DNA of 64,000 bases from Candidatus Poribacteria bacterium (GCA_965215015.1 OZ244042.1:3168001-3232000); one strand, 5' to 3'; numbered from the stretch's first letter, positions 1 through 64,000 are shown. Program-made: numbers and translations. Notes: generated by a model from the letters alone, not told the origin.

Positions 1-1
1 T

Positions 2-370
2 GGAGGCCATCACGCATGGGATTTGAGGGGCGAGTGCGTGCACCTGTGCTAATTCATCTTCATCATATCCTGTCGTTGCGATGACCATTCGCTTTCCGGC
101 GTCCACGACGTTCTGGAGATGCTCGACGGTTGCACTCGGCGTTGTGAACTCAATCACAACATCTCCCTCATCCAGAATTTTAGGCAGATCACTGGTAACA
201 GGCACATCGATTATCCCAATTCCGGCCACTTCCCCCACATCTTGCCCGAGTTGCGGGTGTTCAGAGAATTCAATGGCACCGACAATCTGCATATCTTCTT
301 GTTGTGAAACACCTTGCGTAATCATCTTACCCATGCGCCCACAAGCACCATCAACAATAACACGAATCAT
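2..370 (-). CDS. dapB: 4-hydroxy-tetrahydrodipicolinate reductase (5' part; runs off window)
   Basis: Manual translation from ATG at 370: MIRVIVDGACGRMGKMITQGV...DVVIEFTTPSATVEHL...VIATTG, the DapB N-terminal NAD-binding domain; not in the ORF track because it is truncated. Confidence 0.92.
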   Translation of the reverse strand, partial: MIRVIVDGACGRMGKMITQGVSQQEDMQIVGAIEFSEHPQLGQDVGEVAGIGIIDVPVTSDLPKILDEGDVVIEFTTPSATVEHLQNVVDAGKRMVIATTGYDEDELAQVHALAPQIPCVMAS

Positions 371-464
371 ATGCTTTTCCTCTCTACAATTAGTATCCCT
401 CAATTTTCGGGCTTCTAGGTCCCATCTTATCGGAGATTGATGCGTTTCTTACACATTTATTCAT

Positions 465-1424
465 TTAGTCGTGGCGTCGCAACCAGAGACGCACATAGTG
501 CCGCCGACGTTCTGGATCGGGATAGTCCTCAAATGCGGTGCGGTTGTGCAGGACCCAGCGATTGTTGGTGAATAGCATCTGTCCGGGTTGTAGGTTGAAC
601 TCCACCCTGAAATCCGCACGGCGCAGCAACCCTTCCACAACTTCCAGTGCCCTTCTCTGATCAACGGTCAGTGATTTGCCAGCTTGCTCGTGCCCTACTT
701 GAATGTAGTAGTACAGGTATCGGACGGTCAGTTCGCCCACGCTCCACCGGAAAATCGGGAATTGAGAAGTGGGAGATTGCCTCGCTTTAAACTGTCCTCG
801 GCGATCAAAATAGAATAGCTGATAGAGGGTTTCGAGGACATCAGGGTGATTTTTCAGCAATTCATTGTGGAGCGCGTAGCCGCTGATCAGCTGACTCTGT
901 CCGCCAGATTTTGCCGGGTGCAGGCAGAGCAGACCTACAAGGTCAGGCAGCGGCTCGCCAAAGGAATTGTCGTTATGAAATGAGCTCTCGGCATTGGTCA
1001 CTGAAAACCGAGCCCCCTGCGCCACATTCTTGCCCGTATCTCGCACATCGTACAGTAGCGTTCCTTGAATGTTTTGCTCCATGGGAGTACCAAGGAACTG
1101 ACCAATCAGCCAGTACATCGACAGGACTTCTTCAACGCTATACTGTTCGACGGGCACCCGTTCGACAACAGCAAAACCACGCCCAGCATTGAGCGTATCA
1201 AGCACCGGTTGAAGGCATTCGCCGCAGCCATTGGACGATGCACTCAGACGGGAAATCTCTGTAATCGGGCGGGGATTATGCCGCGTGTCACCGATAAAGC
1301 GCTTCAAGCTATCGAGACAATCCTCGGACAGAGGATAGTGCCACGCTGCGGTATCATCAACGGTACTCGCCCGCCAAGCCCGTTCGTCCGAAATGCCATC
1401 GGTCAGCATCTGGGAACCATTCAT
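465..1424 (-). CDS. TauD/TfdA-family Fe(II)/2-oxoglutarate dioxygenase
   Basis: HxD motif (SFHND), distal His in NNRWVLHNRTAF, C-terminal RRHYVRLWL. Confidence 0.85.
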   Translation of the reverse strand: MNGSQMLTDGISDERAWRASTVDDTAAWHYPLSEDCLDSLKRFIGDTRHNPRPITEISRLSASSNGCGECLQPVLDTLNAGRGFAVVERVPVEQYSVEEVLSMYWLIGQFLGTPMEQNIQGTLLYDVRDTGKNVAQGARFSVTNAESSFHNDNSFGEPLPDLVGLLCLHPAKSGGQSQLISGYALHNELLKNHPDVLETLYQLFYFDRRGQFKARQSPTSQFPIFRWSVGELTVRYLYYYIQVGHEQAGKSLTVDQRRALEVVEGLLRRADFRVEFNLQPGQMLFTNNRWVLHNRTAFEDYPDPERRRHYVRLWLRRHD

Positions 1425-1454
1425 TTTTCGCGCCTCCTCACCCCAGATTCACCC

Positions 1455-2252
1455 CTACTCGCTATCCGCCCAAGCACCCTTCGCCATCATCCCACCATCG
1501 ACACAAACGTATTCTCCGGTGATGAAGGATGCTTTGTCACTGGCGAGGAACAGCACGACGTTGGCAATCTCTCTCGGTTGACCAATCCGGCCCATTGGGT
1601 GCGCCTTGCCCCACAGTTTTTTGAGACTTTCCAAGTCCCCTCCCATGAAGTCCACAGCCTCCGCTACCAATGGTGTGTCAATCGTTCCGGGATTGACTGC
1701 CAACACCCGAATATTGTCCTCGGCGTACTCTAGCGCGAGCTGACGAGTCAGGGAGAGCGCACCACCCTTACTGGCTGCATAAGCCGACACGCCTTGCATC
1801 GACTGTAATCCTTGGACGCTGGCGGTATTGATAATAACGCCGCCCCCGCGTTTCTTCATCTCTGGCACACAGTATTTGGTCATGAGGAAGAAACTTTTGA
1901 GATTCACATCAATGATTCGATCCCACATCTCCTCCGGAAATTCATGGGCGGGCAGGTAGCTATTCGCAGGTTGGATGCCGACGTTGTTGCAGAGGACATC
2001 CAACCCACCCCATTCTGACACCGCTGTCTCAACGGCCTCTTGGCATTCGCTGCTGTAGGCAACATCTGCCTTCAGGAAACGAACGGTTCCTTCCATGCTT
2101 GAGGATTCCTCTACGAGTTGTGCCCCTGAGTGTTCGTCCAAGTCCGCGCAGAGAACGCGAGCACCTTCTTCGGCGAAAGCCCGGCTGATACCTCCGCCGA
2201 TACCTCTAGCACCGCCGGTGACAATTACAACCTTATCTTTGAAATCTAGCAT
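1455..2252 (-). CDS. Short-chain dehydrogenase/reductase (SDR)
   Basis: TGGARGIG, NNVG, catalytic YAASK, PGTIDT. Confidence 0.92.
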   Translation of the reverse strand: MLDFKDKVVIVTGGARGIGGGISRAFAEEGARVLCADLDEHSGAQLVEESSSMEGTVRFLKADVAYSSECQEAVETAVSEWGGLDVLCNNVGIQPANSYLPAHEFPEEMWDRIIDVNLKSFFLMTKYCVPEMKKRGGGVIINTASVQGLQSMQGVSAYAASKGGALSLTRQLALEYAEDNIRVLAVNPGTIDTPLVAEAVDFMGGDLESLKKLWGKAHPMGRIGQPREIANVVLFLASDKASFITGEYVCVDGGMMAKGAWADSE

Positions 2253-2336
2253 GATGATATTTCTCCTTTTGTGCCCCAGTGACAGTGTTGAACATTCGCA
2301 GGATTAGATTGTTATTCAGAATAATCATATATTCTT

Positions 2337-2825
2337 ACGCGAGTTGCTAGTAATACGTAGGTTAGAAAACCCCAATTTCATTGAGGGTAGGCTCTACGTC
2401 ACGTTGGCCCATTAAGGTCGGGCAAGATGCCCAACCTACGGGGGTGATGCGTTTTAATATACATATCGTCCGGAAAATACCCGGTGTATTGCGCTACCAT
2501 GTCTGGTGAATTGAACCTAGAGCTATCGCGCGATGTTATTGGTATTTTCGAGATTCAAAGTAACTGGGGCTATGTTGATTTATCGGTTCATCGGTGTAAT
2601 TAATTGAACTTTTGCACGAATGAACTCTTGAACTTGATGGGTTTATGGAAGGGAGGTAGTAGGCATACCTACTACCTTAAACTCCCCCATTTTCCACATG
2701 GAATTGGGGGTTATGGTATACGGAGCCCCGATAAGATCGGTTCCGCTCCGAGGACTCCAATAAATCGGAGGCATCCCGATTTGTTGGGAGATTCAAACAA
2801 TATGCCTACGCCTAGCAACTCGGAT
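2337..2825. mobile_element. Non-autonomous element shell with ACNNRAGTTGCTAG-type inverted ends, filled with REP-like palindromes
   Basis: acgcgagttgctag (2337-2350) and ctagcaactcggat (2812-2825) are inverted; both 9-nt flanks begin TATATT; no credible ORF inside. Confidence 0.5.
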
Positions 2826-2848
2826 TATATTATACACTATACAACAAT

Positions 2849-3826
2849 TTACACAAATTTTTCTTTGATTTCCTCCTGCAATAGGTCATCCACATTCGCA
2901 CCTGAAGCGATTAGACAGACTGTCTTATTTTTTAGAGCATCGCGCATTTTCAATGCTGCGGCTAAAGGTGCGGCCCCAGCACCTTCGGGCAGGTGCCCGG
3001 TATGATTATAAAAGGCACCCATAGCCTCTTTCAAATCTGTTTCAGAAACTATGTGCATCCCATCAACAACCGCTAGCATTAGATCCACCGCCTCTGGAAT
3101 TGATACCCGTACCGCCATGCCGGTGGCAAAGGTGTCGCAACTGTCCGTATCCACAGCGCGCCGCGCCTGAAACGACAACACCATACAAGGTGCCAAATCG
3201 GATTGGACACCGAGGACCTGGATTGATGGGTTGAATTCTTTGAATGCCGTCCCAATTCCACCAATCAATGCGCCATTCCCAACCGGCACAATAACGACCT
3301 CCACGTTGGGTAGTTCCTGAACGATTTCCCACCCGATCGTGGAAGTCCCGGCGACTATTTCGGGGGACGAACCATCTTCAATAAAGACGGTATCCGGTGA
3401 GAGCGGACGTTGTTGGAGCAGTTCCTTGGTTTCGTCCAAATCTCGACCTATTATTTCTAACTCCCCGCCAAATTGACGAATCAATTCAAGTTTGCTCTGA
3501 TCGCAGTTGATGGGCACACCAACGGTGAGCGGAAGGTTGTATTCCCGACACGCGAACGCCATGGCGGCGCCGTGGTTCCCTGTAGAAACGGTAATAACTC
3601 GCGACACCTCTTTGCCGTTCACAAGCGCGTGGGCAAGATTTAACGCTCCCCGAATCTTGAAGGATCTGACGGGATTCAGGAGTTCATACTTGACAAACAC
3701 GTTGGCGTTTAGGAACGCGCTGAAGGCCCCTTCTTCCTTCAAAGGGGTGGGTTCAACGTGCTGGCCAATAACGCGAGCAGCAGCGATTGTATCCGTATGG
3801 GCGGGACGGAGTTTGGTTTCAGACAT
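2849..3826 (-). CDS. PLP-dependent threonine/serine dehydratase-family enzyme (no ACT domain)
   Basis: SFKIRG PLP lysine, STGNHG, VPVGNGALIGG, SGAN. Confidence 0.88.
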   Translation of the reverse strand: MSETKLRPAHTDTIAAARVIGQHVEPTPLKEEGAFSAFLNANVFVKYELLNPVRSFKIRGALNLAHALVNGKEVSRVITVSTGNHGAAMAFACREYNLPLTVGVPINCDQSKLELIRQFGGELEIIGRDLDETKELLQQRPLSPDTVFIEDGSSPEIVAGTSTIGWEIVQELPNVEVVIVPVGNGALIGGIGTAFKEFNPSIQVLGVQSDLAPCMVLSFQARRAVDTDSCDTFATGMAVRVSIPEAVDLMLAVVDGMHIVSETDLKEAMGAFYNHTGHLPEGAGAAPLAAALKMRDALKNKTVCLIASGANVDDLLQEEIKEKFV

Positions 3827-3878
3827 AGTTAATGATTTCCTTCCAGATGTTTGTATATCGCTGCGCTCAATAACCTCA

Positions 3879-6272
3879 TTAAAAACTAGAATACCACATC
3901 CAATCGAATCGAACTCCCCGCTCAGATTCCAAGGGCTTGGATAAGTTAAATCTGAGAGGGGACTCCTGCCCTAACTGTAATCCCATGCCGACGCTCGTCT
4001 TCGGGTCAAAGTGGTACGGCTTGTCAGATATATCCCAGACTTGCCCTTGATCAAGAAACAATATGACAAATGCTTTCATGTTGTTTAACCACTCCCAGCT
4101 GTATGGATTAGGCAGGCAGTAGAAATATTCCAAATTGAGTAGGGAGACGTGATCACCTGCAAACGCATACAGTGGATAGCCGCTAAGCGTTCCTCTGCCT
4201 CCAATAATAAATTGGCGTTGAATTGGCAGTGCACTTGTGGCAGTGCCCAACACCAACCGTGTGCGGATAAGATTGTCCCCTCTTGAGGCAGCATATCGCA
4301 GCTGTAATTGGAATCGCGTAAAATCAAAATCGGAACCGACAGTGGGGTTGCTGTGTTCAATGAGCAGGGTATTGTGCCAACCGAGGTTCCTGTTTCGCCG
4401 CGTGTTTAAATCGTATCCCAATGTGACACTTCGCAGCCGGCCGGGGGTTATTGGTGGGTTGTCTTCCGCCTCCGATTTTGAACCCCAGTTACCGAGTTGC
4501 CAATCCGTAGTTTTTTGTAGACTCTCATGTGATTCTGCACGCATCGTCAACTTGAGCGCATGAGTTGGCCCTACCGGCTCCCATCGGAACGCCATCTCGA
4601 CACCTTCGCTCAAATAGTAGTTATGAAATCCAAGTGCCAAAAAAGCATCTGACACACCGTCATAGTGCGGGAAGAGTTCAGGGGCAATGGCAGCTGTAAC
4701 GCGATGGATTTGAGCGGAGCCCCCCAGACTCGATATGTCCGGTTGACCCCAAATCATATCCCCGCCCACCCGATAATTGAGATATTGATTTCCGAACCCA
4801 TAGCCGACCTCGCCAAAGAGTTTTGAAAGATGTGCTCTAACGGAACTGGGGACGTTCCACATCCAGAGGGGGCCTATCTGCCCCCGTTTTCCCACTTCAA
4901 GGTGAGCACCAAGCAGCCAACCGGTAACACGATTAAACCTAACAAGCGGAGCCGGATGGAAATAATAGTCGGAAGAGAGCGTTTTTTCCACAACAGTAAT
5001 TACTGCAACGCGCCTCGTGCCATCATTCTCAAACTGTAGGGAAACCCGACTAAAGTAGGGCAGGGCGTTTCTCAAATTGTCAATCGCTTGTTGGATATCC
5101 TCAGGTCCGTTTTCAAGGACAGCTTGAATCTCCGCTTCACTGATTTTCTGATTGCCTTGAATCCGGACTTCGTGAATCGGATCCCTCGCGGCAGTCCAAA
5201 GCCCCGTGGATGAAGAGGTCCGCAAATGTCTCTTATCCGGTTGAGCTATGACGATAATTGTTGCGATACGTCTCGTGTCGCCCCCCTTAATTTCTACGAC
5301 GACCCGATTTAAGTCAGGCAAGGGCAAGTTGGCAATCGCTTTTACGATATCCTCAGGTCCGTTTTCAAGGACAGCTTGAATCTCCGCTTCACTGATTTTT
5401 TGATTGCCTTGAATCCGGATTTCGTGAATCGGTTTACCCTCAGAAGTCCGAAACCGTGTTGGGGTAGCTTGTTCCTGTGTGATTCCATCGAGGGGCGTCA
5501 TTGATGTAGTTGATGAACTTCCCGTATCCGGCTGCGCTGTGACAACAATTGTTGCGACGCTTTTGCTACCTTCTGTATCAATCCGGACCGTTAGCGTCTG
5601 AATATCCGGAAGCCTGCTACGCAAGGTTGCCATAGCCGCGATGAGCTCATCCGGACCTTCCTCAAGCACTGTTCTGATTTGCGGTTCAATGGTTGTCTGA
5701 TTCGCTTGAATTTGTACCTCATGAATCGGGGCGCCTTCGGGCATCCGAAGCAAGGTTGAAGTAGATGTGCTACTGCGCCGTGCGTCGAATGTGCTCAGTT
5801 CAGGTATATCAATGCCAGCTTGATTCAGATTACCTACGAGCTCGCTGACCTGTTTTGGCGCGAGCCAACCGTCTATATTTATGAGATATACCGTCTTTCT
5901 GTTTTTGACAATTATAAAAATACCGATAACGGTTTCGCTTTGCGTGAGGGTATATAGATAACAGTTCGCGCTTTTTTCTAACGCGCTCCACCCTTGTATT
6001 TTCAAGTTCGTTCCGTAATAATCGAGCATCTTGCCAAAATGACGAGCCTTGTAGGTGCGGAGATGTAGGTGATTCAGCGTGCTGAATAGCGAAACGGTAT
6101 CGGCGTCCATGTCTTCCATAACCAATGCAACGGTACTGCGGTCTAAATCAAATCGAAACTCGACAAAGGGCTCGTGGGGATAATCAAACGGGACAAGACC
6201 ACTTTGTGATTGTGCATTTGCCGCGCTACTAAGTATGAGGAGCGAAAGGGAGAGAAGCGTGAAGGGTCTCAT
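3879..6272 (-). CDS. Omp85/BamA-TamA-superfamily outer-membrane protein with extra N-terminal domain and repeated POTRA-like units
   Basis: Signal peptide; three PIHE(V/I)xIQxNQ repeats; barrel-type C-terminus (GSDFDFTRFQ, FIIGGRGTLSGY, FLDQGQVW, terminal Phe). Confidence 0.7.
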   Translation of the reverse strand: MRPFTLLSLSLLILSSAANAQSQSGLVPFDYPHEPFVEFRFDLDRSTVALVMEDMDADTVSLFSTLNHLHLRTYKARHFGKMLDYYGTNLKIQGWSALEKSANCYLYTLTQSETVIGIFIIVKNRKTVYLINIDGWLAPKQVSELVGNLNQAGIDIPELSTFDARRSSTSTSTLLRMPEGAPIHEVQIQANQTTIEPQIRTVLEEGPDELIAAMATLRSRLPDIQTLTVRIDTEGSKSVATIVVTAQPDTGSSSTTSMTPLDGITQEQATPTRFRTSEGKPIHEIRIQGNQKISEAEIQAVLENGPEDIVKAIANLPLPDLNRVVVEIKGGDTRRIATIIVIAQPDKRHLRTSSSTGLWTAARDPIHEVRIQGNQKISEAEIQAVLENGPEDIQQAIDNLRNALPYFSRVSLQFENDGTRRVAVITVVEKTLSSDYYFHPAPLVRFNRVTGWLLGAHLEVGKRGQIGPLWMWNVPSSVRAHLSKLFGEVGYGFGNQYLNYRVGGDMIWGQPDISSLGGSAQIHRVTAAIAPELFPHYDGVSDAFLALGFHNYYLSEGVEMAFRWEPVGPTHALKLTMRAESHESLQKTTDWQLGNWGSKSEAEDNPPITPGRLRSVTLGYDLNTRRNRNLGWHNTLLIEHSNPTVGSDFDFTRFQLQLRYAASRGDNLIRTRLVLGTATSALPIQRQFIIGGRGTLSGYPLYAFAGDHVSLLNLEYFYCLPNPYSWEWLNNMKAFVILFLDQGQVWDISDKPYHFDPKTSVGMGLQLGQESPLRFNLSKPLESERGVRFDWMWYSSF
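5094..5432. repeat. 87-bp direct repeat inside the Omp85-type gene (5094-5180 and 5346-5432)
   Basis: Two copies differing at 2 positions by eye, offset 252 nt (84 codons). Confidence 0.9.
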
Positions 6273-6416
6273 CTACAATCTCCTGGGTGCTATTAGGCAA
6301 GTTAAAAAGGTGAACGCAGCCACTGTCTCTCTTTCCTACTACGTCCTCCGCATCGTTATTCGCCGGTTTCAGCCATTGAAAACGATGCGAAGGAAATATT
6401 GGATTTGTAAATGGTA

Positions 6417-7832
6417 TCAGTTATTCAAAAACTGTTTCGCCCTTTCATATACCTCTTGAGCTTTCCCATACGAGATGGCTGCGGCTTTTGCTGCGGCAAC
6501 CAAGTGGCGCAAACGGAGTGGAGGGCGGGTTGTGTGGAACTCTTCAACCGTTGCCTGATGGTGCTTCAACGCGTGCATCTCTGTCGCGTTATCCCGGCAG
6601 ACAATTTCGGTGAGGCGGGTGATTAATGCTTGCGGCCTATGTTCTAACTCTCCATACTTTGCCGTTAGCGTTGCTGCAGCGTCAACGTCATTGGCAGCGA
6701 TGGATTCCTCGATGGTAGACAACAGTTTGCCTTGGGATTGCTGGGGAATTGCAGCCACAGCGTCGGGAGAAGGATAAGGTTCGGCATCAATACGTTCTTT
6801 CGCATTTCTGACCTCAGGTCCCGAATTCCATAGCAGGAGGGCTAATATCTTATTTTCCTTACAGAGACCGTTGACCCGCAGGGTATGACGCCTCGCATTG
6901 ACGCCGGTGTGCATGTGGACATCCATCGGATTGCTAGTATCCAAGCGCAAGAAAAGGTCCGAGGCAGCGAGCGAAAGTGCTTCACCGGCTCCCTCTAAGG
7001 AAAGCCCGTCCGCAAGTGCTTGGGCAGTCGTTTCAGGGATGTCAGCGAAGGCGCAGTCATTCAACCCTGCACGCAATTGAACGATAGCTTCGGTTTCATC
7101 GGCTCCTGTCGTTTGGCGCAGCGGGGTGGAAAGTAGTTGATATTTCTCAATCAACTCGGTAATTTCTTTCACAGGTTTCGCTGAAGGCGGCTGTGAGATA
7201 TAGCGTACGGGCCCACGGGTGAGCACCTGAAGGTATTCCCAGTCGAGCCATTCGAGTAGCCGCCAAGTATAGATTGGATAGATGAATTTATGGTCATCCA
7301 TCAGGTTCTTTGGAGTGGCAACCGTCAGCAGTATATCCAATGCTTCTTCGTGCGGCACGTTTTGAACGAGCCACAGAAAGTGATGGTCAGCGTCGTTGAC
7401 AGAACCACGCCGCACCGCGTCAAAGAACGCCTGTTTGGTCCCCTCAACGCCACCGGCATTAAGCGGTTCAAATGCTGGCAACAGATAGGGGCCCATAGAG
7501 GGATGATGGATATGCTTATTGGCTAAAGAGACGTTTTGCACCACGGGTAGAAAACGATTGTCTCCAGAAAGCCTTGAGGCTATCTCTTTCACCGCATGTA
7601 TCCCAGAAACGGGATGCATGTGTCCGCCGTGATGACCCCACTGCCCGTTCACAAAGAAAGGCATCTCCGATGAACGGACGACAGCCAGCGCAGAGGCGGT
7701 ACACATCTCCTTTATCGAAACCCCAGCGTGGAGTTTTTCTATCGTCTTTTCCACAATGTCTTCAGGCGCAGTTTCCTCTATAAATTGCACCTGAGGTTCT
7801 ATAGTATCGGGATATTGGACACTCGCGTACAT
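6417..7832 (-). CDS. Hypothetical helical protein with spaced His motifs
   Basis: 471-aa ORF with strong RBS (AAGGAGG); His motifs GHHGGHMHP, DDHKF, MDVHMH, EMHALKH. Confidence 0.75.
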   Translation of the reverse strand: MYASVQYPDTIEPQVQFIEETAPEDIVEKTIEKLHAGVSIKEMCTASALAVVRSSEMPFFVNGQWGHHGGHMHPVSGIHAVKEIASRLSGDNRFLPVVQNVSLANKHIHHPSMGPYLLPAFEPLNAGGVEGTKQAFFDAVRRGSVNDADHHFLWLVQNVPHEEALDILLTVATPKNLMDDHKFIYPIYTWRLLEWLDWEYLQVLTRGPVRYISQPPSAKPVKEITELIEKYQLLSTPLRQTTGADETEAIVQLRAGLNDCAFADIPETTAQALADGLSLEGAGEALSLAASDLFLRLDTSNPMDVHMHTGVNARRHTLRVNGLCKENKILALLLWNSGPEVRNAKERIDAEPYPSPDAVAAIPQQSQGKLLSTIEESIAANDVDAAATLTAKYGELEHRPQALITRLTEIVCRDNATEMHALKHHQATVEEFHTTRPPLRLRHLVAAAKAAAISYGKAQEVYERAKQFLNN

Positions 7833-8086
7833 AACAGACCTCCTTTTGGAGTTCTAGATGAGACGATTCACACCGTACGATTTCCAATAGGTTCATTATG
7901 AAACTGAGACGCTATAGATGCTATCACAATATGGAACAGAAGGCAATAGAAATATGCGAGCAAAGATTTCCAGCCCGATTAAGACAGAATAATCGCAAAC
8001 AGTAGCGTGAATGTCGCTCGAGGTAACATCTATCCTCTCCTTTTAATCTTGCGGATTTAATCTGTGGAATCCTTTAATCCGTTTAA

Positions 8087-8270
8087 TCAGCGATCGACTT
8101 TCAACTGTCCCCACCAAATCAGTTCGCGATGGCGCGGATTGACAGCAGTTGGCTTCCGCTCCCTACAACACCAATCCGGGGAAAATCTATTGCCTTCATG
8201 GAGCTGGGTTAACCGGACCACTTCTTGTGAAGCGACCGTGATGCGATAGAGGTAGATTTCTGCCGCCTTC
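8087..8270 (-). pseudogene. 3' relic of a TolB/PD40-like exported protein with WGxLK tail
   Basis: Manual translation KAAEIYLYRITVASQEVVRLTQLHEGNRFSPDW...TAVNPRHRELIWWGQLKVDR*; no start or upstream part recognised. Confidence 0.6.
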
Positions 8271-8398
8271 TGCCGTCGAGGGAAACATGAGGTTGATGTT
8301 GAGCTGGTCTCGCATTTCCCAAGAAGCGTTTGATGTAGTGGGTGTAACTACAGTTGTCCCCGGCACTTCTGCTAATCCTATCTCAATGTTAGGAGACG

Positions 8399-10682
8399 CT
8401 ACGTTGTTGCACCATGTTTTCGGAGGATTTCAGCGATTTCTGTATGCCCTCTCTTCTCCGCCCAAGCGAGCGGGGTCGCCCATGGTGCACCCGCTAGATT
8501 CGGATCTGCGCCACGGTCAAGCAGAAATTCAACCAGCTTTTTCTGACCAAAGCGTGCAGCCCAGCCGAGCGGGGTTGATTTTAGTTTATCTTCCATCGCG
8601 TTGATATCGGCACCGTGATTGAGCAGCGTCCGGGCGAATTCAACAACCTCTTCCGCTGTATGCCCGTATGTTACAGGGTTACAGCTCTTGCCAGCCAAGT
8701 GATGGAGAATCGTGAAGTTGAACCGCTTATCGCGCGGATTTCGGAGGTTCGGGTCTATCCCGTATTCAAGCAGCATATCTAAAATTGTGATGGAGTCGCG
8801 CCGGTCGAATCCCTCGTTGTTAATTTTCAAATTGCCTAACCGCCAGCCGCGCACCGCCGCTTCTAGCAGATTGAATCCCTTAGCCTCATCATACTCTGGA
8901 TTATCGCGCAGTGCCACCCTGACCATATCAAGATTGCCCGCAATAACAGCATCATTCAGCAAGCCTTTGTGCTCTGTATTATCCCGATGCAGACTCTCCG
9001 CGATGGCAGGGAGATTGTTTGTCAGAAGATAACTCAATAGATCGGCGACCGCGCCGTGCTGAAACATCAGATCCGCAACGCGCTTGTGCCCATATTGATA
9101 CGCCCAGCATACAGCGTTGCCGGACGCGTAGACCGCTGTGTTTGGGTTTGCCCCGTTCTCAATCAGTAGTTTCACGACTTCATAATGTCCACGATTTGCT
9201 GCATACCAGAGCGGATGTCCCCACTGTTTTACCTTCTCGCCGGCGACATCCATCTCAAACGGCGCATCCGGATCCGCTCCAACATCAATTAACAATTGGA
9301 CAATTGGCGTATGCCCTTGAAAACAAGCCACGACCAGTGGGTTATCATAATCCTCCCAAAACGGCACCCTGCTTTTGCAGAGCTGCGTCTTATCCTCGCA
9401 GGCGTTGATGAACCGTTTCGCGCCTTCAACATCGCCAACGCCGCAGGCAACCCAGAGATCATACGCTGCACCTCGAGCAAGCAAGGCACCTGCGAGGATG
9501 GCGTAGGTTTTGTACATCTCATCCGGCACCTTCCAGCTGTGCGCGAGGCAGTGGTGGATCGGCCGGCTCCCGTCTGCGGCTCGATGGTCAATATCGGCCC
9601 CCCCGGTCCAGCAGCTCAAGGACGATCGACAAATCGCCCCGACCAATCGCTTTGAAAAGCGCAGTTTCTCCACCCTTATTGGTCGCATTGATAAGCTCCG
9701 CATCTTGGTTGAGCAACGATCGAATGGCTTCAATATCGCCATCTGCCGCAGCACGGGTTAAGGCTTCACCCTTTGATGTTGTCCCCCGTTGTTCGTTAAG
9801 CCACCCCTCAATGACCTCAACGACAGGGGTGTGCCCACGATCTCTCGCCATTGTCAGTGCACTAGTGGCTTCACGATGGGGATATATCCCATTGAGCGGG
9901 TCCCCCCCTGCTTCTAGTAGTACACGCACAATTTCAGTATGACCTTCCTCTGCTGCAAGATGGATGGGTTGATGTTCATTATTTGAGGCAATATCTTGGG
10001 TTGCTAACTCCGGCTTAACAGCGAGAATCTCCTGAACCCGTTGCAGGTCGCCTGCTTGCGCCGTATTGCAGAGGCCGACTGCGTTGATAAACGAATCATC
10101 GCGTGAGGGTGCGTTTTCATGGAGTGTATCCTTCAACATAGTAATCATCCTTTCAGAATGTAAAGTAGCTTTCAGCCGCTTCCTTGAGGCGCGGAGACGA
10201 TTATCCACTGTTGTCACCGGCACCTCTAGGAAGTCCGCAATCTGTTTCTGTGTAAAACCGCTGATATAGAAAAGTGTTGTGACCTGACGTTGGTTCTCCG
10301 GCAGTGCAGCAACCGCGGCTAATACGAGGGATTTTGTTTCTCGTTCCTCAATCTCATCCGCTGGATCTCTCCCGCCCGAAGGTATTTCGACCATCGTTTC
10401 CAGGGGCATGAGTTGGTCGCGCTTTCTGCGTGTCAAACGGTTGCAGTGTTTGAAAATAATCCGCCGAAACCAGCCCGGGAAAGCAACAGGACCGTAGACC
10501 TTTGAAAGAATGGGATAGGCCTCGATGAACGCCTCCTGTACAGCATCTTCAGCCAGATGGAAATCTCCTAGGATAGAGTAGGCGTAGCCCACTGCCATAT
10601 CCTGGAACTGTTGAACAATTACACCGTAGGCGTCCAGATCTCCGTCTTGTGCACGACTGATAAGTGATTCTAGCTCTTCCAT
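8399..10682 (-). CDS. ECF (sigma-70 group 4) sigma factor fused to ankyrin repeats; frameshifted at a G7 tract (about 760 aa if one G is removed)
   Basis: Sigma2 (LAEDAVQEAF, FPGWFRRI) and sigma4 (QKQIADFLEVPVTTVDNRLRASR) then ankyrin repeats. ORF 9588-10682 ends LLDRGGRY* and ORF 8399-9754 continues ...ADIDHR; removing one C from the C7 run at 9598-9604 restores LLDRGADIDHR. Confidence 0.85.
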
Positions 10683-10954
10683 ATCAACCCCTTATCCTAT
10701 TGATAGATTTCACTATAATAATCCCAATTCACTAAGACAATCCGTGTAAAAAACAGGATTTATTTTATCATTTTGTTACTTTTTTTGCAAACATGCTAAA
10801 CAGTAGAAAAGTCCATTTCGGTCTCGCATGTGAATTTTTGGACTTGACCTCAGCCGTGAGTTGTGAGATACTGAACGGGTCATTATAATACTGATTCTAT
10901 TTTGAAATAACCGTTCACCTTCAATCAAACTTACCTTAAGGGAAACAACATATA

Positions 10955-11287
10955 ATGTCAGATTCTGAACTGTTATCTACACACGCATGGGAGGGTAAAG
11001 AAAGCCCGACTGATCTAAGATACGAGGTTGTTCCCGGTTGGAGAGAAATCCCCGAAGATTGGATACTTGGACAGGTTGCTGGGGTGTCAGCGGACTCGGA
11101 AAACCGCATTTATTTTTTCCATCGAGGCAGTGAACCCCCACCTTTGCTCTGCTTTAACTCCAATGGAAAACTGCTTTTTTCTTGGGACCATATCGCGTTT
11201 GGCCTTCCCCACATGGTGCCGGTTGATGCTGGTGATAACGTGCTGACCGATGACGGAGCGCATATCATCTGCGTGATAGTTGTATAA
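10955..11287 (+). pseudogene. Truncated NHL-repeat / peptidylglycine lyase-like beta-propeller
   Basis: YEVVPGW..PEDW.LGQVAGVSADSENRIYFFHRG is the typical N-terminus of this family, but the ORF stops after 110 aa. Confidence 0.7.
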
Positions 11288-11328
11288 CATTCAAAAAAAA
11301 CTGGAAGCTAGTGAAATCCGTTTTTTGG

Positions 11329-11357
11329 TTGCAGCAAAAAACCGATTCTGATATAAT
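11329..11357 (+). promoter_or_regulatory. sigma70-type promoter for the cox-like cluster
   Basis: TTGCAG-N17-TATAAT with extended -10 TG; the -35 sits inside an imperfect inverted repeat (about 11315-11347). Confidence 0.6.
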
Positions 11358-11433
11358 GCGATTCAATTCAAGGTAAAGTGAGATTTTCGTCCGCCTCATC
11401 ACAGGGCGAGATGTCTAAAAGGAGGCAATACCT

Positions 11434-11907
11434 TTGGCAAAGAAAGTCATTCATACAACAATTAATGGAGAGGCACACACACACGAAGTTGAGCCGCGGC
11501 TGCTTTTGGTTCACTATATTCGCGATGTCGTTGGTTTGACCGGCTCACACGTCGGTTGTGAAACGAGCCTGTGTGGTGCTTGTACGGTTACAGTCAACGG
11601 ACAAGCAGTCAAATCGTGTACGATGCTGGCAGTTCAGGCGGATGGCGCGGAAATTACAACCATCGAAGGGTTGGCGCAAAATGGAGATCTTCACCCGATT
11701 CAAGAGGGATTTTGGGAACGTCACGGCTTGCAGTGTGGTTTCTGCACTCCCGGAATGATTATGGCTGCCCATCAGTTGTTAGCACGGAACCCTAACCCAA
11801 CGGAAGATGAGATTCGGCACGGGTTGGAAGGAAATCTCTGCCGTTGTACCGGCTATCAGCATATCGTTGAGGCAGTTCAATACGCTGCGGAGAAAATGCA
11901 GGGCTAA
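11434..11907 (+). CDS. coxS: (2Fe-2S) small subunit, CoxS/CutS family
   Basis: [27 protein letters not shown]; TTG start with AGGAGG RBS. Confidence 0.93.
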
Positions 11908-11945
11908 CAAGCAGGATACAGGACGCAAATAGGAGGAATGATACC

Positions 11946-14282
11946 ATGGCAACAATAGCAGCACCGACTCGGATGATGGGTGCCCCGATTAAGCGACGCG
12001 AAGATCCGCGGTTAATCCAAGGGTTATCCCGTTATGTCGATGACATTAAGCTGGTGGGCACTCTTCACTGTGCATTCCTGCGCAGCGACTATGCCCACGC
12101 AGTCATCAACAGCATTGATACATCAGCAGCGAAAGATTTACCCGGCGTCGTTACGGTGATTACCGCTGAAGACCTAGGGGAGGTCGGGGGCATCCCCTGT
12201 GGCGCGGAAATTCCAGACCTCAAGATTCCAGATCATCCCGCGCTCGCAGTGGGACGGGTGCGATTTGTTGGTGAGCCAGTCGCTGCGGTTGTGGCAACAG
12301 ATGCGTATACTGCCAGAGATGCGCTGGACCTGATTGAAGTTGATTACGAAGAGCTGCCCGCTGTCACCAATCTTGATAAGGCGGTCGAAGCAGACTCGCC
12401 GTTGATTTATGACGACTTTGGCGACAATATCGGCTTCACGACGCCGCTAGAGGCTGGCGATGTAGATGCGGCTTTCGCGGAAGCAGACCATGTCGTATCT
12501 CAGCGTTTCGTCAATCAGCGTCTGATTCCGAATGCAATGGAAACGCGTGGTGTGTTAGCTGAATACCTACCGGGCGAAGGCACCCTTACCGTCTGGTCCT
12601 CAACACAGGTTCCGCACATCCTTAAAACGCAGTTGTCTATTATCGTCAATGTGCCAGAACAGAAAGTGCGCGTCATCGCACCGGAAGTTGGCGGAGGCTT
12701 CGGTAGCAAGTTGAATGTTTACCCCGAAGAGGTCGTTGTCTCATATTTGGCGATGCAATTACGCAAACCGGTGAAATGGACGGAGAAGCGGACGGAGAAC
12801 TTCACGACGACAATTCATGGCAGAGATCAGGTCAACTATGTGGATGTTGCGGTCAATAACGATGGAATAATCACAGGGGTTCGTGCGAAAATTCTTGCCG
12901 ACCTCGGGGCGTCCTATCAGTTGCTCACCCCGCTTATCCCCACGTTAACAAACCTTATGATTGTCGGCTGTTATAAGATTCCGAATGTCCAGATCGAGCT
13001 GGTCGGCGTCTTAACAAATAAGATGGCGACCGATGCATACCGTGGTGCGGGACGTCCTGAAGCGACCTACATTATCGAGCGCATGGTTGATTTGGCAGCG
13101 GGGGCGGTAGGAATGGATCCGAAAGATATTCGGTTCAAAAACTTCCCGCAGCCGGATGAATTTCCGCTTGAAATCCCAACTGGAATTATCTACGATAGCG
13201 GCAATTACCAAGAAAGCTTTAACAAGGCTTTAGGAATTGTTGATTACGATGGCTTGCGAGCTCAGCAGGCGCAGCTCCGTCAGCAGGGTAGATATCTGGG
13301 AATTGGTATCTCCACCTATGCTGAGATCTGTGGTATGGGCCCCTCCATAGCGATGCCCGCCGGCGGTTGGGAAAGTAGCACCGTCCGGGTCGAACCGACC
13401 GGGAAGATTACGGTGTTGACTGGTGTTTCGCCACACGGTCAGGGGCAAGAGACCACCTTCGCACAGATGATCGCCGATGAGTTTGGCGTCGATATTGACG
13501 ATGTTGTAGTCATCCATGGCGACACCGGAAGGCAGCCCTACGGTATAGGCACCTTTGGTAGTCGAGCAACGGCTGTCGGTGGAACGGCGATGGTTATTGC
13601 CGCAGGTCAGGTGAAGGAAAAGATGGCAAAGTTCGCGGCGCACCTGATGGAAGCCAATCCCGAGGACCTCGCCTTTGAAGACGGAAGCATCTTTGTCGAA
13701 GGTTCACCGGATCAAGCGATTGACTTCGTGGCGGTTGCCCTAGAAGCACACGTCGCTAAAAACCTTCCGCCGGACACGACCCCTGGGCTCGAAGCAACGC
13801 ATTTCTTTGAACCGTCGAACTTTACCTATCCATTCGGTGCCCACATCGCAGTCGTTGAGGTTGACGCCGATACCGGCGAAATCACTATTCAGCGATATGT
13901 ATGCGTTGACGATATCGGCAATATTATCAACCCTTTACTCGTTGCGGGACAGGTACATGGCGGCATTGCACAAGGTTTGGGGCAGGCGCTGTACGAAGGC
14001 GCAGTCTACGATGAAAGTGGGCAGCTTTTGACTGGCTCATTTATGGACTATGCCGTTCCCAAGGCGACACAGATGCCTCACTTTGAAACAGACCATACGG
14101 TGACACCGTCGCCTGTAAATCCGATGGGAGTCAAAGGGGTTGGCGAAGCCGGGACGATTGGCTCAACGCCGTGTATGGTCAATGCTGTTGTGGATGCCTT
14201 AGCACCGTTTGGGGTGAAGGATATCGAGATGCCATTAACGCCGAACCGTGTGTGGCAGGCAATCCAAGACGCAAAGGGTTAA
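11946..14282 (+). CDS. coxL: Molybdopterin large subunit, CoxL form II / xanthine dehydrogenase family
   Basis: GGGFGSK, AYRGAGR (form II signature), GTFGSR, KGVGEAG. Confidence 0.9.
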   Translation: MATIAAPTRMMGAPIKRREDPRLIQGLSRYVDDIKLVGTLHCAFLRSDYAHAVINSIDTSAAKDLPGVVTVITAEDLGEVGGIPCGAEIPDLKIPDHPALAVGRVRFVGEPVAAVVATDAYTARDALDLIEVDYEELPAVTNLDKAVEADSPLIYDDFGDNIGFTTPLEAGDVDAAFAEADHVVSQRFVNQRLIPNAMETRGVLAEYLPGEGTLTVWSSTQVPHILKTQLSIIVNVPEQKVRVIAPEVGGGFGSKLNVYPEEVVVSYLAMQLRKPVKWTEKRTENFTTTIHGRDQVNYVDVAVNNDGIITGVRAKILADLGASYQLLTPLIPTLTNLMIVGCYKIPNVQIELVGVLTNKMATDAYRGAGRPEATYIIERMVDLAAGAVGMDPKDIRFKNFPQPDEFPLEIPTGIIYDSGNYQESFNKALGIVDYDGLRAQQAQLRQQGRYLGIGISTYAEICGMGPSIAMPAGGWESSTVRVEPTGKITVLTGVSPHGQGQETTFAQMIADEFGVDIDDVVVIHGDTGRQPYGIGTFGSRATAVGGTAMVIAAGQVKEKMAKFAAHLMEANPEDLAFEDGSIFVEGSPDQAIDFVAVALEAHVAKNLPPDTTPGLEATHFFEPSNFTYPFGAHIAVVEVDADTGEITIQRYVCVDDIGNIINPLLVAGQVHGGIAQGLGQALYEGAVYDESGQLLTGSFMDYAVPKATQMPHFETDHTVTPSPVNPMGVKGVGEAGTIGSTPCMVNAVVDALAPFGVKDIEMPLTPNRVWQAIQDAKG

Positions 14283-14283
14283 T

Positions 14284-14320
14284 ATAACTTTCCGAAGATT
14301 TCAAACCTTCGGAAAGTTAT
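14284..14320. repeat. Perfect 14-bp stem-loop between coxL and coxM
   Basis: ataactttccgaag-N9-cttcggaaagttat. Confidence 0.85.
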
Positions 14321-14349
14321 GCCCCAGTGAAGGAAGGAGGAAATAACGA

Positions 14350-15204
14350 ATGATTCCGGGAAGTTTTGAATACTTTGCACCGACAGCACTTGATGAAGCG
14401 TTATCGCTCTTGCAGGAACATGGAGACGATGCGAAGGTGCTCGCTGGTGGACATAGCCTGATTCCGACGATGAAATTACGCTTGGCTGAACCGGCGGTCC
14501 TCATCGACATTGGACGCATCGGTGACTTGAAAGGGATCTCTGAGTCAGACGGAAAATTGGTTATCGGTGCGCTGACGACGCATCACGAATTGGAGAGCTC
14601 GGATCTGGTTCAGCAGAAGGTGCCGCTGCTTGCACAAACCGCTGCCGCAATTGGCGATGTGCAAGTGCGCAACAAAGGTACGATCGGGGGCAGTCTTGTA
14701 CACGCGGATCCGGCTGCTGATTGGCCCGCAACGATTCTCGCACTTGATGCCAATCTCCAAATTACCGGCCCCAATGGCGAGCGGACTGTCAAGGTAACCG
14801 ATTTCTTCCAGGGACTGTACGAAACAGACCTTGGAGATGACGAAATCCTCACAGCAATCCATGTGTCGATTCCAGACGCTAACACCAAAGGGACATACCT
14901 GAAGCTGCACCAAGTGGCATCAGGATTTGCCCTCACGGGTGTGGCTGTCGTCTTGGCAAAATCCGGAGACACCTGTCAGAGCGTTTCTGTCGGCATCACC
15001 GGTGTTTCGGATGCCCCGTATCGGGCGTCGGGCGTTGAGTCTGAACTGACAGGGGTAGCACTGAACGCGGGGAATATTGCTGCCGCTGCTGAGAAAGCGG
15101 TTGACGGGGTAACTGCGTTGGAAGATATCCACGCAAGTCAGGCGTATCGTCAAAATTTGGCGAAGGTTTACACCCGTCGGGCGATTGAGAGTGCTGCGTC
15201 ATAA
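14350..15204 (+). CDS. coxM: FAD-binding medium subunit, CoxM/CutM family
   Basis: LAGGHSLIP.MKLRLA.P, RNKGTIGGS..HADPAAD. Confidence 0.92.
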   Translation: MIPGSFEYFAPTALDEALSLLQEHGDDAKVLAGGHSLIPTMKLRLAEPAVLIDIGRIGDLKGISESDGKLVIGALTTHHELESSDLVQQKVPLLAQTAAAIGDVQVRNKGTIGGSLVHADPAADWPATILALDANLQITGPNGERTVKVTDFFQGLYETDLGDDEILTAIHVSIPDANTKGTYLKLHQVASGFALTGVAVVLAKSGDTCQSVSVGITGVSDAPYRASGVESELTGVALNAGNIAAAAEKAVDGVTALEDIHASQAYRQNLAKVYTRRAIESAAS

Positions 15205-15511
15205 TCAGTCAAGGTAATGCGTCAAACGTAAAGGTCTCGTGCCCCCGATAGATTGGGATTTCGCTACATTCAACTTGCGTTTTACCTGTGACACCTTGCC
15301 AACTCGCTACATAAGGTGCCTCAAATTATACAACTTATGGTGAAAGTTAGTCATGCAGTAGTTTCTACAAGGATTGTAGTACCTACATACGTTGAGAGAG
15401 TCTTCGCCCTGTAGTTCAGCGATTCATCGCCGCACATGACAACTCTCACTGCCCGATGAATCGGGCAACTCCAGACGGTTGTTCCCTACTGAAGTGCGTA
15501 ACTCCTAATAT

Positions 15512-16505
15512 TACTAAAGTTTGTATAATTTAGGTGAAAAGAGGCAGAAAAGCGGTTATCCTTTCAGCAATCACCACAATTTTGAAAGGAGGGTTATAAT
15601 GCACCGCATTTTCTGCCTCGCTGCTATTTTAACGCAAGTTGCTAGATAAGTCGTAGGTCGAGTTTCCATACTCGACATCTACTAAAAATGACCAAATTTA
15701 CGTAAGATTCGGGCTGCTGAACGACGTGCAGTGATTTTCTCGATCTATCGTGCCTCGACCCAAGGCGGCACCTGGCCGCTGGGGATATGAATGAGTCCCA
15801 ATCCATGTAAGAATTGGAACCAATGGTCATTCTCCCCTACTTTACTTGCAGCACCCTTGCATTGTCAAGCAGAGTAGTATGCACAAAGGGCACGGCACAC
15901 AGAGTATGCCTACTAGCAATCGGTCTTATCACTCACCGACCCTGTGCCACGGTGCCCAGCATTTATCAAGGGTTTCGCCCCAACACGGGTTACAACTCAT
16001 TAGTGAAGTGCCTCTCCCGTGGCAAATGGGACACCGATGCAGTTGCCAAACATCTGATTAAATTGGGACATGGGGTGGTTGACAGGTGGGCCTACATTTA
16101 CGACAAGCCCCGGTCGATACAGACCGGGTGCAAATAATTTGGACTCCATTTCTTTAGCAGTCATCGCTACCCAAAAGCGGAACACCAATCCATCAAAGTT
16201 TCACTAAAGTATCAATCGAGATGGGTGCAACTCAGTTTTGTGACAAGTTGTTTGACCCAACGGACATTCAACGTCGCTTGTGCCACAGGCAATTCAATTA
16301 CAATCGAACAGGTGTGCCGGGCATTGGGCATGGATTGGTATCGCCCCCGTAAATTAACACGCGGGTTGATGGTGGAGTATCTGTGTGTCTTAATTGAGGG
16401 ACGATTATTTTCGGCGACCTCCCTCGAAGCTACCTACTCGCTGGTTGTTCAACAGACCCTTGATAAAGCTGCATGAATTGCTATCAAATTGTACAAACTT
16501 TAGTA
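15512..16505 (+). mobile_element. Decayed IS element with 20-bp TIRs and fragmented transposase
   Basis: tactaaagtttgtataattt (15512-15531) vs aaattgtacaaactttagta (16486-16505), 19/20 inverted match; RBS plus ATG at 15599; only short fragments remain (16225-16476 looks like a transposase C-terminus). Confidence 0.7.
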
Positions 16506-16556
16506 GCTACTAAAGTATTGTGAGATTCTTCAATTTGGCTGAAAACGAAGGACGAT

Positions 16557-19500
16557 ATGCAGACAATTCCTGAATTTTTTTATGGTAAAGTGATACTGAT
16601 CGCCGGTGCGACCGGATTTCTGGGTCAAGCACTTGTGGCGAAAATTCTCACTGCGCTTCCCGATGTGAGGCGAATCTATCTGCTCATCCGCAGTCAAAGT
16701 GGAGCTAATGGAGAAAAGCGGACCGCAATAGATCGGCTAGAAAATGAGGTGTTTACTTCAAGTGCCTTTGCGAAACTTAGACAAATTCACGGAGAGCGTT
16801 TTGCCGGATGGATTCGTGAAAAAGTCTGTGCGGTAGAAGGTGATTTGGCTTACGAGCGGCTCGGACTCTCTGATGCTGCTTATGAAATGTTGCAGCGCGA
16901 GGTGCAGGTCTTCATTAACAGTGGTGGTCTCGTCAAATTTGATCCACCTATTGATGCATCCTTGCAGAGCAATGTGCTTGGGTCAAAGTACGCGGTTGAA
17001 TTAGCAAGAAGCTGTAACGACGCGGTTTTTCTGCACGTGTCGACTGCTTATGTTCGTGGTGTTCAACCGGGAAAAGTTCCTGAAGAGTTACATCCACCGT
17101 ACGAAACTTATGCCGAACAATATCAAGCAGAAAAGGGAGAAGTAATCCCTGGCACCCTTGATGCCGAAATCGAAGATATCCAACGACTGGGCGAACAGGT
17201 TAGGGAGGAAGCGAATCAACCTGAGAGACTCGATCAATTCCGGCGTGAAGTCCTACGAAATTTAGGTGCTGACACAGGAGAAAAGCTGAACAAACAGATT
17301 GATATTGCGCGGGGGAAATGGGTTGAGCAGCGTTTAACCGATGAAGGTTTGAAACGGGCCCATACGCGAGGTTGGAACGATACTTATACCTATATGAAAG
17401 CCCTCGGGGAACAGATGATTGCTAAGATGCGAGGTGATCTGCCGACAGCAATTATTCGCCAATCAATTATGGAAAGTAGTCTTGAGGATCCAGAGCCGGG
17501 ATGGCTGGGGGGTACGCTTCGTATGGCGGATCCACTTATCGTGGGCTTTGGAAAAGGGCGTTTGCCGGACTTTCCCGGCGACCCGAATAGTATCCTTGAT
17601 ATTATTCCTGTTGATTTCGTTATCAACGCTATTTTAGCGGCGACGGTGCGGACCTATTACCAGCAAGGTATTGAGGTCTATCACGTTGCGAGCGGCGCGC
17701 GCAATCCCCTGACTTTTGGCGATATCGTCGATATCACTCACGACTACTTTGTGCGACAGCCCCTGTTGGCTAACGGCAAGCCGATACCTGTTCCTGTGTG
17801 GAAGTTTCCAGCAGAGGCGAAATTTCAGAGTGATTTGCGCTATAAGCTGCGATTGCTCGACACAGCTAGCCGTTGGCTCAATCGCCTTCCATTGAGATGG
17901 GCAAAACGGAAGGAGCGCCGAATCGCAGTCAAAAAGAACGCTATTAAGACCCTACTACACTATGTGCAGATTTATGGCCCCTATGTCCGCCTTAGTTTTG
18001 AATTTGAAATTGGCAAGACAGAAGAACTTTACGATTCCCTTTCGCCTTCAGATCAACAACATTTCAACTTCGATATTTCACGTATTGATTGGCGACGTTA
18101 TCTCCAAGAAATACACATCCCAGGAATCAAACGACACTTTCTCAAACTAGGCGACGACTCAGGGAATCAGAGAATCAGCGAACCGACACCCGATCGAATT
18201 GACGAATTATCGGCGGATACTTCCGAAATACCAGAAATGGACAAACAAGCCCACAATGAATCCGGGGAGCAACCTATTAAACTGACCCGACAGGATCGGG
18301 ATTCAAAGCCCCTTGAGTCTCAGACAATGATCGATTTGGTTGCTCAACAGGCAGAGTCTATTCCAGATAAAATCGCGTTGCAGACGAAACGGGGGGGCGA
18401 GTGGGTGCGCTATTCTTATCGTCAACTCTATGAGGTTTCGCGGCAGGTCGCTTTTACGCTGTGGAAGCGGGGTTATCGCAAAAGTGATCGAGTAATCCTT
18501 TTCGCTGAAAATCAACCAGAGTGGGGTATCGCTTATTTAGCTGCTGTGCAGATCGGTGTCATTGTGGTTCCAATTGACCCACAGACCGCTGAAGAAGAGA
18601 TTTTCGCGCTTGCGGAGTACACTGAAGCAAAGGCAATTTTGACTTCTGAAGCCTGTGTCGCTCGTTTACATAGTACCCCGATAAAGCCCCGGGCGGAATC
18701 GACATCACCAGAGTTCTTGAATATCAATCGTTTCTGCCAACCTTTTGGAGGTGAACAACCCGAAACCTCTGTTCCCACGGATTGGGGACTGCCCGCAGTT
18801 CCTGATAACTTCCCCGATATGGACATTCATCCAGATACGGTTGCGTCAATTATTTTCACGATGGGCACAACCGTAGATGCACGAGGGGCAATGATCTCGC
18901 ACAGGGGCTTTATTGCGAACGTTGTTGCTGTTTCACAAGTGCTGCCTCCTGAAGACACAGATCAATTTCTTTCGGTACTGCCGTTGTACCATGCTCTGGG
19001 GTTCTCCTGCAATTTCTTGATGTCAATTTATGCCGGTACAACCACCACATACACCAATAGTTTAAGACCGACTACGATTTTAGCAATCATGCGGGAGACC
19101 AAGACCACTGTTCTGATTGGGGTGCCGCGTCTGTTCCAGCTGCTCTACGATGCAATTAAGCGTTATGTTGTACAGTCTCCCGAAGCAATGGAAGCTCCGC
19201 TTGCCCCAGAAGTTGTTCAAGAGATTCAAGCTGCGTTGGGTGGGCATATCCGCGTTCTGGTCAGCGGTGGCGCTGCATTGCCGGACGAAGTGTACGATCG
19301 ATTCATGGAGTTTGGATTAACAATCTATCAAGGTTATGGCATGACAGAAGCCTCTCCTGTTCTGAGTGTCAATCCTCATCACAAAAGCAAACGGGGGGCG
19401 GTTGGCCCCGCAGTTGAAGGGGTGCAGCTCGAGATAACCAACCCTGATGAGGACGGCATTGGTGAGATTGTCGCAAGCAGCCCAAGCCTGATGCAGGGTT

Positions 19501-21020
19501 ACTATCGAAATCAAGTAGGGACAGAAACGGTGATTCGAGAGGGGCTGCTTTATACAGGCGATTTGGGATACTTTGATGAGGAGGGTTATCTGTATCTCAC
19601 TGGACGCAGCAAGAATGTAATTGTGTCTGGTGCCGGTAAGAACATCTATCCGGTCGAACTTGAAGCACTCTACCGACATAGCCCCTTGATCTCAGAGATT
19701 TGCGTTGTCGGGATGAGCACAGATAATCTGTTTGAGGCAGCGCACGCTGTCATCGTTCCAGTTCTCGACGATGATCGGGACAGGACTGAAATCGAGAGAG
19801 CCATCCATCAGCATATTCAGGAACGTGCCCAAGATTTGCCGACATATCAGCATATCCAAACAGTGCACTTTTGGGATACTGAATTGCCCAAGACATCGGA
19901 CGCGATAATAAATCGTCAACGTGTTAAAGAGGTATTGCAGGAACAACTCTCTCAACAAACACAGGTCTCTCCACAGCTCGCCCCCGTCAAGGTTACTCTG
20001 GATGCTGATGGAACCGCGGGGGCCTTGACTCCAACAATAGCAGCTGACATGCCTTTGGGGGTTGAGGCGGTTATTATTTCTGAACTCAGTCGTTTGGCAC
20101 AACTGCCGGCGGATCAGATTAGTTTGAACAGTAATTTAGGGACAGAACTCGGGCTGGATTCAATGGCACGGGTGGAATTGTTACTATTGCTAGAATCGAG
20201 GCTGCAACGCTCGATTCCCGATGAGTTGATAGCCAAAATCCAGACGGTTGGCGACGTGACAGAGACAGTCAAAACGTTGCAATCTGAGTCTACCTCCCCT
20301 CCCATTGATGAAGAAATATCCCCCCATATTGAACAGTCTGAATCCTCACATTTGTCTATGATACTTGCAGGGCTATTCCGATTCGGTGTGTGGGCGATCT
20401 ATCGGTGTTACTTCTCGATTAAGTGCAGTGGACTGGAAAACCTTCCGCGTGAACAACCGTATATCATCGCCGCTAATCATTCAAGCCACCTCGACACCCT
20501 CGCGGTCATGACCGTTTTGGGTAACGAATCCAAACGCCTGAGAGTTCTCGCTGCAAAAGACTACTGGTTTAGCACCCGCTTCAAATCATGGTTCTCCGGC
20601 GAATTGCTTAAATTCGTGCCGTTCGATCGGCACGCCAACTTCTTACAGGGGCTCCGAATTTCGCAGGAGGTGCTGAAACAGAACGATTGCTTGCTAATTT
20701 ACCCCGAAGGTACCCGCTCTGTCACAGGGGAGCTTCAACCGTTCAAGCCCGGTCTCGGCTTGTTGGCTTATGAGACCGGATCTCCGATTATTCCTGCTTA
20801 TATTGACGGCACTTACCGTGCGCTTCCTAAAGGCAAAAACCTACCGAGCAAGAGCCGTATTCGAGTGACTTTTGGCAAACCCATCATGCCTGGCAGACAT
20901 GAAATAGGGAAGACAGACGATACTTCAGGGCTGGAGCAGGAAATTTACAGAAAACTTGCCGACGCCGTCAGGTCTGAGATTGAAGCATTAAGAGCGGATT
21001 GCGTGAAACGTGAAACGTGA
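16557..21020 (+). CDS. ElbD-like multidomain lipid enzyme: fatty acyl reductase + AMP-binding domain + ACP + PlsC-type acyltransferase
   Basis: FAR: AGATGFLG, HVSTAYV, YTYMK, DIIPVD; AMP-binding: GYGMTE, YTGDLG, GRSKNVI; ACP: LGLDSMARVEL; acyltransferase: NHSSHLD, YPEGTRS. Confidence 0.88.
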   Translation: MQTIPEFFYGKVILIAGATGFLGQALVAKILTALPDVRRIYLLIRSQSGANGEKRTAIDRLENEVFTSSAFAKLRQIHGERFAGWIREKVCAVEGDLAYERLGLSDAAYEMLQREVQVFINSGGLVKFDPPIDASLQSNVLGSKYAVELARSCNDAVFLHVSTAYVRGVQPGKVPEELHPPYETYAEQYQAEKGEVIPGTLDAEIEDIQRLGEQVREEANQPERLDQFRREVLRNLGADTGEKLNKQIDIARGKWVEQRLTDEGLKRAHTRGWNDTYTYMKALGEQMIAKMRGDLPTAIIRQSIMESSLEDPEPGWLGGTLRMADPLIVGFGKGRLPDFPGDPNSILDIIPVDFVINAILAATVRTYYQQGIEVYHVASGARNPLTFGDIVDITHDYFVRQPLLANGKPIPVPVWKFPAEAKFQSDLRYKLRLLDTASRWLNRLPLRWAKRKERRIAVKKNAIKTLLHYVQIYGPYVRLSFEFEIGKTEELYDSLSPSDQQHFNFDISRIDWRRYLQEIHIPGIKRHFLKLGDDSGNQRISEPTPDRIDELSADTSEIPEMDKQAHNESGEQPIKLTRQDRDSKPLESQTMIDLVAQQAESIPDKIALQTKRGGEWVRYSYRQLYEVSRQVAFTLWKRGYRKSDRVILFAENQPEWGIAYLAAVQIGVIVVPIDPQTAEEEIFALAEYTEAKAILTSEACVARLHSTPIKPRAESTSPEFLNINRFCQPFGGEQPETSVPTDWGLPAVPDNFPDMDIHPDTVASIIFTMGTTVDARGAMISHRGFIANVVAVSQVLPPEDTDQFLSVLPLYHALGFSCNFLMSIYAGTTTTYTNSLRPTTILAIMRETKTTVLIGVPRLFQLLYDAIKRYVVQSPEAMEAPLAPEVVQEIQAALGGHIRVLVSGGAALPDEVYDRFMEFGLTIYQGYGMTEASPVLSVNPHHKSKRGAVGPAVEGVQLEITNPDEDGIGEIVASSPSLMQGYYRNQVGTETVIREGLLYTGDLGYFDEEGYLYLTGRSKNVIVSGAGKNIYPVELEALYRHSPLISEICVVGMSTDNLFEAAHAVIVPVLDDDRDRTEIERAIHQHIQERAQDLPTYQHIQTVHFWDTELPKTSDAIINRQRVKEVLQEQLSQQTQVSPQLAPVKVTLDADGTAGALTPTIAADMPLGVEAVIISELSRLAQLPADQISLNSNLGTELGLDSMARVELLLLLESRLQRSIPDELIAKIQTVGDVTETVKTLQSESTSPPIDEEISPHIEQSESSHLSMILAGLFRFGVWAIYRCYFSIKCSGLENLPREQPYIIAANHSSHLDTLAVMTVLGNESKRLRVLAAKDYWFSTRFKSWFSGELLKFVPFDRHANFLQGLRISQEVLKQNDCLLIYPEGTRSVTGELQPFKPGLGLLAYETGSPIIPAYIDGTYRALPKGKNLPSKSRIRVTFGKPIMPGRHEIGKTDDTSGLEQEIYRKLADAVRSEIEALRADCVKRET

Positions 21021-21029
21021 GAAAGCCCA

Positions 21030-21094
21030 TCACAGAGACGCGGAGTCGCAGAGATTTTTTAATGGGCTCTCTGTGCGCTCTGCGTCTCTACGGT
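21030..21094. repeat. Imperfect intergenic hairpin (cacagagacgcggag...ctctgcgtctctacgg)
   Basis: Inverted repeat directly after the stop codon of the 1487-aa gene. Confidence 0.6.
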
Positions 21095-21120
21095 AAAACA
21101 GAACGAGCAGGCGAGCAGAA

Positions 21121-21813
21121 TTGAACACAGTGAAAAGAAAAAAAACAGCAGCCTTCTTCGATGTTGATGGCACCATCGTGAGCACGACTATTGTCCACTA
21201 TTACGTCCAATTTCGTTCCCACCTGCTTCCTACCTTTCTACGTCCCTTCTGGCTTGCTTGGTTTGCGTTGAAAGTTGTCTACTACTTTTTTCTAGATAAA
21301 GTGAGTCGCACAAGATTCAACCAAGTTTTCTATCGTAACTATCGAGGGTTGGAAGCGGGGCGCGTCAAACAGCTTGCTGGTGAACAGTTCGAGATTTATG
21401 TGCGTTCAAAGTTATTCCCCGCTGCTTTAGACCGTATTCGTGAACACCAAGGACGGGGCGATCTGATTGTGCTTGTGACTGGCTCTCTCGATTTTATTAT
21501 CCACCCTCTCGCTGATTACCTACAAGCGGACGCTGCGTTGACTGTGCAACTTGAGGAGGCACACGGAAAATTTACGGGGGAATTGACAACACCGCCGCTG
21601 AGCGAAACGGAAAAGGTTCACGCGATCCAAACTGTCGTCGAACAGCATAACGTTGATCTCGCTGCCAGCTATGCCTATGGCGATAGCCGAGCGGATTTGC
21701 CTATGCTACAATGTGTTGGTAACCCCGTTGTCGTCAATCCAAGCAAAGGGTTGCGGCAGGTTGCAATAGAATCGGGGTGGGAAATTAGTGAGTGGACTAT
21801 TGGCGGCAAATAG
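21121..21813 (+). CDS. HAD-IB (SerB-like) phosphatase
   Basis: FFDVDGT, LVTGS, YGDSRADLPML. Confidence 0.88.
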   Translation: MNTVKRKKTAAFFDVDGTIVSTTIVHYYVQFRSHLLPTFLRPFWLAWFALKVVYYFFLDKVSRTRFNQVFYRNYRGLEAGRVKQLAGEQFEIYVRSKLFPAALDRIREHQGRGDLIVLVTGSLDFIIHPLADYLQADAALTVQLEEAHGKFTGELTTPPLSETEKVHAIQTVVEQHNVDLAASYAYGDSRADLPMLQCVGNPVVVNPSKGLRQVAIESGWEISEWTIGGK

Positions 21814-21919
21814 GAGTAGATGATAAGAGGAAAACGAGAGCACAGAAGAAAAAGAAGGCGTGCAAAGATAAAAGCGTGTAATCGTCTCTTATCTTTTCTC
21901 ACTTTCTCAGGAGAAAATT

Positions 21920-22129
21920 ATGAAGGTCAATCGCTATTTTGAATCACACCACGAACCGAATGATACTATGTTTGTCGAAATCGACAACCGATACCGGTTT
22001 ACCGGGCGCGGCACTGATTGGGGAAAATTCCGTGCCCACCTGATCACGGTTATCAAGGATACCATCTCCGATGAAGTTGCTGAGGAATTTGAGCAAAACA
22101 CGGAAAATTGGGTATCCGCTAGTGGCTAA
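21920..22129 (+). CDS. Small hypothetical protein (69 aa)
   Basis: AGGAG RBS, ATG, protein-like composition, operon position. Confidence 0.65.
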   Translation: MKVNRYFESHHEPNDTMFVEIDNRYRFTGRGTDWGKFRAHLITVIKDTISDEVAEEFEQNTENWVSASG

Positions 22130-22147
22130 GATCTGAGGGGGCCCCCA

Positions 22148-23179
22148 GTGGACCAGATTTTCATATTCGACAGAGCGAAGATTGGGACGGAGTTGAATCG
22201 GTTTGTTGATTATGCTCAAACATTGACAGGGCCGAAGGAGCTTTCAACAGCGATCCAAGCGTGGGATACCATTGCGTCTGTCGCGGTTGCGCCGGTGCTT
22301 CTCGCGCAGACAAATTTGTCACTGGGGCGGATCTATAGGGAGTGGGATGAACTGTTTACTGCCCAAAGGTTCCTTACGAAGGCACACGAAGTAGATCCTG
22401 CCGATCCAGCAATCAGGTCCGAATTAGAGTCTCTCAATCACCATATCGCTGACAATCAAACGTCGGTTTTTGATGAAAGGGCGCGAAAAAACAGCGATTC
22501 AATCGTCTCACTTTTCCGAATTGCAACGGGGCTCAAGCTGCTTCAGATGGACAAGCCGGTACAAGCGTATCCTCTGATGAAGAGCCGTACCAAAATTTAC
22601 CCGAATGCGGCGGTAGCCAAGCACCTCCTTACAGGCATTATTATTACAGAAGATGAAAAAAATTCGGCGATCGAGTTTTTGGAAGCGGGGGAATGGTTGA
22701 CGAATACGCAGCACGAAGTGTACGCAATCACCGATCTCGGATTATATGCGTTTTATACGGAGTTGGCGAAACTGCATGTCGCCAATGAGGCGTATGACGA
22801 AGCAGCTGTATGTTATAAACAGGCGTATTGGCTCGATGATTCGTCAACGGATCTGTTGTATCACAAGCTGATTTGTGCCGCGAAGGCTCAGACGTGGCAG
22901 ATTGGGCTCGCACTTCTCGATTGGCTGCCCGATGAACTGCCGAACGGGATTGAGCCGGTAGAATACAATAGTGCCGCTGCGACAATCTGTGGGCTTGCCT
23001 ATCAAGCGACACAGGATACGGCGATTGGACAACGCGCCGTTGCAATATGCGAAACTGTCTTAGAGGCCGACAGAAGGAATAAGGAGATATCGAACCTGCT
23101 CAAATCCCTACGCTCCGAAAAATCCCTCCAACCCCACTTACCGGAAGCCAAGTTTAAAAGAAGATGGTGGCAACGGTAA
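22148..23179 (+). CDS. TPR-repeat hypothetical protein
   Basis: 343-aa ORF with TPR-like helices (LGRIYREW...KAHEVDP; YDEAAVCYKQAYWLD). Confidence 0.65.
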   Translation: MDQIFIFDRAKIGTELNRFVDYAQTLTGPKELSTAIQAWDTIASVAVAPVLLAQTNLSLGRIYREWDELFTAQRFLTKAHEVDPADPAIRSELESLNHHIADNQTSVFDERARKNSDSIVSLFRIATGLKLLQMDKPVQAYPLMKSRTKIYPNAAVAKHLLTGIIITEDEKNSAIEFLEAGEWLTNTQHEVYAITDLGLYAFYTELAKLHVANEAYDEAAVCYKQAYWLDDSSTDLLYHKLICAAKAQTWQIGLALLDWLPDELPNGIEPVEYNSAAATICGLAYQATQDTAIGQRAVAICETVLEADRRNKEISNLLKSLRSEKSLQPHLPEAKFKRRWWQR

Positions 23180-23194
23180 ACGCTGCAGCCCCAT

Positions 23195-25591
23195 TCAACT
23201 ACGCAATGTTGCCCCTAACTCCCGTTCTAACCGTTCTAAAACCCTCCCGTGAACCCGATCGACAGTTTCATCCGTGAGCGTTTCCGCTGTCGAACGATAT
23301 TCAATTGCAAATGCCAAACTTTTCTTTCCTTCGGGGACCTGTTCGCCTGTGTAGACATCGAACAGGTGCAACGAAGAGACTAACTCGCCGCCGGCAGATT
23401 TAATGATTTGGGTCGGGCGGCTGGCCGGTGTATCCGCATCTAGCACAATGGCAAGATCCCGATTGACACTGGGGTAAATTGGGATGGTCTCGAATTGTCT
23501 CATTGGTTCTACCCCGTTGAGCAATCCTTCACAATCGAGTTCAAACAGATACGCCTTGTGAGGTAGGTCATAATTTTCCAGTACCTCCGGATGGGCTTCA
23601 CCGAAGACGCATAGCGTTTTATCTTCAACGCAAATTTCCGCCCGGCGTCCGGGATGGAAAGCTGGGTGGTCGGTGTGGACGATGGTGTAGTCTGAGATGC
23701 CGCATCGGTCTAGCAGGCCTTCGATAACTCCTTTGATGTCGAAGAAATCTGCTGGACGGAGCGGATCGCCGTATACACCTCCACCGAGATTACCCGCTAT
23801 GATGCCCGCGACACGCTCAGGTTCATTTGGATATTCCCCCATTTCGTTTGAAATAAAGACCTTGCTGTACTCAAAGAATTGCACATCGTTAATCTGATGG
23901 TTCCGGTTGCGTTGTGCATTTGCCAGTAAGCTAGGAAGCAGGGTTGTTCGCATGATCGACTGATCCTTGCTCAATGGATTAGCAATTTGAACCGCTTGGC
24001 GGAGTGGATCGGTTGACGCGAGACGGATGCGATCAAAAACGTCCGGTTGATAGAATGCGTAATTCATCGCTTCCATCATGCCACATTGTAGGAGATACGT
24101 TTTTACACGCTCACGCAGATTTTCCTTCGGGTCGACCTTTGGAATCGGGATGTCGCCCCTCGGCAGCGTGGTTGGGATGTTGTCGAAGCCGTAAACACGC
24201 GCAATCTCTTCGACCAAATCGATTTCCTGTCTTACATCAGAGCGGAAGGTGGGGATTGTAACCTCAAACGTATCAGACACGATAAAACCAAGGCGAGTCA
24301 GGATGTCGCGCATCTGATCTGCTGCAATTTCGGTTCCCAAAACAAAGTTGGCACGCTCTGGACGGAGTTTGATATTGATAGCTTCTCGCTTACCCGGATA
24401 GACATCAATAATTCCCGCGCAGATCTCTCCTCCGGCAATTTCCGCGATGAGTTGTGCTGCACGGTTGATAGCTGGAATAACGCCTTCGGGGTCTGCGCCA
24501 CGTTCAAATCGGTGAGAGGCTTCGCTGTGCATTCCCAAAGCCTTTGACGTTTTCCGAATGCTTGGCGGATAGAAGTATGCACTTTCAAGCAGCACATCAA
24601 CCGTCTGATCGGTAATCTCCGAATCGAATCCACCCATCACACCAGCCAAGGCAACCGGGGTCTCTGCATCGGCAATGACAAGCATATCGGGCGTCAACTC
24701 TCGTTCCTCTGCATCAATCGTCTTCAGCGTCTCACCCGGCTCAGCACGGCGGACAACAATCCTATTCTCAGCCAGTCGATGATAATCAAAAGCGTGTAAG
24801 GGGTGTCCGTATTCCATCAGGACGTAATTGGTAATATCAACGATGTTGTTAATCGTTCCGATGCTGAGGGCTTCAAGCCGACGCTGTAGCCAAGCGGGAG
24901 AAGGCGCGATTTTGACCCCTCGAATAACTCGCGCTGCGTAACGTGGACAGAGGTCTGGTGCCTCAATCGTTACGCTGGTGAGATTTTGGATATCTGTCGT
25001 TCCTTGTTCGACATTTACTTCGGGCAGCTTGAGTGGATTTCCCGTGGTTACGCTAATTTCCCTCGCAACCCCGATTATGCTGAGGCAGTCTGGGCGATTG
25101 GGCGTGATCTCAAGTTCTAGCACGACATCGTCCAACCCGAGAGCTTCGACAAGCGGGCCACCGATTTGTGTGTCGTTGGGGAGTTCCATCAAGCCTGATG
25201 CCTCATCTGAAATCGCCAATTCTAGCTCCGAGCAGAGCATCCCCTGCGATTCCTCACCCCGGATTTTTGCCCGCTTGATTGTCAACCCGTTGGGTAGTTG
25301 TGCACCGATGAGTGCAACAGGTGCAACTAACCCTTCGTGTGCATTTGGGGCACCGCAGACGATTTGTGCGTCAGTGTCTGACCCGATATCAACACTGCAT
25401 AGCACCAATTTGTCTGCCTTCGGGTGATTTTCCACGGTGTTGATTCTGCCAACGACTACCCGATCCAGTCCCTCTCCAAGCTGTTTAACTGATTCGATTT
25501 CCATACCGAGCATAAGCAGACGCTCTGCTAGAGCTTCGGGGGACAGATCGAAATCAACATATTCTTTTAACCAGTTGATGCTTACGTTCAT
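23195..25591 (-). CDS. pheT: Phenylalanine--tRNA ligase beta subunit
   Basis: HPKADKL, IVCGAPN, TPNRPD, RFERG, C-terminal FDX-ACB domain (LFDVYTGEQVPEGKKSLA). Confidence 0.98.
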   Translation of the reverse strand: MNVSINWLKEYVDFDLSPEALAERLLMLGMEIESVKQLGEGLDRVVVGRINTVENHPKADKLVLCSVDIGSDTDAQIVCGAPNAHEGLVAPVALIGAQLPNGLTIKRAKIRGEESQGMLCSELELAISDEASGLMELPNDTQIGGPLVEALGLDDVVLELEITPNRPDCLSIIGVAREISVTTGNPLKLPEVNVEQGTTDIQNLTSVTIEAPDLCPRYAARVIRGVKIAPSPAWLQRRLEALSIGTINNIVDITNYVLMEYGHPLHAFDYHRLAENRIVVRRAEPGETLKTIDAEERELTPDMLVIADAETPVALAGVMGGFDSEITDQTVDVLLESAYFYPPSIRKTSKALGMHSEASHRFERGADPEGVIPAINRAAQLIAEIAGGEICAGIIDVYPGKREAINIKLRPERANFVLGTEIAADQMRDILTRLGFIVSDTFEVTIPTFRSDVRQEIDLVEEIARVYGFDNIPTTLPRGDIPIPKVDPKENLRERVKTYLLQCGMMEAMNYAFYQPDVFDRIRLASTDPLRQAVQIANPLSKDQSIMRTTLLPSLLANAQRNRNHQINDVQFFEYSKVFISNEMGEYPNEPERVAGIIAGNLGGGVYGDPLRPADFFDIKGVIEGLLDRCGISDYTIVHTDHPAFHPGRRAEICVEDKTLCVFGEAHPEVLENYDLPHKAYLFELDCEGLLNGVEPMRQFETIPIYPSVNRDLAIVLDADTPASRPTQIIKSAGGELVSSLHLFDVYTGEQVPEGKKSLAFAIEYRSTAETLTDETVDRVHGRVLERLERELGATLRS

Positions 25592-25614
25592 AATTCATTC
25601 TCCTCATATTGGTC

Positions 25615-26631
25615 CTAAAACTGCTGGGCGAACCGCATGTCATTGTCAAACATCAACCGTAGATCTGGGATGCCGTATTTCAGCGTTGCAATTCGATCGA
25701 CTCCCATGCCAAATGCAAAGCCGGTAAACTGCTCCGAATCGTAATTGACATAACGGAAAACGTTTGGATGTACTGAGCCTGCCCCCAAGATTTCAAGCCA
25801 ACCTGTGCCTGAGCAGAGGCGACATCCTCCGCCATGACAAATTGTACAGGAGATATCAACCTCCGCACTTGGCTCTGTGAATGGGAAGAAATGGGGACGG
25901 AAGCGCGTCCGTGTTCCCTCCCCAAACATCTGTTGGACGAAAGCGTATAATACACCTTTCAACTCACTGAAAGTGACCCGCTCGGCAACTAGCAAACCTT
26001 CGACCTGATGAAACATCGGTGTGTGGGAGGGGTCGGAGTCGCAGCGATACGCGCGCCCCGGGACGATAATTCGTATGGGAGGCTTCTGTTTTTCCATGTA
26101 ACGGACTTGAACCGGCGAGGTATGTGTCCGCAACAGTAAGCTATCAGTGATATAAAAGGTATCGTGTGCATCTCGGGCGGGGTGTTCTGCGGGTGTGTTC
26201 AACGCATCAAAATTGTAATATTCATGCTCAACCTCGGGGCCTTCAGCAATCTGGAATCCCATACCCCGGAAGATTTCTTGAATACGATCAAAGGTTTGTG
26301 TCACCGGATGCTTTTTCCCCAGCTGCGGCAGGCGACCGGGCAGCGTAATGTCCACAGCCTCCGCTGCAAGTTGTTGTTCTCGTGCTTGTTGGTTCAGCCT
26401 TTCCTCAACTTGGTCAAAAGCCCCCGTAAGGGTGGTTCGGACTTCGTTTGCAAGTTTACCAACATCTGGGCGCTCTGCTTTGGAAAGTTTACCCATCCCT
26501 CGCATCACCGCGGAGAGCAAACCTTTGCGTCCGAAGTACTTAATCCGTAGAGATTCGAGCTCATGCAAGTCGCCCACTATTTTGAGTTCTGTCAACGCAT
26601 CGGTTTCGATTTGCTTCAATTCTTGCTGCAT
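25615..26631 (-). CDS. pheS: Phenylalanine--tRNA ligase alpha subunit
   Basis: HPARDAHDTF, LRTHTSPVQ, FHQVEG, FPFTEPS, GFAFGMG. Confidence 0.98.
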   Translation of the reverse strand: MQQELKQIETDALTELKIVGDLHELESLRIKYFGRKGLLSAVMRGMGKLSKAERPDVGKLANEVRTTLTGAFDQVEERLNQQAREQQLAAEAVDITLPGRLPQLGKKHPVTQTFDRIQEIFRGMGFQIAEGPEVEHEYYNFDALNTPAEHPARDAHDTFYITDSLLLRTHTSPVQVRYMEKQKPPIRIIVPGRAYRCDSDPSHTPMFHQVEGLLVAERVTFSELKGVLYAFVQQMFGEGTRTRFRPHFFPFTEPSAEVDISCTICHGGGCRLCSGTGWLEILGAGSVHPNVFRYVNYDSEQFTGFAFGMGVDRIATLKYGIPDLRLMFDNDMRFAQQF

Positions 26632-26652
26632 GTTTATCTCCTGTAAAATTAG

Positions 26653-26700
26653 AAAAAAAAACGCCTATCATCTCGTCCGAGGGACGAAAGTGACAGGCGT
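26653..26700 (-). terminator. T-box terminator hairpin
   Basis: ACGCCTGTCACTTTCGTCC-CTC-GGACGAGATGATAGGCGT followed by a T8 run on the minus strand. Confidence 0.85.
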
Positions 26701-26940
26701 CAAAACCTTCCGCGGTACCACCCTTATTGGCAAATAATATGATATTTGCCCACTTCATTAATCGTTTCAATAACGGCGAAACTTCCGGCACGAGTCTAAT
26801 TGCCAAAATCGGCGTTCAACTCAGCGGCTCCAGGATGAAATTCGGCGACTCGTTCCAAAGATGCGCTTTCAGCCGGTGACGCCCCTTCTCTGATTGGAAG
26901 CACCGAACCGCTTACTTTGTCCTTTCACAGCCTTTACGCA
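26653..26940 (-). ncRNA. T-box riboswitch leader (Phe, UUC specifier) with intrinsic terminator
   Basis: Minus strand: AGTA..AGAGA..GCTGA stem-I motifs, GAAT-TTC-ATCC specifier loop (UUC at 26839-26837), T-box AATAAGGGTGGTACCGCG (26728-26711). Confidence 0.9.
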
Positions 26941-26952
26941 AATTCAATTTTA

Positions 26953-27300
26953 TTAGCCTTTCGCAAGCTCCACAATACGGGCAAATCCCGCCTCATCATG
27001 AACAGCGAGGTCAGCGAGGACCTTGCGATTGAGATCGATGCCCGCTTTTTTTAATCCGTGCATAAAGCGACTGTAAGATAAGCCGTGCATCCGTGCGGCG
27101 GCATTGATACGGGCAATCCACAATTGCCTGAATTCCCGTTTCCGCGCTCGACGGTGAGCATAGGCATAATTCCAACCTTTTTCGACAGCCTCCATCGCGG
27201 ACCGCTTCAGATTATTACGACCACCCCGATAGCCCTTTGAGTGCTTCATAATCCTTTTGCGGCGTTGGCGACGGACACTACCTGTTTTTACTTTTGACAT
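26953..27300 (-). CDS. rplT: 50S ribosomal protein L20
   Basis: [27 protein letters not shown]. Confidence 0.98.
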
Positions 27301-27333
27301 TATAATCTCCTAAAAAACGATGTTGACAACCAC

Positions 27334-27528
27334 CTAGTTGGGAAGCAAGCGACGCAGCCGCTTCTCGTTTGTTTCATCCACAAGGGCACTTCTCCTGAGA
27401 TTTCGCTTCTGTTTCGGTGTTTTTGATATAAATAGGTGATTGGAATAAGCCTTGCGTCTGCGAATTTTTCCGTTTCCTGTGAGTTTGAAACGCTTGGCTG
27501 AACCTTTATGTGTTTTTATTTTTGGCAT
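27334..27528 (-). CDS. rpmI: 50S ribosomal protein L35
   Basis: MPKIKTHKGSAKRFKLTG. Confidence 0.98.
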   Translation of the reverse strand: MPKIKTHKGSAKRFKLTGNGKIRRRKAYSNHLFISKTPKQKRNLRRSALVDETNEKRLRRLLPN

Positions 27529-27543
27529 CTGACTGCTGCTCCT

Positions 27544-28107
27544 CTACTTATCTGACTTTGGTGTCAAGACCATGAACATAGAACGGCTCTCCATCCGTGG
27601 AGGCAACTCTATCTCGCCGACATCCGCGACCTCTGCTGCAAACCGTTGCAGCATTTCCGTCCCCAGATCGGTGTGCAACATCTCACGCCCACTGAATCTA
27701 ACCGTTGCTTTGACTTTCCAGCCGTTCGATAAAAATTCGCGGGCATGACGCAGCCTGAATTGAAAGTCGTGATCTGCGGTTCTTACAGATTTGAATTTTA
27801 TCTCTTTTAGAACAACCTTGGCTTGTTTCTTCTTTGCTTCTTTCGCCCGTTTGCTCTTTTCATATTGGAATTTACCGTAGTCCATAATTTTGCAAACCGG
27901 CGGATCTGCGTTTGGAGAAACTTCCACCAAATCAAGTCCTTCTGCCTGCGCTCGGTCTAGTGCTTCATAAACGGGCATGGCACCAAGTTTTTCGTTGTCG
28001 GAAGTAATCAACAGCACCTGTCTTGCCCGAATCTGTCGATTCACCCTGTTTTGTTGCTGTTGCGTTTTCTGCTGGTAACGGCGACCTCTGCTTTGAATCT
28101 TTGACAC
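27544..28107 (-). CDS. infC: Translation initiation factor IF-3 (true start possibly ATT at 28098)
   Basis: LDLVEVSPNADPPVCKIMDYGKFQYE, KEIKF, RFSGRE. Confidence 0.97.
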   Translation of the reverse strand: MSKIQSRGRRYQQKTQQQQNRVNRQIRARQVLLITSDNEKLGAMPVYEALDRAQAEGLDLVEVSPNADPPVCKIMDYGKFQYEKSKRAKEAKKKQAKVVLKEIKFKSVRTADHDFQFRLRHAREFLSNGWKVKATVRFSGREMLHTDLGTEMLQRFAAEVADVGEIELPPRMESRSMFMVLTPKSDK

Positions 28108-28457
28108 CCCTTCTCAATCTGTTGTGCATATTGTGGAGATTAATTTCCTACAATATACAGTGGAATCCATTTTCTAACTGTAACTTCGATAAAATAACTT
28201 AGAAGGTGAAGTGTTGTTATTGAATATGATACATTATCAAGTTATTTTAGCATATCTGAATCTGTAAATGCAAGTGAAAATCCCCTGGCATGGGTGTATT
28301 TGACCAATAGTGTTAGTTTGCAACTGTTGATGCGCTCGCCGGTCAAGGACTGAGAGTGAAACGTGAAAACAATTTATTCATTGGTACATGAATGAACAAA
28401 TAAACTCTTGAACGATGTAGAAACGGCCGCCTTACCAATTCGCACCAAAAGTTATTG

Positions 28458-28705
28458 GAGGGGTGCTCATAAAGGAGTAGGCACGATCCGTCGTGCCGTA
28501 AACCATACAATCGTTACGGCATATGGCCTCGCTAACATGCAACTTCCATTAAACTCCCAACCATAACTTGAAAAACAAAGCATCTCCAATCCCGTAGGTG
28601 GGGTAAGATGCCCCATCTACTACTACCTGAGGGCCCTATCTGTATCCGCGTTTTCTGTACTATCTGCTGAATCCGTGATTCAAACAATAATTATGAGCAC
28701 CCCTC
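28458..28705. mobile_element. MITE with perfect 15-bp TIRs GAGGGGTGCTCATAA
   Basis: TIRs at 28458-28472 and 28691-28705; related copies at 41896-42204 and 63401-63630. Confidence 0.8.
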
Positions 28706-28731
28706 AATTTATTTAGTGTACGGTTTCCGTT

Positions 28732-29088
28732 TTAAAAATAATTAACTGTCCAGAGTGTGCGCAAAACGATTAAGCCGATTCCCATCCCACCGAAGACAAG
28801 GATCAGCAGAATACTCACAAGCATTGCCAACCGGATGATTTGTTCTCCCAATGCGGGCTGCTCAACCGACCAAGCATGTGCTAGCCAGAAGGTCAAGGCA
28901 ACGCTGATAAGGATCAAAATTGATGCCCCTAAGACACCGAGCAGAAGCCCTGTGAAGTCAACCATCATCATACTTTCAATCAAGGAACCGCTCTGCGACC
29001 AACCTTTGATAACACCGATTAGAATCCCGATGAGACTGAGAATGAAAATTACAAAAGCGATTAGCGTTTTCTTGAATGCTGTTTTCAT
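28732..29088 (-). CDS. Small three-TM membrane protein
   Basis: Three hydrophobic segments; starts 5 nt after the upstream stop. Confidence 0.65.
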   Translation of the reverse strand: MKTAFKKTLIAFVIFILSLIGILIGVIKGWSQSGSLIESMMMVDFTGLLLGVLGASILILISVALTFWLAHAWSVEQPALGEQIIRLAMLVSILLILVFGGMGIGLIVLRTLWTVNYF

Positions 29089-29093
29089 GTCAC

Positions 29094-30509
29094 TCAGAAC
29101 GGTATGACCTTGCCGGGGTTCATAATATTTTGTGGATCTAGGGACTTTTTGATAGCGTACATCACGTCAACACCTAGTCCATGTTCCTGTTTAAGTGCCT
29201 CAATCTTGCCCAGTCCGATGCCGTGTTCACCGGTGCATGTGCCATCCATCTGGAGCGCGTATTCAACGAAAAGTTGGCTAAGCCGTTGCGCCTCCTTTAA
29301 TTCTTCAGGACGGTTGGGATCGAGGGGGAACACTACATGAAAATTGCCATCTCCTACGTGTCCGAGCAGGGGTGCAACTAGGTCGGAGGCTTGGATCTCC
29401 TGCTTAGTTTTCAGGATGCAATCCGCCAAGCGTGAGATAGGGACGCAAACGTCCGTGACGTACCCAACCGATCCGGGGCGAAGTGCCAGTGAGGCGTAAT
29501 AGCTATCATACCGTGCCTGCCAGAGCCGGTTGCGCTCTTCCTCCCCGGCTACCCATTGAAAGTCTTCGCCACCCTGTTCGCGGACAATTGCGCCCACAGT
29601 TTGCGCTTGCTCAGTCACCGCGGATTCCGAACCGTGAAATTCAAAAAGGAGCGTTGGAGCGACCTTGTAATCCAAGCTGGAGTATGCATTAACTGCATCC
29701 ATCTGAATTTCGTCTAGCAACTCCAGTCGAGCCACAGGAATGCCGGCTCCAATTACTTTAATGGCTGTATTTGCGGCTGCTGCGACCTCTGAAAACGTAC
29801 ATACTGCTGCTGAAACAGCCTCCGGCATCTTCGCCAACTTCAATATTACCTCTGTGATAACACCGAGCGTCCCTTCCGAACCCACAAATAATCGCGTCAA
29901 ATCATAGCCGGCGGCGGACTTACGAGCGCGCCCCCCGGCGCGGATAATGTTCCCATTGGCGGTTACTACGGTCAATCCCAGTACGTTCTCCCGCATGGTA
30001 CCGTAACGCACTGCGGCGTTGCCCGATGCGCGTGTCGCTGCCATACCGCCCAACGACGCGTCTGCCCCCGGATCGACAGGGAAGTAAAGCCCCGTCCCGG
30101 TTTCAGAAAGATGGATGTTGAGCTGGTTTCGTGTGACCCCCGCCTGCACTGTTGCGTCCATATCGTTCTGATTGACCTGAAGAATTTGGTCCATCTGGGT
30201 CAAATCGACGCAGATACCTCCGTGGATAGCGACAACTGCTCCTTCAACGCCGGTCCCTGTGCCGAAGGGGACAATCGGCATGGAATACCGGGCACAGATT
30301 TTCACGATCTGGGAAACTTCTGTGTTAGTGTGAGGGAATGCGACAGCATGTGGTAGATGGGGGAGGTGATGAGAAACATCCTTCGCATGATCCTCCCGAA
30401 TATCTTTCGCGGTAGTCAGACGGTTCCCCAGTAAACTGTACAATTCGTCAAACATTTCAGGACTCATAGCAGTATCCCGGTGATATTGTGCGGCTGCATA
30501 GCTACTCAT
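29094..30509 (-). CDS. FAD-linked oxidase, D-lactate dehydrogenase/GlcD family
   Basis: PVDPGADASLGGM, GSEGTLG, HVGDGNFH, GEHGIG, MNPGK; start moved to ATG 30509 (GAAAGGA RBS). Confidence 0.9.
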   Translation of the reverse strand: MSSYAAAQYHRDTAMSPEMFDELYSLLGNRLTTAKDIREDHAKDVSHHLPHLPHAVAFPHTNTEVSQIVKICARYSMPIVPFGTGTGVEGAVVAIHGGICVDLTQMDQILQVNQNDMDATVQAGVTRNQLNIHLSETGTGLYFPVDPGADASLGGMAATRASGNAAVRYGTMRENVLGLTVVTANGNIIRAGGRARKSAAGYDLTRLFVGSEGTLGVITEVILKLAKMPEAVSAAVCTFSEVAAAANTAIKVIGAGIPVARLELLDEIQMDAVNAYSSLDYKVAPTLLFEFHGSESAVTEQAQTVGAIVREQGGEDFQWVAGEEERNRLWQARYDSYYASLALRPGSVGYVTDVCVPISRLADCILKTKQEIQASDLVAPLLGHVGDGNFHVVFPLDPNRPEELKEAQRLSQLFVEYALQMDGTCTGEHGIGLGKIEALKQEHGLGVDVMYAIKKSLDPQNIMNPGKVIPF

Positions 30510-30618
30510 TCTATCCTTTCCCCATACATCGTGGTCAATCTCTTCTTGGTTTCCTCCGTGAACTAAGGATTGGGACATGCCCATCGGGAAGTGGTTTCAG
30601 GGGCCGGAGGTCAATTAT

Positions 30619-31542
30619 TTACGTTGGGCGTGTACGCGATGCCCCAAAGAGTTCCTCTAGCTTCTCCTGCACTTCGGTAAGCAGCCTTGGACTCGGTGGG
30701 GGGGTTGGCGGTCCGAGCAGATTGTTGGGATAAAGCCCTTGAAGTTGTACTGTTGATTTCATTACCCCTAACCAGTTTTTGTCAATTGCCCATTTGAGCC
30801 AAGGTTCTTCATAACGATAAACCATTGCCCATGCCTGAGCGTAGTTTCCGTCAACCAATAATTGATAAAACCGCAAGGCAATATCAGGACGGAAAGGCGC
30901 GATGGGACACAGATAGGCAGGCGATCCAATCTGATGTCCGAACACGAAGTTACGCATTTGCCCACCGCTGACTACGCCAAAGCCCTCATTCCGTGTGGCG
31001 CGAATCAGGTCGTAGTAGTCATAAAACGGGTGCGCGTCGTTCTTCATGCCAATGATGTTGGGTCGTTGCGCTAATTCTGCCACGACCTCCACGGGGAATG
31101 GCGGCGGTGCAACACCCCAGAGCAACAGTGGTATATTGGAGGCATCTTCGATCAGATCGAAGTATCGGACCAACGTCTCTCGTGTCTTGGGCAGCCAAGG
31201 ATTGATTTGCACCTTGACAGCATCAACGCGAAGAGCATCAGCGTGTTTCAGAAAATTGCGGGTTTGCGATGGCTTCCAGTAACTGGTAGACGCAATGCAA
31301 AGTGAGCGTCCGGCGTTGGCTGAAGCAACCGTCTCTGTCAATTCCCAGAGTTCTTCATCGCTGATGCTCGCAAATTCGCTGCTTCCGTAAGTGAGCAAAA
31401 GCACGGGGACATTCTCTTCGCACAGCCAGTTGACATAAGCTCCGACAGCATCGTAATTGATTGTGCCGTCTACGTTGAAACAGACATTGATAGGAACGAC
31501 CGGTCCTTTCATACGCTCTAACGCTTGTGCAGCTCTATCCAT
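30619..31542 (-). CDS. Dihydrodipicolinate synthase / class I aldolase family protein
   Basis: GSSEF, Schiff-base Lys in NIIGMKND; start at ATG 31542 after GGAGG. Confidence 0.8.
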   Translation of the reverse strand: MDRAAQALERMKGPVVPINVCFNVDGTINYDAVGAYVNWLCEENVPVLLLTYGSSEFASISDEELWELTETVASANAGRSLCIASTSYWKPSQTRNFLKHADALRVDAVKVQINPWLPKTRETLVRYFDLIEDASNIPLLLWGVAPPPFPVEVVAELAQRPNIIGMKNDAHPFYDYYDLIRATRNEGFGVVSGGQMRNFVFGHQIGSPAYLCPIAPFRPDIALRFYQLLVDGNYAQAWAMVYRYEEPWLKWAIDKNWLGVMKSTVQLQGLYPNNLLGPPTPPPSPRLLTEVQEKLEELFGASRTRPT

Positions 31543-31580
31543 GATTAAGCCTCCAACAGAGATATACCTATAAGATGTTT

Positions 31581-32216
31581 CTACCATCTCGCCTGTTTAA
31601 GAAACTCCAACGCCATCAGTGTATGTCCTTCCTGATTTGGGTGGACACCATCCTCCGTTGTCCACAACGCTCCCGGTCGTGCAGCGACCGCCCTGTCAAA
31701 CGTTTCGTTTGTGCGTATTAATCGGGCGTTAAACTCGTCGGCGAGGCGATGGATAATCTCATTATAGGCATCAACACTTAGCGGGCGCGGTTGAACAACA
31801 TCTTCTTCAATATAAAAAATTTCAAATATGAAAAGCTCTGCACCCAATTCATCTTTCGCACGGGTGAGGATGCGCCGATAGGACGTCTCCCACTCTGGCA
31901 GATATGTTTCGTTTGGAATACCGGCCCCAAGTTGCCGTGACGCGTTATTGATGCCAATCTTCACTGACAACCAATCCGGTTTTTCGGCGATAACGTCTAT
32001 ATCCCACCGCTCTTCGAGTCCTTCGACGATATCGCCACCGATGCCTTTATTGACATATTCGATTCGACGTTCCGGGCACTTTGCAGTGATTAGCTCCGTT
32101 ATCTTTTTAACATAGCCGTTCCCAAGCGGCGCGTGGTCGCCGCGGCGCCCGCAATCGGTGATACTATCGCCGATGAAAAGTACCTTTTCGCCCGATTGAA
32201 ACAGTAAGTTGCTCAT
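31581..32216 (-). CDS. SGNH/GDSL-family esterase
   Basis: IGDSITD, KGIGG, IGINN, DGVHP. Confidence 0.92.
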   Translation of the reverse strand: MSNLLFQSGEKVLFIGDSITDCGRRGDHAPLGNGYVKKITELITAKCPERRIEYVNKGIGGDIVEGLEERWDIDVIAEKPDWLSVKIGINNASRQLGAGIPNETYLPEWETSYRRILTRAKDELGAELFIFEIFYIEEDVVQPRPLSVDAYNEIIHRLADEFNARLIRTNETFDRAVAARPGALWTTEDGVHPNQEGHTLMALEFLKQARW

Positions 32217-32489
32217 AGATTTCCTCTCAATTTGATTTCACTCGCCTCTAGTCGAAACTGTGGTTTAGCAGGGGAATTGCTGCGGTAGGGACAGGTCTTG
32301 TGCCCGATTCAATCGGGAGCAACCGCAAGGGTTGCCCCTACTATACAATTTTAGGGGATAGAGCACGGTCTGTCAAGATCAAACTTCAAGCCAATAAAAA
32401 AATGTCAATATCTGTCACGTTTTTGCCTTGTTGTCCGTTTGGTTTAGTATTATGTCATTGGGAGGAATTGTAGTTACCATCTTCACGTT

Positions 32490-33630
32490 TAGGGTCATTT
32501 AGTTTTCGGTATTTTTTATATTTAGTGCAAGTGCGACGTGCCTTTTCACGCCGCACCTGTTATACTTCCCCTTAAAAACCTACCATAATTTTTGAGGTGA
32601 AATATGACCCAAACCCAGTGTGATCACTCGATGGACATTTTAGCAGAAGTGCCGAATCCACGCAACGCCCAAGGGAAACGGCCCTCCTGCGTGCGATTCT
32701 CGCACTTTCAGTGATTGAGATATTAAGGCACTGGGCTTTACGCACGCCAAAACGCCTGGTGCTGCGACGTTACATAACTGCTTTAAACAATTGGACATTG
32801 CCAAGTTGGAAAACGTGCTGCCCCAATGAGGAGTCGAGGCACTTCAAAGCTACCTGGTAGCCTCCTCTCCAATGGTGGTGGCCATTGATGGCAAGAAACT
32901 TAACGTCAGTAGGCAAGCAAAAGGCATCTGCTCTCGGTATGACGCTTGCCCAAAAGACCGTGGATACATAGACTAATGAAATCCCCATCTCCACCGAGAT
33001 ACTTTCTGCCTTTGACATCAAAGGCATGATTTTACTTAGACAGCGTCCATTTTGCGCGCCCGTGTGTACTTTGGACGGAGATTATGTGGTGCCTGTGGGA
33101 TTGAATCACAACTAATTCCATCAAGATATTCACTGTTTGTTTTCCCCGGCACCAGAGATAAGCCCCCCTCAACAGCCTTTCAATGCACTTCAACAGATGC
33201 ACCAAGAGTTAGACCAAACGCTGGATACCTGAAAAAGGACACGGCAGCATTGAAGTACGACGCTTGACTGCCAGCCAGCATGGCATTGAACGATTATATT
33301 GAGTGGCCGGGGGGTGAACTAGTAGTTGAGTAGAGTTACGAACGAGTTTAAGTCCGAACGAAGTTTCAGCAGCGGACTTGCTTTCCTTGCAACGGGAACA
33401 TTGGACCATTGAGAATCAGTCCCACTGGGTGCGGGAGGTGGTTTTGGGGGAAGATGCGTCCCAAGTGCGGTGTCATTCCGCAGGTGATGGCTGCTTTGCG
33501 GAATACGACACTGGCAGTATTCCGCTTTGCTGGCTATCACAGTATATCCCAAGCCATGCGGTATGCCGCCGCACACCCACTACACACTTTTAGCATGATC
33601 AACCGAAAATGCGAAAACTAAATGACCCTA
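32490..33630 (+). mobile_element. ISAs1-family element with pseudogenised transposase
   Basis: Perfect 19-bp TIRs tagggtcatttagttttcg / cgaaaactaaatgacccta; fragments LAEVPNPRNAQGKR (from ATG 32604), AIDGK, HWTIENQSHWVREVVLGEDASQVR. Confidence 0.9.
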
Positions 33631-33650
33631 CCTAGGGGGTCTGATTTCAT

Positions 33651-34979
33651 TTACCCCCATTTTTTTTTGGTTATAGATTTGAGATATTTTTATGATTTAG
33701 GATAGTGAGAATACCTGTCATTAAGGGTGTTTGCATGTATCTCCCCTGCACAGTGGGAGTGTGAACCATGGATTGAGACACCACCCGCTCCACGCCTCAG
33801 CCACCACTCGCTTTATCACGGTAATGAGTGAGTATATTTTAGTCCGTGTGTTGAATGTTTTTGCCCATCGATCGCCTGACTTTTGATAGGTGATAAACAG
33901 TAAGCCATAACTGATACAAGCTAAGAGCCATAACAGGTTGATGCGGGCTTTTGACGGTTTTTTGAGTCTCAAGCTGCCAAAGCCAAAACCGGTCTTGATG
34001 TCCCGAAAGCCGTGTTCAATCTGCATTCTTCGCTTATAATAGTGGTATATTTGACGCCCCGTCAGATGACTTGAAATCAGATACATCGGTTCAGCCAACC
34101 GCGCCTCTCTGACGACATACAGGTTGAGTCGAATCGGCTCGGTTAAGTGATAGAGAATCTGTGGATAGAACCCCGTTTCCTGCAACTGTTCTGCCTTTTT
34201 AACAGTGCCCCAGACGGTCATGCGCGCGTTACGACACACGCGGATGATAAACGGAATCCGTTGTGTCTTGAGAAACTTTATCACATATTTAGCACGCGCG
34301 AAGCCTCTATCGAATATCAACGTGGCTTCACACGGGGGCGGTAAAATCGCTTCTGTCTTTTGATACAGTGTGAGACAAAAGCGTTGGATAATCTCATTAT
34401 GGCTGGTATAGGTCAACTGTTGAATCTCAGCATCGGTGTAGAGGTGCCAGTAGATAGGAACCGCCCGGCGGCGGAACGGCACCGCGGCAACAATCGCTTT
34501 GAAATGGCCAAACACCTGGGTTTCATCCACTAAAATCAACCGGCGTCCGGCGTGACGTTCACAGACCCGGCGGAGCACAAAGCCCAACCAGCACCCCATC
34601 ACCGCGTCAATAGGAAAGCGACGAGCTAAGAATCGAAGCAGGCGTTTCTGTTTCGTCTTTTGATGTTTGACGGCTACTGGCAAGCGTAAAGCAATTTCGT
34701 TTATCCGAAACTTCTGGGCCAACACAATGGCTAGGATCGTGAGTATCAGGTTTTTTAACGCCGGTTTTTTCAATACGGGGTTGAAAATCTCGGTCAGAGT
34801 GGTTATCATAGAACTGGGATTCACCCGCTTATGGCGGTGGGTGCCTTTCATAATACCTCCTTGTTTAAAACAATGGTTATTTTATACAGGGAGGTATTTT
34901 ACCATATTTGATAACCCTTTCTCACATCTAGACCTCGCAAAAACAACCAACATTACAACTCTAAAAAAAATGGGGGTAA
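33651..34979 (-). mobile_element. IS4-family insertion sequence
   Basis: 17-bp TIRs ttacccccatttttttt / aaaaaaaatgggggtaa enclosing a full transposase. Confidence 0.85.
33721..34851 (-). CDS. IS4-family DDE transposase, apparently intact
   Basis: ILVDET, LIFDRGF, YKRRMQIEHGFRDIK (YREK signature); GGAGG RBS. Confidence 0.9.
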   Translation of the reverse strand: MKGTHRHKRVNPSSMITTLTEIFNPVLKKPALKNLILTILAIVLAQKFRINEIALRLPVAVKHQKTKQKRLLRFLARRFPIDAVMGCWLGFVLRRVCERHAGRRLILVDETQVFGHFKAIVAAVPFRRRAVPIYWHLYTDAEIQQLTYTSHNEIIQRFCLTLYQKTEAILPPPCEATLIFDRGFARAKYVIKFLKTQRIPFIIRVCRNARMTVWGTVKKAEQLQETGFYPQILYHLTEPIRLNLYVVREARLAEPMYLISSHLTGRQIYHYYKRRMQIEHGFRDIKTGFGFGSLRLKKPSKARINLLWLLACISYGLLFITYQKSGDRWAKTFNTRTKIYSLITVIKRVVAEAWSGWCLNPWFTLPLCRGDTCKHP

Positions 34980-34998
34980 GTGAGAGCACCTTTAGTTC

Positions 34999-35027
34999 TT
35001 GCATTTCCATTAAGAGCTAAGTATAAT
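34999..35027 (+). promoter_or_regulatory. sigma70-type promoter for csp (long 5' UTR)
   Basis: TTGCAT-N17-TATAAT about 160 nt upstream of the csp ATG. Confidence 0.6.
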
Positions 35028-35191
35028 ATAGATGCAACTGTACAATGGATTCAAGAAAGCTTTACAAGTTGTGTGAAGGGCAAAACTGAAGCGTTTTCCC
35101 AGATTTGCTGTCATTTTGTACCTCTATGCTTCTTTCGGCTTCATGAGACGTTTGCAGTTAGATATTCCGAAGTGAAAGGAGGTGCGAAACA

Positions 35192-35392
35192 ATGGCAACA
35201 GGTCGTGTCAAATGGTTTAGCGACCAGAAGGGTTACGGATTCATTACCACGGATTCAGGGGAAGATGTGTTTATACATTATTCCGCTATTGAAGGGGTTG
35301 GCTTCAAATCTCTCGATGAGGGACAAGAGGTTGAATTTGAAATTGTACAAGGTCCCAAAGGTTATCAGGCAGAAAATGTTGTGAAACTTTAA
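35192..35392 (+). CDS. Cold-shock protein
   Basis: [12 protein letters not shown] (RNP1), DVFIHYS (RNP2). Confidence 0.97.
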
Positions 35393-35432
35393 GGTTGGCA
35401 AATTGAAACTGGTTGAGTCTCCGGTTATATAA

Positions 35433-35699
35433 ACGCAAGTTGCTAGACAGCCTGTCGGTTGAGCTTTTCATATCCCATACCTATCAGAAATCACCGAACA
35501 ACATGATGCAAGAGAATACCAGACACTGTTGCGCCCCCCGGTTGGCTCAATCCACCCGGGACATTACGCGAGAATCCGGGGGGTGTCGAGATATGAATCT
35601 GGACCGACAGGCTGAGCCTGTTCACATTTGACAGATTGGGCTTATAGCGTTTACCGGATTGACGGCAGCAAAATGTCAACACGCCCTAGCAACTTTGGT
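35433..35699. mobile_element. Non-autonomous shell with ACNNAAGTTGCTAG ends containing a nested CTAG-ended MITE
   Basis: acgcaagttgctag (35433-35446) / ctagcaactttggt (35686-35699); flanks tatataa / tatttaa; inner aaatgtcaacacgccctag. Confidence 0.6.
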
Positions 35700-35709
35700 T
35701 ATTTAAACT

Positions 35710-35743
35710 AAAAAAGGCTCCCAAACTTGTGGGAGCCTTTTTT
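35710..35743. terminator. Bidirectional intrinsic terminator between convergent csp and nadA
   Basis: A6-ggctccca-loop-tgggagcc-T6. Confidence 0.85.
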
Positions 35744-35814
35744 ATTGCTCTGATTTCAGCGTTTGAATGGTTGGAACCTGCGGGGAAGGTGGGCATGAAC
35801 CTGTGTTTTATGTT

Positions 35815-36924
35815 TTACGCACTCAACTCAAGCATCCGCTCAATTGGCGTTCTAGCCCGTTCGATGACCTCCGGCGTGAGTATGACTTCGTGAGGACTCA
35901 AATCATCGCCCTTATCCAGGGCTTGCAGGACATTAAGTACCTTACCAAGCGTGACTTTCGCCATGTGCGAACACCTTACAGAACAAGCGGTCGAGAATTG
36001 TACGGTCGGGAACTCCTGCGCTAAATTGGAGGTCAGTTCACACTCCGAAGCAACAAAAGCACGTTCCAATCGATTTTCCTCTACCCTCTTTGCGATGTCC
36101 TTCCCAATCTGACTGGTACTGCCGTAAAAATCGGCTTCCTGAAGCACCTCAGGCCTACACTCCCAGTGTGCATAAAGTATTCTCGTGGGGTGCCGTTTAG
36201 GGATGTCAAACGACTCCCTTATCGCCAAAAGGTCTGAAAGCAGGAATTTTTCATGCACCTCACACACCGCGCCTCTCTCCTGATTTCCTTTGCCAGGATA
36301 GATAACCCTCTTTGTCCCTCTAAGCTCTTCCGCTAAATTCTCCGCGAAGAAAATATCGGGAACAAAAAGGATTTCATTACCCGGCATTTCTCGGGCTATT
36401 TGGGCGGCATTTGCGGACGTGCAACAGATGTCTGATTCCGCTTTCGCATCGGCGTAGCTATTGATGTAAATCATGACAGGTACCCCCGGATATAGTGCCT
36501 TCAACTTCCTTACCTCTTCAGCTCCAAAATTATCTGCCAAAGAGCAGCCTGCTGTTTTATCCGCGGCGAGGACCGTTTTTGAAGGGTTGAGAATTTTCGC
36601 GGTTTCTGCCATGAATGGCACGCCGTTAAAGAGGATGTACGGCGCGTCGGTTTTTGCGGCGTGCATGCTCAACCCGAGCGAATCGCCCTGTTCACTTTTG
36701 GTTGATAGGCCAAATACAAGGGGCTCCATGTAGTTGTGACCGAGCATTACCACATTGTGTTTTTTCTTCAGTTTCAATATTTGGTACACTGTTTCTGCGT
36801 GAGCTTCTATGTCAATCGGCGTTAAACTGGGATGGTTCCTCTTATAGAGTTCCCGCTTTACACCTTCAACACTCAGTGCTGCTTTATCTATATTGTCTTG
36901 GGATATTGTTGGTTGGGAATTCAT
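35815..36924 (-). CDS. nadA: Quinolinate synthase
   Basis: LGHNY, GDSLGL, FMAETAKILNP, AGCSLA, YINS, CEVH, HWEC, CSHM (three Fe-S Cys). Confidence 0.95.
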   Translation of the reverse strand: MNSQPTISQDNIDKAALSVEGVKRELYKRNHPSLTPIDIEAHAETVYQILKLKKKHNVVMLGHNYMEPLVFGLSTKSEQGDSLGLSMHAAKTDAPYILFNGVPFMAETAKILNPSKTVLAADKTAGCSLADNFGAEEVRKLKALYPGVPVMIYINSYADAKAESDICCTSANAAQIAREMPGNEILFVPDIFFAENLAEELRGTKRVIYPGKGNQERGAVCEVHEKFLLSDLLAIRESFDIPKRHPTRILYAHWECRPEVLQEADFYGSTSQIGKDIAKRVEENRLERAFVASECELTSNLAQEFPTVQFSTACSVRCSHMAKVTLGKVLNVLQALDKGDDLSPHEVILTPEVIERARTPIERMLELSA

Positions 36925-37226
36925 GTCCTCTCACCCCTGAATCTATCGGAGCATCTTTCGCCTCGAATTTCTGATTTGCGTTCCTAGTTCATAAGACATA
37001 CGGTCAAAAATAGGAGAAATCTTTGTTGTTTGTTAGGCTACCCTAGAGTTTACACCGATTAGAAATCTTTGTCAAGTATGATTACGATGAATCGTTAAAA
37101 TTTATTGCCGAAGAAGATGAATATGGCTAAAAAGCTATGGTAAGGTGTCTACAAAGATAGAGGCGAACCAACGGTGCGCTGTCTTGGATATGGCGACCTT
37201 ACAGATGGTGCCATCAAAGTGTTTGG

Positions 37227-37610
37227 TATCCTCAGGATTCAAAGCCATCTGAATCAGGATTTTCAGAATTTAAGGATTCACAGGATTATATGACTCACAA
37301 TTCACATCTAAACGACGAGATAGGTCTGAGGCAGGTGCCTCCTTATTGTCTGAATTATGGATTAAACGGAGGACACGGATTCTTACCCTGAAAATACCCT
37401 ATATGTTGCGCTACGCGCCGGGCTCATTGAGCCTAAAACTCTAGTGCAATGGTGTTAGTATCCTCAGGATTCAAAGCCATCTGAATCAGGATTTTCAGAA
37501 TTTAAGGATTCACAGGATTATATGACTCACATTCACATCTAAACGACGAGATAGGTCTGAGGCAGGTGCCTCCTTATTGTCTGAATTATGGATTAAACGG
37601 AGGACACGGA
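37227..37610. repeat. About 152-bp direct repeat (37227-37379 and 37459-37610)
   Basis: Two copies identical by eye except a 1-nt indel (cacaattc vs cacattc). Confidence 0.9.
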
Positions 37611-37915
37611 AAACACGGATTCGGAACCCTCCGGGCCATCCAAGAATCGGTATGAATCTGCGATACAAAGACCTTCCAACCTCTGAGAAATGTGCCTTTA
37701 TTTTAGCTTTCCAATCTTCCATCCTTTTTAATGCGTGTTTATCTGCGGATTTCCTCGAAAATATGCTCACCGCAATCAACGGTATCTATCAAGCGCGATC
37801 TAAAGAGACGGTATATTGTTCCAGGTTGCAGACATTCTAAAATTTGCTGCAATCAAATTGTTGCGCTGTTAAGCCCGGTCTACCACACAGGACGGATCTT
37901 TACACTTTTCGCATT

Positions 37916-40441
37916 TTATACCGATCCATCGTCCAAAATTGAGACAATCCCCTGAGTTCCATCAACGTGCAAACGTTGCCCCGATTGGATGCGTTGTGTC
38001 GCGGCGGTAACATTCACCACCGCCGGAATGCCGTATTCCCGTGCGACGATAGCACCGTGTGACAACATACCACCATACTCCATCACTAATGCAGCGGCGT
38101 GGAGAAAGAGCGGCGTCCACCCCGGATCTGTTGAAGGGCAGACCAAGATATAATTTTTACCGGCAATCTGTGCATCGGCTGCATCCAGGAGGACATATGC
38201 CTCGCTGGTAGCAACGCCGCCTGACACCCCAAGCCCTTGAATTTCATCTTTTGCTTCAACCGCTTGAGGCTCGCCGATACGGTTGAGGATATCGCTGTAG
38301 ATGACGCCCGGCAGTTCAATCTTTAATAATCGCGATCGGGTTGTTTTTCGCTCCGCAATCACCGACTGGAGGTCTTCTCCTTGGGTGAGTTGATTCAACT
38401 CATCGGGTACAAGGTAGAAGATATTCCCGTCAAGTTGATAGCGTCGATCCAGTTCCAGTAAAGCTTTTCGGATTAACTCGTAGCCGAGCATGAGATAGAA
38501 TTTCGCTGTTTCTCGGAACGGCATGTACCGTTGTGTCAGGTCAAGGACTTTATTGATCTGTTTCCCAAGTGCGGCGGCTTTACCTGCTGGGAGCTGTGCC
38601 AATCTCCTTTTTGCTTTTTCTCGATTTGTCTTTTGGGCTTCAAGATGCGTTGCCGGATTCGCATCAGGATTGATGCGGAACGATGTAACAATCTGTTCAA
38701 CATAGGACGGTTCTTCACGCCAGCGAGGCTGCGCCAACTCAAATTCACCGACCGAGCGATGTCCGTATTGTTCCAAGAAATCGTCCAGCGCGCACTCGCC
38801 CTGTGCGACTTCCCACATTTTCATATTAGCATCAACGGTCAGATCGCTGTCCGACCCGGTGATTAGCAATCTAGCGAGATCTTTTGCCTCACTTTCGCTA
38901 AAACATTTTTGAAGGGTAATTTCCAACTGCTGATAGGAAAAGTTTGCAAACACCGTCGCCTTGAGCGCGTCCTTAGCAAACTTATTGAGTGTTTTATCGC
39001 ACCATTCGTGGAATTTATCAATCACCTGTTGATCTGACAGTTCTTCAAGCGAAATTTGTCTTTGCGTCTGGACATACTGTTCAAACGCGGGAAAGATTTT
39101 TTCGGAGAGAATTCTATCGAGATTTTTACGAATTTTACTATGTTTGAGTTCAGCGGTAATTGCCTTGACGATATAGTAAGGAAACTTGATCCAAAACAGA
39201 GGGTTACTACGTTTGATGTTTGGAGTCGGTTGTGGATAGACTGCCTTATGTGGGTCGCGTTTGAGTTGCTGAAAATCGTGTTCAAACAGAAATCCATGGA
39301 AATTAAATTCTACTTCTCGACTCAAGTTGAAGTAGAGGCGTCCACAGATTAGATCTAGCATTCCCTCCTCATCGAACCTACGGCTGGGTAGAAAACCCAA
39401 CTCCCGGCAGGTCAGTCCAAACCCACCTCGCCCCGACATAAATTCCCGCATGATTGCCCATGTCATGGGAAGGGGGTGGGGTAGGACTTCGGAGAGATTG
39501 TATCGACTCCAAACCGTTCCGCCTTCATCGGCTTTCTGCTGGAGGGCTTCAATTTCCTGATGGCGCAGCTGCTCAATCTCGGCTGCGTCCGTGAGCGTTG
39601 TTATGGGGCGTGCCTGAAGCAAATAGAACTGTCCGTTGACGTGTCCCCATTCGATGTCTTGGGGAGTGCCATAGAACGCTTCCACTCGCATACCAATCTG
39701 GCTGAGTTCAGTAACCTGTCCACGTTGCAGGCTCGGAATCTCCCGTTGACCAATTGGCACGGCTTGCACTCCCTCACGTGCAATCATTTTCCGTTTAGTT
39801 ACTACGGTCTCCCGGATGAGTTCACCGGTTGCTCGTGAGACCATAAAGTGATCGGGTGTAACGTCTCCGGAAACAACGGACTCTCCCAAGCCCCAGTTTG
39901 ACTCGATGACCAGTTCATCACTCCCTGTCGGACTGCGGGTAAACATAACCCCGGAAACTTCAGCGTCGATCATTGCCTGTACCACAACAGCCATCGCCAA
40001 CGGTGTTTCCTCAATTCCGTGGTCCCGGCGATAGGCAACCGCACGCTCTGACCATAGGGACGCCCAACATAACTTAATCTTCTCCAAAAGTTCAGATGCT
40101 CCATAGACATTTAGGAACGTATCCTGTTGTCCAGCAAAACTGGCGTTGGGAAGATCTTCTGCGGTCGCAGACGAGCGTACCGCAACTCTATCTGCACCTA
40201 ATTCGTGATAAGCCGTTAAAATCGCCGACTGGAGCGCACTCGGTAGTGTAATGGCTTGGACGGCTTCACGGCTCCACATATCAACCCCTTCAACGGTGGT
40301 AGGATATGCGTCGGTCGTAACACAGAAGCCGGGTGGCACAAGAAATCCCGCCGCCGTCAACTTGCCAAGATTCAACCCTTTTCCACCGACAAGTGGGAGG
40401 GCAGCGTCATCAATTTCTGTTAGATGTTTGATCAATGTCAT
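37916..40441 (-). CDS. PEP-synthase/dikinase-like phosphotransferase (rifampin phosphotransferase-type architecture)
   Basis: VGGKG, AVRSSATAED..ASFAGQ, DIEW, LQARPIT; central domain; C-terminal swivel GGMLSHGAIVAREYGIP. Confidence 0.85.
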   Translation of the reverse strand: MTLIKHLTEIDDAALPLVGGKGLNLGKLTAAGFLVPPGFCVTTDAYPTTVEGVDMWSREAVQAITLPSALQSAILTAYHELGADRVAVRSSATAEDLPNASFAGQQDTFLNVYGASELLEKIKLCWASLWSERAVAYRRDHGIEETPLAMAVVVQAMIDAEVSGVMFTRSPTGSDELVIESNWGLGESVVSGDVTPDHFMVSRATGELIRETVVTKRKMIAREGVQAVPIGQREIPSLQRGQVTELSQIGMRVEAFYGTPQDIEWGHVNGQFYLLQARPITTLTDAAEIEQLRHQEIEALQQKADEGGTVWSRYNLSEVLPHPLPMTWAIMREFMSGRGGFGLTCRELGFLPSRRFDEEGMLDLICGRLYFNLSREVEFNFHGFLFEHDFQQLKRDPHKAVYPQPTPNIKRSNPLFWIKFPYYIVKAITAELKHSKIRKNLDRILSEKIFPAFEQYVQTQRQISLEELSDQQVIDKFHEWCDKTLNKFAKDALKATVFANFSYQQLEITLQKCFSESEAKDLARLLITGSDSDLTVDANMKMWEVAQGECALDDFLEQYGHRSVGEFELAQPRWREEPSYVEQIVTSFRINPDANPATHLEAQKTNREKAKRRLAQLPAGKAAALGKQINKVLDLTQRYMPFRETAKFYLMLGYELIRKALLELDRRYQLDGNIFYLVPDELNQLTQGEDLQSVIAERKTTRSRLLKIELPGVIYSDILNRIGEPQAVEAKDEIQGLGVSGGVATSEAYVLLDAADAQIAGKNYILVCPSTDPGWTPLFLHAAALVMEYGGMLSHGAIVAREYGIPAVVNVTAATQRIQSGQRLHVDGTQGIVSILDDGSV

Positions 40442-40526
40442 AGGCGTGATGCGTAATGGGAAGACAAAACACTCGCCCCCTCAATATACCGTTTGCATTC
40501 CGGCTTCCAATGAACGCTTACAACGT

Positions 40527-41579
40527 TCAATCCGACTGTTGCTCTGGAAATGGAGCGCGGATATCGTAACGTCCCTCTACAAATACAGGTAGCATGCCCC
40601 CTTCAACCATCAAATCCAATGGGTTAGGACGTGTAGTTAGCGGAAACTTGACAACATCCTTAATTCGTAAAGATTCATAAATCGCCATCAGAATTGCCAT
40701 CGTCGTAGCGGCGTGTCTGCCTGCGTTGCGATGTTCCTCAATTTCTTCATCAAGCCACGCAACCATTTCTTCAAACTGATTCGGTTCACTCTGACGCGGC
40801 GTGATGGTCTGCCAACCCGCGCCCTTGCTATTGAGCAACTCAATTGTTCCATCTGCACCGCGCCTGAGTTGACCGTCGCTCCCGTAAACAGCATCGCCCC
40901 GCAGACTGGGTTCAGGCAAATCGCTCTCATAGATTCCGCGGATGCCGCCTTCAAAGCAGATTTCGCCCATGCAAACGTCTTCACAACGTACCCGGCGCTC
41001 CCACTTATCTGTCCGCCGAGAGACTTGTCCAATTAACCACAACGGTTCCGGATCGCCGAGGATGTAGCGCATTTCGTCAATCTCATGTGTGCCTCGATTG
41101 AGTAAACCATACCCATCGCGCCGCAACATCGCCTGCGGTTCGCCGATCGCGCCTTCCTGAATGAGTCGTCGTGCCTCACAATTCTGGGGCATAAAACGTC
41201 GTTGATGCCCGATGACGAGCTTGGTCCCACTCTTTCCACAAGCGTCCATCATATCCTGCGCTTCACCATAGGAGGCACTCATCGGTTTCTCACCGAGGAT
41301 TCCCAACATCCCTGCCTCTGCAGCAATCAACGTAAGTTCGGCGCGCACACTTTGCCATGTTGTAATACTCACAACGTCCAGTGTCTCTTTTTCAAACATT
41401 TCGTGGACATCAGTATAATGCGTTGGTAGTGAAAATTCCGTTGCTAGCCTAGCAGCGGCATCTGGATTCATATCCGCTGCGGTCACTACCTCCGCGCGCC
41501 CGGTGGTTGGCCAAGCGTTAGCATGAGATCTTCCCATCCCACCACAACCAATAATTCCAACTCGGTATGTTTTAGCCAT
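40527..41579 (-). CDS. Gfo/Idh/MocA-family oxidoreductase
   Basis: IIGCGGMG, EKPM, HQRRF, GTHEID; start at ATG 41579 after AGGAG. Confidence 0.9.
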   Translation of the reverse strand: MAKTYRVGIIGCGGMGRSHANAWPTTGRAEVVTAADMNPDAAARLATEFSLPTHYTDVHEMFEKETLDVVSITTWQSVRAELTLIAAEAGMLGILGEKPMSASYGEAQDMMDACGKSGTKLVIGHQRRFMPQNCEARRLIQEGAIGEPQAMLRRDGYGLLNRGTHEIDEMRYILGDPEPLWLIGQVSRRTDKWERRVRCEDVCMGEICFEGGIRGIYESDLPEPSLRGDAVYGSDGQLRRGADGTIELLNSKGAGWQTITPRQSEPNQFEEMVAWLDEEIEEHRNAGRHAATTMAILMAIYESLRIKDVVKFPLTTRPNPLDLMVEGGMLPVFVEGRYDIRAPFPEQQSD

Positions 41580-41895
41580 AAATTTTATCTCCTTAAAAGT
41601 CCGGGGCAAATTAGATTCAATACTCCAAGTTGAAGAACCAACACTCTGATAATAGTGCCCATTATATCAAATTCCCCAATTTTAATCAATTGGAAACCGT
41701 TTTTTGAGAGTGTTTATCATCATTGGTTTTGTGAATCATAGGTGTGAGAAGGGTTGTCAGATGACCGATGCAGCTTGAATAGGGTTTTGGGGACATCAAG
41801 AGTTATCTTGGCTTTGAGGTCCTCATTTTGAAAAAACTGACCTGACTCCATGCAAGCGAAGGGCGGAAAGAGAAGCGGGATAGCGTCAATTATTA

Positions 41896-42204
41896 GAGGG
41901 GTGCTCATACTAATTGTCTGAATCTCGGATTAAACAGATGACGCGGATTGCACGGATAGGAACAAACGCGCAATGAATTGCGCTACTACGAACAGGGTTA
42001 TCTATGTGAGGGGTGCTCATACTAATGACATGGATACAGATATGGGTCTCAGGCGAGAGATGGGGCAAGATGCCCCACCCGCGGGGTTGGGGTGCTTTGT
42101 TTTTCCCCATTCGGGTTGGGAATTTAATGACAGTTGGGTGTTAGCCAAGCCATATGCGGTAACGATTATGTGGTTTACGGTACGCGGAGCGTGCCTACTC
42201 CTTT
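41896..42204. mobile_element. GAGGGGTGCTCATA-family MITE copy (left end duplicated at 42008)
   Basis: Shares ends and internal segments with 28458-28705 and 63401-63630. Confidence 0.7.
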
Positions 42205-42241
42205 AAATTATTAAAGTGGATTGGGGGCAATCCTAACATTT

Positions 42242-42388
42242 CATAAGCCCCAAGAGGCAATTGTCCATCTCAAAAGGGCAATCGCCCTGGAACCGGAAAA
42301 TGCGGGCTTATACCTTGAGCTTGGAAGAAATTATAGCGCATTAGGCAAGGCAAATCTTGCCTTGGCTGCATACAAAAAATCGAATTAA
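42242..42388 (+). pseudogene. TPR-repeat gene relic
   Basis: Manual translation HKPQEAIVHLKRAIALEPENAGLYLELGRNYSALGKANLALAAYKKSN*, a typical TPR sequence with no start. Confidence 0.65.
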
Positions 42389-42549
42389 CTCACCCCAAAC
42401 GGATTGGCTGAGGTTAGTCTCCAAATCTATGAAGGGGCAAAACAATGAACCTACGACTGGGCATGACCCCCAATTCACGACAGGTCATCCTTTCAGGGTT
42501 TAGTGATAGGACCTCCCTACGTCCAAGTATATCTGAATCGTCGAAGAAC

Positions 42550-43383
42550 CTACCAACCTCGTTTAATCTCTCCCCAAGTTGTAGCAAGTTTGCCTGATGC
42601 GGAAACTGCGAACAGTACATTCCCTATCCCTGTCTTGAGTTGTATAATCTCAGCTTCATCTAAGGCAACGTTGAATATGACCAATTCGTCGATCACACTT
42701 TCACTGAAAGAATCAAACCTTTCCGGAAGCAATGCACCAATATGTAGACTCCTCTTAGAATCCGGAAACAAGGTTATTCTTTTTTCACCATCCCGGAGCG
42801 CAATCTCCCGCGAGATGCCATCAATATACATCACAGGGTCAGCCTCATCGTCTTTAGCAACAGCGACATAATGATGCCACTGATTGTCAGGGATACCCTC
42901 TACCCCCCGGAATCCACCTTTAAAAAAGAAAAAAAACATATTTTTAAGAATCTTGTGGAGTGCTATCCCATAATTCGTCTGCCCCTGTTGACCGTGCGCC
43001 CAGTTCCCTCCTTTTTCAAGAATATAGAAAGGTGCGGCAACAATATCGTTTGCATCCTGTCGGAGCGGTCTTTTTACCCATACAGACATGGTGATTACAT
43101 CATCAATCTGTAACTTTCTATGGTGTGGCACTTCCAGATATTTGCCCTTCCCAAAGGCAAATGCCTTTCCAAATTTTCCCTCCACCAACTCCGGATTATT
43201 CACCACTTTCGCATGGTGCAGGTTGCCGGACAAATCTTTCGTAACTTCGTTCTCGACTTCATCAAAGAGCCACAGCGCAACAATATCCTCTGGCTGAATT
43301 CGAGCATCACTTATGTGCGTCAACATCAAACTCGTGACCATTACGATGACACTTACACCTAATTTTGTTAAGGCACTTTTCAT
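42550..43383 (-). CDS. Exported LamG/concanavalin-like jelly-roll protein with C-terminal GKLATTWGEIK tail
   Basis: Signal peptide, LWLFDE, GKFGKAF, WHHYVAV, IDELVIFNVAL. Confidence 0.85.
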   Translation of the reverse strand: MKSALTKLGVSVIVMVTSLMLTHISDARIQPEDIVALWLFDEVENEVTKDLSGNLHHAKVVNNPELVEGKFGKAFAFGKGKYLEVPHHRKLQIDDVITMSVWVKRPLRQDANDIVAAPFYILEKGGNWAHGQQGQTNYGIALHKILKNMFFFFFKGGFRGVEGIPDNQWHHYVAVAKDDEADPVMYIDGISREIALRDGEKRITLFPDSKRSLHIGALLPERFDSFSESVIDELVIFNVALDEAEIIQLKTGIGNVLFAVSASGKLATTWGEIKRGW

Positions 43384-43401
43384 TTTTTATGCTCTCCTAT
43401 C

Positions 43402-44301
43402 TTAGTCCGACGTCTTCTGCACAATGATTTCCTCCGACGTTTCCAATTTTAGCTGCTTAGCAAGATTTCCTTGGTTGATGGCTACCTCAAAAACGCCACC
43501 ACTCCCAAACAACCCAACATAATCGCCTACTGGCACATCCCCATAAGCCTTGACATATTTGCAGCGGATTTTCTGCTGGGGGCTAAACTCAACTTCGATG
43601 GTTTGCTCACCCTGTATACCCAATCTCTCGAACAGATCTGGACGTATATTGGTGATGGCATTTCCATATTCGTCAATTACATCAATCTGTCCAACAATTG
43701 CGCCATCGACCAATTTTGCAAACGAAATTGGCAGCTGCACATGCTCTTTCAAAACGGGACCGACCTTTTCAAACGCAAATCCTTTGGCAAGATGTGCAGC
43801 AGTCGGTCCAAAAATATCGCGACCATGAAAGGTGCTCGACTGAGCTGCTCCCCGCATGACATCAGGGTTTGTGATTTCCCGCACCTCCGCAACACCCATC
43901 GTCTTACCGATTAGTGTTAAGAGTCCGTTATCCGGCGCAACAAAATAATTCCCATTCTTTGTTTTCATTACGATAGGTTTACGTTGTGTGCCAACTCCCG
44001 GATCAATAACGCCAACGAAAACGGTACCCGGCGGGAACTCTGGAGCCGCTTTGGCAAGTGTGTATGCCCCCTCTTTAACATCAAACTTTGAAACTGCGTG
44101 AGAAATCTCGTCAATTTTCGCTTGCGGGAAAACCTTATACATTGCACCCTTCATCGCACCGACGTAAAAATCCTTAAAACCAAAATCGGTTATCATGATG
44201 ACTAAGCCGTTGGTCTCGGCTCCCATTGTAAGCGGCGTCAAGCTGGCAACAATCAGAAACAAAAGTAGCAGCCGGACGCCGTAGCAAAAGCATTTTCTCA
44301 T
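43402..44301 (-). CDS. SAM hydroxide adenosyltransferase (DUF62; chlorinase/fluorinase superfamily) with N-terminal signal peptide
   Basis: TDFG, VIDPGVGTQR, PDNGLL, STFHGRDIF, DEYGN. Confidence 0.88.
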   Translation of the reverse strand: MRKCFCYGVRLLLLFLIVASLTPLTMGAETNGLVIMITDFGFKDFYVGAMKGAMYKVFPQAKIDEISHAVSKFDVKEGAYTLAKAAPEFPPGTVFVGVIDPGVGTQRKPIVMKTKNGNYFVAPDNGLLTLIGKTMGVAEVREITNPDVMRGAAQSSTFHGRDIFGPTAAHLAKGFAFEKVGPVLKEHVQLPISFAKLVDGAIVGQIDVIDEYGNAITNIRPDLFERLGIQGEQTIEVEFSPQQKIRCKYVKAYGDVPVGDYVGLFGSGGVFEVAINQGNLAKQLKLETSEEIIVQKTSD

Positions 44302-44350
44302 CGTATCACAACCTCTTTCTTTTAATGGTTAAACAATTTATCGAGAATTT

Positions 44351-44890
44351 TTAGCAAGCTTTGGATTTGGCATTTGTATCATATACACGGTCAATGCACA
44401 GATTAATTGTCCCAAGGTTAGAAAGTTGAAAAACGTAGGCATCTTCACGATTGTCCATATAATATTGCTTCCGAATAGAAATAATCCGAAACCCAAATTG
44501 TCTGTAGAGATGCTGTGCTGGTATATTGCTCACTCGCACCTCCAAAGAGACACAATCGCCTCCCAATGCTCGGATGTGTGCAAGCGATTCAGCAAACAAG
44601 TATTTACCAATACCTCGATTTCGATAGTCGGGAGAGGCCGCAAAGTTTGCAATATAGGCATCGTCTTCCACAACCCAGAAATTAATAAACGCAATCGGAA
44701 TTTGATGGTGACGGGTGACGAGGAAGTAAACATGACGATTCCTCTGCCTCAATCCCTCACGAAACGTAGCTTCATCCCACGGAGAGGAAAATGAACTACG
44801 TTCAATCTCCATTACCACCGGCAGATCGCTTTCTTGCATGTAATCAATCTGAACCTCTGGGAATGGCAGCTTTACCTTGATGCTTTTCAA
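44351..44890 (-). CDS. rimI: Ribosomal-protein-alanine N-acetyltransferase
   Basis: IERSSFSSPW, RNRGIG, LEVRVSN..AQHLY, RKQYY..NREDA. Confidence 0.85.
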   Translation of the reverse strand: MKSIKVKLPFPEVQIDYMQESDLPVVMEIERSSFSSPWDEATFREGLRQRNRHVYFLVTRHHQIPIAFINFWVVEDDAYIANFAASPDYRNRGIGKYLFAESLAHIRALGGDCVSLEVRVSNIPAQHLYRQFGFRIISIRKQYYMDNREDAYVFQLSNLGTINLCIDRVYDTNAKSKAC

Positions 44891-44998
44891 CCCTTATTTT
44901 TCCTATTTTTACAGATGCTTTCCCTACTCGCTCTGGATTTTATTCGCTTGTTCCATTCTTGGTCCACCGGCGACCATCTGTTATAATAACCTAAGTTG

Positions 44999-45222
44999 CT
45001 AGGGCGTGTTGACATTTTGCTGGTGCCAATTCCACAAATGCTGTAAGTCGATCAAGGTTCATATCTCGACAAAACCCCCTGACTATAACGCAATCTAGGA
45101 ACCCCCACTCCCGCAAGCAGGGGGAGAGCAACCGTGTGGGTATTCGGGATTAGAGGGGGGTCTGCCATTGAAAATCCTCGGAGCGGAGATGGATTCAATT
45201 TGTCAAATGTCAACAGAACCTA
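44999..45222. mobile_element. CTAG-flanked MITE (TIRs ggcgtgttgacattt / aaatgtcaacagaac)
   Basis: CTAG at both ends; internal C-rich/G-rich hairpin shared with about 56990-57087. Confidence 0.7.
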
Positions 45223-45236
45223 GATATAGTTTCCTT

Positions 45237-45274
45237 TACAGGATGTTAATAGCGATACAGGATGTTAATAGCGA
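45237..45274. repeat. 19-bp tandem duplication
   Basis: tacaggatgttaatagcga x2. Confidence 0.9.
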
Positions 45275-46120
45275 TTAGCCACTCTGCGTAAATTGCTGAT
45301 ACTCATTTACTAGGTTAGATGCTGCTTCATGGATGAAAGCTAGTTCATCTGCTGTCTCGAAAAACTGTGCTCCACGCCCCACCCATTCTCGCGCTGCATT
45401 TGCGTTGGATGCGGTTGTACCAAAGTAAACGCCATGCTTCTTGCAGATTTGGAGAATTTCTCCCATTGGACCCGTCACCTCAGGATGATCATAGTCCCCG
45501 GGGTGTCCCATCTCAATAGAGAAATCGCCGGGACCGACGTAGACCATATCTACCCCCGGCGTACTGATGATTTCTTCGGCATTTTCGTAAGCGCGTCGAG
45601 TTTCGATATGAACGACTAGCGTTGTTTCTTCATCCTGCTCAGCCATCCACGTTTTCCAGTCAGCTGGCTGAAGGTAGCTGCTATTTCCATATCCGGGCGC
45701 GACCGCCCGCGTGCCGGCTGGGGGAAACTTGAGGTAGCTGCGCAGCGTTTCGACCTCCGCTCGTGTTTCGGTGCGGGGCAGCTGTATTCCAACAACGCCA
45801 CACTCCAGCAGCTTTGCTACTTCGGCACGTTCCAATTGCGGTGTTTTGGCAATAACCGGGAGATTGTTGTCCCGGGCGCATAGGACCGAATCCGCAAATG
45901 TGGTCATCTCGAAGAAGCCGTGCTCGTACTCGATGTACATAAAATCGAACCCCGCCTGCACATACAATTTCACCAGCGATGGACGGAGATGCTCGGCGAC
46001 CATACCGCCGACAAGAACATCGCCGTTTCGCAATCGACACTTTAAGAACCGTCCCGGTCCCTCTGCCGATCCGGGGGTGTTCATCGTATTGTTTAATTTT
46101 CCCATAGTTATGTCTTCCAT
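45275..46120 (-). CDS. HpcH/HpaI-family class II aldolase
   Basis: GFDFMYIEYEHG, HIET, VYVGPGDFS. Confidence 0.88.
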   Translation of the reverse strand: MEDITMGKLNNTMNTPGSAEGPGRFLKCRLRNGDVLVGGMVAEHLRPSLVKLYVQAGFDFMYIEYEHGFFEMTTFADSVLCARDNNLPVIAKTPQLERAEVAKLLECGVVGIQLPRTETRAEVETLRSYLKFPPAGTRAVAPGYGNSSYLQPADWKTWMAEQDEETTLVVHIETRRAYENAEEIISTPGVDMVYVGPGDFSIEMGHPGDYDHPEVTGPMGEILQICKKHGVYFGTTASNANAAREWVGRGAQFFETADELAFIHEAASNLVNEYQQFTQSG

Positions 46121-46274
46121 AAAAAGATTTCAAAGATTCGACTTATGGATCAGGGTTAAAACAGGCGGCAGACAGTGGGCACCCTCGACTGATCCGAATA
46201 GACCTTACAAATGTACAGAAATTTTATCCAGGTGCGTATTTCCCTCTCTATCAAAAGGATTTCAAAAAACGGAA

Positions 46275-47213
46275 TTAGGGCGTCCATGTTTTAGCAAGTT
46301 CAGCGTATTGGCGCGCTTGGGCGGGGATGTTCACGCCAACCTCCTTTGACCAAGCATCAAGCAGTCGCAGATAAATGGATCCGGGCTTTCCGTCGCCGAT
46401 TGGCTGAAAGTTGAAACGGGTAACAGGCATCATGCAAATGGTGGTACTGGTCCACCAAGCTTCATCCGCCTCTCGCACATCGTAGGGTTCAATGTCAGCT
46501 TCGTGGACAGGGATGCCGAGTGTGGAGGCGAGGTCCATACAGGCGTGCCGAGATACACCACGCAAAATATCGTTGGGTTTTGAGGTCAAAATCTCACCCT
46601 CCCGAGCTATGAAGAAGTTGTTACCTGTTCCCTCGGTGATGAAGCCGTGCTCGTCGGTCAGCAGTGCCATCGCGCCCTCCTCTAGCCTGCTCGCGTGAAG
46701 TTGAGCGATTTTGTAGAAGATGCGACTCCGGTTTTTCGCTTTGGGATCAATATAGCGTGAGGGCACCGATTGCTGCGGTGTGATGACAAAGTGGGAGCCG
46801 GTTTCATATTTGTCAGCCTGATTACCGATGTGACGGATGAGCGGGAGGACATTGATGGACACGATAGGGGAATCACCTTCTTTGATGAGAGTATCATAAA
46901 GTGGCAGACCGCCTCGGGTCACATCGTGCATAATCTGGAAGTCGAAGCCATTGAGAGCGGGTAAGTTCTTCTCAATGGTCTCATAGGTAGCGGCTTCCAT
47001 TTCGTCTATGGTAAGACCACAATCAATTTCCGCATAGCGTATCGATCCGTAGAGTCGATCCAAGTGTTCGCGTAGGCGGAAGGGTTTCTGATTAAAAGAA
47101 CGGGTCACCTCAAAGACCATATCGCCGAACATTAGCGCAGAGTCAAAGATAGAGATGCGTGCTTCGCGTTCGGGGATAAATTCCCCGTTGAAATAGACCA
47201 GACGTTGAGCCAT
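46275..47213 (-). CDS. Class IV PLP aminotransferase (branched-chain/D-amino acid type)
   Basis: FGDMVFE, HLDRL, KAKNRSR, TEGTGNNFF, LRGVSR; start at ATG 47213. Confidence 0.9.
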   Translation of the reverse strand: MAQRLVYFNGEFIPEREARISIFDSALMFGDMVFEVTRSFNQKPFRLREHLDRLYGSIRYAEIDCGLTIDEMEAATYETIEKNLPALNGFDFQIMHDVTRGGLPLYDTLIKEGDSPIVSINVLPLIRHIGNQADKYETGSHFVITPQQSVPSRYIDPKAKNRSRIFYKIAQLHASRLEEGAMALLTDEHGFITEGTGNNFFIAREGEILTSKPNDILRGVSRHACMDLASTLGIPVHEADIEPYDVREADEAWWTSTTICMMPVTRFNFQPIGDGKPGSIYLRLLDAWSKEVGVNIPAQARQYAELAKTWTP

Positions 47214-47339
47214 GATGTGCTCCTTTACTAAATTTATATCCATCCTAAACAGCCTACCAAGCTCCTGACAGCTATCAATTCAACTACGCGCAATAAATTG
47301 CGCTACTACAAACTGATTCCTCCAATTGGCTGATGGCTA

Positions 47340-48464
47340 TTAATTCCAACTAGCGATAAAGTCGTCAACACCAAAATCTTGAGGCATGTCGTAAAAGAAG
47401 TACTTCATCGGACCGCTCTGAAACAGCGGTTCGTACTGCTTTGTCTCCGATTGGAGCTTGCGATCGAGGACAGCGAATCGCTGCCAGAGTTGTTCCAATT
47501 CGTCGACAGTAAAATGGTCTGCCATGCGTTGGATGCAGGGCCCATTGGTATATTCCTCTGCATCAGAATCTTTATATTTGCGAATCAAGTAAGCAATCTT
47601 TGACAGGACAACTAAGGTAGTTATCCGGGCGTGTTCACTGCGGTGAATCCGGTGCAATCCTTCTGTAAAGGCATGTATATCTTTCTTAAGGATGGCGCGG
47701 AGTGTAAATGCGACGTCGTCGTGCCTTTTAGCGTGGAGCGTCTCAAAGTGGTGGCATCTCTCGGCTGCCCACGGTGACAAATGTTCCACAAATTCCACGC
47801 CCATTGTAGCGGGGAGGAAGAAATGTGTAAATCCTTCGGCACCAAAGGCTTGGTATCCAAAGTGAAGCGTCCGCCGTTTGTTATCGCCGTTTGGTGTGGC
47901 ACTATGCAGGATGGTGTTGATGTAGACGACGCCATCGCCGGGTTTGAGATTTACGGTAGTCTCTCCCGGCAGCGGAACAACTCCCATACGACGCTCCATT
48001 TTGCTTTCCGCTTCGGAATTGCGTCGAAGGTGGCTGCGGGGAATTACGTGTAAGTAGCTATCATCATAGAGCGCAAGATTCCACTGAAGATAAGGCGGGC
48101 CATTGAGCCGAATGTCTTCTTGTAATCCATCAAGTGGTGCCATATCAATTGGATGGATGTCACGGTGCCAACCTGTTCCTGAATGACACAACACCCACAT
48201 CCCTAACGGGGCAACATCAGGGGCGTCCATCAGTTTACGGCTGAAGTCTAGAGTGCGGCCATCAAAATAGAACTCCACAGCGTTGGCGGTTTGCTTATCA
48301 ACCCACTCGGTCACTGTTATCCGGCTCGAAGAGGGGGCTTTATCGATAATGGTGTCAACACTTTCACGTAATTGTTCTAATTCATCGGGCGGGATCATGT
48401 TGTGCACAATGACGTATCCTTCCCGCATGAGTTGCTCTCTTTGTTTTTCAAGGTTTGTTTCCAT
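47340..48464 (-). CDS. Phytanoyl-CoA dioxygenase (PhyH)-family protein
   Basis: EGYVIV, GWHRD, LHVIPRSH, LKPGDGV, ILHSA. Confidence 0.85.
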   Translation of the reverse strand: METNLEKQREQLMREGYVIVHNMIPPDELEQLRESVDTIIDKAPSSSRITVTEWVDKQTANAVEFYFDGRTLDFSRKLMDAPDVAPLGMWVLCHSGTGWHRDIHPIDMAPLDGLQEDIRLNGPPYLQWNLALYDDSYLHVIPRSHLRRNSEAESKMERRMGVVPLPGETTVNLKPGDGVVYINTILHSATPNGDNKRRTLHFGYQAFGAEGFTHFFLPATMGVEFVEHLSPWAAERCHHFETLHAKRHDDVAFTLRAILKKDIHAFTEGLHRIHRSEHARITTLVVLSKIAYLIRKYKDSDAEEYTNGPCIQRMADHFTVDELEQLWQRFAVLDRKLQSETKQYEPLFQSGPMKYFFYDMPQDFGVDDFIASWN

Positions 48465-48588
48465 TGGTTCACTCCATTCTGACTAGCCACTTTCAGCAGG
48501 CAGGGTTTTTAGGGGAAGATGCGCCACATCGGAGTAGGCGATATTATAGCACGATTCTATCAAGAAATCTATACATAAGCGTACAACC

Positions 48589-49488
48589 TTAGCCCATGAG
48601 ATCTCCCGCAAATGTCTCCCAAAGTTCTTCAACAAAATCCACCTGAATGGAATCAGGCATTTTGACGATGTGGTGCCGGATGCGAATCGAAAAGGATTCG
48701 CCGCTCTCAAAAATCCCCGTCCCCGGATAGGCAATGTAGTCCATTGCGATGCCACCCATTCCGGATGCGAGTCCGGCTGTCACGGCCGGCTCGGTGAAAA
48801 CGATGTGACGCCAACCTTTTGGACTAGGCTGCCCAACTAACACCGGTTGATACCAAGTATCCGCGACTTTGCCCCCGCCCCTGAGTGCGTGCGGGATCGA
48901 CCCGAGGCGTTCAAAGGTTGATTCAGGGGCAACGATATAAGCGTCCAAATGTCTGCCGCCGAGGCTTTCAAAAGTCTTGAACTGTTTATCCGCAGACCAA
49001 TAGAATTGGCTTTTTTCCCTGTTGGTTTCGGTATAGCAGGCAAAAAATTGGGCATACTCAACGAAATTGATGGGGCTACAATTCCGGATTGTTTGCCGGC
49101 AGTTGTATGTGAGCAAGTCCTCACGGTCTTGAGGTTGGAAGAACCATTCTTGGTGGGTCTGGATGTTGTCGCATGTATACTCACTTGTAACGCAGATTTC
49201 GCTCCCCTGTTCTTTGTAGCCGGAGGTTGCTGGTACAAGCCGTGGCCACTTCTCATCTCCGCGACCGTGGTCCTTCCACCACTGCCACTCTCGACAGTCC
49301 CATGATCCATCATCGTAAACCAACTCAAGTCCTTCAGCCGCAACGGAAAAACTAGCGACACCTGTGTGGGTGTGTCCCGCTGTCCGCATCCGAACCGATC
49401 CCAACGCCCGCCCATCTTGATGACGCAGCGTGATGTCGGCAAACGAAATACCTTCGCCATCCTGATATATTCCTCGCCTTGATTCCAT
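48589..49488 (-). CDS. Hypothetical protein
   Basis: 299-aa ORF with AAGGA RBS; no motif recognised. Confidence 0.7.
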   Translation of the reverse strand: MESRRGIYQDGEGISFADITLRHQDGRALGSVRMRTAGHTHTGVASFSVAAEGLELVYDDGSWDCREWQWWKDHGRGDEKWPRLVPATSGYKEQGSEICVTSEYTCDNIQTHQEWFFQPQDREDLLTYNCRQTIRNCSPINFVEYAQFFACYTETNREKSQFYWSADKQFKTFESLGGRHLDAYIVAPESTFERLGSIPHALRGGGKVADTWYQPVLVGQPSPKGWRHIVFTEPAVTAGLASGMGGIAMDYIAYPGTGIFESGESFSIRIRHHIVKMPDSIQVDFVEELWETFAGDLMG

Positions 49489-49553
49489 CGGTATTCCTTT
49501 CCCTACTTTTACCTGACGCGACGCTTTATTTTTAGTGATGGTATATTGTCTTT

Positions 49554-49769
49554 TTGACGTACTCCCAAAGATAAATGTTTGGGATTCTTATGATAGATTG
49601 ACCAGTAGCAGTTGCTCTATGCCATCTTCTTAGTTCGATAATTCTTACATCGATGACTGAGGTCTTACGGACCTCCACAAGCCTTTAGCCGCTCCGTGTG
49701 TCCCACGGCGAGGGTTCTCAGATTTATTGCAGCATTAAGGTCCCTGTCTTGTGTGCCCACACGCACTGC
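49554..49769 (-). mobile_element. Orphan 3' end of an IS200/IS605 tnpB with right-end / omegaRNA region
   Basis: Minus strand encodes CSACGH..DRDLNAAINLRTLAVGHTERLKACGGP* (one frameshift) and ends GAATCCCAAACATTTATCTTTGGGAGTACGTCAA. Confidence 0.8.
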
Positions 49770-49790
49770 AACAGAACCTAGCAACTTGAG

Positions 49791-50813
49791 TTATTCTACC
49801 CAAACCTCCCGAAAAAGCCGGACCCAGTTTCCGCCAAGGATTTTGGTAACCTCGTCCGGTTTGTAGCCTCGTTTTAAGAGCGCGGTGCCCAAGTCTGGAA
49901 ACTTGTCGGGTGTGTCAAAGCCCTTGGGAGACATCGGTAACTGGTCGTAGCGCACAGCTGGATTCACAAAGGTAGACGGGTATTTTGTCCCCTGCTGCGC
50001 GCCAATATACTCCCAGAAAGAGACTGGTTGATCCTGTGTAAAGTCGGTACCAACGCCCACATGGTCGATCCCTACCCGTTCCACCATGTCTTCAATCGCA
50101 TCCACATAGTCCTCCAGTGTGGATTCAAATTGGGTCGGCAAGAATGAGGTAATAGAAGTTGCACCGATAACGCCCTTCCGCTCCGCCAACAATTTCAGCG
50201 CATCGTCGGTCTTATTTCGAGGATGGTTGAAATAGGAACGGGCGTTCGCGTGGGTAATCGCAACAGGTTTTTCCGACAGTCCTATTGCCTCCAGTGTGGT
50301 GCGATCGCCGACATGGGAAAGGTCAATCAGAATCCCCAGCGCATTCATCTCCCGTATCGCGTCAAGGCCAAAGTTGCTCAAACCTTCGTCTCTACGCTCC
50401 CAACACCCATTTCCCAACAGATTCCGCTCATGGTAGGTCAACTGGATGACCCGCATCCCCAACGCATGAAACAGCGCGAGTCGGTCCAGATCATTCTCGA
50501 TAGGAGAGGCATTCTGGGAACCGAGAATTATACCAACTTTTCCGTTCTGCTTGGCTTGGAGGAGTTCGCCTACAGTCTTCACCTGTACCAGAATGTCGTT
50601 GTATTCCCTAAATCGGCGAAACCAAGCGGCGATATTATCCAAAGTCTCCTGATAGTTTTCCCACGTTGCGACAGTAGCGTTGATAGTTGTAACACCCCCA
50701 GCGTGCAAGCTCTGGAACACAGCGGGGCTCTCCCAATTACTCACATTCAAGCAATCTATCACCACAGCTTCTTCGTAAAGTTGCCTTGCAGCGTCTGCCT
50801 CCGGCGTTGTCAT
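49791..50813 (-). CDS. Membrane dipeptidase (peptidase M19) family protein
   Basis: RVIQLTY, IDLSHVG, ITHAN, PRNKTD, HVGVGTDF, ILGGNWVR. Confidence 0.9.
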   Translation of the reverse strand: MTTPEADAARQLYEEAVVIDCLNVSNWESPAVFQSLHAGGVTTINATVATWENYQETLDNIAAWFRRFREYNDILVQVKTVGELLQAKQNGKVGIILGSQNASPIENDLDRLALFHALGMRVIQLTYHERNLLGNGCWERRDEGLSNFGLDAIREMNALGILIDLSHVGDRTTLEAIGLSEKPVAITHANARSYFNHPRNKTDDALKLLAERKGVIGATSITSFLPTQFESTLEDYVDAIEDMVERVGIDHVGVGTDFTQDQPVSFWEYIGAQQGTKYPSTFVNPAVRYDQLPMSPKGFDTPDKFPDLGTALLKRGYKPDEVTKILGGNWVRLFREVWVE

Positions 50814-50837
50814 TTCAGTCTCCCTTCAGGGTTGATA

Positions 50838-51586
50838 TCAGGCGTGTTTTTTACGGAGCAGCTCTGCTGCCTGACACATTACTTTTAGCTTCAGGTACGC
50901 TTCGTCTAAATTCATAGGGTTCTGAACCGATGGTGAAAAGCCGCAATCCGGATGCAGCGTAATGCGTTCTTTGTCCACATAGCGCATGGCTGTCTCCACC
51001 CGGGCTATTATATCTTCTGGTGTCTCTACCTGCGGGTTACAATGGTCAATGCAGCTAAGCCCCAATTGGGCATTCTCAGGAAATTGAGCCAGCGACGCCA
51101 AACCGCCTGCGACTGGAATAGCATACTCCATCGAAATTGTGCCGGACCTTTGTCAGTCCTGGCATGATTAGGTCGTAAGGTCCTTCTGTGCCATGTTCAC
51201 GGTCAAAGTGCGCGTGGCACAGGTGCATCCCTGTATCAACGCCCTCAATTCCGTCCAGTGTTTGGTTAATCAAATCCACACACTGGTCCATCTCATACTG
51301 AACATCAGAGACGTCCTCTCGTTCTCGAAAGGCGGGATCAACCATGGCACTCAGCCACGGCTCATCAAGTTGCACGGTGTCCGCCCCCGCTTCACGGAGA
51401 AGCTCAATTTCCTGCCGCAAAATCGGCACACAATCGATCATCAATTTCTCACGGATAGGATAGGCAGCTTTTGAATGTTCAGGATGCCACATCCGCCCCC
51501 TCCTTTCGATCAAGGATCAGCTCCCGCACCCATGCGGGTCGAGGTAGGCTGCCGATGACGGTTGTGGGAAATAGTATGTTTGACAT
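50838..51586 (-). pseudogene. Cobalamin-independent methionine synthase II (MetE C-terminal type) pseudogene
   Basis: MSNILFPTTVIGSLPRP start, VQLDEP, MHLCH, HPDCGF spread over separate fragments with frameshifts and an internal deletion. Confidence 0.85.
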
Positions 51587-51724
51587 GATTATTTTCTGCG
51601 CCTAGCAATCTCTGTTTTGAATGTGCCCTCTTGACAATCCTCTCTTATTAAATATAGGAAATATTATAGCATGATTCGACCAAAAGATGCTATTATGATT
51701 CGTCGGAAAATAAACGGGAATCAA

Positions 51725-51754
51725 TTGACACCCTTTTGGAACGGGTGCTATAAT
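51725..51754 (+). promoter_or_regulatory. sigma70-type promoter
   Basis: TTGACA-N18-TATAAT with extended -10 TG. Confidence 0.65.
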
Positions 51755-51860
51755 TTTTGAGAGTGTAAATTTGTAGATAGATTTACGTGAATATTCTCTG
51801 AGTTTCTCATGGTTCTGTGATATACTTTGAGCACAAATAACAGATAATGAAATGGGGATA

Positions 51861-51990
51861 AGTCGTTACTGGCTTCTAATAAAACGCAAAGCCGCACCCC
51901 CCTCAGTCCCCCCGCAAGCGTTGGGGAATTTGCAAGCAGGGGGTAAGGGGTGTGACTTTGCGTTAAATTCAGAGAAAAGCCAATAACTAC
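51861..51990. repeat. Long imperfect inverted repeat (MITE/REP-like hairpin)
   Basis: agtcgttactggctt..aacgcaaagccgcacccc / ggggtgtgactttgcgtt..aagccaataactact. Confidence 0.7.
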
Positions 51991-51993
51991 TCA

Positions 51994-53472
51994 TTGCGTT
52001 ACGTTTTGTGCAATGGACTCATGAACCAATCCCGGTCGGAAAGGACACACGTTGCATTGCAAGGACAAAGACAAGTGACCAAAGACTTACCACGGATTCG
52101 CGTCCGCTCCCGTTTCTCAGAAACAGGGGTACAAAAGCAAGAAATCAGATACTTACCAGCATTCAATATGCGGTATAATGTGCGTCGAACCGTACATCGG
52201 GGATGGAACGTACGGGCATTGACTATCACTCTCATATTGCATTTGATTGTGGCGTTTTTTGTGATGCAGTCGATCCAAGAGCACATCGTAGAATACGACG
52301 GTATCTACATAGAGTGGGTTGAATTGCCGCCCCAATCTCGTACATTGATAAAAACTCGCCAGGTTCAACGGGTCAAAGTCCGTAACGACACTGCCTCTCG
52401 AGCAAAGGTAGTGGTACCGGTACTGTCAGCAACTAATACCCAAGAACTGCCTACGCTAAAGGTTGCAGAATTGGATATGCAGATACGTGGGGACACAGAA
52501 AGACGCCTCCCCGATTCCCCCAAAGAGCCCAGAATCGATAGGGGGAGTTATACCCGGTCTGGTCATGGAAGAAATGCGAGGGATTCGATCATTGGAGAGG
52601 CCTACGGAGAAAATGACGAGAGCACCTCCTCAAGATCAGATTTAGCACTTGCCCCAGATGAGGCACTTGAGTTGGCGGATGAAAACCTAGTCCCTGAAGA
52701 TCGCTTGGGAGCAGTCCTAGAGGGAGAAGGTATCGAGATTCGTGGACATATTCGCCTGATTCGACTTAAGCACTCCCTTTCCGACTGGTGGCAAGATCCA
52801 AGCGCGATACCGAGTTTTGCAAAGTGGCTCGAAGAGAACACTGAGCTCCGCGCCGACATGAATTATGCGGGAGGTGCGCTTCGGATGACTGATCCACGCA
52901 TTCTTAATGCTCCGATGGTTATCATGACGGGGCACGACAAGGACATGACTGTTGGACGCAATCTTGCCACACCGGATCGCAAAGATGCACCATTGGCGGC
53001 ACATTTTTCCTCAGAAGAACGCGCAGCACTGCGGAAGTATATCGTTGAACGAGGCGGGATGCTATTTTTCGATGACTGTGGGTTCAACGGCTTGTTCGCC
53101 GCAACGGTTGCTAATGAGTTATACAGAATCTTTCCTGAATATCCACTGAAGAGCCTGATGCACACCCATAAAATCTATAGTATCTACTATGATCTCCCCC
53201 GACCGCCGACAGGTGGTGATGTTTTCTGGAGATCTGAAAACCATCCCAAACCGTCACAGTTCAAATACCAAAAAGGTATCACTATTAACAATCGGCTTGG
53301 GGTTGTCTATAATCGCAAAGACTATTTGTGTGCAATGGAGACGGTGGAGATTCAAAGCCGCACTATGTTGCGGATGCGTCGCTCGAAAGATGTCCATCGC
53401 TTTATGACAAACTTACTGATTTATACGATGAAGTACGGAGGGAATACGGATCGATCGGGGTATAGACCGTAG
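51994..53472 (+). CDS. Membrane-anchored DUF4159-like protein (true start probably downstream)
   Basis: TM helix LILHLIV, linker, C-terminal DWWQDP / MTGH / LRKYIVERGGMLFFDDCG. Confidence 0.7.
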   Translation: MRYVLCNGLMNQSRSERTHVALQGQRQVTKDLPRIRVRSRFSETGVQKQEIRYLPAFNMRYNVRRTVHRGWNVRALTITLILHLIVAFFVMQSIQEHIVEYDGIYIEWVELPPQSRTLIKTRQVQRVKVRNDTASRAKVVVPVLSATNTQELPTLKVAELDMQIRGDTERRLPDSPKEPRIDRGSYTRSGHGRNARDSIIGEAYGENDESTSSRSDLALAPDEALELADENLVPEDRLGAVLEGEGIEIRGHIRLIRLKHSLSDWWQDPSAIPSFAKWLEENTELRADMNYAGGALRMTDPRILNAPMVIMTGHDKDMTVGRNLATPDRKDAPLAAHFSSEERAALRKYIVERGGMLFFDDCGFNGLFAATVANELYRIFPEYPLKSLMHTHKIYSIYYDLPRPPTGGDVFWRSENHPKPSQFKYQKGITINNRLGVVYNRKDYLCAMETVEIQSRTMLRMRRSKDVHRFMTNLLIYTMKYGGNTDRSGYRP

Positions 53473-53792
53473 GCATTACCGCTAAAAGATTTCAACCTCC
53501 AACCCGACCGCGAGCGTTACCAGTGATTTTAGGTGAGTTGGATGCAGTGGGATGCCGCTACGCAAAATATCCTACATAGTGCAGTCACTCGAGCTCACCG
53601 GGGAGATAAATTCGTTCGATGCCTTCAGCGCGTGGAGTGTTGCGGACAGTACGGATTTCAGCATCCACTGCTTCCGTAAAGTGATTGAGGGATAAATTAA
53701 GAAACGGAGCAACCCCTTTCAACAGGTGTTATCTAAACGCGCCATCTACTTCTCCATAACACCAAATCTCATTTAGCAAAGGAGAATTAGGT

Positions 53793-54212
53793 ATGGTTAG
53801 ATTGGTTATAATTGTCGCCATTGCTATCGTCATTGTTACTACTGGTCTAATTATTTTTATAATATCTTGGAGCGAGGATTCCTCGCGAATATCTCAGGAG
53901 GGGGAGCCTGCTCCAATAGGTCCGGGCAGGGCAACACCTGTAACTGTACCTATCTCTATTAACGCTATACCATGGGCAAGAGTTTTCATAAAGCTACCTG
54001 AAAACGGTTATTTCATGGAGCCACGGGCACGAGATTTCACAATACCCCCTGAACCCTACGGAAGAAATTCTAACATTACTCCGATACCAGGCGATCTGAA
54101 AGTCCCGATTGGGACAGCAATCAAGTTAATGTATCGTGGGAAAGAAAAAATCTTCTCTTACGAGGCATGGAAAGATGAAAAGGCAATTTCACACGATTTT
54201 TTAAATCAATGA
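53793..54212 (+). CDS. Single-TM hypothetical protein (PEGA-like INAIPWARVF segment)
   Basis: AGGAG RBS, N-terminal TM. Confidence 0.65.
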   Translation: MVRLVIIVAIAIVIVTTGLIIFIISWSEDSSRISQEGEPAPIGPGRATPVTVPISINAIPWARVFIKLPENGYFMEPRARDFTIPPEPYGRNSNITPIPGDLKVPIGTAIKLMYRGKEKIFSYEAWKDEKAISHDFLNQ

Positions 54213-54252
54213 TGGTATTTAAGAGCGTACTTCTGTAAAAGGATACAATTTT

Positions 54253-56940
54253 ATGCAACGTCAGCAAAAATTATTACTGAGTTTTATAGTTGGGGGACTT
54301 ATGCTGTTCTACGGAATAGCTGTGGCAGCTGCCCTGACTCCCCAAGAGATTGCTAAAATCGCTTTAGGTTCTACGGTACACCTGTATATCATAAATACTG
54401 AGGGCGGGAGCATTGGTCGTGGTAGCGGATTTTTCGTTGGCTCCAACCGGGTTGCAACTAACTATCACGTTATCGAACCTATCTTAAATGAGGGTGCACT
54501 CGGAGGCGCGAAGTTGGTTGGAAAGGACGAAATATACGCCATTGAGGATATCGTTAGCTCTGATAAGGAGAAAGATCTGGCAATAATAAAAGTCAGAGAC
54601 GTAAAAGGTACAGGGATCGACGTACCTGCGCTCCCCCTTGGTGACAGTGATGCGGTTCAAATTGGTGAGCAGATCTATGTGGCGGGCAATCCACAGGGAT
54701 TGGAAGGTACATTCTCGAATGGTATTATCAGTGCAATTCGACCAGTAGTTCGAGGCAAAATACTCCAGATGACAGCCCCGATTTCGCCGGGGAGCAGTGG
54801 CGGTCCCGTCCTAAACGAAAGCGGTGAAGTCATTGGTATCTCTGTCAGTTCTCGTGGAGATGCACAAAATCTCAATTTCGCTATTCCCGTAAATGATCTC
54901 AAGCGACTGGCTAATATACCAATCACTCCGACCCCCGTTAAGCCGACACCCGTCAAACCCAAGGTCGGATCTCCGCCTATCAAGCCAAAACCGGTCAAAC
55001 CCAAGGTCAATCCACCACTTGTCGAACCGAAACCGGTCAAGCCCCAAGGCGATCCATCACCCGTCAAACCGAAACCGGTTAAACCTCCAAAGGATCCACC
55101 AAAGCTGGAGCCACCGAAACCCCGTGCCCGTCATGACGGGCTTAAAAAAGGAATCAAATTATATGAACAGGCAAAATACAATGAGGCAATCAAAGTCTTA
55201 AGCTCAACCATACGAGAGCTTGAAGATTCGGAACAGCAAGCACTAGCCTATCTTTACTTAGGCTGCTCAAAACGGGGATCCGGTGAAGGCTATGACAAAG
55301 TGAGAGAGCAATTCCGAGAATCAATTCGCCACAATCCAAATCAAAAATTGCCGCCAAGGGTAGGGAAAGATCACCCAATTTTTGCTGAGGTGCTCGACGA
55401 AGTACGCAAAGAATTAACAGGTGAATTGACCGTAATCTCTTTGCTACCCCAAACGGAGATCTGGATTTATGGCACGGGAACTGATAGGAAACTGTTAGGC
55501 ACTGGAATCGTCAGCAGCAGGTTACTTAGGGGCAACTATATTGTAGAAGGCATTTATGGAGAGAAATCCCAAAGGAAAACGATTGCAATCGAACCCAATC
55601 GCCCTGAGGTACTATATCTTGAGATACCACCCATTGTGGAGCATGATTCTCCTTCAAGAATATCCGTCGGCGAAAGAATCCCACTTACATTGAATCTAAT
55701 CAGCTCTAAAGGTCCCCAACAGGTTACGATCAACTACAAGACCTATGATAGAGACGGCAATGAATTAGAACAGAACAATCAAGATATGCGTTTGTGGGAT
55801 CAGCAATCCGAATCATCGACGTGGATCTACAAGGTGGGTTTACCTTCACAAAAATACGTTGGTTCGATTGGGTACTACATTGAGGTCGTATATGAGAACC
55901 GTTTGATGTTTAGGCAGCCGGCCACCCAAAACCGTCATTATCAAATCTCTATTTTTGATGATAAGCCTCCAAGTATTGATCTACTAAATCCACCTGAACG
56001 TGCCCAATTCAGAGTCAATCAACAAACCACCGTCAGAGCAGAGGTGATAGATAACAGCGTTGTAGAGGAAGTTCGTATTTATTTTTTAGCACCCAATGAC
56101 CAAATCCAAAAACTGTTCAAAGAAGGATCCTCGGATATGTACATTAAAAATATTACATTCACGCAAGCTGGATCCGTAGAGTATTATTTAACCGCAACTG
56201 ATGAAGCGGGAAACGAAAGCCAATCGGAATCGAGACATATAGACATTAGACTGGAAGCGGTTCCGCAAAAACCAGTGGAAGAGCCGCAAGAAGATAAAGA
56301 AACTCTTGAAGATGAAGAGTGGGTTACTCCAATTGAACCGGGTACCCCTGGAAAGCCCGGTGCAGGGGGGCCGCCTCCTTTTCCTCTAGTCAAACCGGTC
56401 TCCCCAAATATATCAAGGAATCTGGTATATCAAGGAATCTGGGCAAGTGTCGCTGCTAACGACGCTTCTACTTCTGATTGGGATGGGGGTAATATGTTCA
56501 GGCTCGCTTACCTACGTGAGGGTAAAACGCATCCAACGCTAGGTGCACGACTAGATTTGTCTCATCCAGATCGAACGAACTTGAGTGCAATTGTTCAGTG
56601 GGGGCCCACTTTAGAAAATAGCAATATTGGATTGACGTTTCTGGGTGGCATTGCAGAGTACGAGAATTTTTTTGCTAAAGGCCCCGCGGCGAGATCAGCT
56701 CACGTGACACCTATTCTTGGTGCAGGTTTGAAGTTCTATCCGCATGAAAAAATTGTAATTGATGCCACAAGTTCAATTAAATTACGGTCAGATTATGACA
56801 CGACAGATCTCTATCACTATGAAATAGGAGCCCGTGTTTACATAATCCGCGAATTGAATCTGAGGATTGGATATGGCAAATTGTACTTAGGCAATCGAAA
56901 CTTCACCACTATGCAGGTTGGACTTGGATATACCTTTTGA
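54253..56940 (+). CDS. Exported trypsin-like (S1) serine protease with Pro/Lys linker, TPR, Ig-like domains and C-terminal beta-barrel-like region
   Basis: Triad motifs ATNYHV, KDLAII, ISPGSSGGP; PVKPKPVKP repeats; C-terminus QVGLGYTF. Confidence 0.82.
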   Translation: MQRQQKLLLSFIVGGLMLFYGIAVAAALTPQEIAKIALGSTVHLYIINTEGGSIGRGSGFFVGSNRVATNYHVIEPILNEGALGGAKLVGKDEIYAIEDIVSSDKEKDLAIIKVRDVKGTGIDVPALPLGDSDAVQIGEQIYVAGNPQGLEGTFSNGIISAIRPVVRGKILQMTAPISPGSSGGPVLNESGEVIGISVSSRGDAQNLNFAIPVNDLKRLANIPITPTPVKPTPVKPKVGSPPIKPKPVKPKVNPPLVEPKPVKPQGDPSPVKPKPVKPPKDPPKLEPPKPRARHDGLKKGIKLYEQAKYNEAIKVLSSTIRELEDSEQQALAYLYLGCSKRGSGEGYDKVREQFRESIRHNPNQKLPPRVGKDHPIFAEVLDEVRKELTGELTVISLLPQTEIWIYGTGTDRKLLGTGIVSSRLLRGNYIVEGIYGEKSQRKTIAIEPNRPEVLYLEIPPIVEHDSPSRISVGERIPLTLNLISSKGPQQVTINYKTYDRDGNELEQNNQDMRLWDQQSESSTWIYKVGLPSQKYVGSIGYYIEVVYENRLMFRQPATQNRHYQISIFDDKPPSIDLLNPPERAQFRVNQQTTVRAEVIDNSVVEEVRIYFLAPNDQIQKLFKEGSSDMYIKNITFTQAGSVEYYLTATDEAGNESQSESRHIDIRLEAVPQKPVEEPQEDKETLEDEEWVTPIEPGTPGKPGAGGPPPFPLVKPVSPNISRNLVYQGIWASVAANDASTSDWDGGNMFRLAYLREGKTHPTLGARLDLSHPDRTNLSAIVQWGPTLENSNIGLTFLGGIAEYENFFAKGPAARSAHVTPILGAGLKFYPHEKIVIDATSSIKLRSDYDTTDLYHYEIGARVYIIRELNLRIGYGKLYLGNRNFTTMQVGLGYTF

Positions 56941-56989
56941 ATTACCCTACCAAGGGCACCCCTTGGGGTTACCGCTACAGACCCAAGCC

Positions 56990-57087
56990 ACCCCCTAACC
57001 CCCCCGCAAGCAGGGGGAAGAGAACCGAGTGGGTATTCGGGATTAGAGGGGGCTGCCCAAAATGCTGTCAAGTGTCAACAGAACCTG
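56990..57087. repeat. Partial copy of the 44999-45222 MITE overlapping the purB stop
   Basis: cccgcaagcagggggaagagaaccgagtgggtattcgggattagagggggg...gtcaacagaacct matches 45110-45220. Confidence 0.75.
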
Positions 57088-58484
57088 GTCAAGATGTGCT
57101 GCACTCGTTTTTCCCATTCGTCACAGGTCGCATGTGTTCGCTGCACGGAGGTGCCAATGTATTTCTTTGGGTCACGGAGGGCTTCTTGTTGTATGGGAGT
57201 CAGATTTTCGAGGAACGGCTGCAGTGTCTCATCCGTCCATAGGAGGTCCGTCAACTGTTGTCCTGTCTGATGCACTTGAGCGACAAGTTTGCGGGTGTGG
57301 TCGTAAGCATCAGGGAATCCGTAATATGCCATTAAAAGATAGATCGGTTCAGCCACTGTGTCGCCGGCACTCTCTTCAAGATTGCGTTGCATGTTACCCA
57401 CCTTCACATCCATCTCCCCTAACGCGCGAATTAAACGATAAATCGAATAATCAAACGCCGTAAAAAGTTCCGTCAGGAAGCGGCTCGACGCGGAGTTAGT
57501 AAGATCGCGTTGATGCTCCAGAATCTGATCCATAAACACCGTCGTCATGCGCGGCACAAATGCTTTCCAGAGCCCCTTCACTGTCTCAAACGTTTCGGGA
57601 TTGATCTTGTGTGGCATCGTTGATGAGCCAACCAACTGGGGATCGTACTGCTTGCTGATCTCGGCGATTTCTGTGCGATAGAGATGGCGGATGTCATCTG
57701 CAAAGTTTGCGAGGATGGTGTACGCAGAGGTAATTGCATAGGCAAGGTCAGTGATAAACTCGGGCTCAACGCACTGCGTCGAAGTGTGTGTATCCGATGG
57801 CCTCAATCCTAGTTCCGCGAGTAGGGCCGCCTCCAGCTGCTCTGGTTGCGCCACAATGAGCGAAAGTCCATTGAACGCTCCCACTGCACCTGAGAATTGT
57901 CCGCGTAGATTTTGGCTTGCCCGTTCTATCAGTTCAATCCGATTCCCGATTCGACTGACGTAAAGTGCGATGGCGTAACCAAAGGTAATCGGTTCTGCAT
58001 GTTGACCATGCGTCCGTCCAATCTGCACCGTTTCTGCGTGTTCCCGCGCAAGGTCTATGAGCTTATTCTCAAGTTCAATGAGGTCCGGAAGAACCACCTT
58101 CTGCGTCAGGTCTTTGAAGCGTAACGCTGTAGCGGTATCAAGAATGTCCGCTGACGTTGCGAACAGGTGAACATACGGACGCGCTTCAGGAGAAATCTTC
58201 CGTCGAATCACATTTACAAGCGAACGGATGTTGTGTCGAATGCGTGACTGTTCTTCGTACACCTCTGCCGCTGTAATTTCTTCGGATGCCCGTTCAACTT
58301 CATCTGCAATCTCATGGGAGCAGATGTCGTGCTTGGCAAGTGTTCGCACCAATGCAGCCTCGACTTTAGCTTGATATTTGACGTAGGCGGCTTCCGAGAC
58401 GTAGGGCAGTAGTTTTTTCATAACGGCTTCACTGCCCCCGTAGTATCTGAAATCAAGTGGACTAACCGCTTCGTAAAGTTCCAT
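57075..58484 (-). CDS. purB: Adenylosuccinate lyase
   Basis: SPLDFRY, HLFATSADI, GRTHGQHAEPITFG, GSSTMPHKINP, HQRDLTNS. Confidence 0.93.
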   Translation of the reverse strand: MELYEAVSPLDFRYYGGSEAVMKKLLPYVSEAAYVKYQAKVEAALVRTLAKHDICSHEIADEVERASEEITAAEVYEEQSRIRHNIRSLVNVIRRKISPEARPYVHLFATSADILDTATALRFKDLTQKVVLPDLIELENKLIDLAREHAETVQIGRTHGQHAEPITFGYAIALYVSRIGNRIELIERASQNLRGQFSGAVGAFNGLSLIVAQPEQLEAALLAELGLRPSDTHTSTQCVEPEFITDLAYAITSAYTILANFADDIRHLYRTEIAEISKQYDPQLVGSSTMPHKINPETFETVKGLWKAFVPRMTTVFMDQILEHQRDLTNSASSRFLTELFTAFDYSIYRLIRALGEMDVKVGNMQRNLEESAGDTVAEPIYLLMAYYGFPDAYDHTRKLVAQVHQTGQQLTDLLWTDETLQPFLENLTPIQQEALRDPKKYIGTSVQRTHATCDEWEKRVQHILTRFC

Positions 58485-58688
58485 AATAGTATGTGTCTCC
58501 CTTTGCCAATTTTTGCTATAATATGTTAAATTATACCACTTGGTTAAGTGGATGTAAATCCTGATCGAATCAGGAAACGAATCTTTTTCTACCTATAATA
58601 GGTAAGTTCTTTCGGTGGGAAATATCGCACTCCAATTTTTCGCAGATTAACAGGGAAATATGCAATTAAGGCAGTAGGCATACTCCGT

Positions 58689-61600
58689 ATGTCGTTAATT
58701 AGTATGCAAGGAAAGATTTTTGTGAACGAAAAATTTGATAGAACTTCACGTCGGCTTTGGTGGATAATTCCGACTTTGCTACAGACCTTATTACTGCTTT
58801 CCCTATCAACAGCCATCGGCCCATGGAACGCGTTTTCCCTCCCAAGCTCCGACAGCTCGCAATTCACGCCCGGGGAGCTTCTGATTCGCGTGACGCCCAA
58901 AGCGCACGCTGAATTGGAACGCCTTCATGCCAAAGCACCGTTACAAAAACTCCACAATCAGATGGGAGTTCGGTCGGTCTACCGTCTCTTTCCGCACATC
59001 GCCCACTCGGAATCCAACCCAAACCTTGAACGCATCTATCTACTGCGCTTCCAGATCCCCGCCGATCTACATACCCTCAAAGCGGCCTACGCTGCACACT
59101 CGTTGATTGAGGCAGTCGAATTCAATTACATTCGCCAGACACAGGCTTCCGAAATTATCCCTAACGATCCACTCTATGAGGAACAGTGGAGTCTATCGCT
59201 AATCGATATGCCGGAGGCGTGGGCAATTGAGAAGGGCGATCCGGAAGTCATAATCGCAATTGTGGACACAGGCTTCGATTATACCCACGAAGATCTTGCC
59301 TCACAAACCTGGATCAACGTTGGCGAAATCCCCGACAACGGAGTTGACGACGACAATAATGGGTACATCGACGATGTACACGGTTGGGATTTTTCGGAGC
59401 CATCAAATAGCAATGGAAGCAAAGGTTCCCAAAATGGCGATAATGATCCAATTGACGAATCGGGACATGGGACACATGTCGCTGGAATCGTGGGGGCGAC
59501 GGTAGATAACGATGTAGGGATTGCTGGTATCGCGTGGAATTGCACATTGATGCCGATTCGAGGTGCCGGCGTAGCGGGAATACGAGACGATCGTTCAGCA
59601 GCTGCGATTATTTATGCCGTGGACAACGGTGCACGGGTTATCAACATGAGTTGGGGCGGCCATGAGCGTTCCTTTGTGCTTCGTGATGCTGTGGATTACG
59701 CTTACGCGAGGGGAGTCCTCATGGTCGCCGCAGCGGGAAACGCGTCTGAAGATGAGTCCATTTTCCCTGCCGGCTATCGCAAGGTGATTTCTGTTGCCAC
59801 AACTCAGCAACACAAGCAGAGGTTTTACCAATCCAATTTTGGTGCATCTATTGACATCGGTGCACCGGGCAATGTGATTTTAAGTACACATATCAATAAT
59901 CGATATCGCCCCCTCTCTGGCACATCAATGGCAACTGCACATGTATCCGGGGTTGCTGCGCTGATTATATCGAAGCGTCCCAGTCTGACGCATGAGGAGG
60001 TCCGGCAGATTCTACTTTCGACCACCGACCCAATTACGGAAAGCCCGGAACTCGTTGATGCGGGCAATCTGAACGCAGCGCGGGCTTTGATGGCGAGTGG
60101 CTCCTTACAAGCCCGCATTCTTTCACCAGAAACTCACACCGGCGGCTCAAACCAGATCGAAATTGTTGGCACCGCCGGCGGATTCAAATTTGATAGATGG
60201 CAGTTATTGTACGGTCTATCAACTGTCCCAACAGTGTTTCAACCCATCAATGCACCTTCTCAGCGACAGAAGACCAACGAGACCCTGCTCTTCTGGGAAA
60301 CCTCCGCCATAGCAGAAGGCATCTACACTGTTCGCCTTGAAGTCAGTGACATCGAAGGAAAAGTTCTGCGGGACGAGGTTGTCGTCTCCGTAGACCGAAC
60401 GCCGCCTCAAGTGCGGAATGTAAGGGTGCAGAATCAGATGACAAAGGGCAACTATGCCACCGTCGTCTCTTGGTCAACGGATGATTTCACAATCAATACA
60501 TTGAGCCAACGTGCTCGTGAAGCCACTGCTCCGTTTAGACCAATCGAGGAGAATTCTGCAAGCAGGGAACATTTCTTTTCACTCTCGCTTGATACAGGCA
60601 GTTACGATTTATTCATCACCTCTCGTAACGATGCGGGCTTGGAATCAGTAGACGACAACGACGGAAAATTTTATCGTGCGGAGATTATCAGCGGATCTGT
60701 TTCGCCAAACGGATTTATCGGAACCTCAACCACACTCCCTCCAATGCACCTAGGCGGTGTCACTGCGGATTTCGATCGGGATGGCCTGCTTGAAATTGTC
60801 GGACTGCCAATCACGGCCGACGCTGCTGCTGGAATCCAAATCCATGAACGGACTAGTGCCGGCGTTTATCAACTTCGACATACTGGTGTAATCAATTCTA
60901 AGCCATTTGCTTTTGACGATACCGATGGCGACGGACTGTTAGAGATATTGTCCGGCACGAAGGAACAGCTCTTCCTTGTCGAAAGCGTGACACAAAACGG
61001 CTATCCGGAAAAGATTATTTGGGAAACCCCTTATCTCTCATCAGGACAGATTGCAGATTTAGATGGCGATGGCAGGCAAGAGATTGTCGGGGCAGACAAT
61101 GCTAACGACAGTATCCGCATCTTTGAAAACCGCGGGAACGATAGCTATGATGAGGTGCTCGTCATCAAGAATGAGACAGCGGGTTCCAACGTTTTCGGAG
61201 AACAGTTCGCAATCGGCGATTTCGATGCGAACGGGATCCCGGAGTTAATCGTAGGAGATAGCGAGGGCGAACTCTTCATCTACGAATCCGTTGGGGACAA
61301 TCTGCTGGCTGAAACGTGGCGGATGAAAATTGATGTCGAAAACGCTTATCAACTTGCGGCAGGCGATCTCACTGGAGATGGCATTCCTGAGTTCGTCATC
61401 GGGGGAACCGTATTGGAAGAAGATTTGCCTTCGATGTTGCCGCGTTGGCAATATCATGTATTCACCGCTTTCCCGCCTGCTGGCACTACCCTCCAAACCG
61501 GGGGTAGTCACGTTTCGCGCTATCAATCAATATGGTCACAGGTAATCGCTCCGTTCCACTTGAAAGGAAACAGTGTCGCAATCGGCGATGTTGACGGTGA

Positions 61601-62735
61601 CTCACACAATGAACTGGTGATACTTGCAAATCCAAGCGTTTATGTGTTCAAATGGAGGAATGGTTTAAATGGGGATCAGGTCCCGTCAAGCTTCGTCCCA
61701 ATCTGGCATCACGAAATTTGGGAAACGCCCCGCTTATTCCTTGCCGATCTGAATAGGGACAACTTCAACGAACTTTATCTTAACAACACAGAAAACCTAC
61801 TTACATTCGCACACGTCCACGCCAGTAATCCAAATAGCGTTGTGAACATTCAACCGTATGGGCTATCTGCCACGCCGCTCAGTGTACGTGCAGTTCGGAT
61901 TGATTGGGAAACGCCAGAGGGAGCGGTATCTTATACTGTTTATAAAGCAATTGGTGAATCAGATGAAGTGCCCTCCCACTTTGAAACCATCGCCAAAGAC
62001 CTAGATTTTGTGGGCTTTCTTGACCGGAAAGTGCAGAAGGATGTAACCTACTGGTACACTGTCTCCGCAAAGGATGAAACTGGGACTGAATCCGCCCAAT
62101 CCGAGCCGGTCTCTGTCACTCCTCGCACCCCACCCGAACTGGTTGCGGCAGCGTACATCCAACACAGCCAAGTCGCCGTTACTTATGACAAACAGATGGG
62201 ACCTTCCGCGGGTAATCGACGCCTCTATCTCTTGCGGGAACCAAAGCAACTTACTGGCACTAACCCTGTATCCGTAATTCGAGATCACATGGGAAAGCGA
62301 GCTATCCTCACCTTCCGAGCAGTGGATCTGGTTCCCGGGCACACCTATGAAATTACCGTTTCAAACGTTCGAGATACAGATCGGAACCCTATAAACCCCC
62401 TAGAGGCAACCCAGACATTTGAGGTGCCTCCTGAAACGGATTTCAACGATTTTAAGGATTTTTCACGAGCAAGAGTATACCCCAATCCTGTGCGCCCCGG
62501 CGAATCTCACAAGAGTGCTGTCACGTTTGATCGCCTCCCCACCGGGACAACGATTGAAATTTATAATACGAATGGAGAGCACCTTGATAGATTGACTGTC
62601 ACCGCTTCCGATGCTGGTCGTAGGGAATGGTTACTTCTCAATTATATTGCAACGGAGATAACCAGCGGAATTTATATCTATGTGATGGAATTTGAAGATC
62701 TGAAAAAGACTGGCAAAATTGCGGTGATTAAGTGA
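58689..62735 (+). CDS. Exported subtilisin-like (S8) protease with FG-GAP repeats, FN3/Ig domains and a YPNP-type C-terminal domain
   Basis: IVDTG, HGTHVAG, GTSMA; DxDGDG repeats; RVYPNP..SGIYIY..KTGKIAVIK; possible start GTG 58722. Confidence 0.9.
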   Translation: MSLISMQGKIFVNEKFDRTSRRLWWIIPTLLQTLLLLSLSTAIGPWNAFSLPSSDSSQFTPGELLIRVTPKAHAELERLHAKAPLQKLHNQMGVRSVYRLFPHIAHSESNPNLERIYLLRFQIPADLHTLKAAYAAHSLIEAVEFNYIRQTQASEIIPNDPLYEEQWSLSLIDMPEAWAIEKGDPEVIIAIVDTGFDYTHEDLASQTWINVGEIPDNGVDDDNNGYIDDVHGWDFSEPSNSNGSKGSQNGDNDPIDESGHGTHVAGIVGATVDNDVGIAGIAWNCTLMPIRGAGVAGIRDDRSAAAIIYAVDNGARVINMSWGGHERSFVLRDAVDYAYARGVLMVAAAGNASEDESIFPAGYRKVISVATTQQHKQRFYQSNFGASIDIGAPGNVILSTHINNRYRPLSGTSMATAHVSGVAALIISKRPSLTHEEVRQILLSTTDPITESPELVDAGNLNAARALMASGSLQARILSPETHTGGSNQIEIVGTAGGFKFDRWQLLYGLSTVPTVFQPINAPSQRQKTNETLLFWETSAIAEGIYTVRLEVSDIEGKVLRDEVVVSVDRTPPQVRNVRVQNQMTKGNYATVVSWSTDDFTINTLSQRAREATAPFRPIEENSASREHFFSLSLDTGSYDLFITSRNDAGLESVDDNDGKFYRAEIISGSVSPNGFIGTSTTLPPMHLGGVTADFDRDGLLEIVGLPITADAAAGIQIHERTSAGVYQLRHTGVINSKPFAFDDTDGDGLLEILSGTKEQLFLVESVTQNGYPEKIIWETPYLSSGQIADLDGDGRQEIVGADNANDSIRIFENRGNDSYDEVLVIKNETAGSNVFGEQFAIGDFDANGIPELIVGDSEGELFIYESVGDNLLAETWRMKIDVENAYQLAAGDLTGDGIPEFVIGGTVLEEDLPSMLPRWQYHVFTAFPPAGTTLQTGGSHVSRYQSIWSQVIAPFHLKGNSVAIGDVDGDSHNELVILANPSVYVFKWRNGLNGDQVPSSFVPIWHHEIWETPRLFLADLNRDNFNELYLNNTENLLTFAHVHASNPNSVVNIQPYGLSATPLSVRAVRIDWETPEGAVSYTVYKAIGESDEVPSHFETIAKDLDFVGFLDRKVQKDVTYWYTVSAKDETGTESAQSEPVSVTPRTPPELVAAAYIQHSQVAVTYDKQMGPSAGNRRLYLLREPKQLTGTNPVSVIRDHMGKRAILTFRAVDLVPGHTYEITVSNVRDTDRNPINPLEATQTFEVPPETDFNDFKDFSRARVYPNPVRPGESHKSAVTFDRLPTGTTIEIYNTNGEHLDRLTVTASDAGRREWLLLNYIATEITSGIYIYVMEFEDLKKTGKIAVIK

Positions 62736-63215
62736 AGGTGGGCTACTAACATGGAATATCTTGCGTGTTGCGTAAGATACGACGGGTAAATTTAATCAAC
62801 CCTTTAAGTTCGGGAGTATATTACGTTCTCTACTTAGGACAGCGTCGGTCTAAACCGTATTGACCTGTCAATTCGGCTTCAATTGGGTTAGCCAATCCCA
62901 GTGATACCCTGGGGGCATTTAGTTTTGAGTGGTGCCCATAAAGTAGGAGGCACACTCCGCGTGCCGTGCAATCTGCGTCATCTGCTGAATCCGCGATTCA
63001 GACGCCTATCAGTGGATTGAGATTTGGCAATCCAGACGGAGCGAAGCGAAAAACTTGTACCCCCTATCGTTTCTTTTAATTTCACTTGCGGATCATTGAG
63101 ATTCCTGTTATAATCAATCGGTTTCTGATGGCAATTTTTCTGAACGCACAAAGCACCGATCAACCACTTCCACATCGCAGTGATCTAAGTTTTGACCTGT
63201 ACGAGTTTCTGATAT

Positions 63216-63733
63216 AGGACTTACGCATTTCAGTTTGTAGTAGCGCGTTCATTGCGCGTCCCAACGGGTGATAAATCACCCTACTACATACCTGAGGGGT
63301 GCTCATAATAATAGTCTGAATCGCGGATTCAGCAGATGATGCGGGCAGCAGGGGTACAGAACGCGTCCCAACGGGTGATAAATCACCCTACTACATACCT
63401 GAGGGGTGCTCATAATAATAGTCTGAATTGCGGATTAAACAGATGATGCGGATTGCACGGGTACGGATAGGGGGCTCAGGCGGGAGATGAGGCAAGAGGC
63501 CCTACCTACGGGGTTGGGAGTGCTTTGTTTTTTCAGTTATGTTTGGTATTTTAATGGCAGTTGGGTGTTAGGCCAGCCATATTGGTTTACGGCAGGACGG
63601 AGTGTGCCTGCTCCTTTATGAGCACTACTCACATACCTAAGGCCTGACTGTAGCTGCCCGCTTCATCGGGCGTCGGTGTGCGATCATAAATCGTCGAACT
63701 ACGAGGCTTTGGGCGTTCGGCTGCGTAGGTCCT
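63216..63733. mobile_element. Non-autonomous shell (AGGACTTACGCA / TGCGTAGGTCCT) containing REP-like hairpins and a GAGGGGTGCTCATA MITE
   Basis: Inverted ends at 63216-63227 and 63722-63733, tgatat on both flanks; 75-bp tandem duplication at 63255-63329 / 63362-63436. Confidence 0.65.
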
Positions 63734-63810
63734 ATGATATAAGTTGTTTATTGAGTCCTAGCAATTATCTTCCTCTAGTTCATAGAGGTATTGTGGATTA
63801 GTTTTTGATC

Positions 63811-63839
63811 TTGCGGTGCTAGAGGGGATACGCTATAAT
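63811..63839 (+). promoter_or_regulatory. sigma70-type promoter
   Basis: TTGCGG-N17-TATAAT upstream of ATG 63863. Confidence 0.5.
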
Positions 63840-63862
63840 GTAGCCCTCTTCGGGATAAACTA

Positions 63863-64000
63863 ATGCGATACTTTATTTTCAGCGATGTTCATGCAAATCT
63901 TGAAGCATTTGATGCCGTTTTATCGGCAATTGCTGAGGAGCAAGTTGATAAGATTATTTTTCTCGGTGATATCGTTGGCTACGGTGCCCAACCAAATGAA
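63863..64000 (+). CDS. Metallophosphoesterase family protein (5' part; runs off window)
   Basis: MRYFIFSDVHANLEAF...FLGDIVGYGAQPNE (DxH and GDxV motifs). Confidence 0.88.
   Translation, partial: MRYFIFSDVHANLEAFDAVLSAIAEEQVDKIIFLGDIVGYGAQPNE

Follow-up and report, generated by a model that had tools for sequence, protein, structure and literature searches.

The ElbD-like protein described here has a single ANL (A) domain that lacks the A10 lysine and is kept under purifying selection. Its sequence argues against canonical ATP-dependent acyl activation by this domain, which, judged by its motifs and relatives, is a member of an old and well-conserved subclade. The explanation we put forward, at slightly less than an even chance, is that the domain no longer adenylates with ATP but would still load its carrier protein, using an acyl donor that has been activated beforehand.

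The elbD-elbB locus

The window analyzed is a stretch of 64,000 nucleotides from Candidatus Poribacteria bacterium (GCA_965215015.1 OZ244042.1:3168001-3232000); the host is a sponge-symbiont (Poribacteria-like) bacterium. Positions 16557..21020 of the plus strand form a single unbroken ORF of 1487 aa, the elbD-like gene, in which Pfam matches place a reductase, an ANL domain, a carrier protein and a PlsC-type acyltransferase in that order on one polypeptide. The fatty-acyl reductase part (residues 15-530; 16599..18146, plus strand) is composed of an NAD_binding_4 match (residues 15-359, 3.4e-60) and a Sterile match (residues 461-530). Its motifs, GATGFLG at residues 17-23 and YTYMK from Y277 to K281, are kept in the orthologues. 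The N-terminal subdomain of the ANL domain (AMP-binding, residues 596-983; 18342..19505, plus strand; 2e-72) was aligned over positions 2-384 of the 384 of PF00501, and the C-terminal subdomain (AMP-binding_C, residues 1034-1114; 19656..19898, plus strand) over positions 1-73 of the 76 of PF13193. These two matches predict the two-subdomain AMP-binding fold of the ANL superfamily. The carrier protein domain (PP-binding, residues 1173-1237; 20073..20267, plus strand) has Ser1202 in GLDS, and LDS is retained in 40/40 orthologues. The acyltransferase (PF01553, 4.7e-25; residues 1288-1416; 20418..20804, plus strand) carries both PlsC/AGPAT motifs, HX4D as HSSHLD (H1308 to D1313) and PEGTR (residues 1383-1387); HxxHLD occurs in all 40 orthologues and PEGTR in 39, the exception (L022) reading PEGGR.

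The elbB-like gene (21121..21813, plus strand) encodes a HAD-IB phosphatase of 230 aa, with DVDGT and GDSRAD as the DxDxT and GDxxxD motifs. The ORF scored 147.5 bits (5.9e-43) against TIGR01490, above the curated cut-off of 98.3, and 1.6e-35 against PF12710. elbB lies immediately 3' of elbD in 20/20 loci (L001-L020), and a HAD gene also adjoins the elbD-like gene of an acidobacterial variant member, L041. The first-pass annotation had described this domain order followed by a HAD-IB partner, with intact motifs in the reductase, ACP and acyltransferase, and had called it ElbD-like. Pfam, TIGR01490 and the translation bear out this description, and the order matches that of ElbD in the available text of PMC9131029. 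By its predicted domains, the locus represents the bacterial ether-lipid genes elbD and elbB in their poribacterial form. The pair and its presence in Poribacteria are already published and are not new: clusters with elbD and elbB only are described in the available text of bioRxiv 10.64898/2026.06.23.733905, and poribacterial homologues also in that of PMC9426513. The former states that ether-lipid synthesis has never been recorded in Poribacteria.

The closest described system is the M. xanthus elbABCDE operon (Lorenzen et al. 2014, as cited in excerpts of PMC9131029, PMC13012113 and PMC9426513). Its ElbD likewise has a FAR-like reductase, an acyl-CoA-synthetase-like domain, an ACP and an AGPAT-like acyltransferase, with a HAD-family partner gene. 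However, no homologue of elbA, elbC or elbE adjoins elbD in the window, and the linkage of elbD to elbC and elbE is absent. The neighbours of the pair are a molybdenum hydroxylase (MoCo and FAD subunits), a TPR protein and pheST. Neither at the window locus nor at L041 was a linked partner gene other than the HAD enzyme found, which speaks against carrier loading from an activated donor as proposed here. Among three of the four genomic FAD-oxidase_C ORFs, no alkyl-DHAP synthase (AGPS) was found; these three best match D-lactate dehydrogenase or glycolate oxidase, and the fourth is a weak match (E 2e-4). No Rfam family was detected in 15000..23500, promoter and terminator scans gave matches at chance level, and no RNA data set was listed as containing the stretch.

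Orthologues and selection

An orthologue in open frame, without stops inside the matches, was present in 40 of the 41 genomes of the order. One of these (L019) is partial, since the gene is split over two contigs; G013, at 88% completeness, is the only genome in which no match was obtained. The stretch nt 18800-19950 is covered in open frame by contigs from four runs, each belonging to a different study. dN/dS was computed from 18 sequences of the genus (153 pairs). The values were 0.101 for A-N (residues 585-1010) and 0.109 for A-C (residues 1011-1140), against 0.093 for the reductase, 0.120 for the acyltransferase and 0.23-0.42 for the linkers. The most constrained domain was the carrier protein (0.047); the A10 segment gave 0.219. 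Purifying selection on the A domain (dN/dS about 0.10) thus equals that on the domains whose motifs are intact.

We give practically no weight to decay in a single strain, to a pseudogene, or to an error of sequencing or assembly as the origin of the motif loss. Such an origin is refuted by the open-frame orthologues, by the same substitutions throughout the orthologues and close clusters, by the dN/dS of about 0.1, and by the independent contigs of four studies, which keep the frame. Whether the substitutions are conserved under purifying selection had been left as a check by the first-pass annotation. They are: the lysine is missing in 40/40 orthologues and 119/119 clusters, and the A domain has a dN/dS of about 0.10 within the genus. 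Canonical motifs in the orthologues, which it had named as a refutation of its reading, were not observed, the orthologues having the same substitutions.

Sites conserved in both canonical clades were compared with the variant. The lost sites numbered 20/77 in A-N and 6/21 in A-C, and 2/51 in the reductase, 0/5 in the carrier and 3/33 in the acyltransferase. The A domain therefore lost 26/98 and the rest of the protein 5/89 (Fisher p = 1.2e-4, which overstates the significance because the rows are kin). Among the lost sites are P-loop positions 769, 772, 775, 776 and 778, R1099 of A9, and positions 1113, 1115 and 1117 of A10. Selection maintains the A domain, and the loss falls specifically on residues of the adenylation type.

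The A10 segment

The A10 segment LPKTSDAIINR (residues 1110-1120; 19884..19916, plus strand) was aligned by HMMER to LPKTATGKIQR of the oxalate-CoA ligase 8aff. Therefore, Ile1117 occupies the position of the A10 lysine, and the PxxxxGK lysine of the ANL superfamily is absent, as had been read from these positions at first pass. Lysine at 1117 was found in 0/40 orthologues of the order and 0/119 close homologue clusters. In the variant branch, the position is hypervariable (V, A, G, E, M, T, L, I or D), and P0125 and L036, which are about 99% alike, differ by K/E. Related contigs show an I-to-V change and a one-codon in-frame gap in A10.

Loss of the lysine maps near the base of a branch that has 40 rows among the matches listed and spans at least four phyla, its members coming from Poribacteria, Acidobacteriota, Gemmatimonadota and Fervidibacterota. 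By contrast, it is present in 43/43 canonical full-length ElbD-like rows and in 120/120 Haliangium-type proteins. Among the matches listed, 62 were Myxococcota/Acidobacteriota loci; the lysine is aligned in 57 of them, and in the other five a Lys stands two residues earlier. The Myxococcota ElbD homologues L044, L046, L060, L111, P0163 (Haliangium ochraceum Hoch_3248) and P0166, among which M. xanthus ElbD itself is not included, all have the A10 lysine. Their P-loop is GTTGxPKG in five cases and SSGTTGKPKG in L046, whereas the window protein reads TMGTTVDARG.

No newly conserved Lys or Arg that could compensate was found at any position in the variant clade, whose sole clade-specific conserved residue is L814. 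A shifted lysine was rejected: at 1112 every branch has K or R, and at 1124 clade II likewise has a basic residue. The A10 lysine is reported as invariant across 374 ANL sequences (PMC6122825, excerpt) and as required for adenylate formation (PMC10510592, excerpt). The literature on ANL enzymes without this lysine yielded no ElbD case; the tables of A-domain residues (Table S5 of PMC9426513 and Table S4 of the preprint) may already list the substitutions described here.

These results bear on the reading that the branch retains ATP-dependent adenylation and carrier loading as in M. xanthus ElbD, the A10 lysine being dispensable in it. Slow turnover, another group as substitute, or a different closed state in a megasynthase could account for this. 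ACS and ACP activities were demonstrated in vitro for M. xanthus ElbD, the only ElbD so tested (PMC9131029, excerpt), and this ACS activity favours retention. It is difficult to reconcile with the reported invariance and necessity of the lysine, with a hypervariable position that has no fixed replacement, with the K/E difference between nearly identical proteins, and with the lack of a compensating basic residue specific to the variant. We consider retained adenylation rather doubtful, and the P-loop provides further evidence on both sides.

The A3 P-loop

The variant A3 P-loop (residues 767-777; 18855..18887, plus strand; translation and HMMER alignment) reads FTMGTTVDARG, exactly as first annotated. 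In the HMMER alignment, FTMGTTVDARGAMISH lies opposite YTSGSTGRPKGAMLTH and YTSGTTGRSKGAMLSH of solved CoA ligases. Compared with (S/T)(S/T)G(S/T)TGxPK, TMGTTVDAR differs at positions 2, 6, 8 and 9 and keeps T, G, T, T and the final G. This form was found in 40/40 orthologues of the order and in 120/120 close homologue clusters.

The P-loop (residues 764-780) is also the most constrained stretch of the A domain, with a dN/dS of 0.030, and its core residues T768, G770, T771, K/R776 and G777 are retained. This would be expected if ATP were still bound, which counts against a non-adenylating domain and in favour of retained adenylation. The Gly-to-Val/Leu change at position 773 is common to 11/11 basal clade II rows (7 Val, 4 Leu), all of which bear the lysine. 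Because these lysine-keeping rows have the same change, it would not by itself be a sign of lost activity; relatives with GTTV/L P-loops are presumably active, again as retained adenylation would have it. Canonical P-loops, too, can have Asp at the x position. The idea that the conserved Asp774 acts as a phosphate repellent was dropped, since canonical enzymes also read GTTGDPKG or GTTGEPKG. The claim that the ATP-binding motif is lost is thus overstated in view of the kept core, its low dN/dS, the Gly-to-Val change shared with lysine-keeping relatives and the canonical Asp.

P-loops are badly degraded in non-poribacterial members of the branch, namely P0134 (FTTTLTADPKG), P0136 (LLSGATQEPKG), P0135 and P0138. 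These proteins retain A5 and A8, and their A7 is TGDLG in three and SGDVG in P0135. Such sister lineages with wrecked P-loops argue against retained adenylation.

Motifs A5 to A9

In the window protein, A5 (GYGMTE), A7 (TGDLG) and A8 (GRSK) are intact; their retention, with A8 written as GRxK, and the unbroken frame had been correctly noted before. E931 of A5, G967 and G969 of A6 (by motif only), D1002 of A7 and R1017 of A8 are present, and the A domain has four of the five ANL-invariant residues listed in an excerpt of PMC6122825. Both this count and the dN/dS of about 0.10 for the whole domain speak for retained adenylation. GYGxTE of A5 and [TS]GDLG of A7 occur in 40/40 orthologues, as does the hairpin GKN[IV]YP; the A8 Arg is present in 34/40 and replaced by His in 6/40, which belong to family f2 of the order.

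The variant branch keeps the A8 hinge and hairpin GRSKNVIVSGAGKNIYPVELE (residues 1016-1036; 19602..19664, plus strand), of which Asn1029 is part. In 33 variant rows, retention was 33 for G1016, 29 for R1017, 32 for K1019, 33 for G1027 and 32 for K1028, and 33 for each of N1029, Y1031, P1032 and E1036. N1029 corresponds to Asn411 of CBL, an assignment made via motif alignment to other ligases and arithmetic, not by direct CBL alignment. Asn411 contacts the AMP phosphate in the thioester-forming state only (PMC6122825, excerpt).

The ANL domain could instead be non-catalytic and serve as a scaffold, as a module on which acyl chains or the carrier protein dock, or as a regulatory module that senses nucleotides; acyl-CoA or acyl-ACP would then be used directly by the reductase and acyltransferase. 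Degenerate ANL domains are kept elsewhere, as in DIP2 FLD2 (PMC9342972) and PyrG A1 (PMC10510592, excerpt). In addition, the clade I ElbD-like proteins P0244 and P0245 have nearly all A motifs degraded and retain the architecture; because of this, ElbD-type proteins can apparently do without an adenylation activity of their own. The His in place of the A8 Arg in family f2 points in the same direction. However, a pure scaffold would be expected to lose A5, A7, A8 and the carrier serine too, as P0244 and P0245 did, whereas A5 Glu, A7 Asp, the hairpin and the carrier serine, and in most orthologues A8 Arg, are conserved, and the carrier is the domain under the strongest constraint. A non-catalytic role is therefore unlikely.

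Possible mechanism

The variant A domain probably handles fatty acids differently from its relatives. The suggestion made at first pass, that the domain has been repurposed or that its activity is supplied in trans, would agree with the pattern of conservation. For loading from an activated donor, we propose the following course. The parts needed only for adenylation (the A10 lysine, its neighbours and part of the P-loop) would have been released from constraint in the subclade. The kept A5 Glu, A7 Asp and A8 Arg would hold the AMP moiety; the carrier protein is also kept, as is the A8 hairpin with Asn1029, which would face the active site in the thioester-forming state. The variant domain would no longer activate free fatty acid with ATP, and it would retain the second half-reaction, in which its own carrier protein is loaded from a pre-activated acyl group. 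The same genome has six further ANL ORFs, each with the A10 lysine, and the most plausible donor would be acyl-CoA from one of these ordinary enzymes. With AMP bound, the thioester-forming reaction would first be reversed and would then proceed forwards. From the carrier, the acyl group would go on to the reductase and acyltransferase, and a phosphate would be taken off the glycerolipid product by the HAD enzyme. That the multi-phylum branch as a whole has such a "half-reaction" ANL domain, an AMP-assisted acyl-CoA-to-carrier transacylase without ATP-dependent adenylation, is a bolder proposal, which we regard as speculative and on balance improbable. We know of no earlier case in which an ANL domain within a synthase transfers acyl groups from acyl-CoA to a carrier in an AMP-dependent way, and this counts against the course proposed.

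Acyl-AMP is normally bound tightly by the enzyme that produces it. This counts against a scheme in which the domain performs the thioester step only and is supplied with acyl-AMP by another, adenylating ANL enzyme, as does the finding that no ANL gene adjoins elbD in the window or at L041, where a dedicated partner of the PtmA2 kind would be looked for. The conservation pattern would be the same as for loading from an activated donor, and the six other ANL genes with canonical lysines could supply the acyl-AMP. PtmA1 and PtmA2, which seem to divide the two half-reactions (PMC6594144, excerpt), would be a precedent. We judge supply of acyl-AMP in trans to be quite unlikely.

The A10 lysine is regarded as a universal requirement of the ANL superfamily, and here a large, old clade is without it. 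As purifying selection acts on this clade, which keeps the rest of its motifs and has no other ANL domain alongside, it offers a natural test for assigning parts of the fold to one half-reaction or the other, and it could expose an ATP-independent route of carrier-protein loading. If loading from acyl-CoA is true, the pool of acyl-CoA and not free fatty acids would feed ether-lipid synthesis in Poribacteria and their allies. Current proposals trace the alkylglycerol ethers of sponges to ElbD-type enzymes of the symbionts. What was found in vitro for M. xanthus ElbD should not be extended to these enzymes, and adenylation-domain predictors may start from a false assumption when they call substrates for such clusters.

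Comparison with other ANL proteins

The best solved relatives of the A domain are fatty-acyl, feruloyl, malonyl and 4-coumarate CoA ligases (1e-39). It resembles canonical ANL enzymes (acyl-CoA synthetases, NRPS adenylation domains and luciferases) in its full-length Pfam matches and in A5 Glu931, the A6 glycines, A7 Asp1002 and A8 Arg1017, and differs from them in the missing lysine (Ile here, hypervariable in the branch) and in a P-loop off consensus at four positions. PtmA2 of platensimycin biosynthesis, ascribed to Wang et al. 2018, is said to be a non-adenylating acyl-CoA ligase. Like the window domain as we read it, it is an ANL-fold protein kept by selection and thought to perform the second half-reaction only; unlike it, PtmA2 forms an enzyme by itself and has PtmA1 as its dedicated partner for adenylation. 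PyrG A1 is without critical A3 residues and the catalytic lysine (PMC10510592, excerpt), and DIP2 FLD2 is a diverged ANL domain within a lipid enzyme (PMC9342972). Each of these lies beside a second, intact ANL domain, whereas the window protein has one ANL domain. Moreover, A5 and A7, which are lost in FLD2, are intact in the window protein.

Organization of the elbD locus

The elbD-like gene is a single ORF of 1487 aa (16557..21020, + strand) by ORF reading and translation, as the first-pass annotation had held in calling the frame unbroken, and all the motifs listed there were found in the translation where it had placed them. Pfam domains were NAD_binding_4 plus Sterile (residues 15-530), AMP-binding (residues 596-983; 2e-72, entire profile covered), AMP-binding_C (residues 1034-1114), PP-binding (residues 1173-1237) and Acyltransferase (residues 1288-1416). 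A gene for a 230-aa HAD-IB hydrolase follows after 100 bases (21121..21813; TIGR01490, 147.5 bits against a cut-off of 98.3), and the HAD gene was directly 3' of elbD in all 20 loci with sufficient flank. Of 41 genomes of the order that were searched, the window's own among them, 40 carry an orthologue with an open frame and stop-free matches. In one of these (G019) it was split over two contigs, and the single genome lacking a match (G013) has a completeness of 88%. The close homologues bearing names are labelled Candidatus Poribacteria.

The flanks of elbD carry no lipid link. Upstream lie the large subunit of a molybdenum hydroxylase (Ald_Xan_dh_C, MoCoBD_1, MoCoBD_2) and then a FAD-binding subunit (11946..15204, +); downstream lie a TPR protein and then pheST. 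The only ORF in the 1.35 kb immediately upstream (15205..16556) encodes 107 aa (15814..16137) and lacks a Pfam match. The stretch holds no Rfam family, and its promoter-like sites do not exceed chance level.

The poribacterial elbD/elbB locus as such is already known. The family appears in 2014 work as cited in PMC9426513 and in a 2026 preprint (bioRxiv 10.64898/2026.06.23.733905), which assigns clusters of elbD and elbB only to Poribacteria MAGs. The terms lysine, motif, P-loop and inactive are absent from the preprint's main text. In the literature on A10-lysine loss, no ElbD case was found; the supplementary A-domain residue tables of two sponge papers may already show these substitutions. 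We rate this as a known gene pair, but with an A-domain change that is undescribed, conserved and mechanistically telling.

Conservation of the altered A3 and A10 motifs

The P-loop FTMGTTVDARG (A3) corresponds to residues 767-777 and the A10 segment LPKTSDAIINR to residues 1110-1120. HMMER aligned the former with the P-loops YTSGSTGRPKG and YTSGTTGRSKG of solved CoA ligases. The latter was aligned with LPKTATGKIQR of oxalate-CoA ligase 8aff, and thus Ile1117 sits at the position of the A10 lysine. The proposal that both the catalytic and the ATP-binding motifs had been lost therefore stands for the lysine, which is absent, but not fully for the P-loop, which keeps its Thr-x-Gly-Thr core and K/R-Gly end.

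Contigs of four studies cover nt 18800-19950 and keep the frame. Among the differences listed (138 more lie beyond them), the P-loop showed a single change, in a third position, at 18884. In the A10 loop, Val replaced Ile at the lysine position, and a gap of one codon left the frame intact. The contig of run X7, from a related strain (165 differing letters in 1151 bases), has both an I-to-V change and a net gap of one codon, in frame, at 19899..19905.

The first-pass annotation had called for an orthologue alignment, and it bore out a conserved change in a constrained domain. Lys was found at position 1117 in none of the 40 orthologues of the order and none of the 119 closest 90%-identity clusters (V 92, A 8, G 5, E 5, M 4, T 2, L, I and D 1 each), and the variant P-loop was present in 120/120 closest clusters. 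Lys occupies this position in 43/43 canonical full-length ElbD-like rows and 120/120 Haliangium-type proteins. Among the matches listed, it does so in 57 of 62 Myxococcota/Acidobacteriota loci, the other five having Lys two residues earlier. Five canonical-clade loci from Polyangia and proteobacterium MAGs (L208-L212) read LP[KR]T[AP]K[RK]S[VI]KR, with such a shift relative to LPKTATRKVKR. The A3/A10 change is real and conserved; decay or error as its source can practically be dismissed.

A-domain trees were built with the A3 and A10 columns excluded (FastTree, 168 rows; IQ-TREE quick, 82 rows). Clade I, with named members from Haliangium ochraceum, Myxococcota and Acidobacteriota, has canonical motifs. 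Clade II (SH-aLRT 98) has Val or Leu in place of the third P-loop glycine, and its basal members retain LPKTSTLKVKR. All lysine-less rows fell in a nested 40-row group (support 94) together with four Lys rows (P0129, P0162, P0196 and P0125), and the Lys state required at least 3 changes on the 82-row tree. Since named lysine-less members come from Poribacteria, Acidobacteriota (L041), Gemmatimonadota (P0131) and Candidatus Fervidibacterota (P0136), the change is old and cross-phylum.

Constraint on the A domain

Pairwise Nei-Gojobori dN/dS was calculated within the genus (18 full-length sequences, 153 pairs). The A domain (N-subdomain 0.101, C-subdomain 0.109) is under constraint comparable to that on the motif-intact reductase (0.093), carrier protein (0.047) and acyltransferase (0.120), and the three linkers gave 0.23-0.42. 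The unusual P-loop stretch (residues 764-780) is strongly constrained at 0.030; the A10 stretch (residues 1108-1124), at 0.219, evolves like a linker.

We also tallied the positions conserved in both canonical clades at which conservation is gone in the variant group. The losses were 2/51 in the reductase, 20/77 and 6/21 in the N- and C-subdomains, 0/5 in the carrier protein and 3/33 in the acyltransferase. The A domain thus lost 26/98 against 5/89 for the rest (Fisher p = 1.2e-4, which is overstated because the rows are related). Among the positions lost are 769, 772, 775, 776 and 778 of the P-loop, Arg1099 of A9, and Thr1113, Thr1115 and Lys1117 of A10; position 1119 changed from Lys to Asp. 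A5 GYGxTE and A7 [TS]GDLG were retained in 40/40 orthologues, and the A8 hairpin residues G1016, K1019, G1027, K1028, N1029, Y1031, P1032 and E1036 in 32-33 of 33 variant rows, with R1017 in 29/33. Non-poribacterial variant members have degraded P-loops (FTTTLTADPKG, LLSGATQEPKG or FVTGPTVEPRG) and retain A5 and A8, as well as A7 except in P0135 (SGDVG). No compensating new conserved Lys or Arg was found at any position of the variant group, in which Leu814 is the sole group-specific conserved residue.

Possible function of the A domain

PMC6122825 gives five residues as invariant in 374 ANL sequences: A5 Glu, A6 Gly, A7 Asp, A8 Arg and A10 Lys. The window protein retains four, lacking the A10 lysine, which PMC10510592 describes as needed for adenylate formation. 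The sole missing residue is the one serving adenylation alone. Asn1029, also retained, falls opposite the GEN(I/V)YP Asn when aligned to several ligases. It may be equivalent, from motif and arithmetic only, to Asn411 of 4-chlorobenzoate CoA ligase, which contacts the AMP phosphate in the thioester-forming state only (PMC6122825).

Most simply, the A domain may be thioester-only, with a pre-activated donor. It would keep binding the AMP moiety and keep loading its own carrier protein by thioester chemistry, and would no longer make the adenylate from ATP, so that the acyl group would have to come pre-activated. The genome encodes six ordinary ANL enzymes outside elbD with intact lysines, which makes acyl-CoA the obvious candidate donor. 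We infer that thioester formation would run in reverse with AMP and then forward onto the carrier, dispensing with the P-loop pyrophosphate contacts and the lysine. To our knowledge, no case of such transfer inside a synthase has been demonstrated.

The retained core, retained K/R-Gly end and very strong constraint of the poribacterial P-loop would also fit continued ATP binding, and loss of activity cannot be diagnosed from either its Gly-to-Val change or its x-position Asp. We therefore hold the thioester-only reading at slightly under an even chance and consider adenylation retained without the lysine somewhat unlikely. Two clade I ElbD-like proteins, P0244 (1443 aa) and P0245 (1141 aa), keep the multidomain architecture with an A domain that is independently and nearly fully degraded (A3, A5, A8 and A10 in both, A7 additionally in P0244). 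His replaces the A8 Arg (TGHCKD or TGHTKD) in 6/40 orthologues (L029-L034, family f2 of the order), so that the lysine-less branch has lost invariant residues at two positions. Both observations favor dispensable adenylation in the ElbD family. That the ANL domain is a non-catalytic module seems quite unlikely beside its retained A5, A7 and A8 motifs, and delivery of the adenylate by a separate enzyme, on the PtmA1/PtmA2 model (PMC6594144), very unlikely.

Pathway context

The search for an alkyl-DHAP synthase in the genome found none: for three of its four FAD-oxidase_C ORFs, the best match is a D-lactate dehydrogenase or a glycolate oxidase. Some 8 kb downstream of elbD, a FAD-linked oxidase of 496 aa (29094..30584, - strand) was rejected as a candidate, since it is closely related to mitochondrial-type D-lactate dehydrogenase (3e-150 to 8jdc). 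Therefore, any ether bond would be made via the AGPS-independent ElbD route. PMC9131029 describes its chemistry as unresolved even in M. xanthus, whose ElbD is the only one tested in vitro. The cluster of the acidobacterial lysine-less ElbD (L041) is richer than the poribacterial one, with a DAG-kinase/YegS-type lipid kinase upstream (2094..2951 of L041) and, downstream, the HAD gene followed by a zinc alcohol dehydrogenase (8013..9206).
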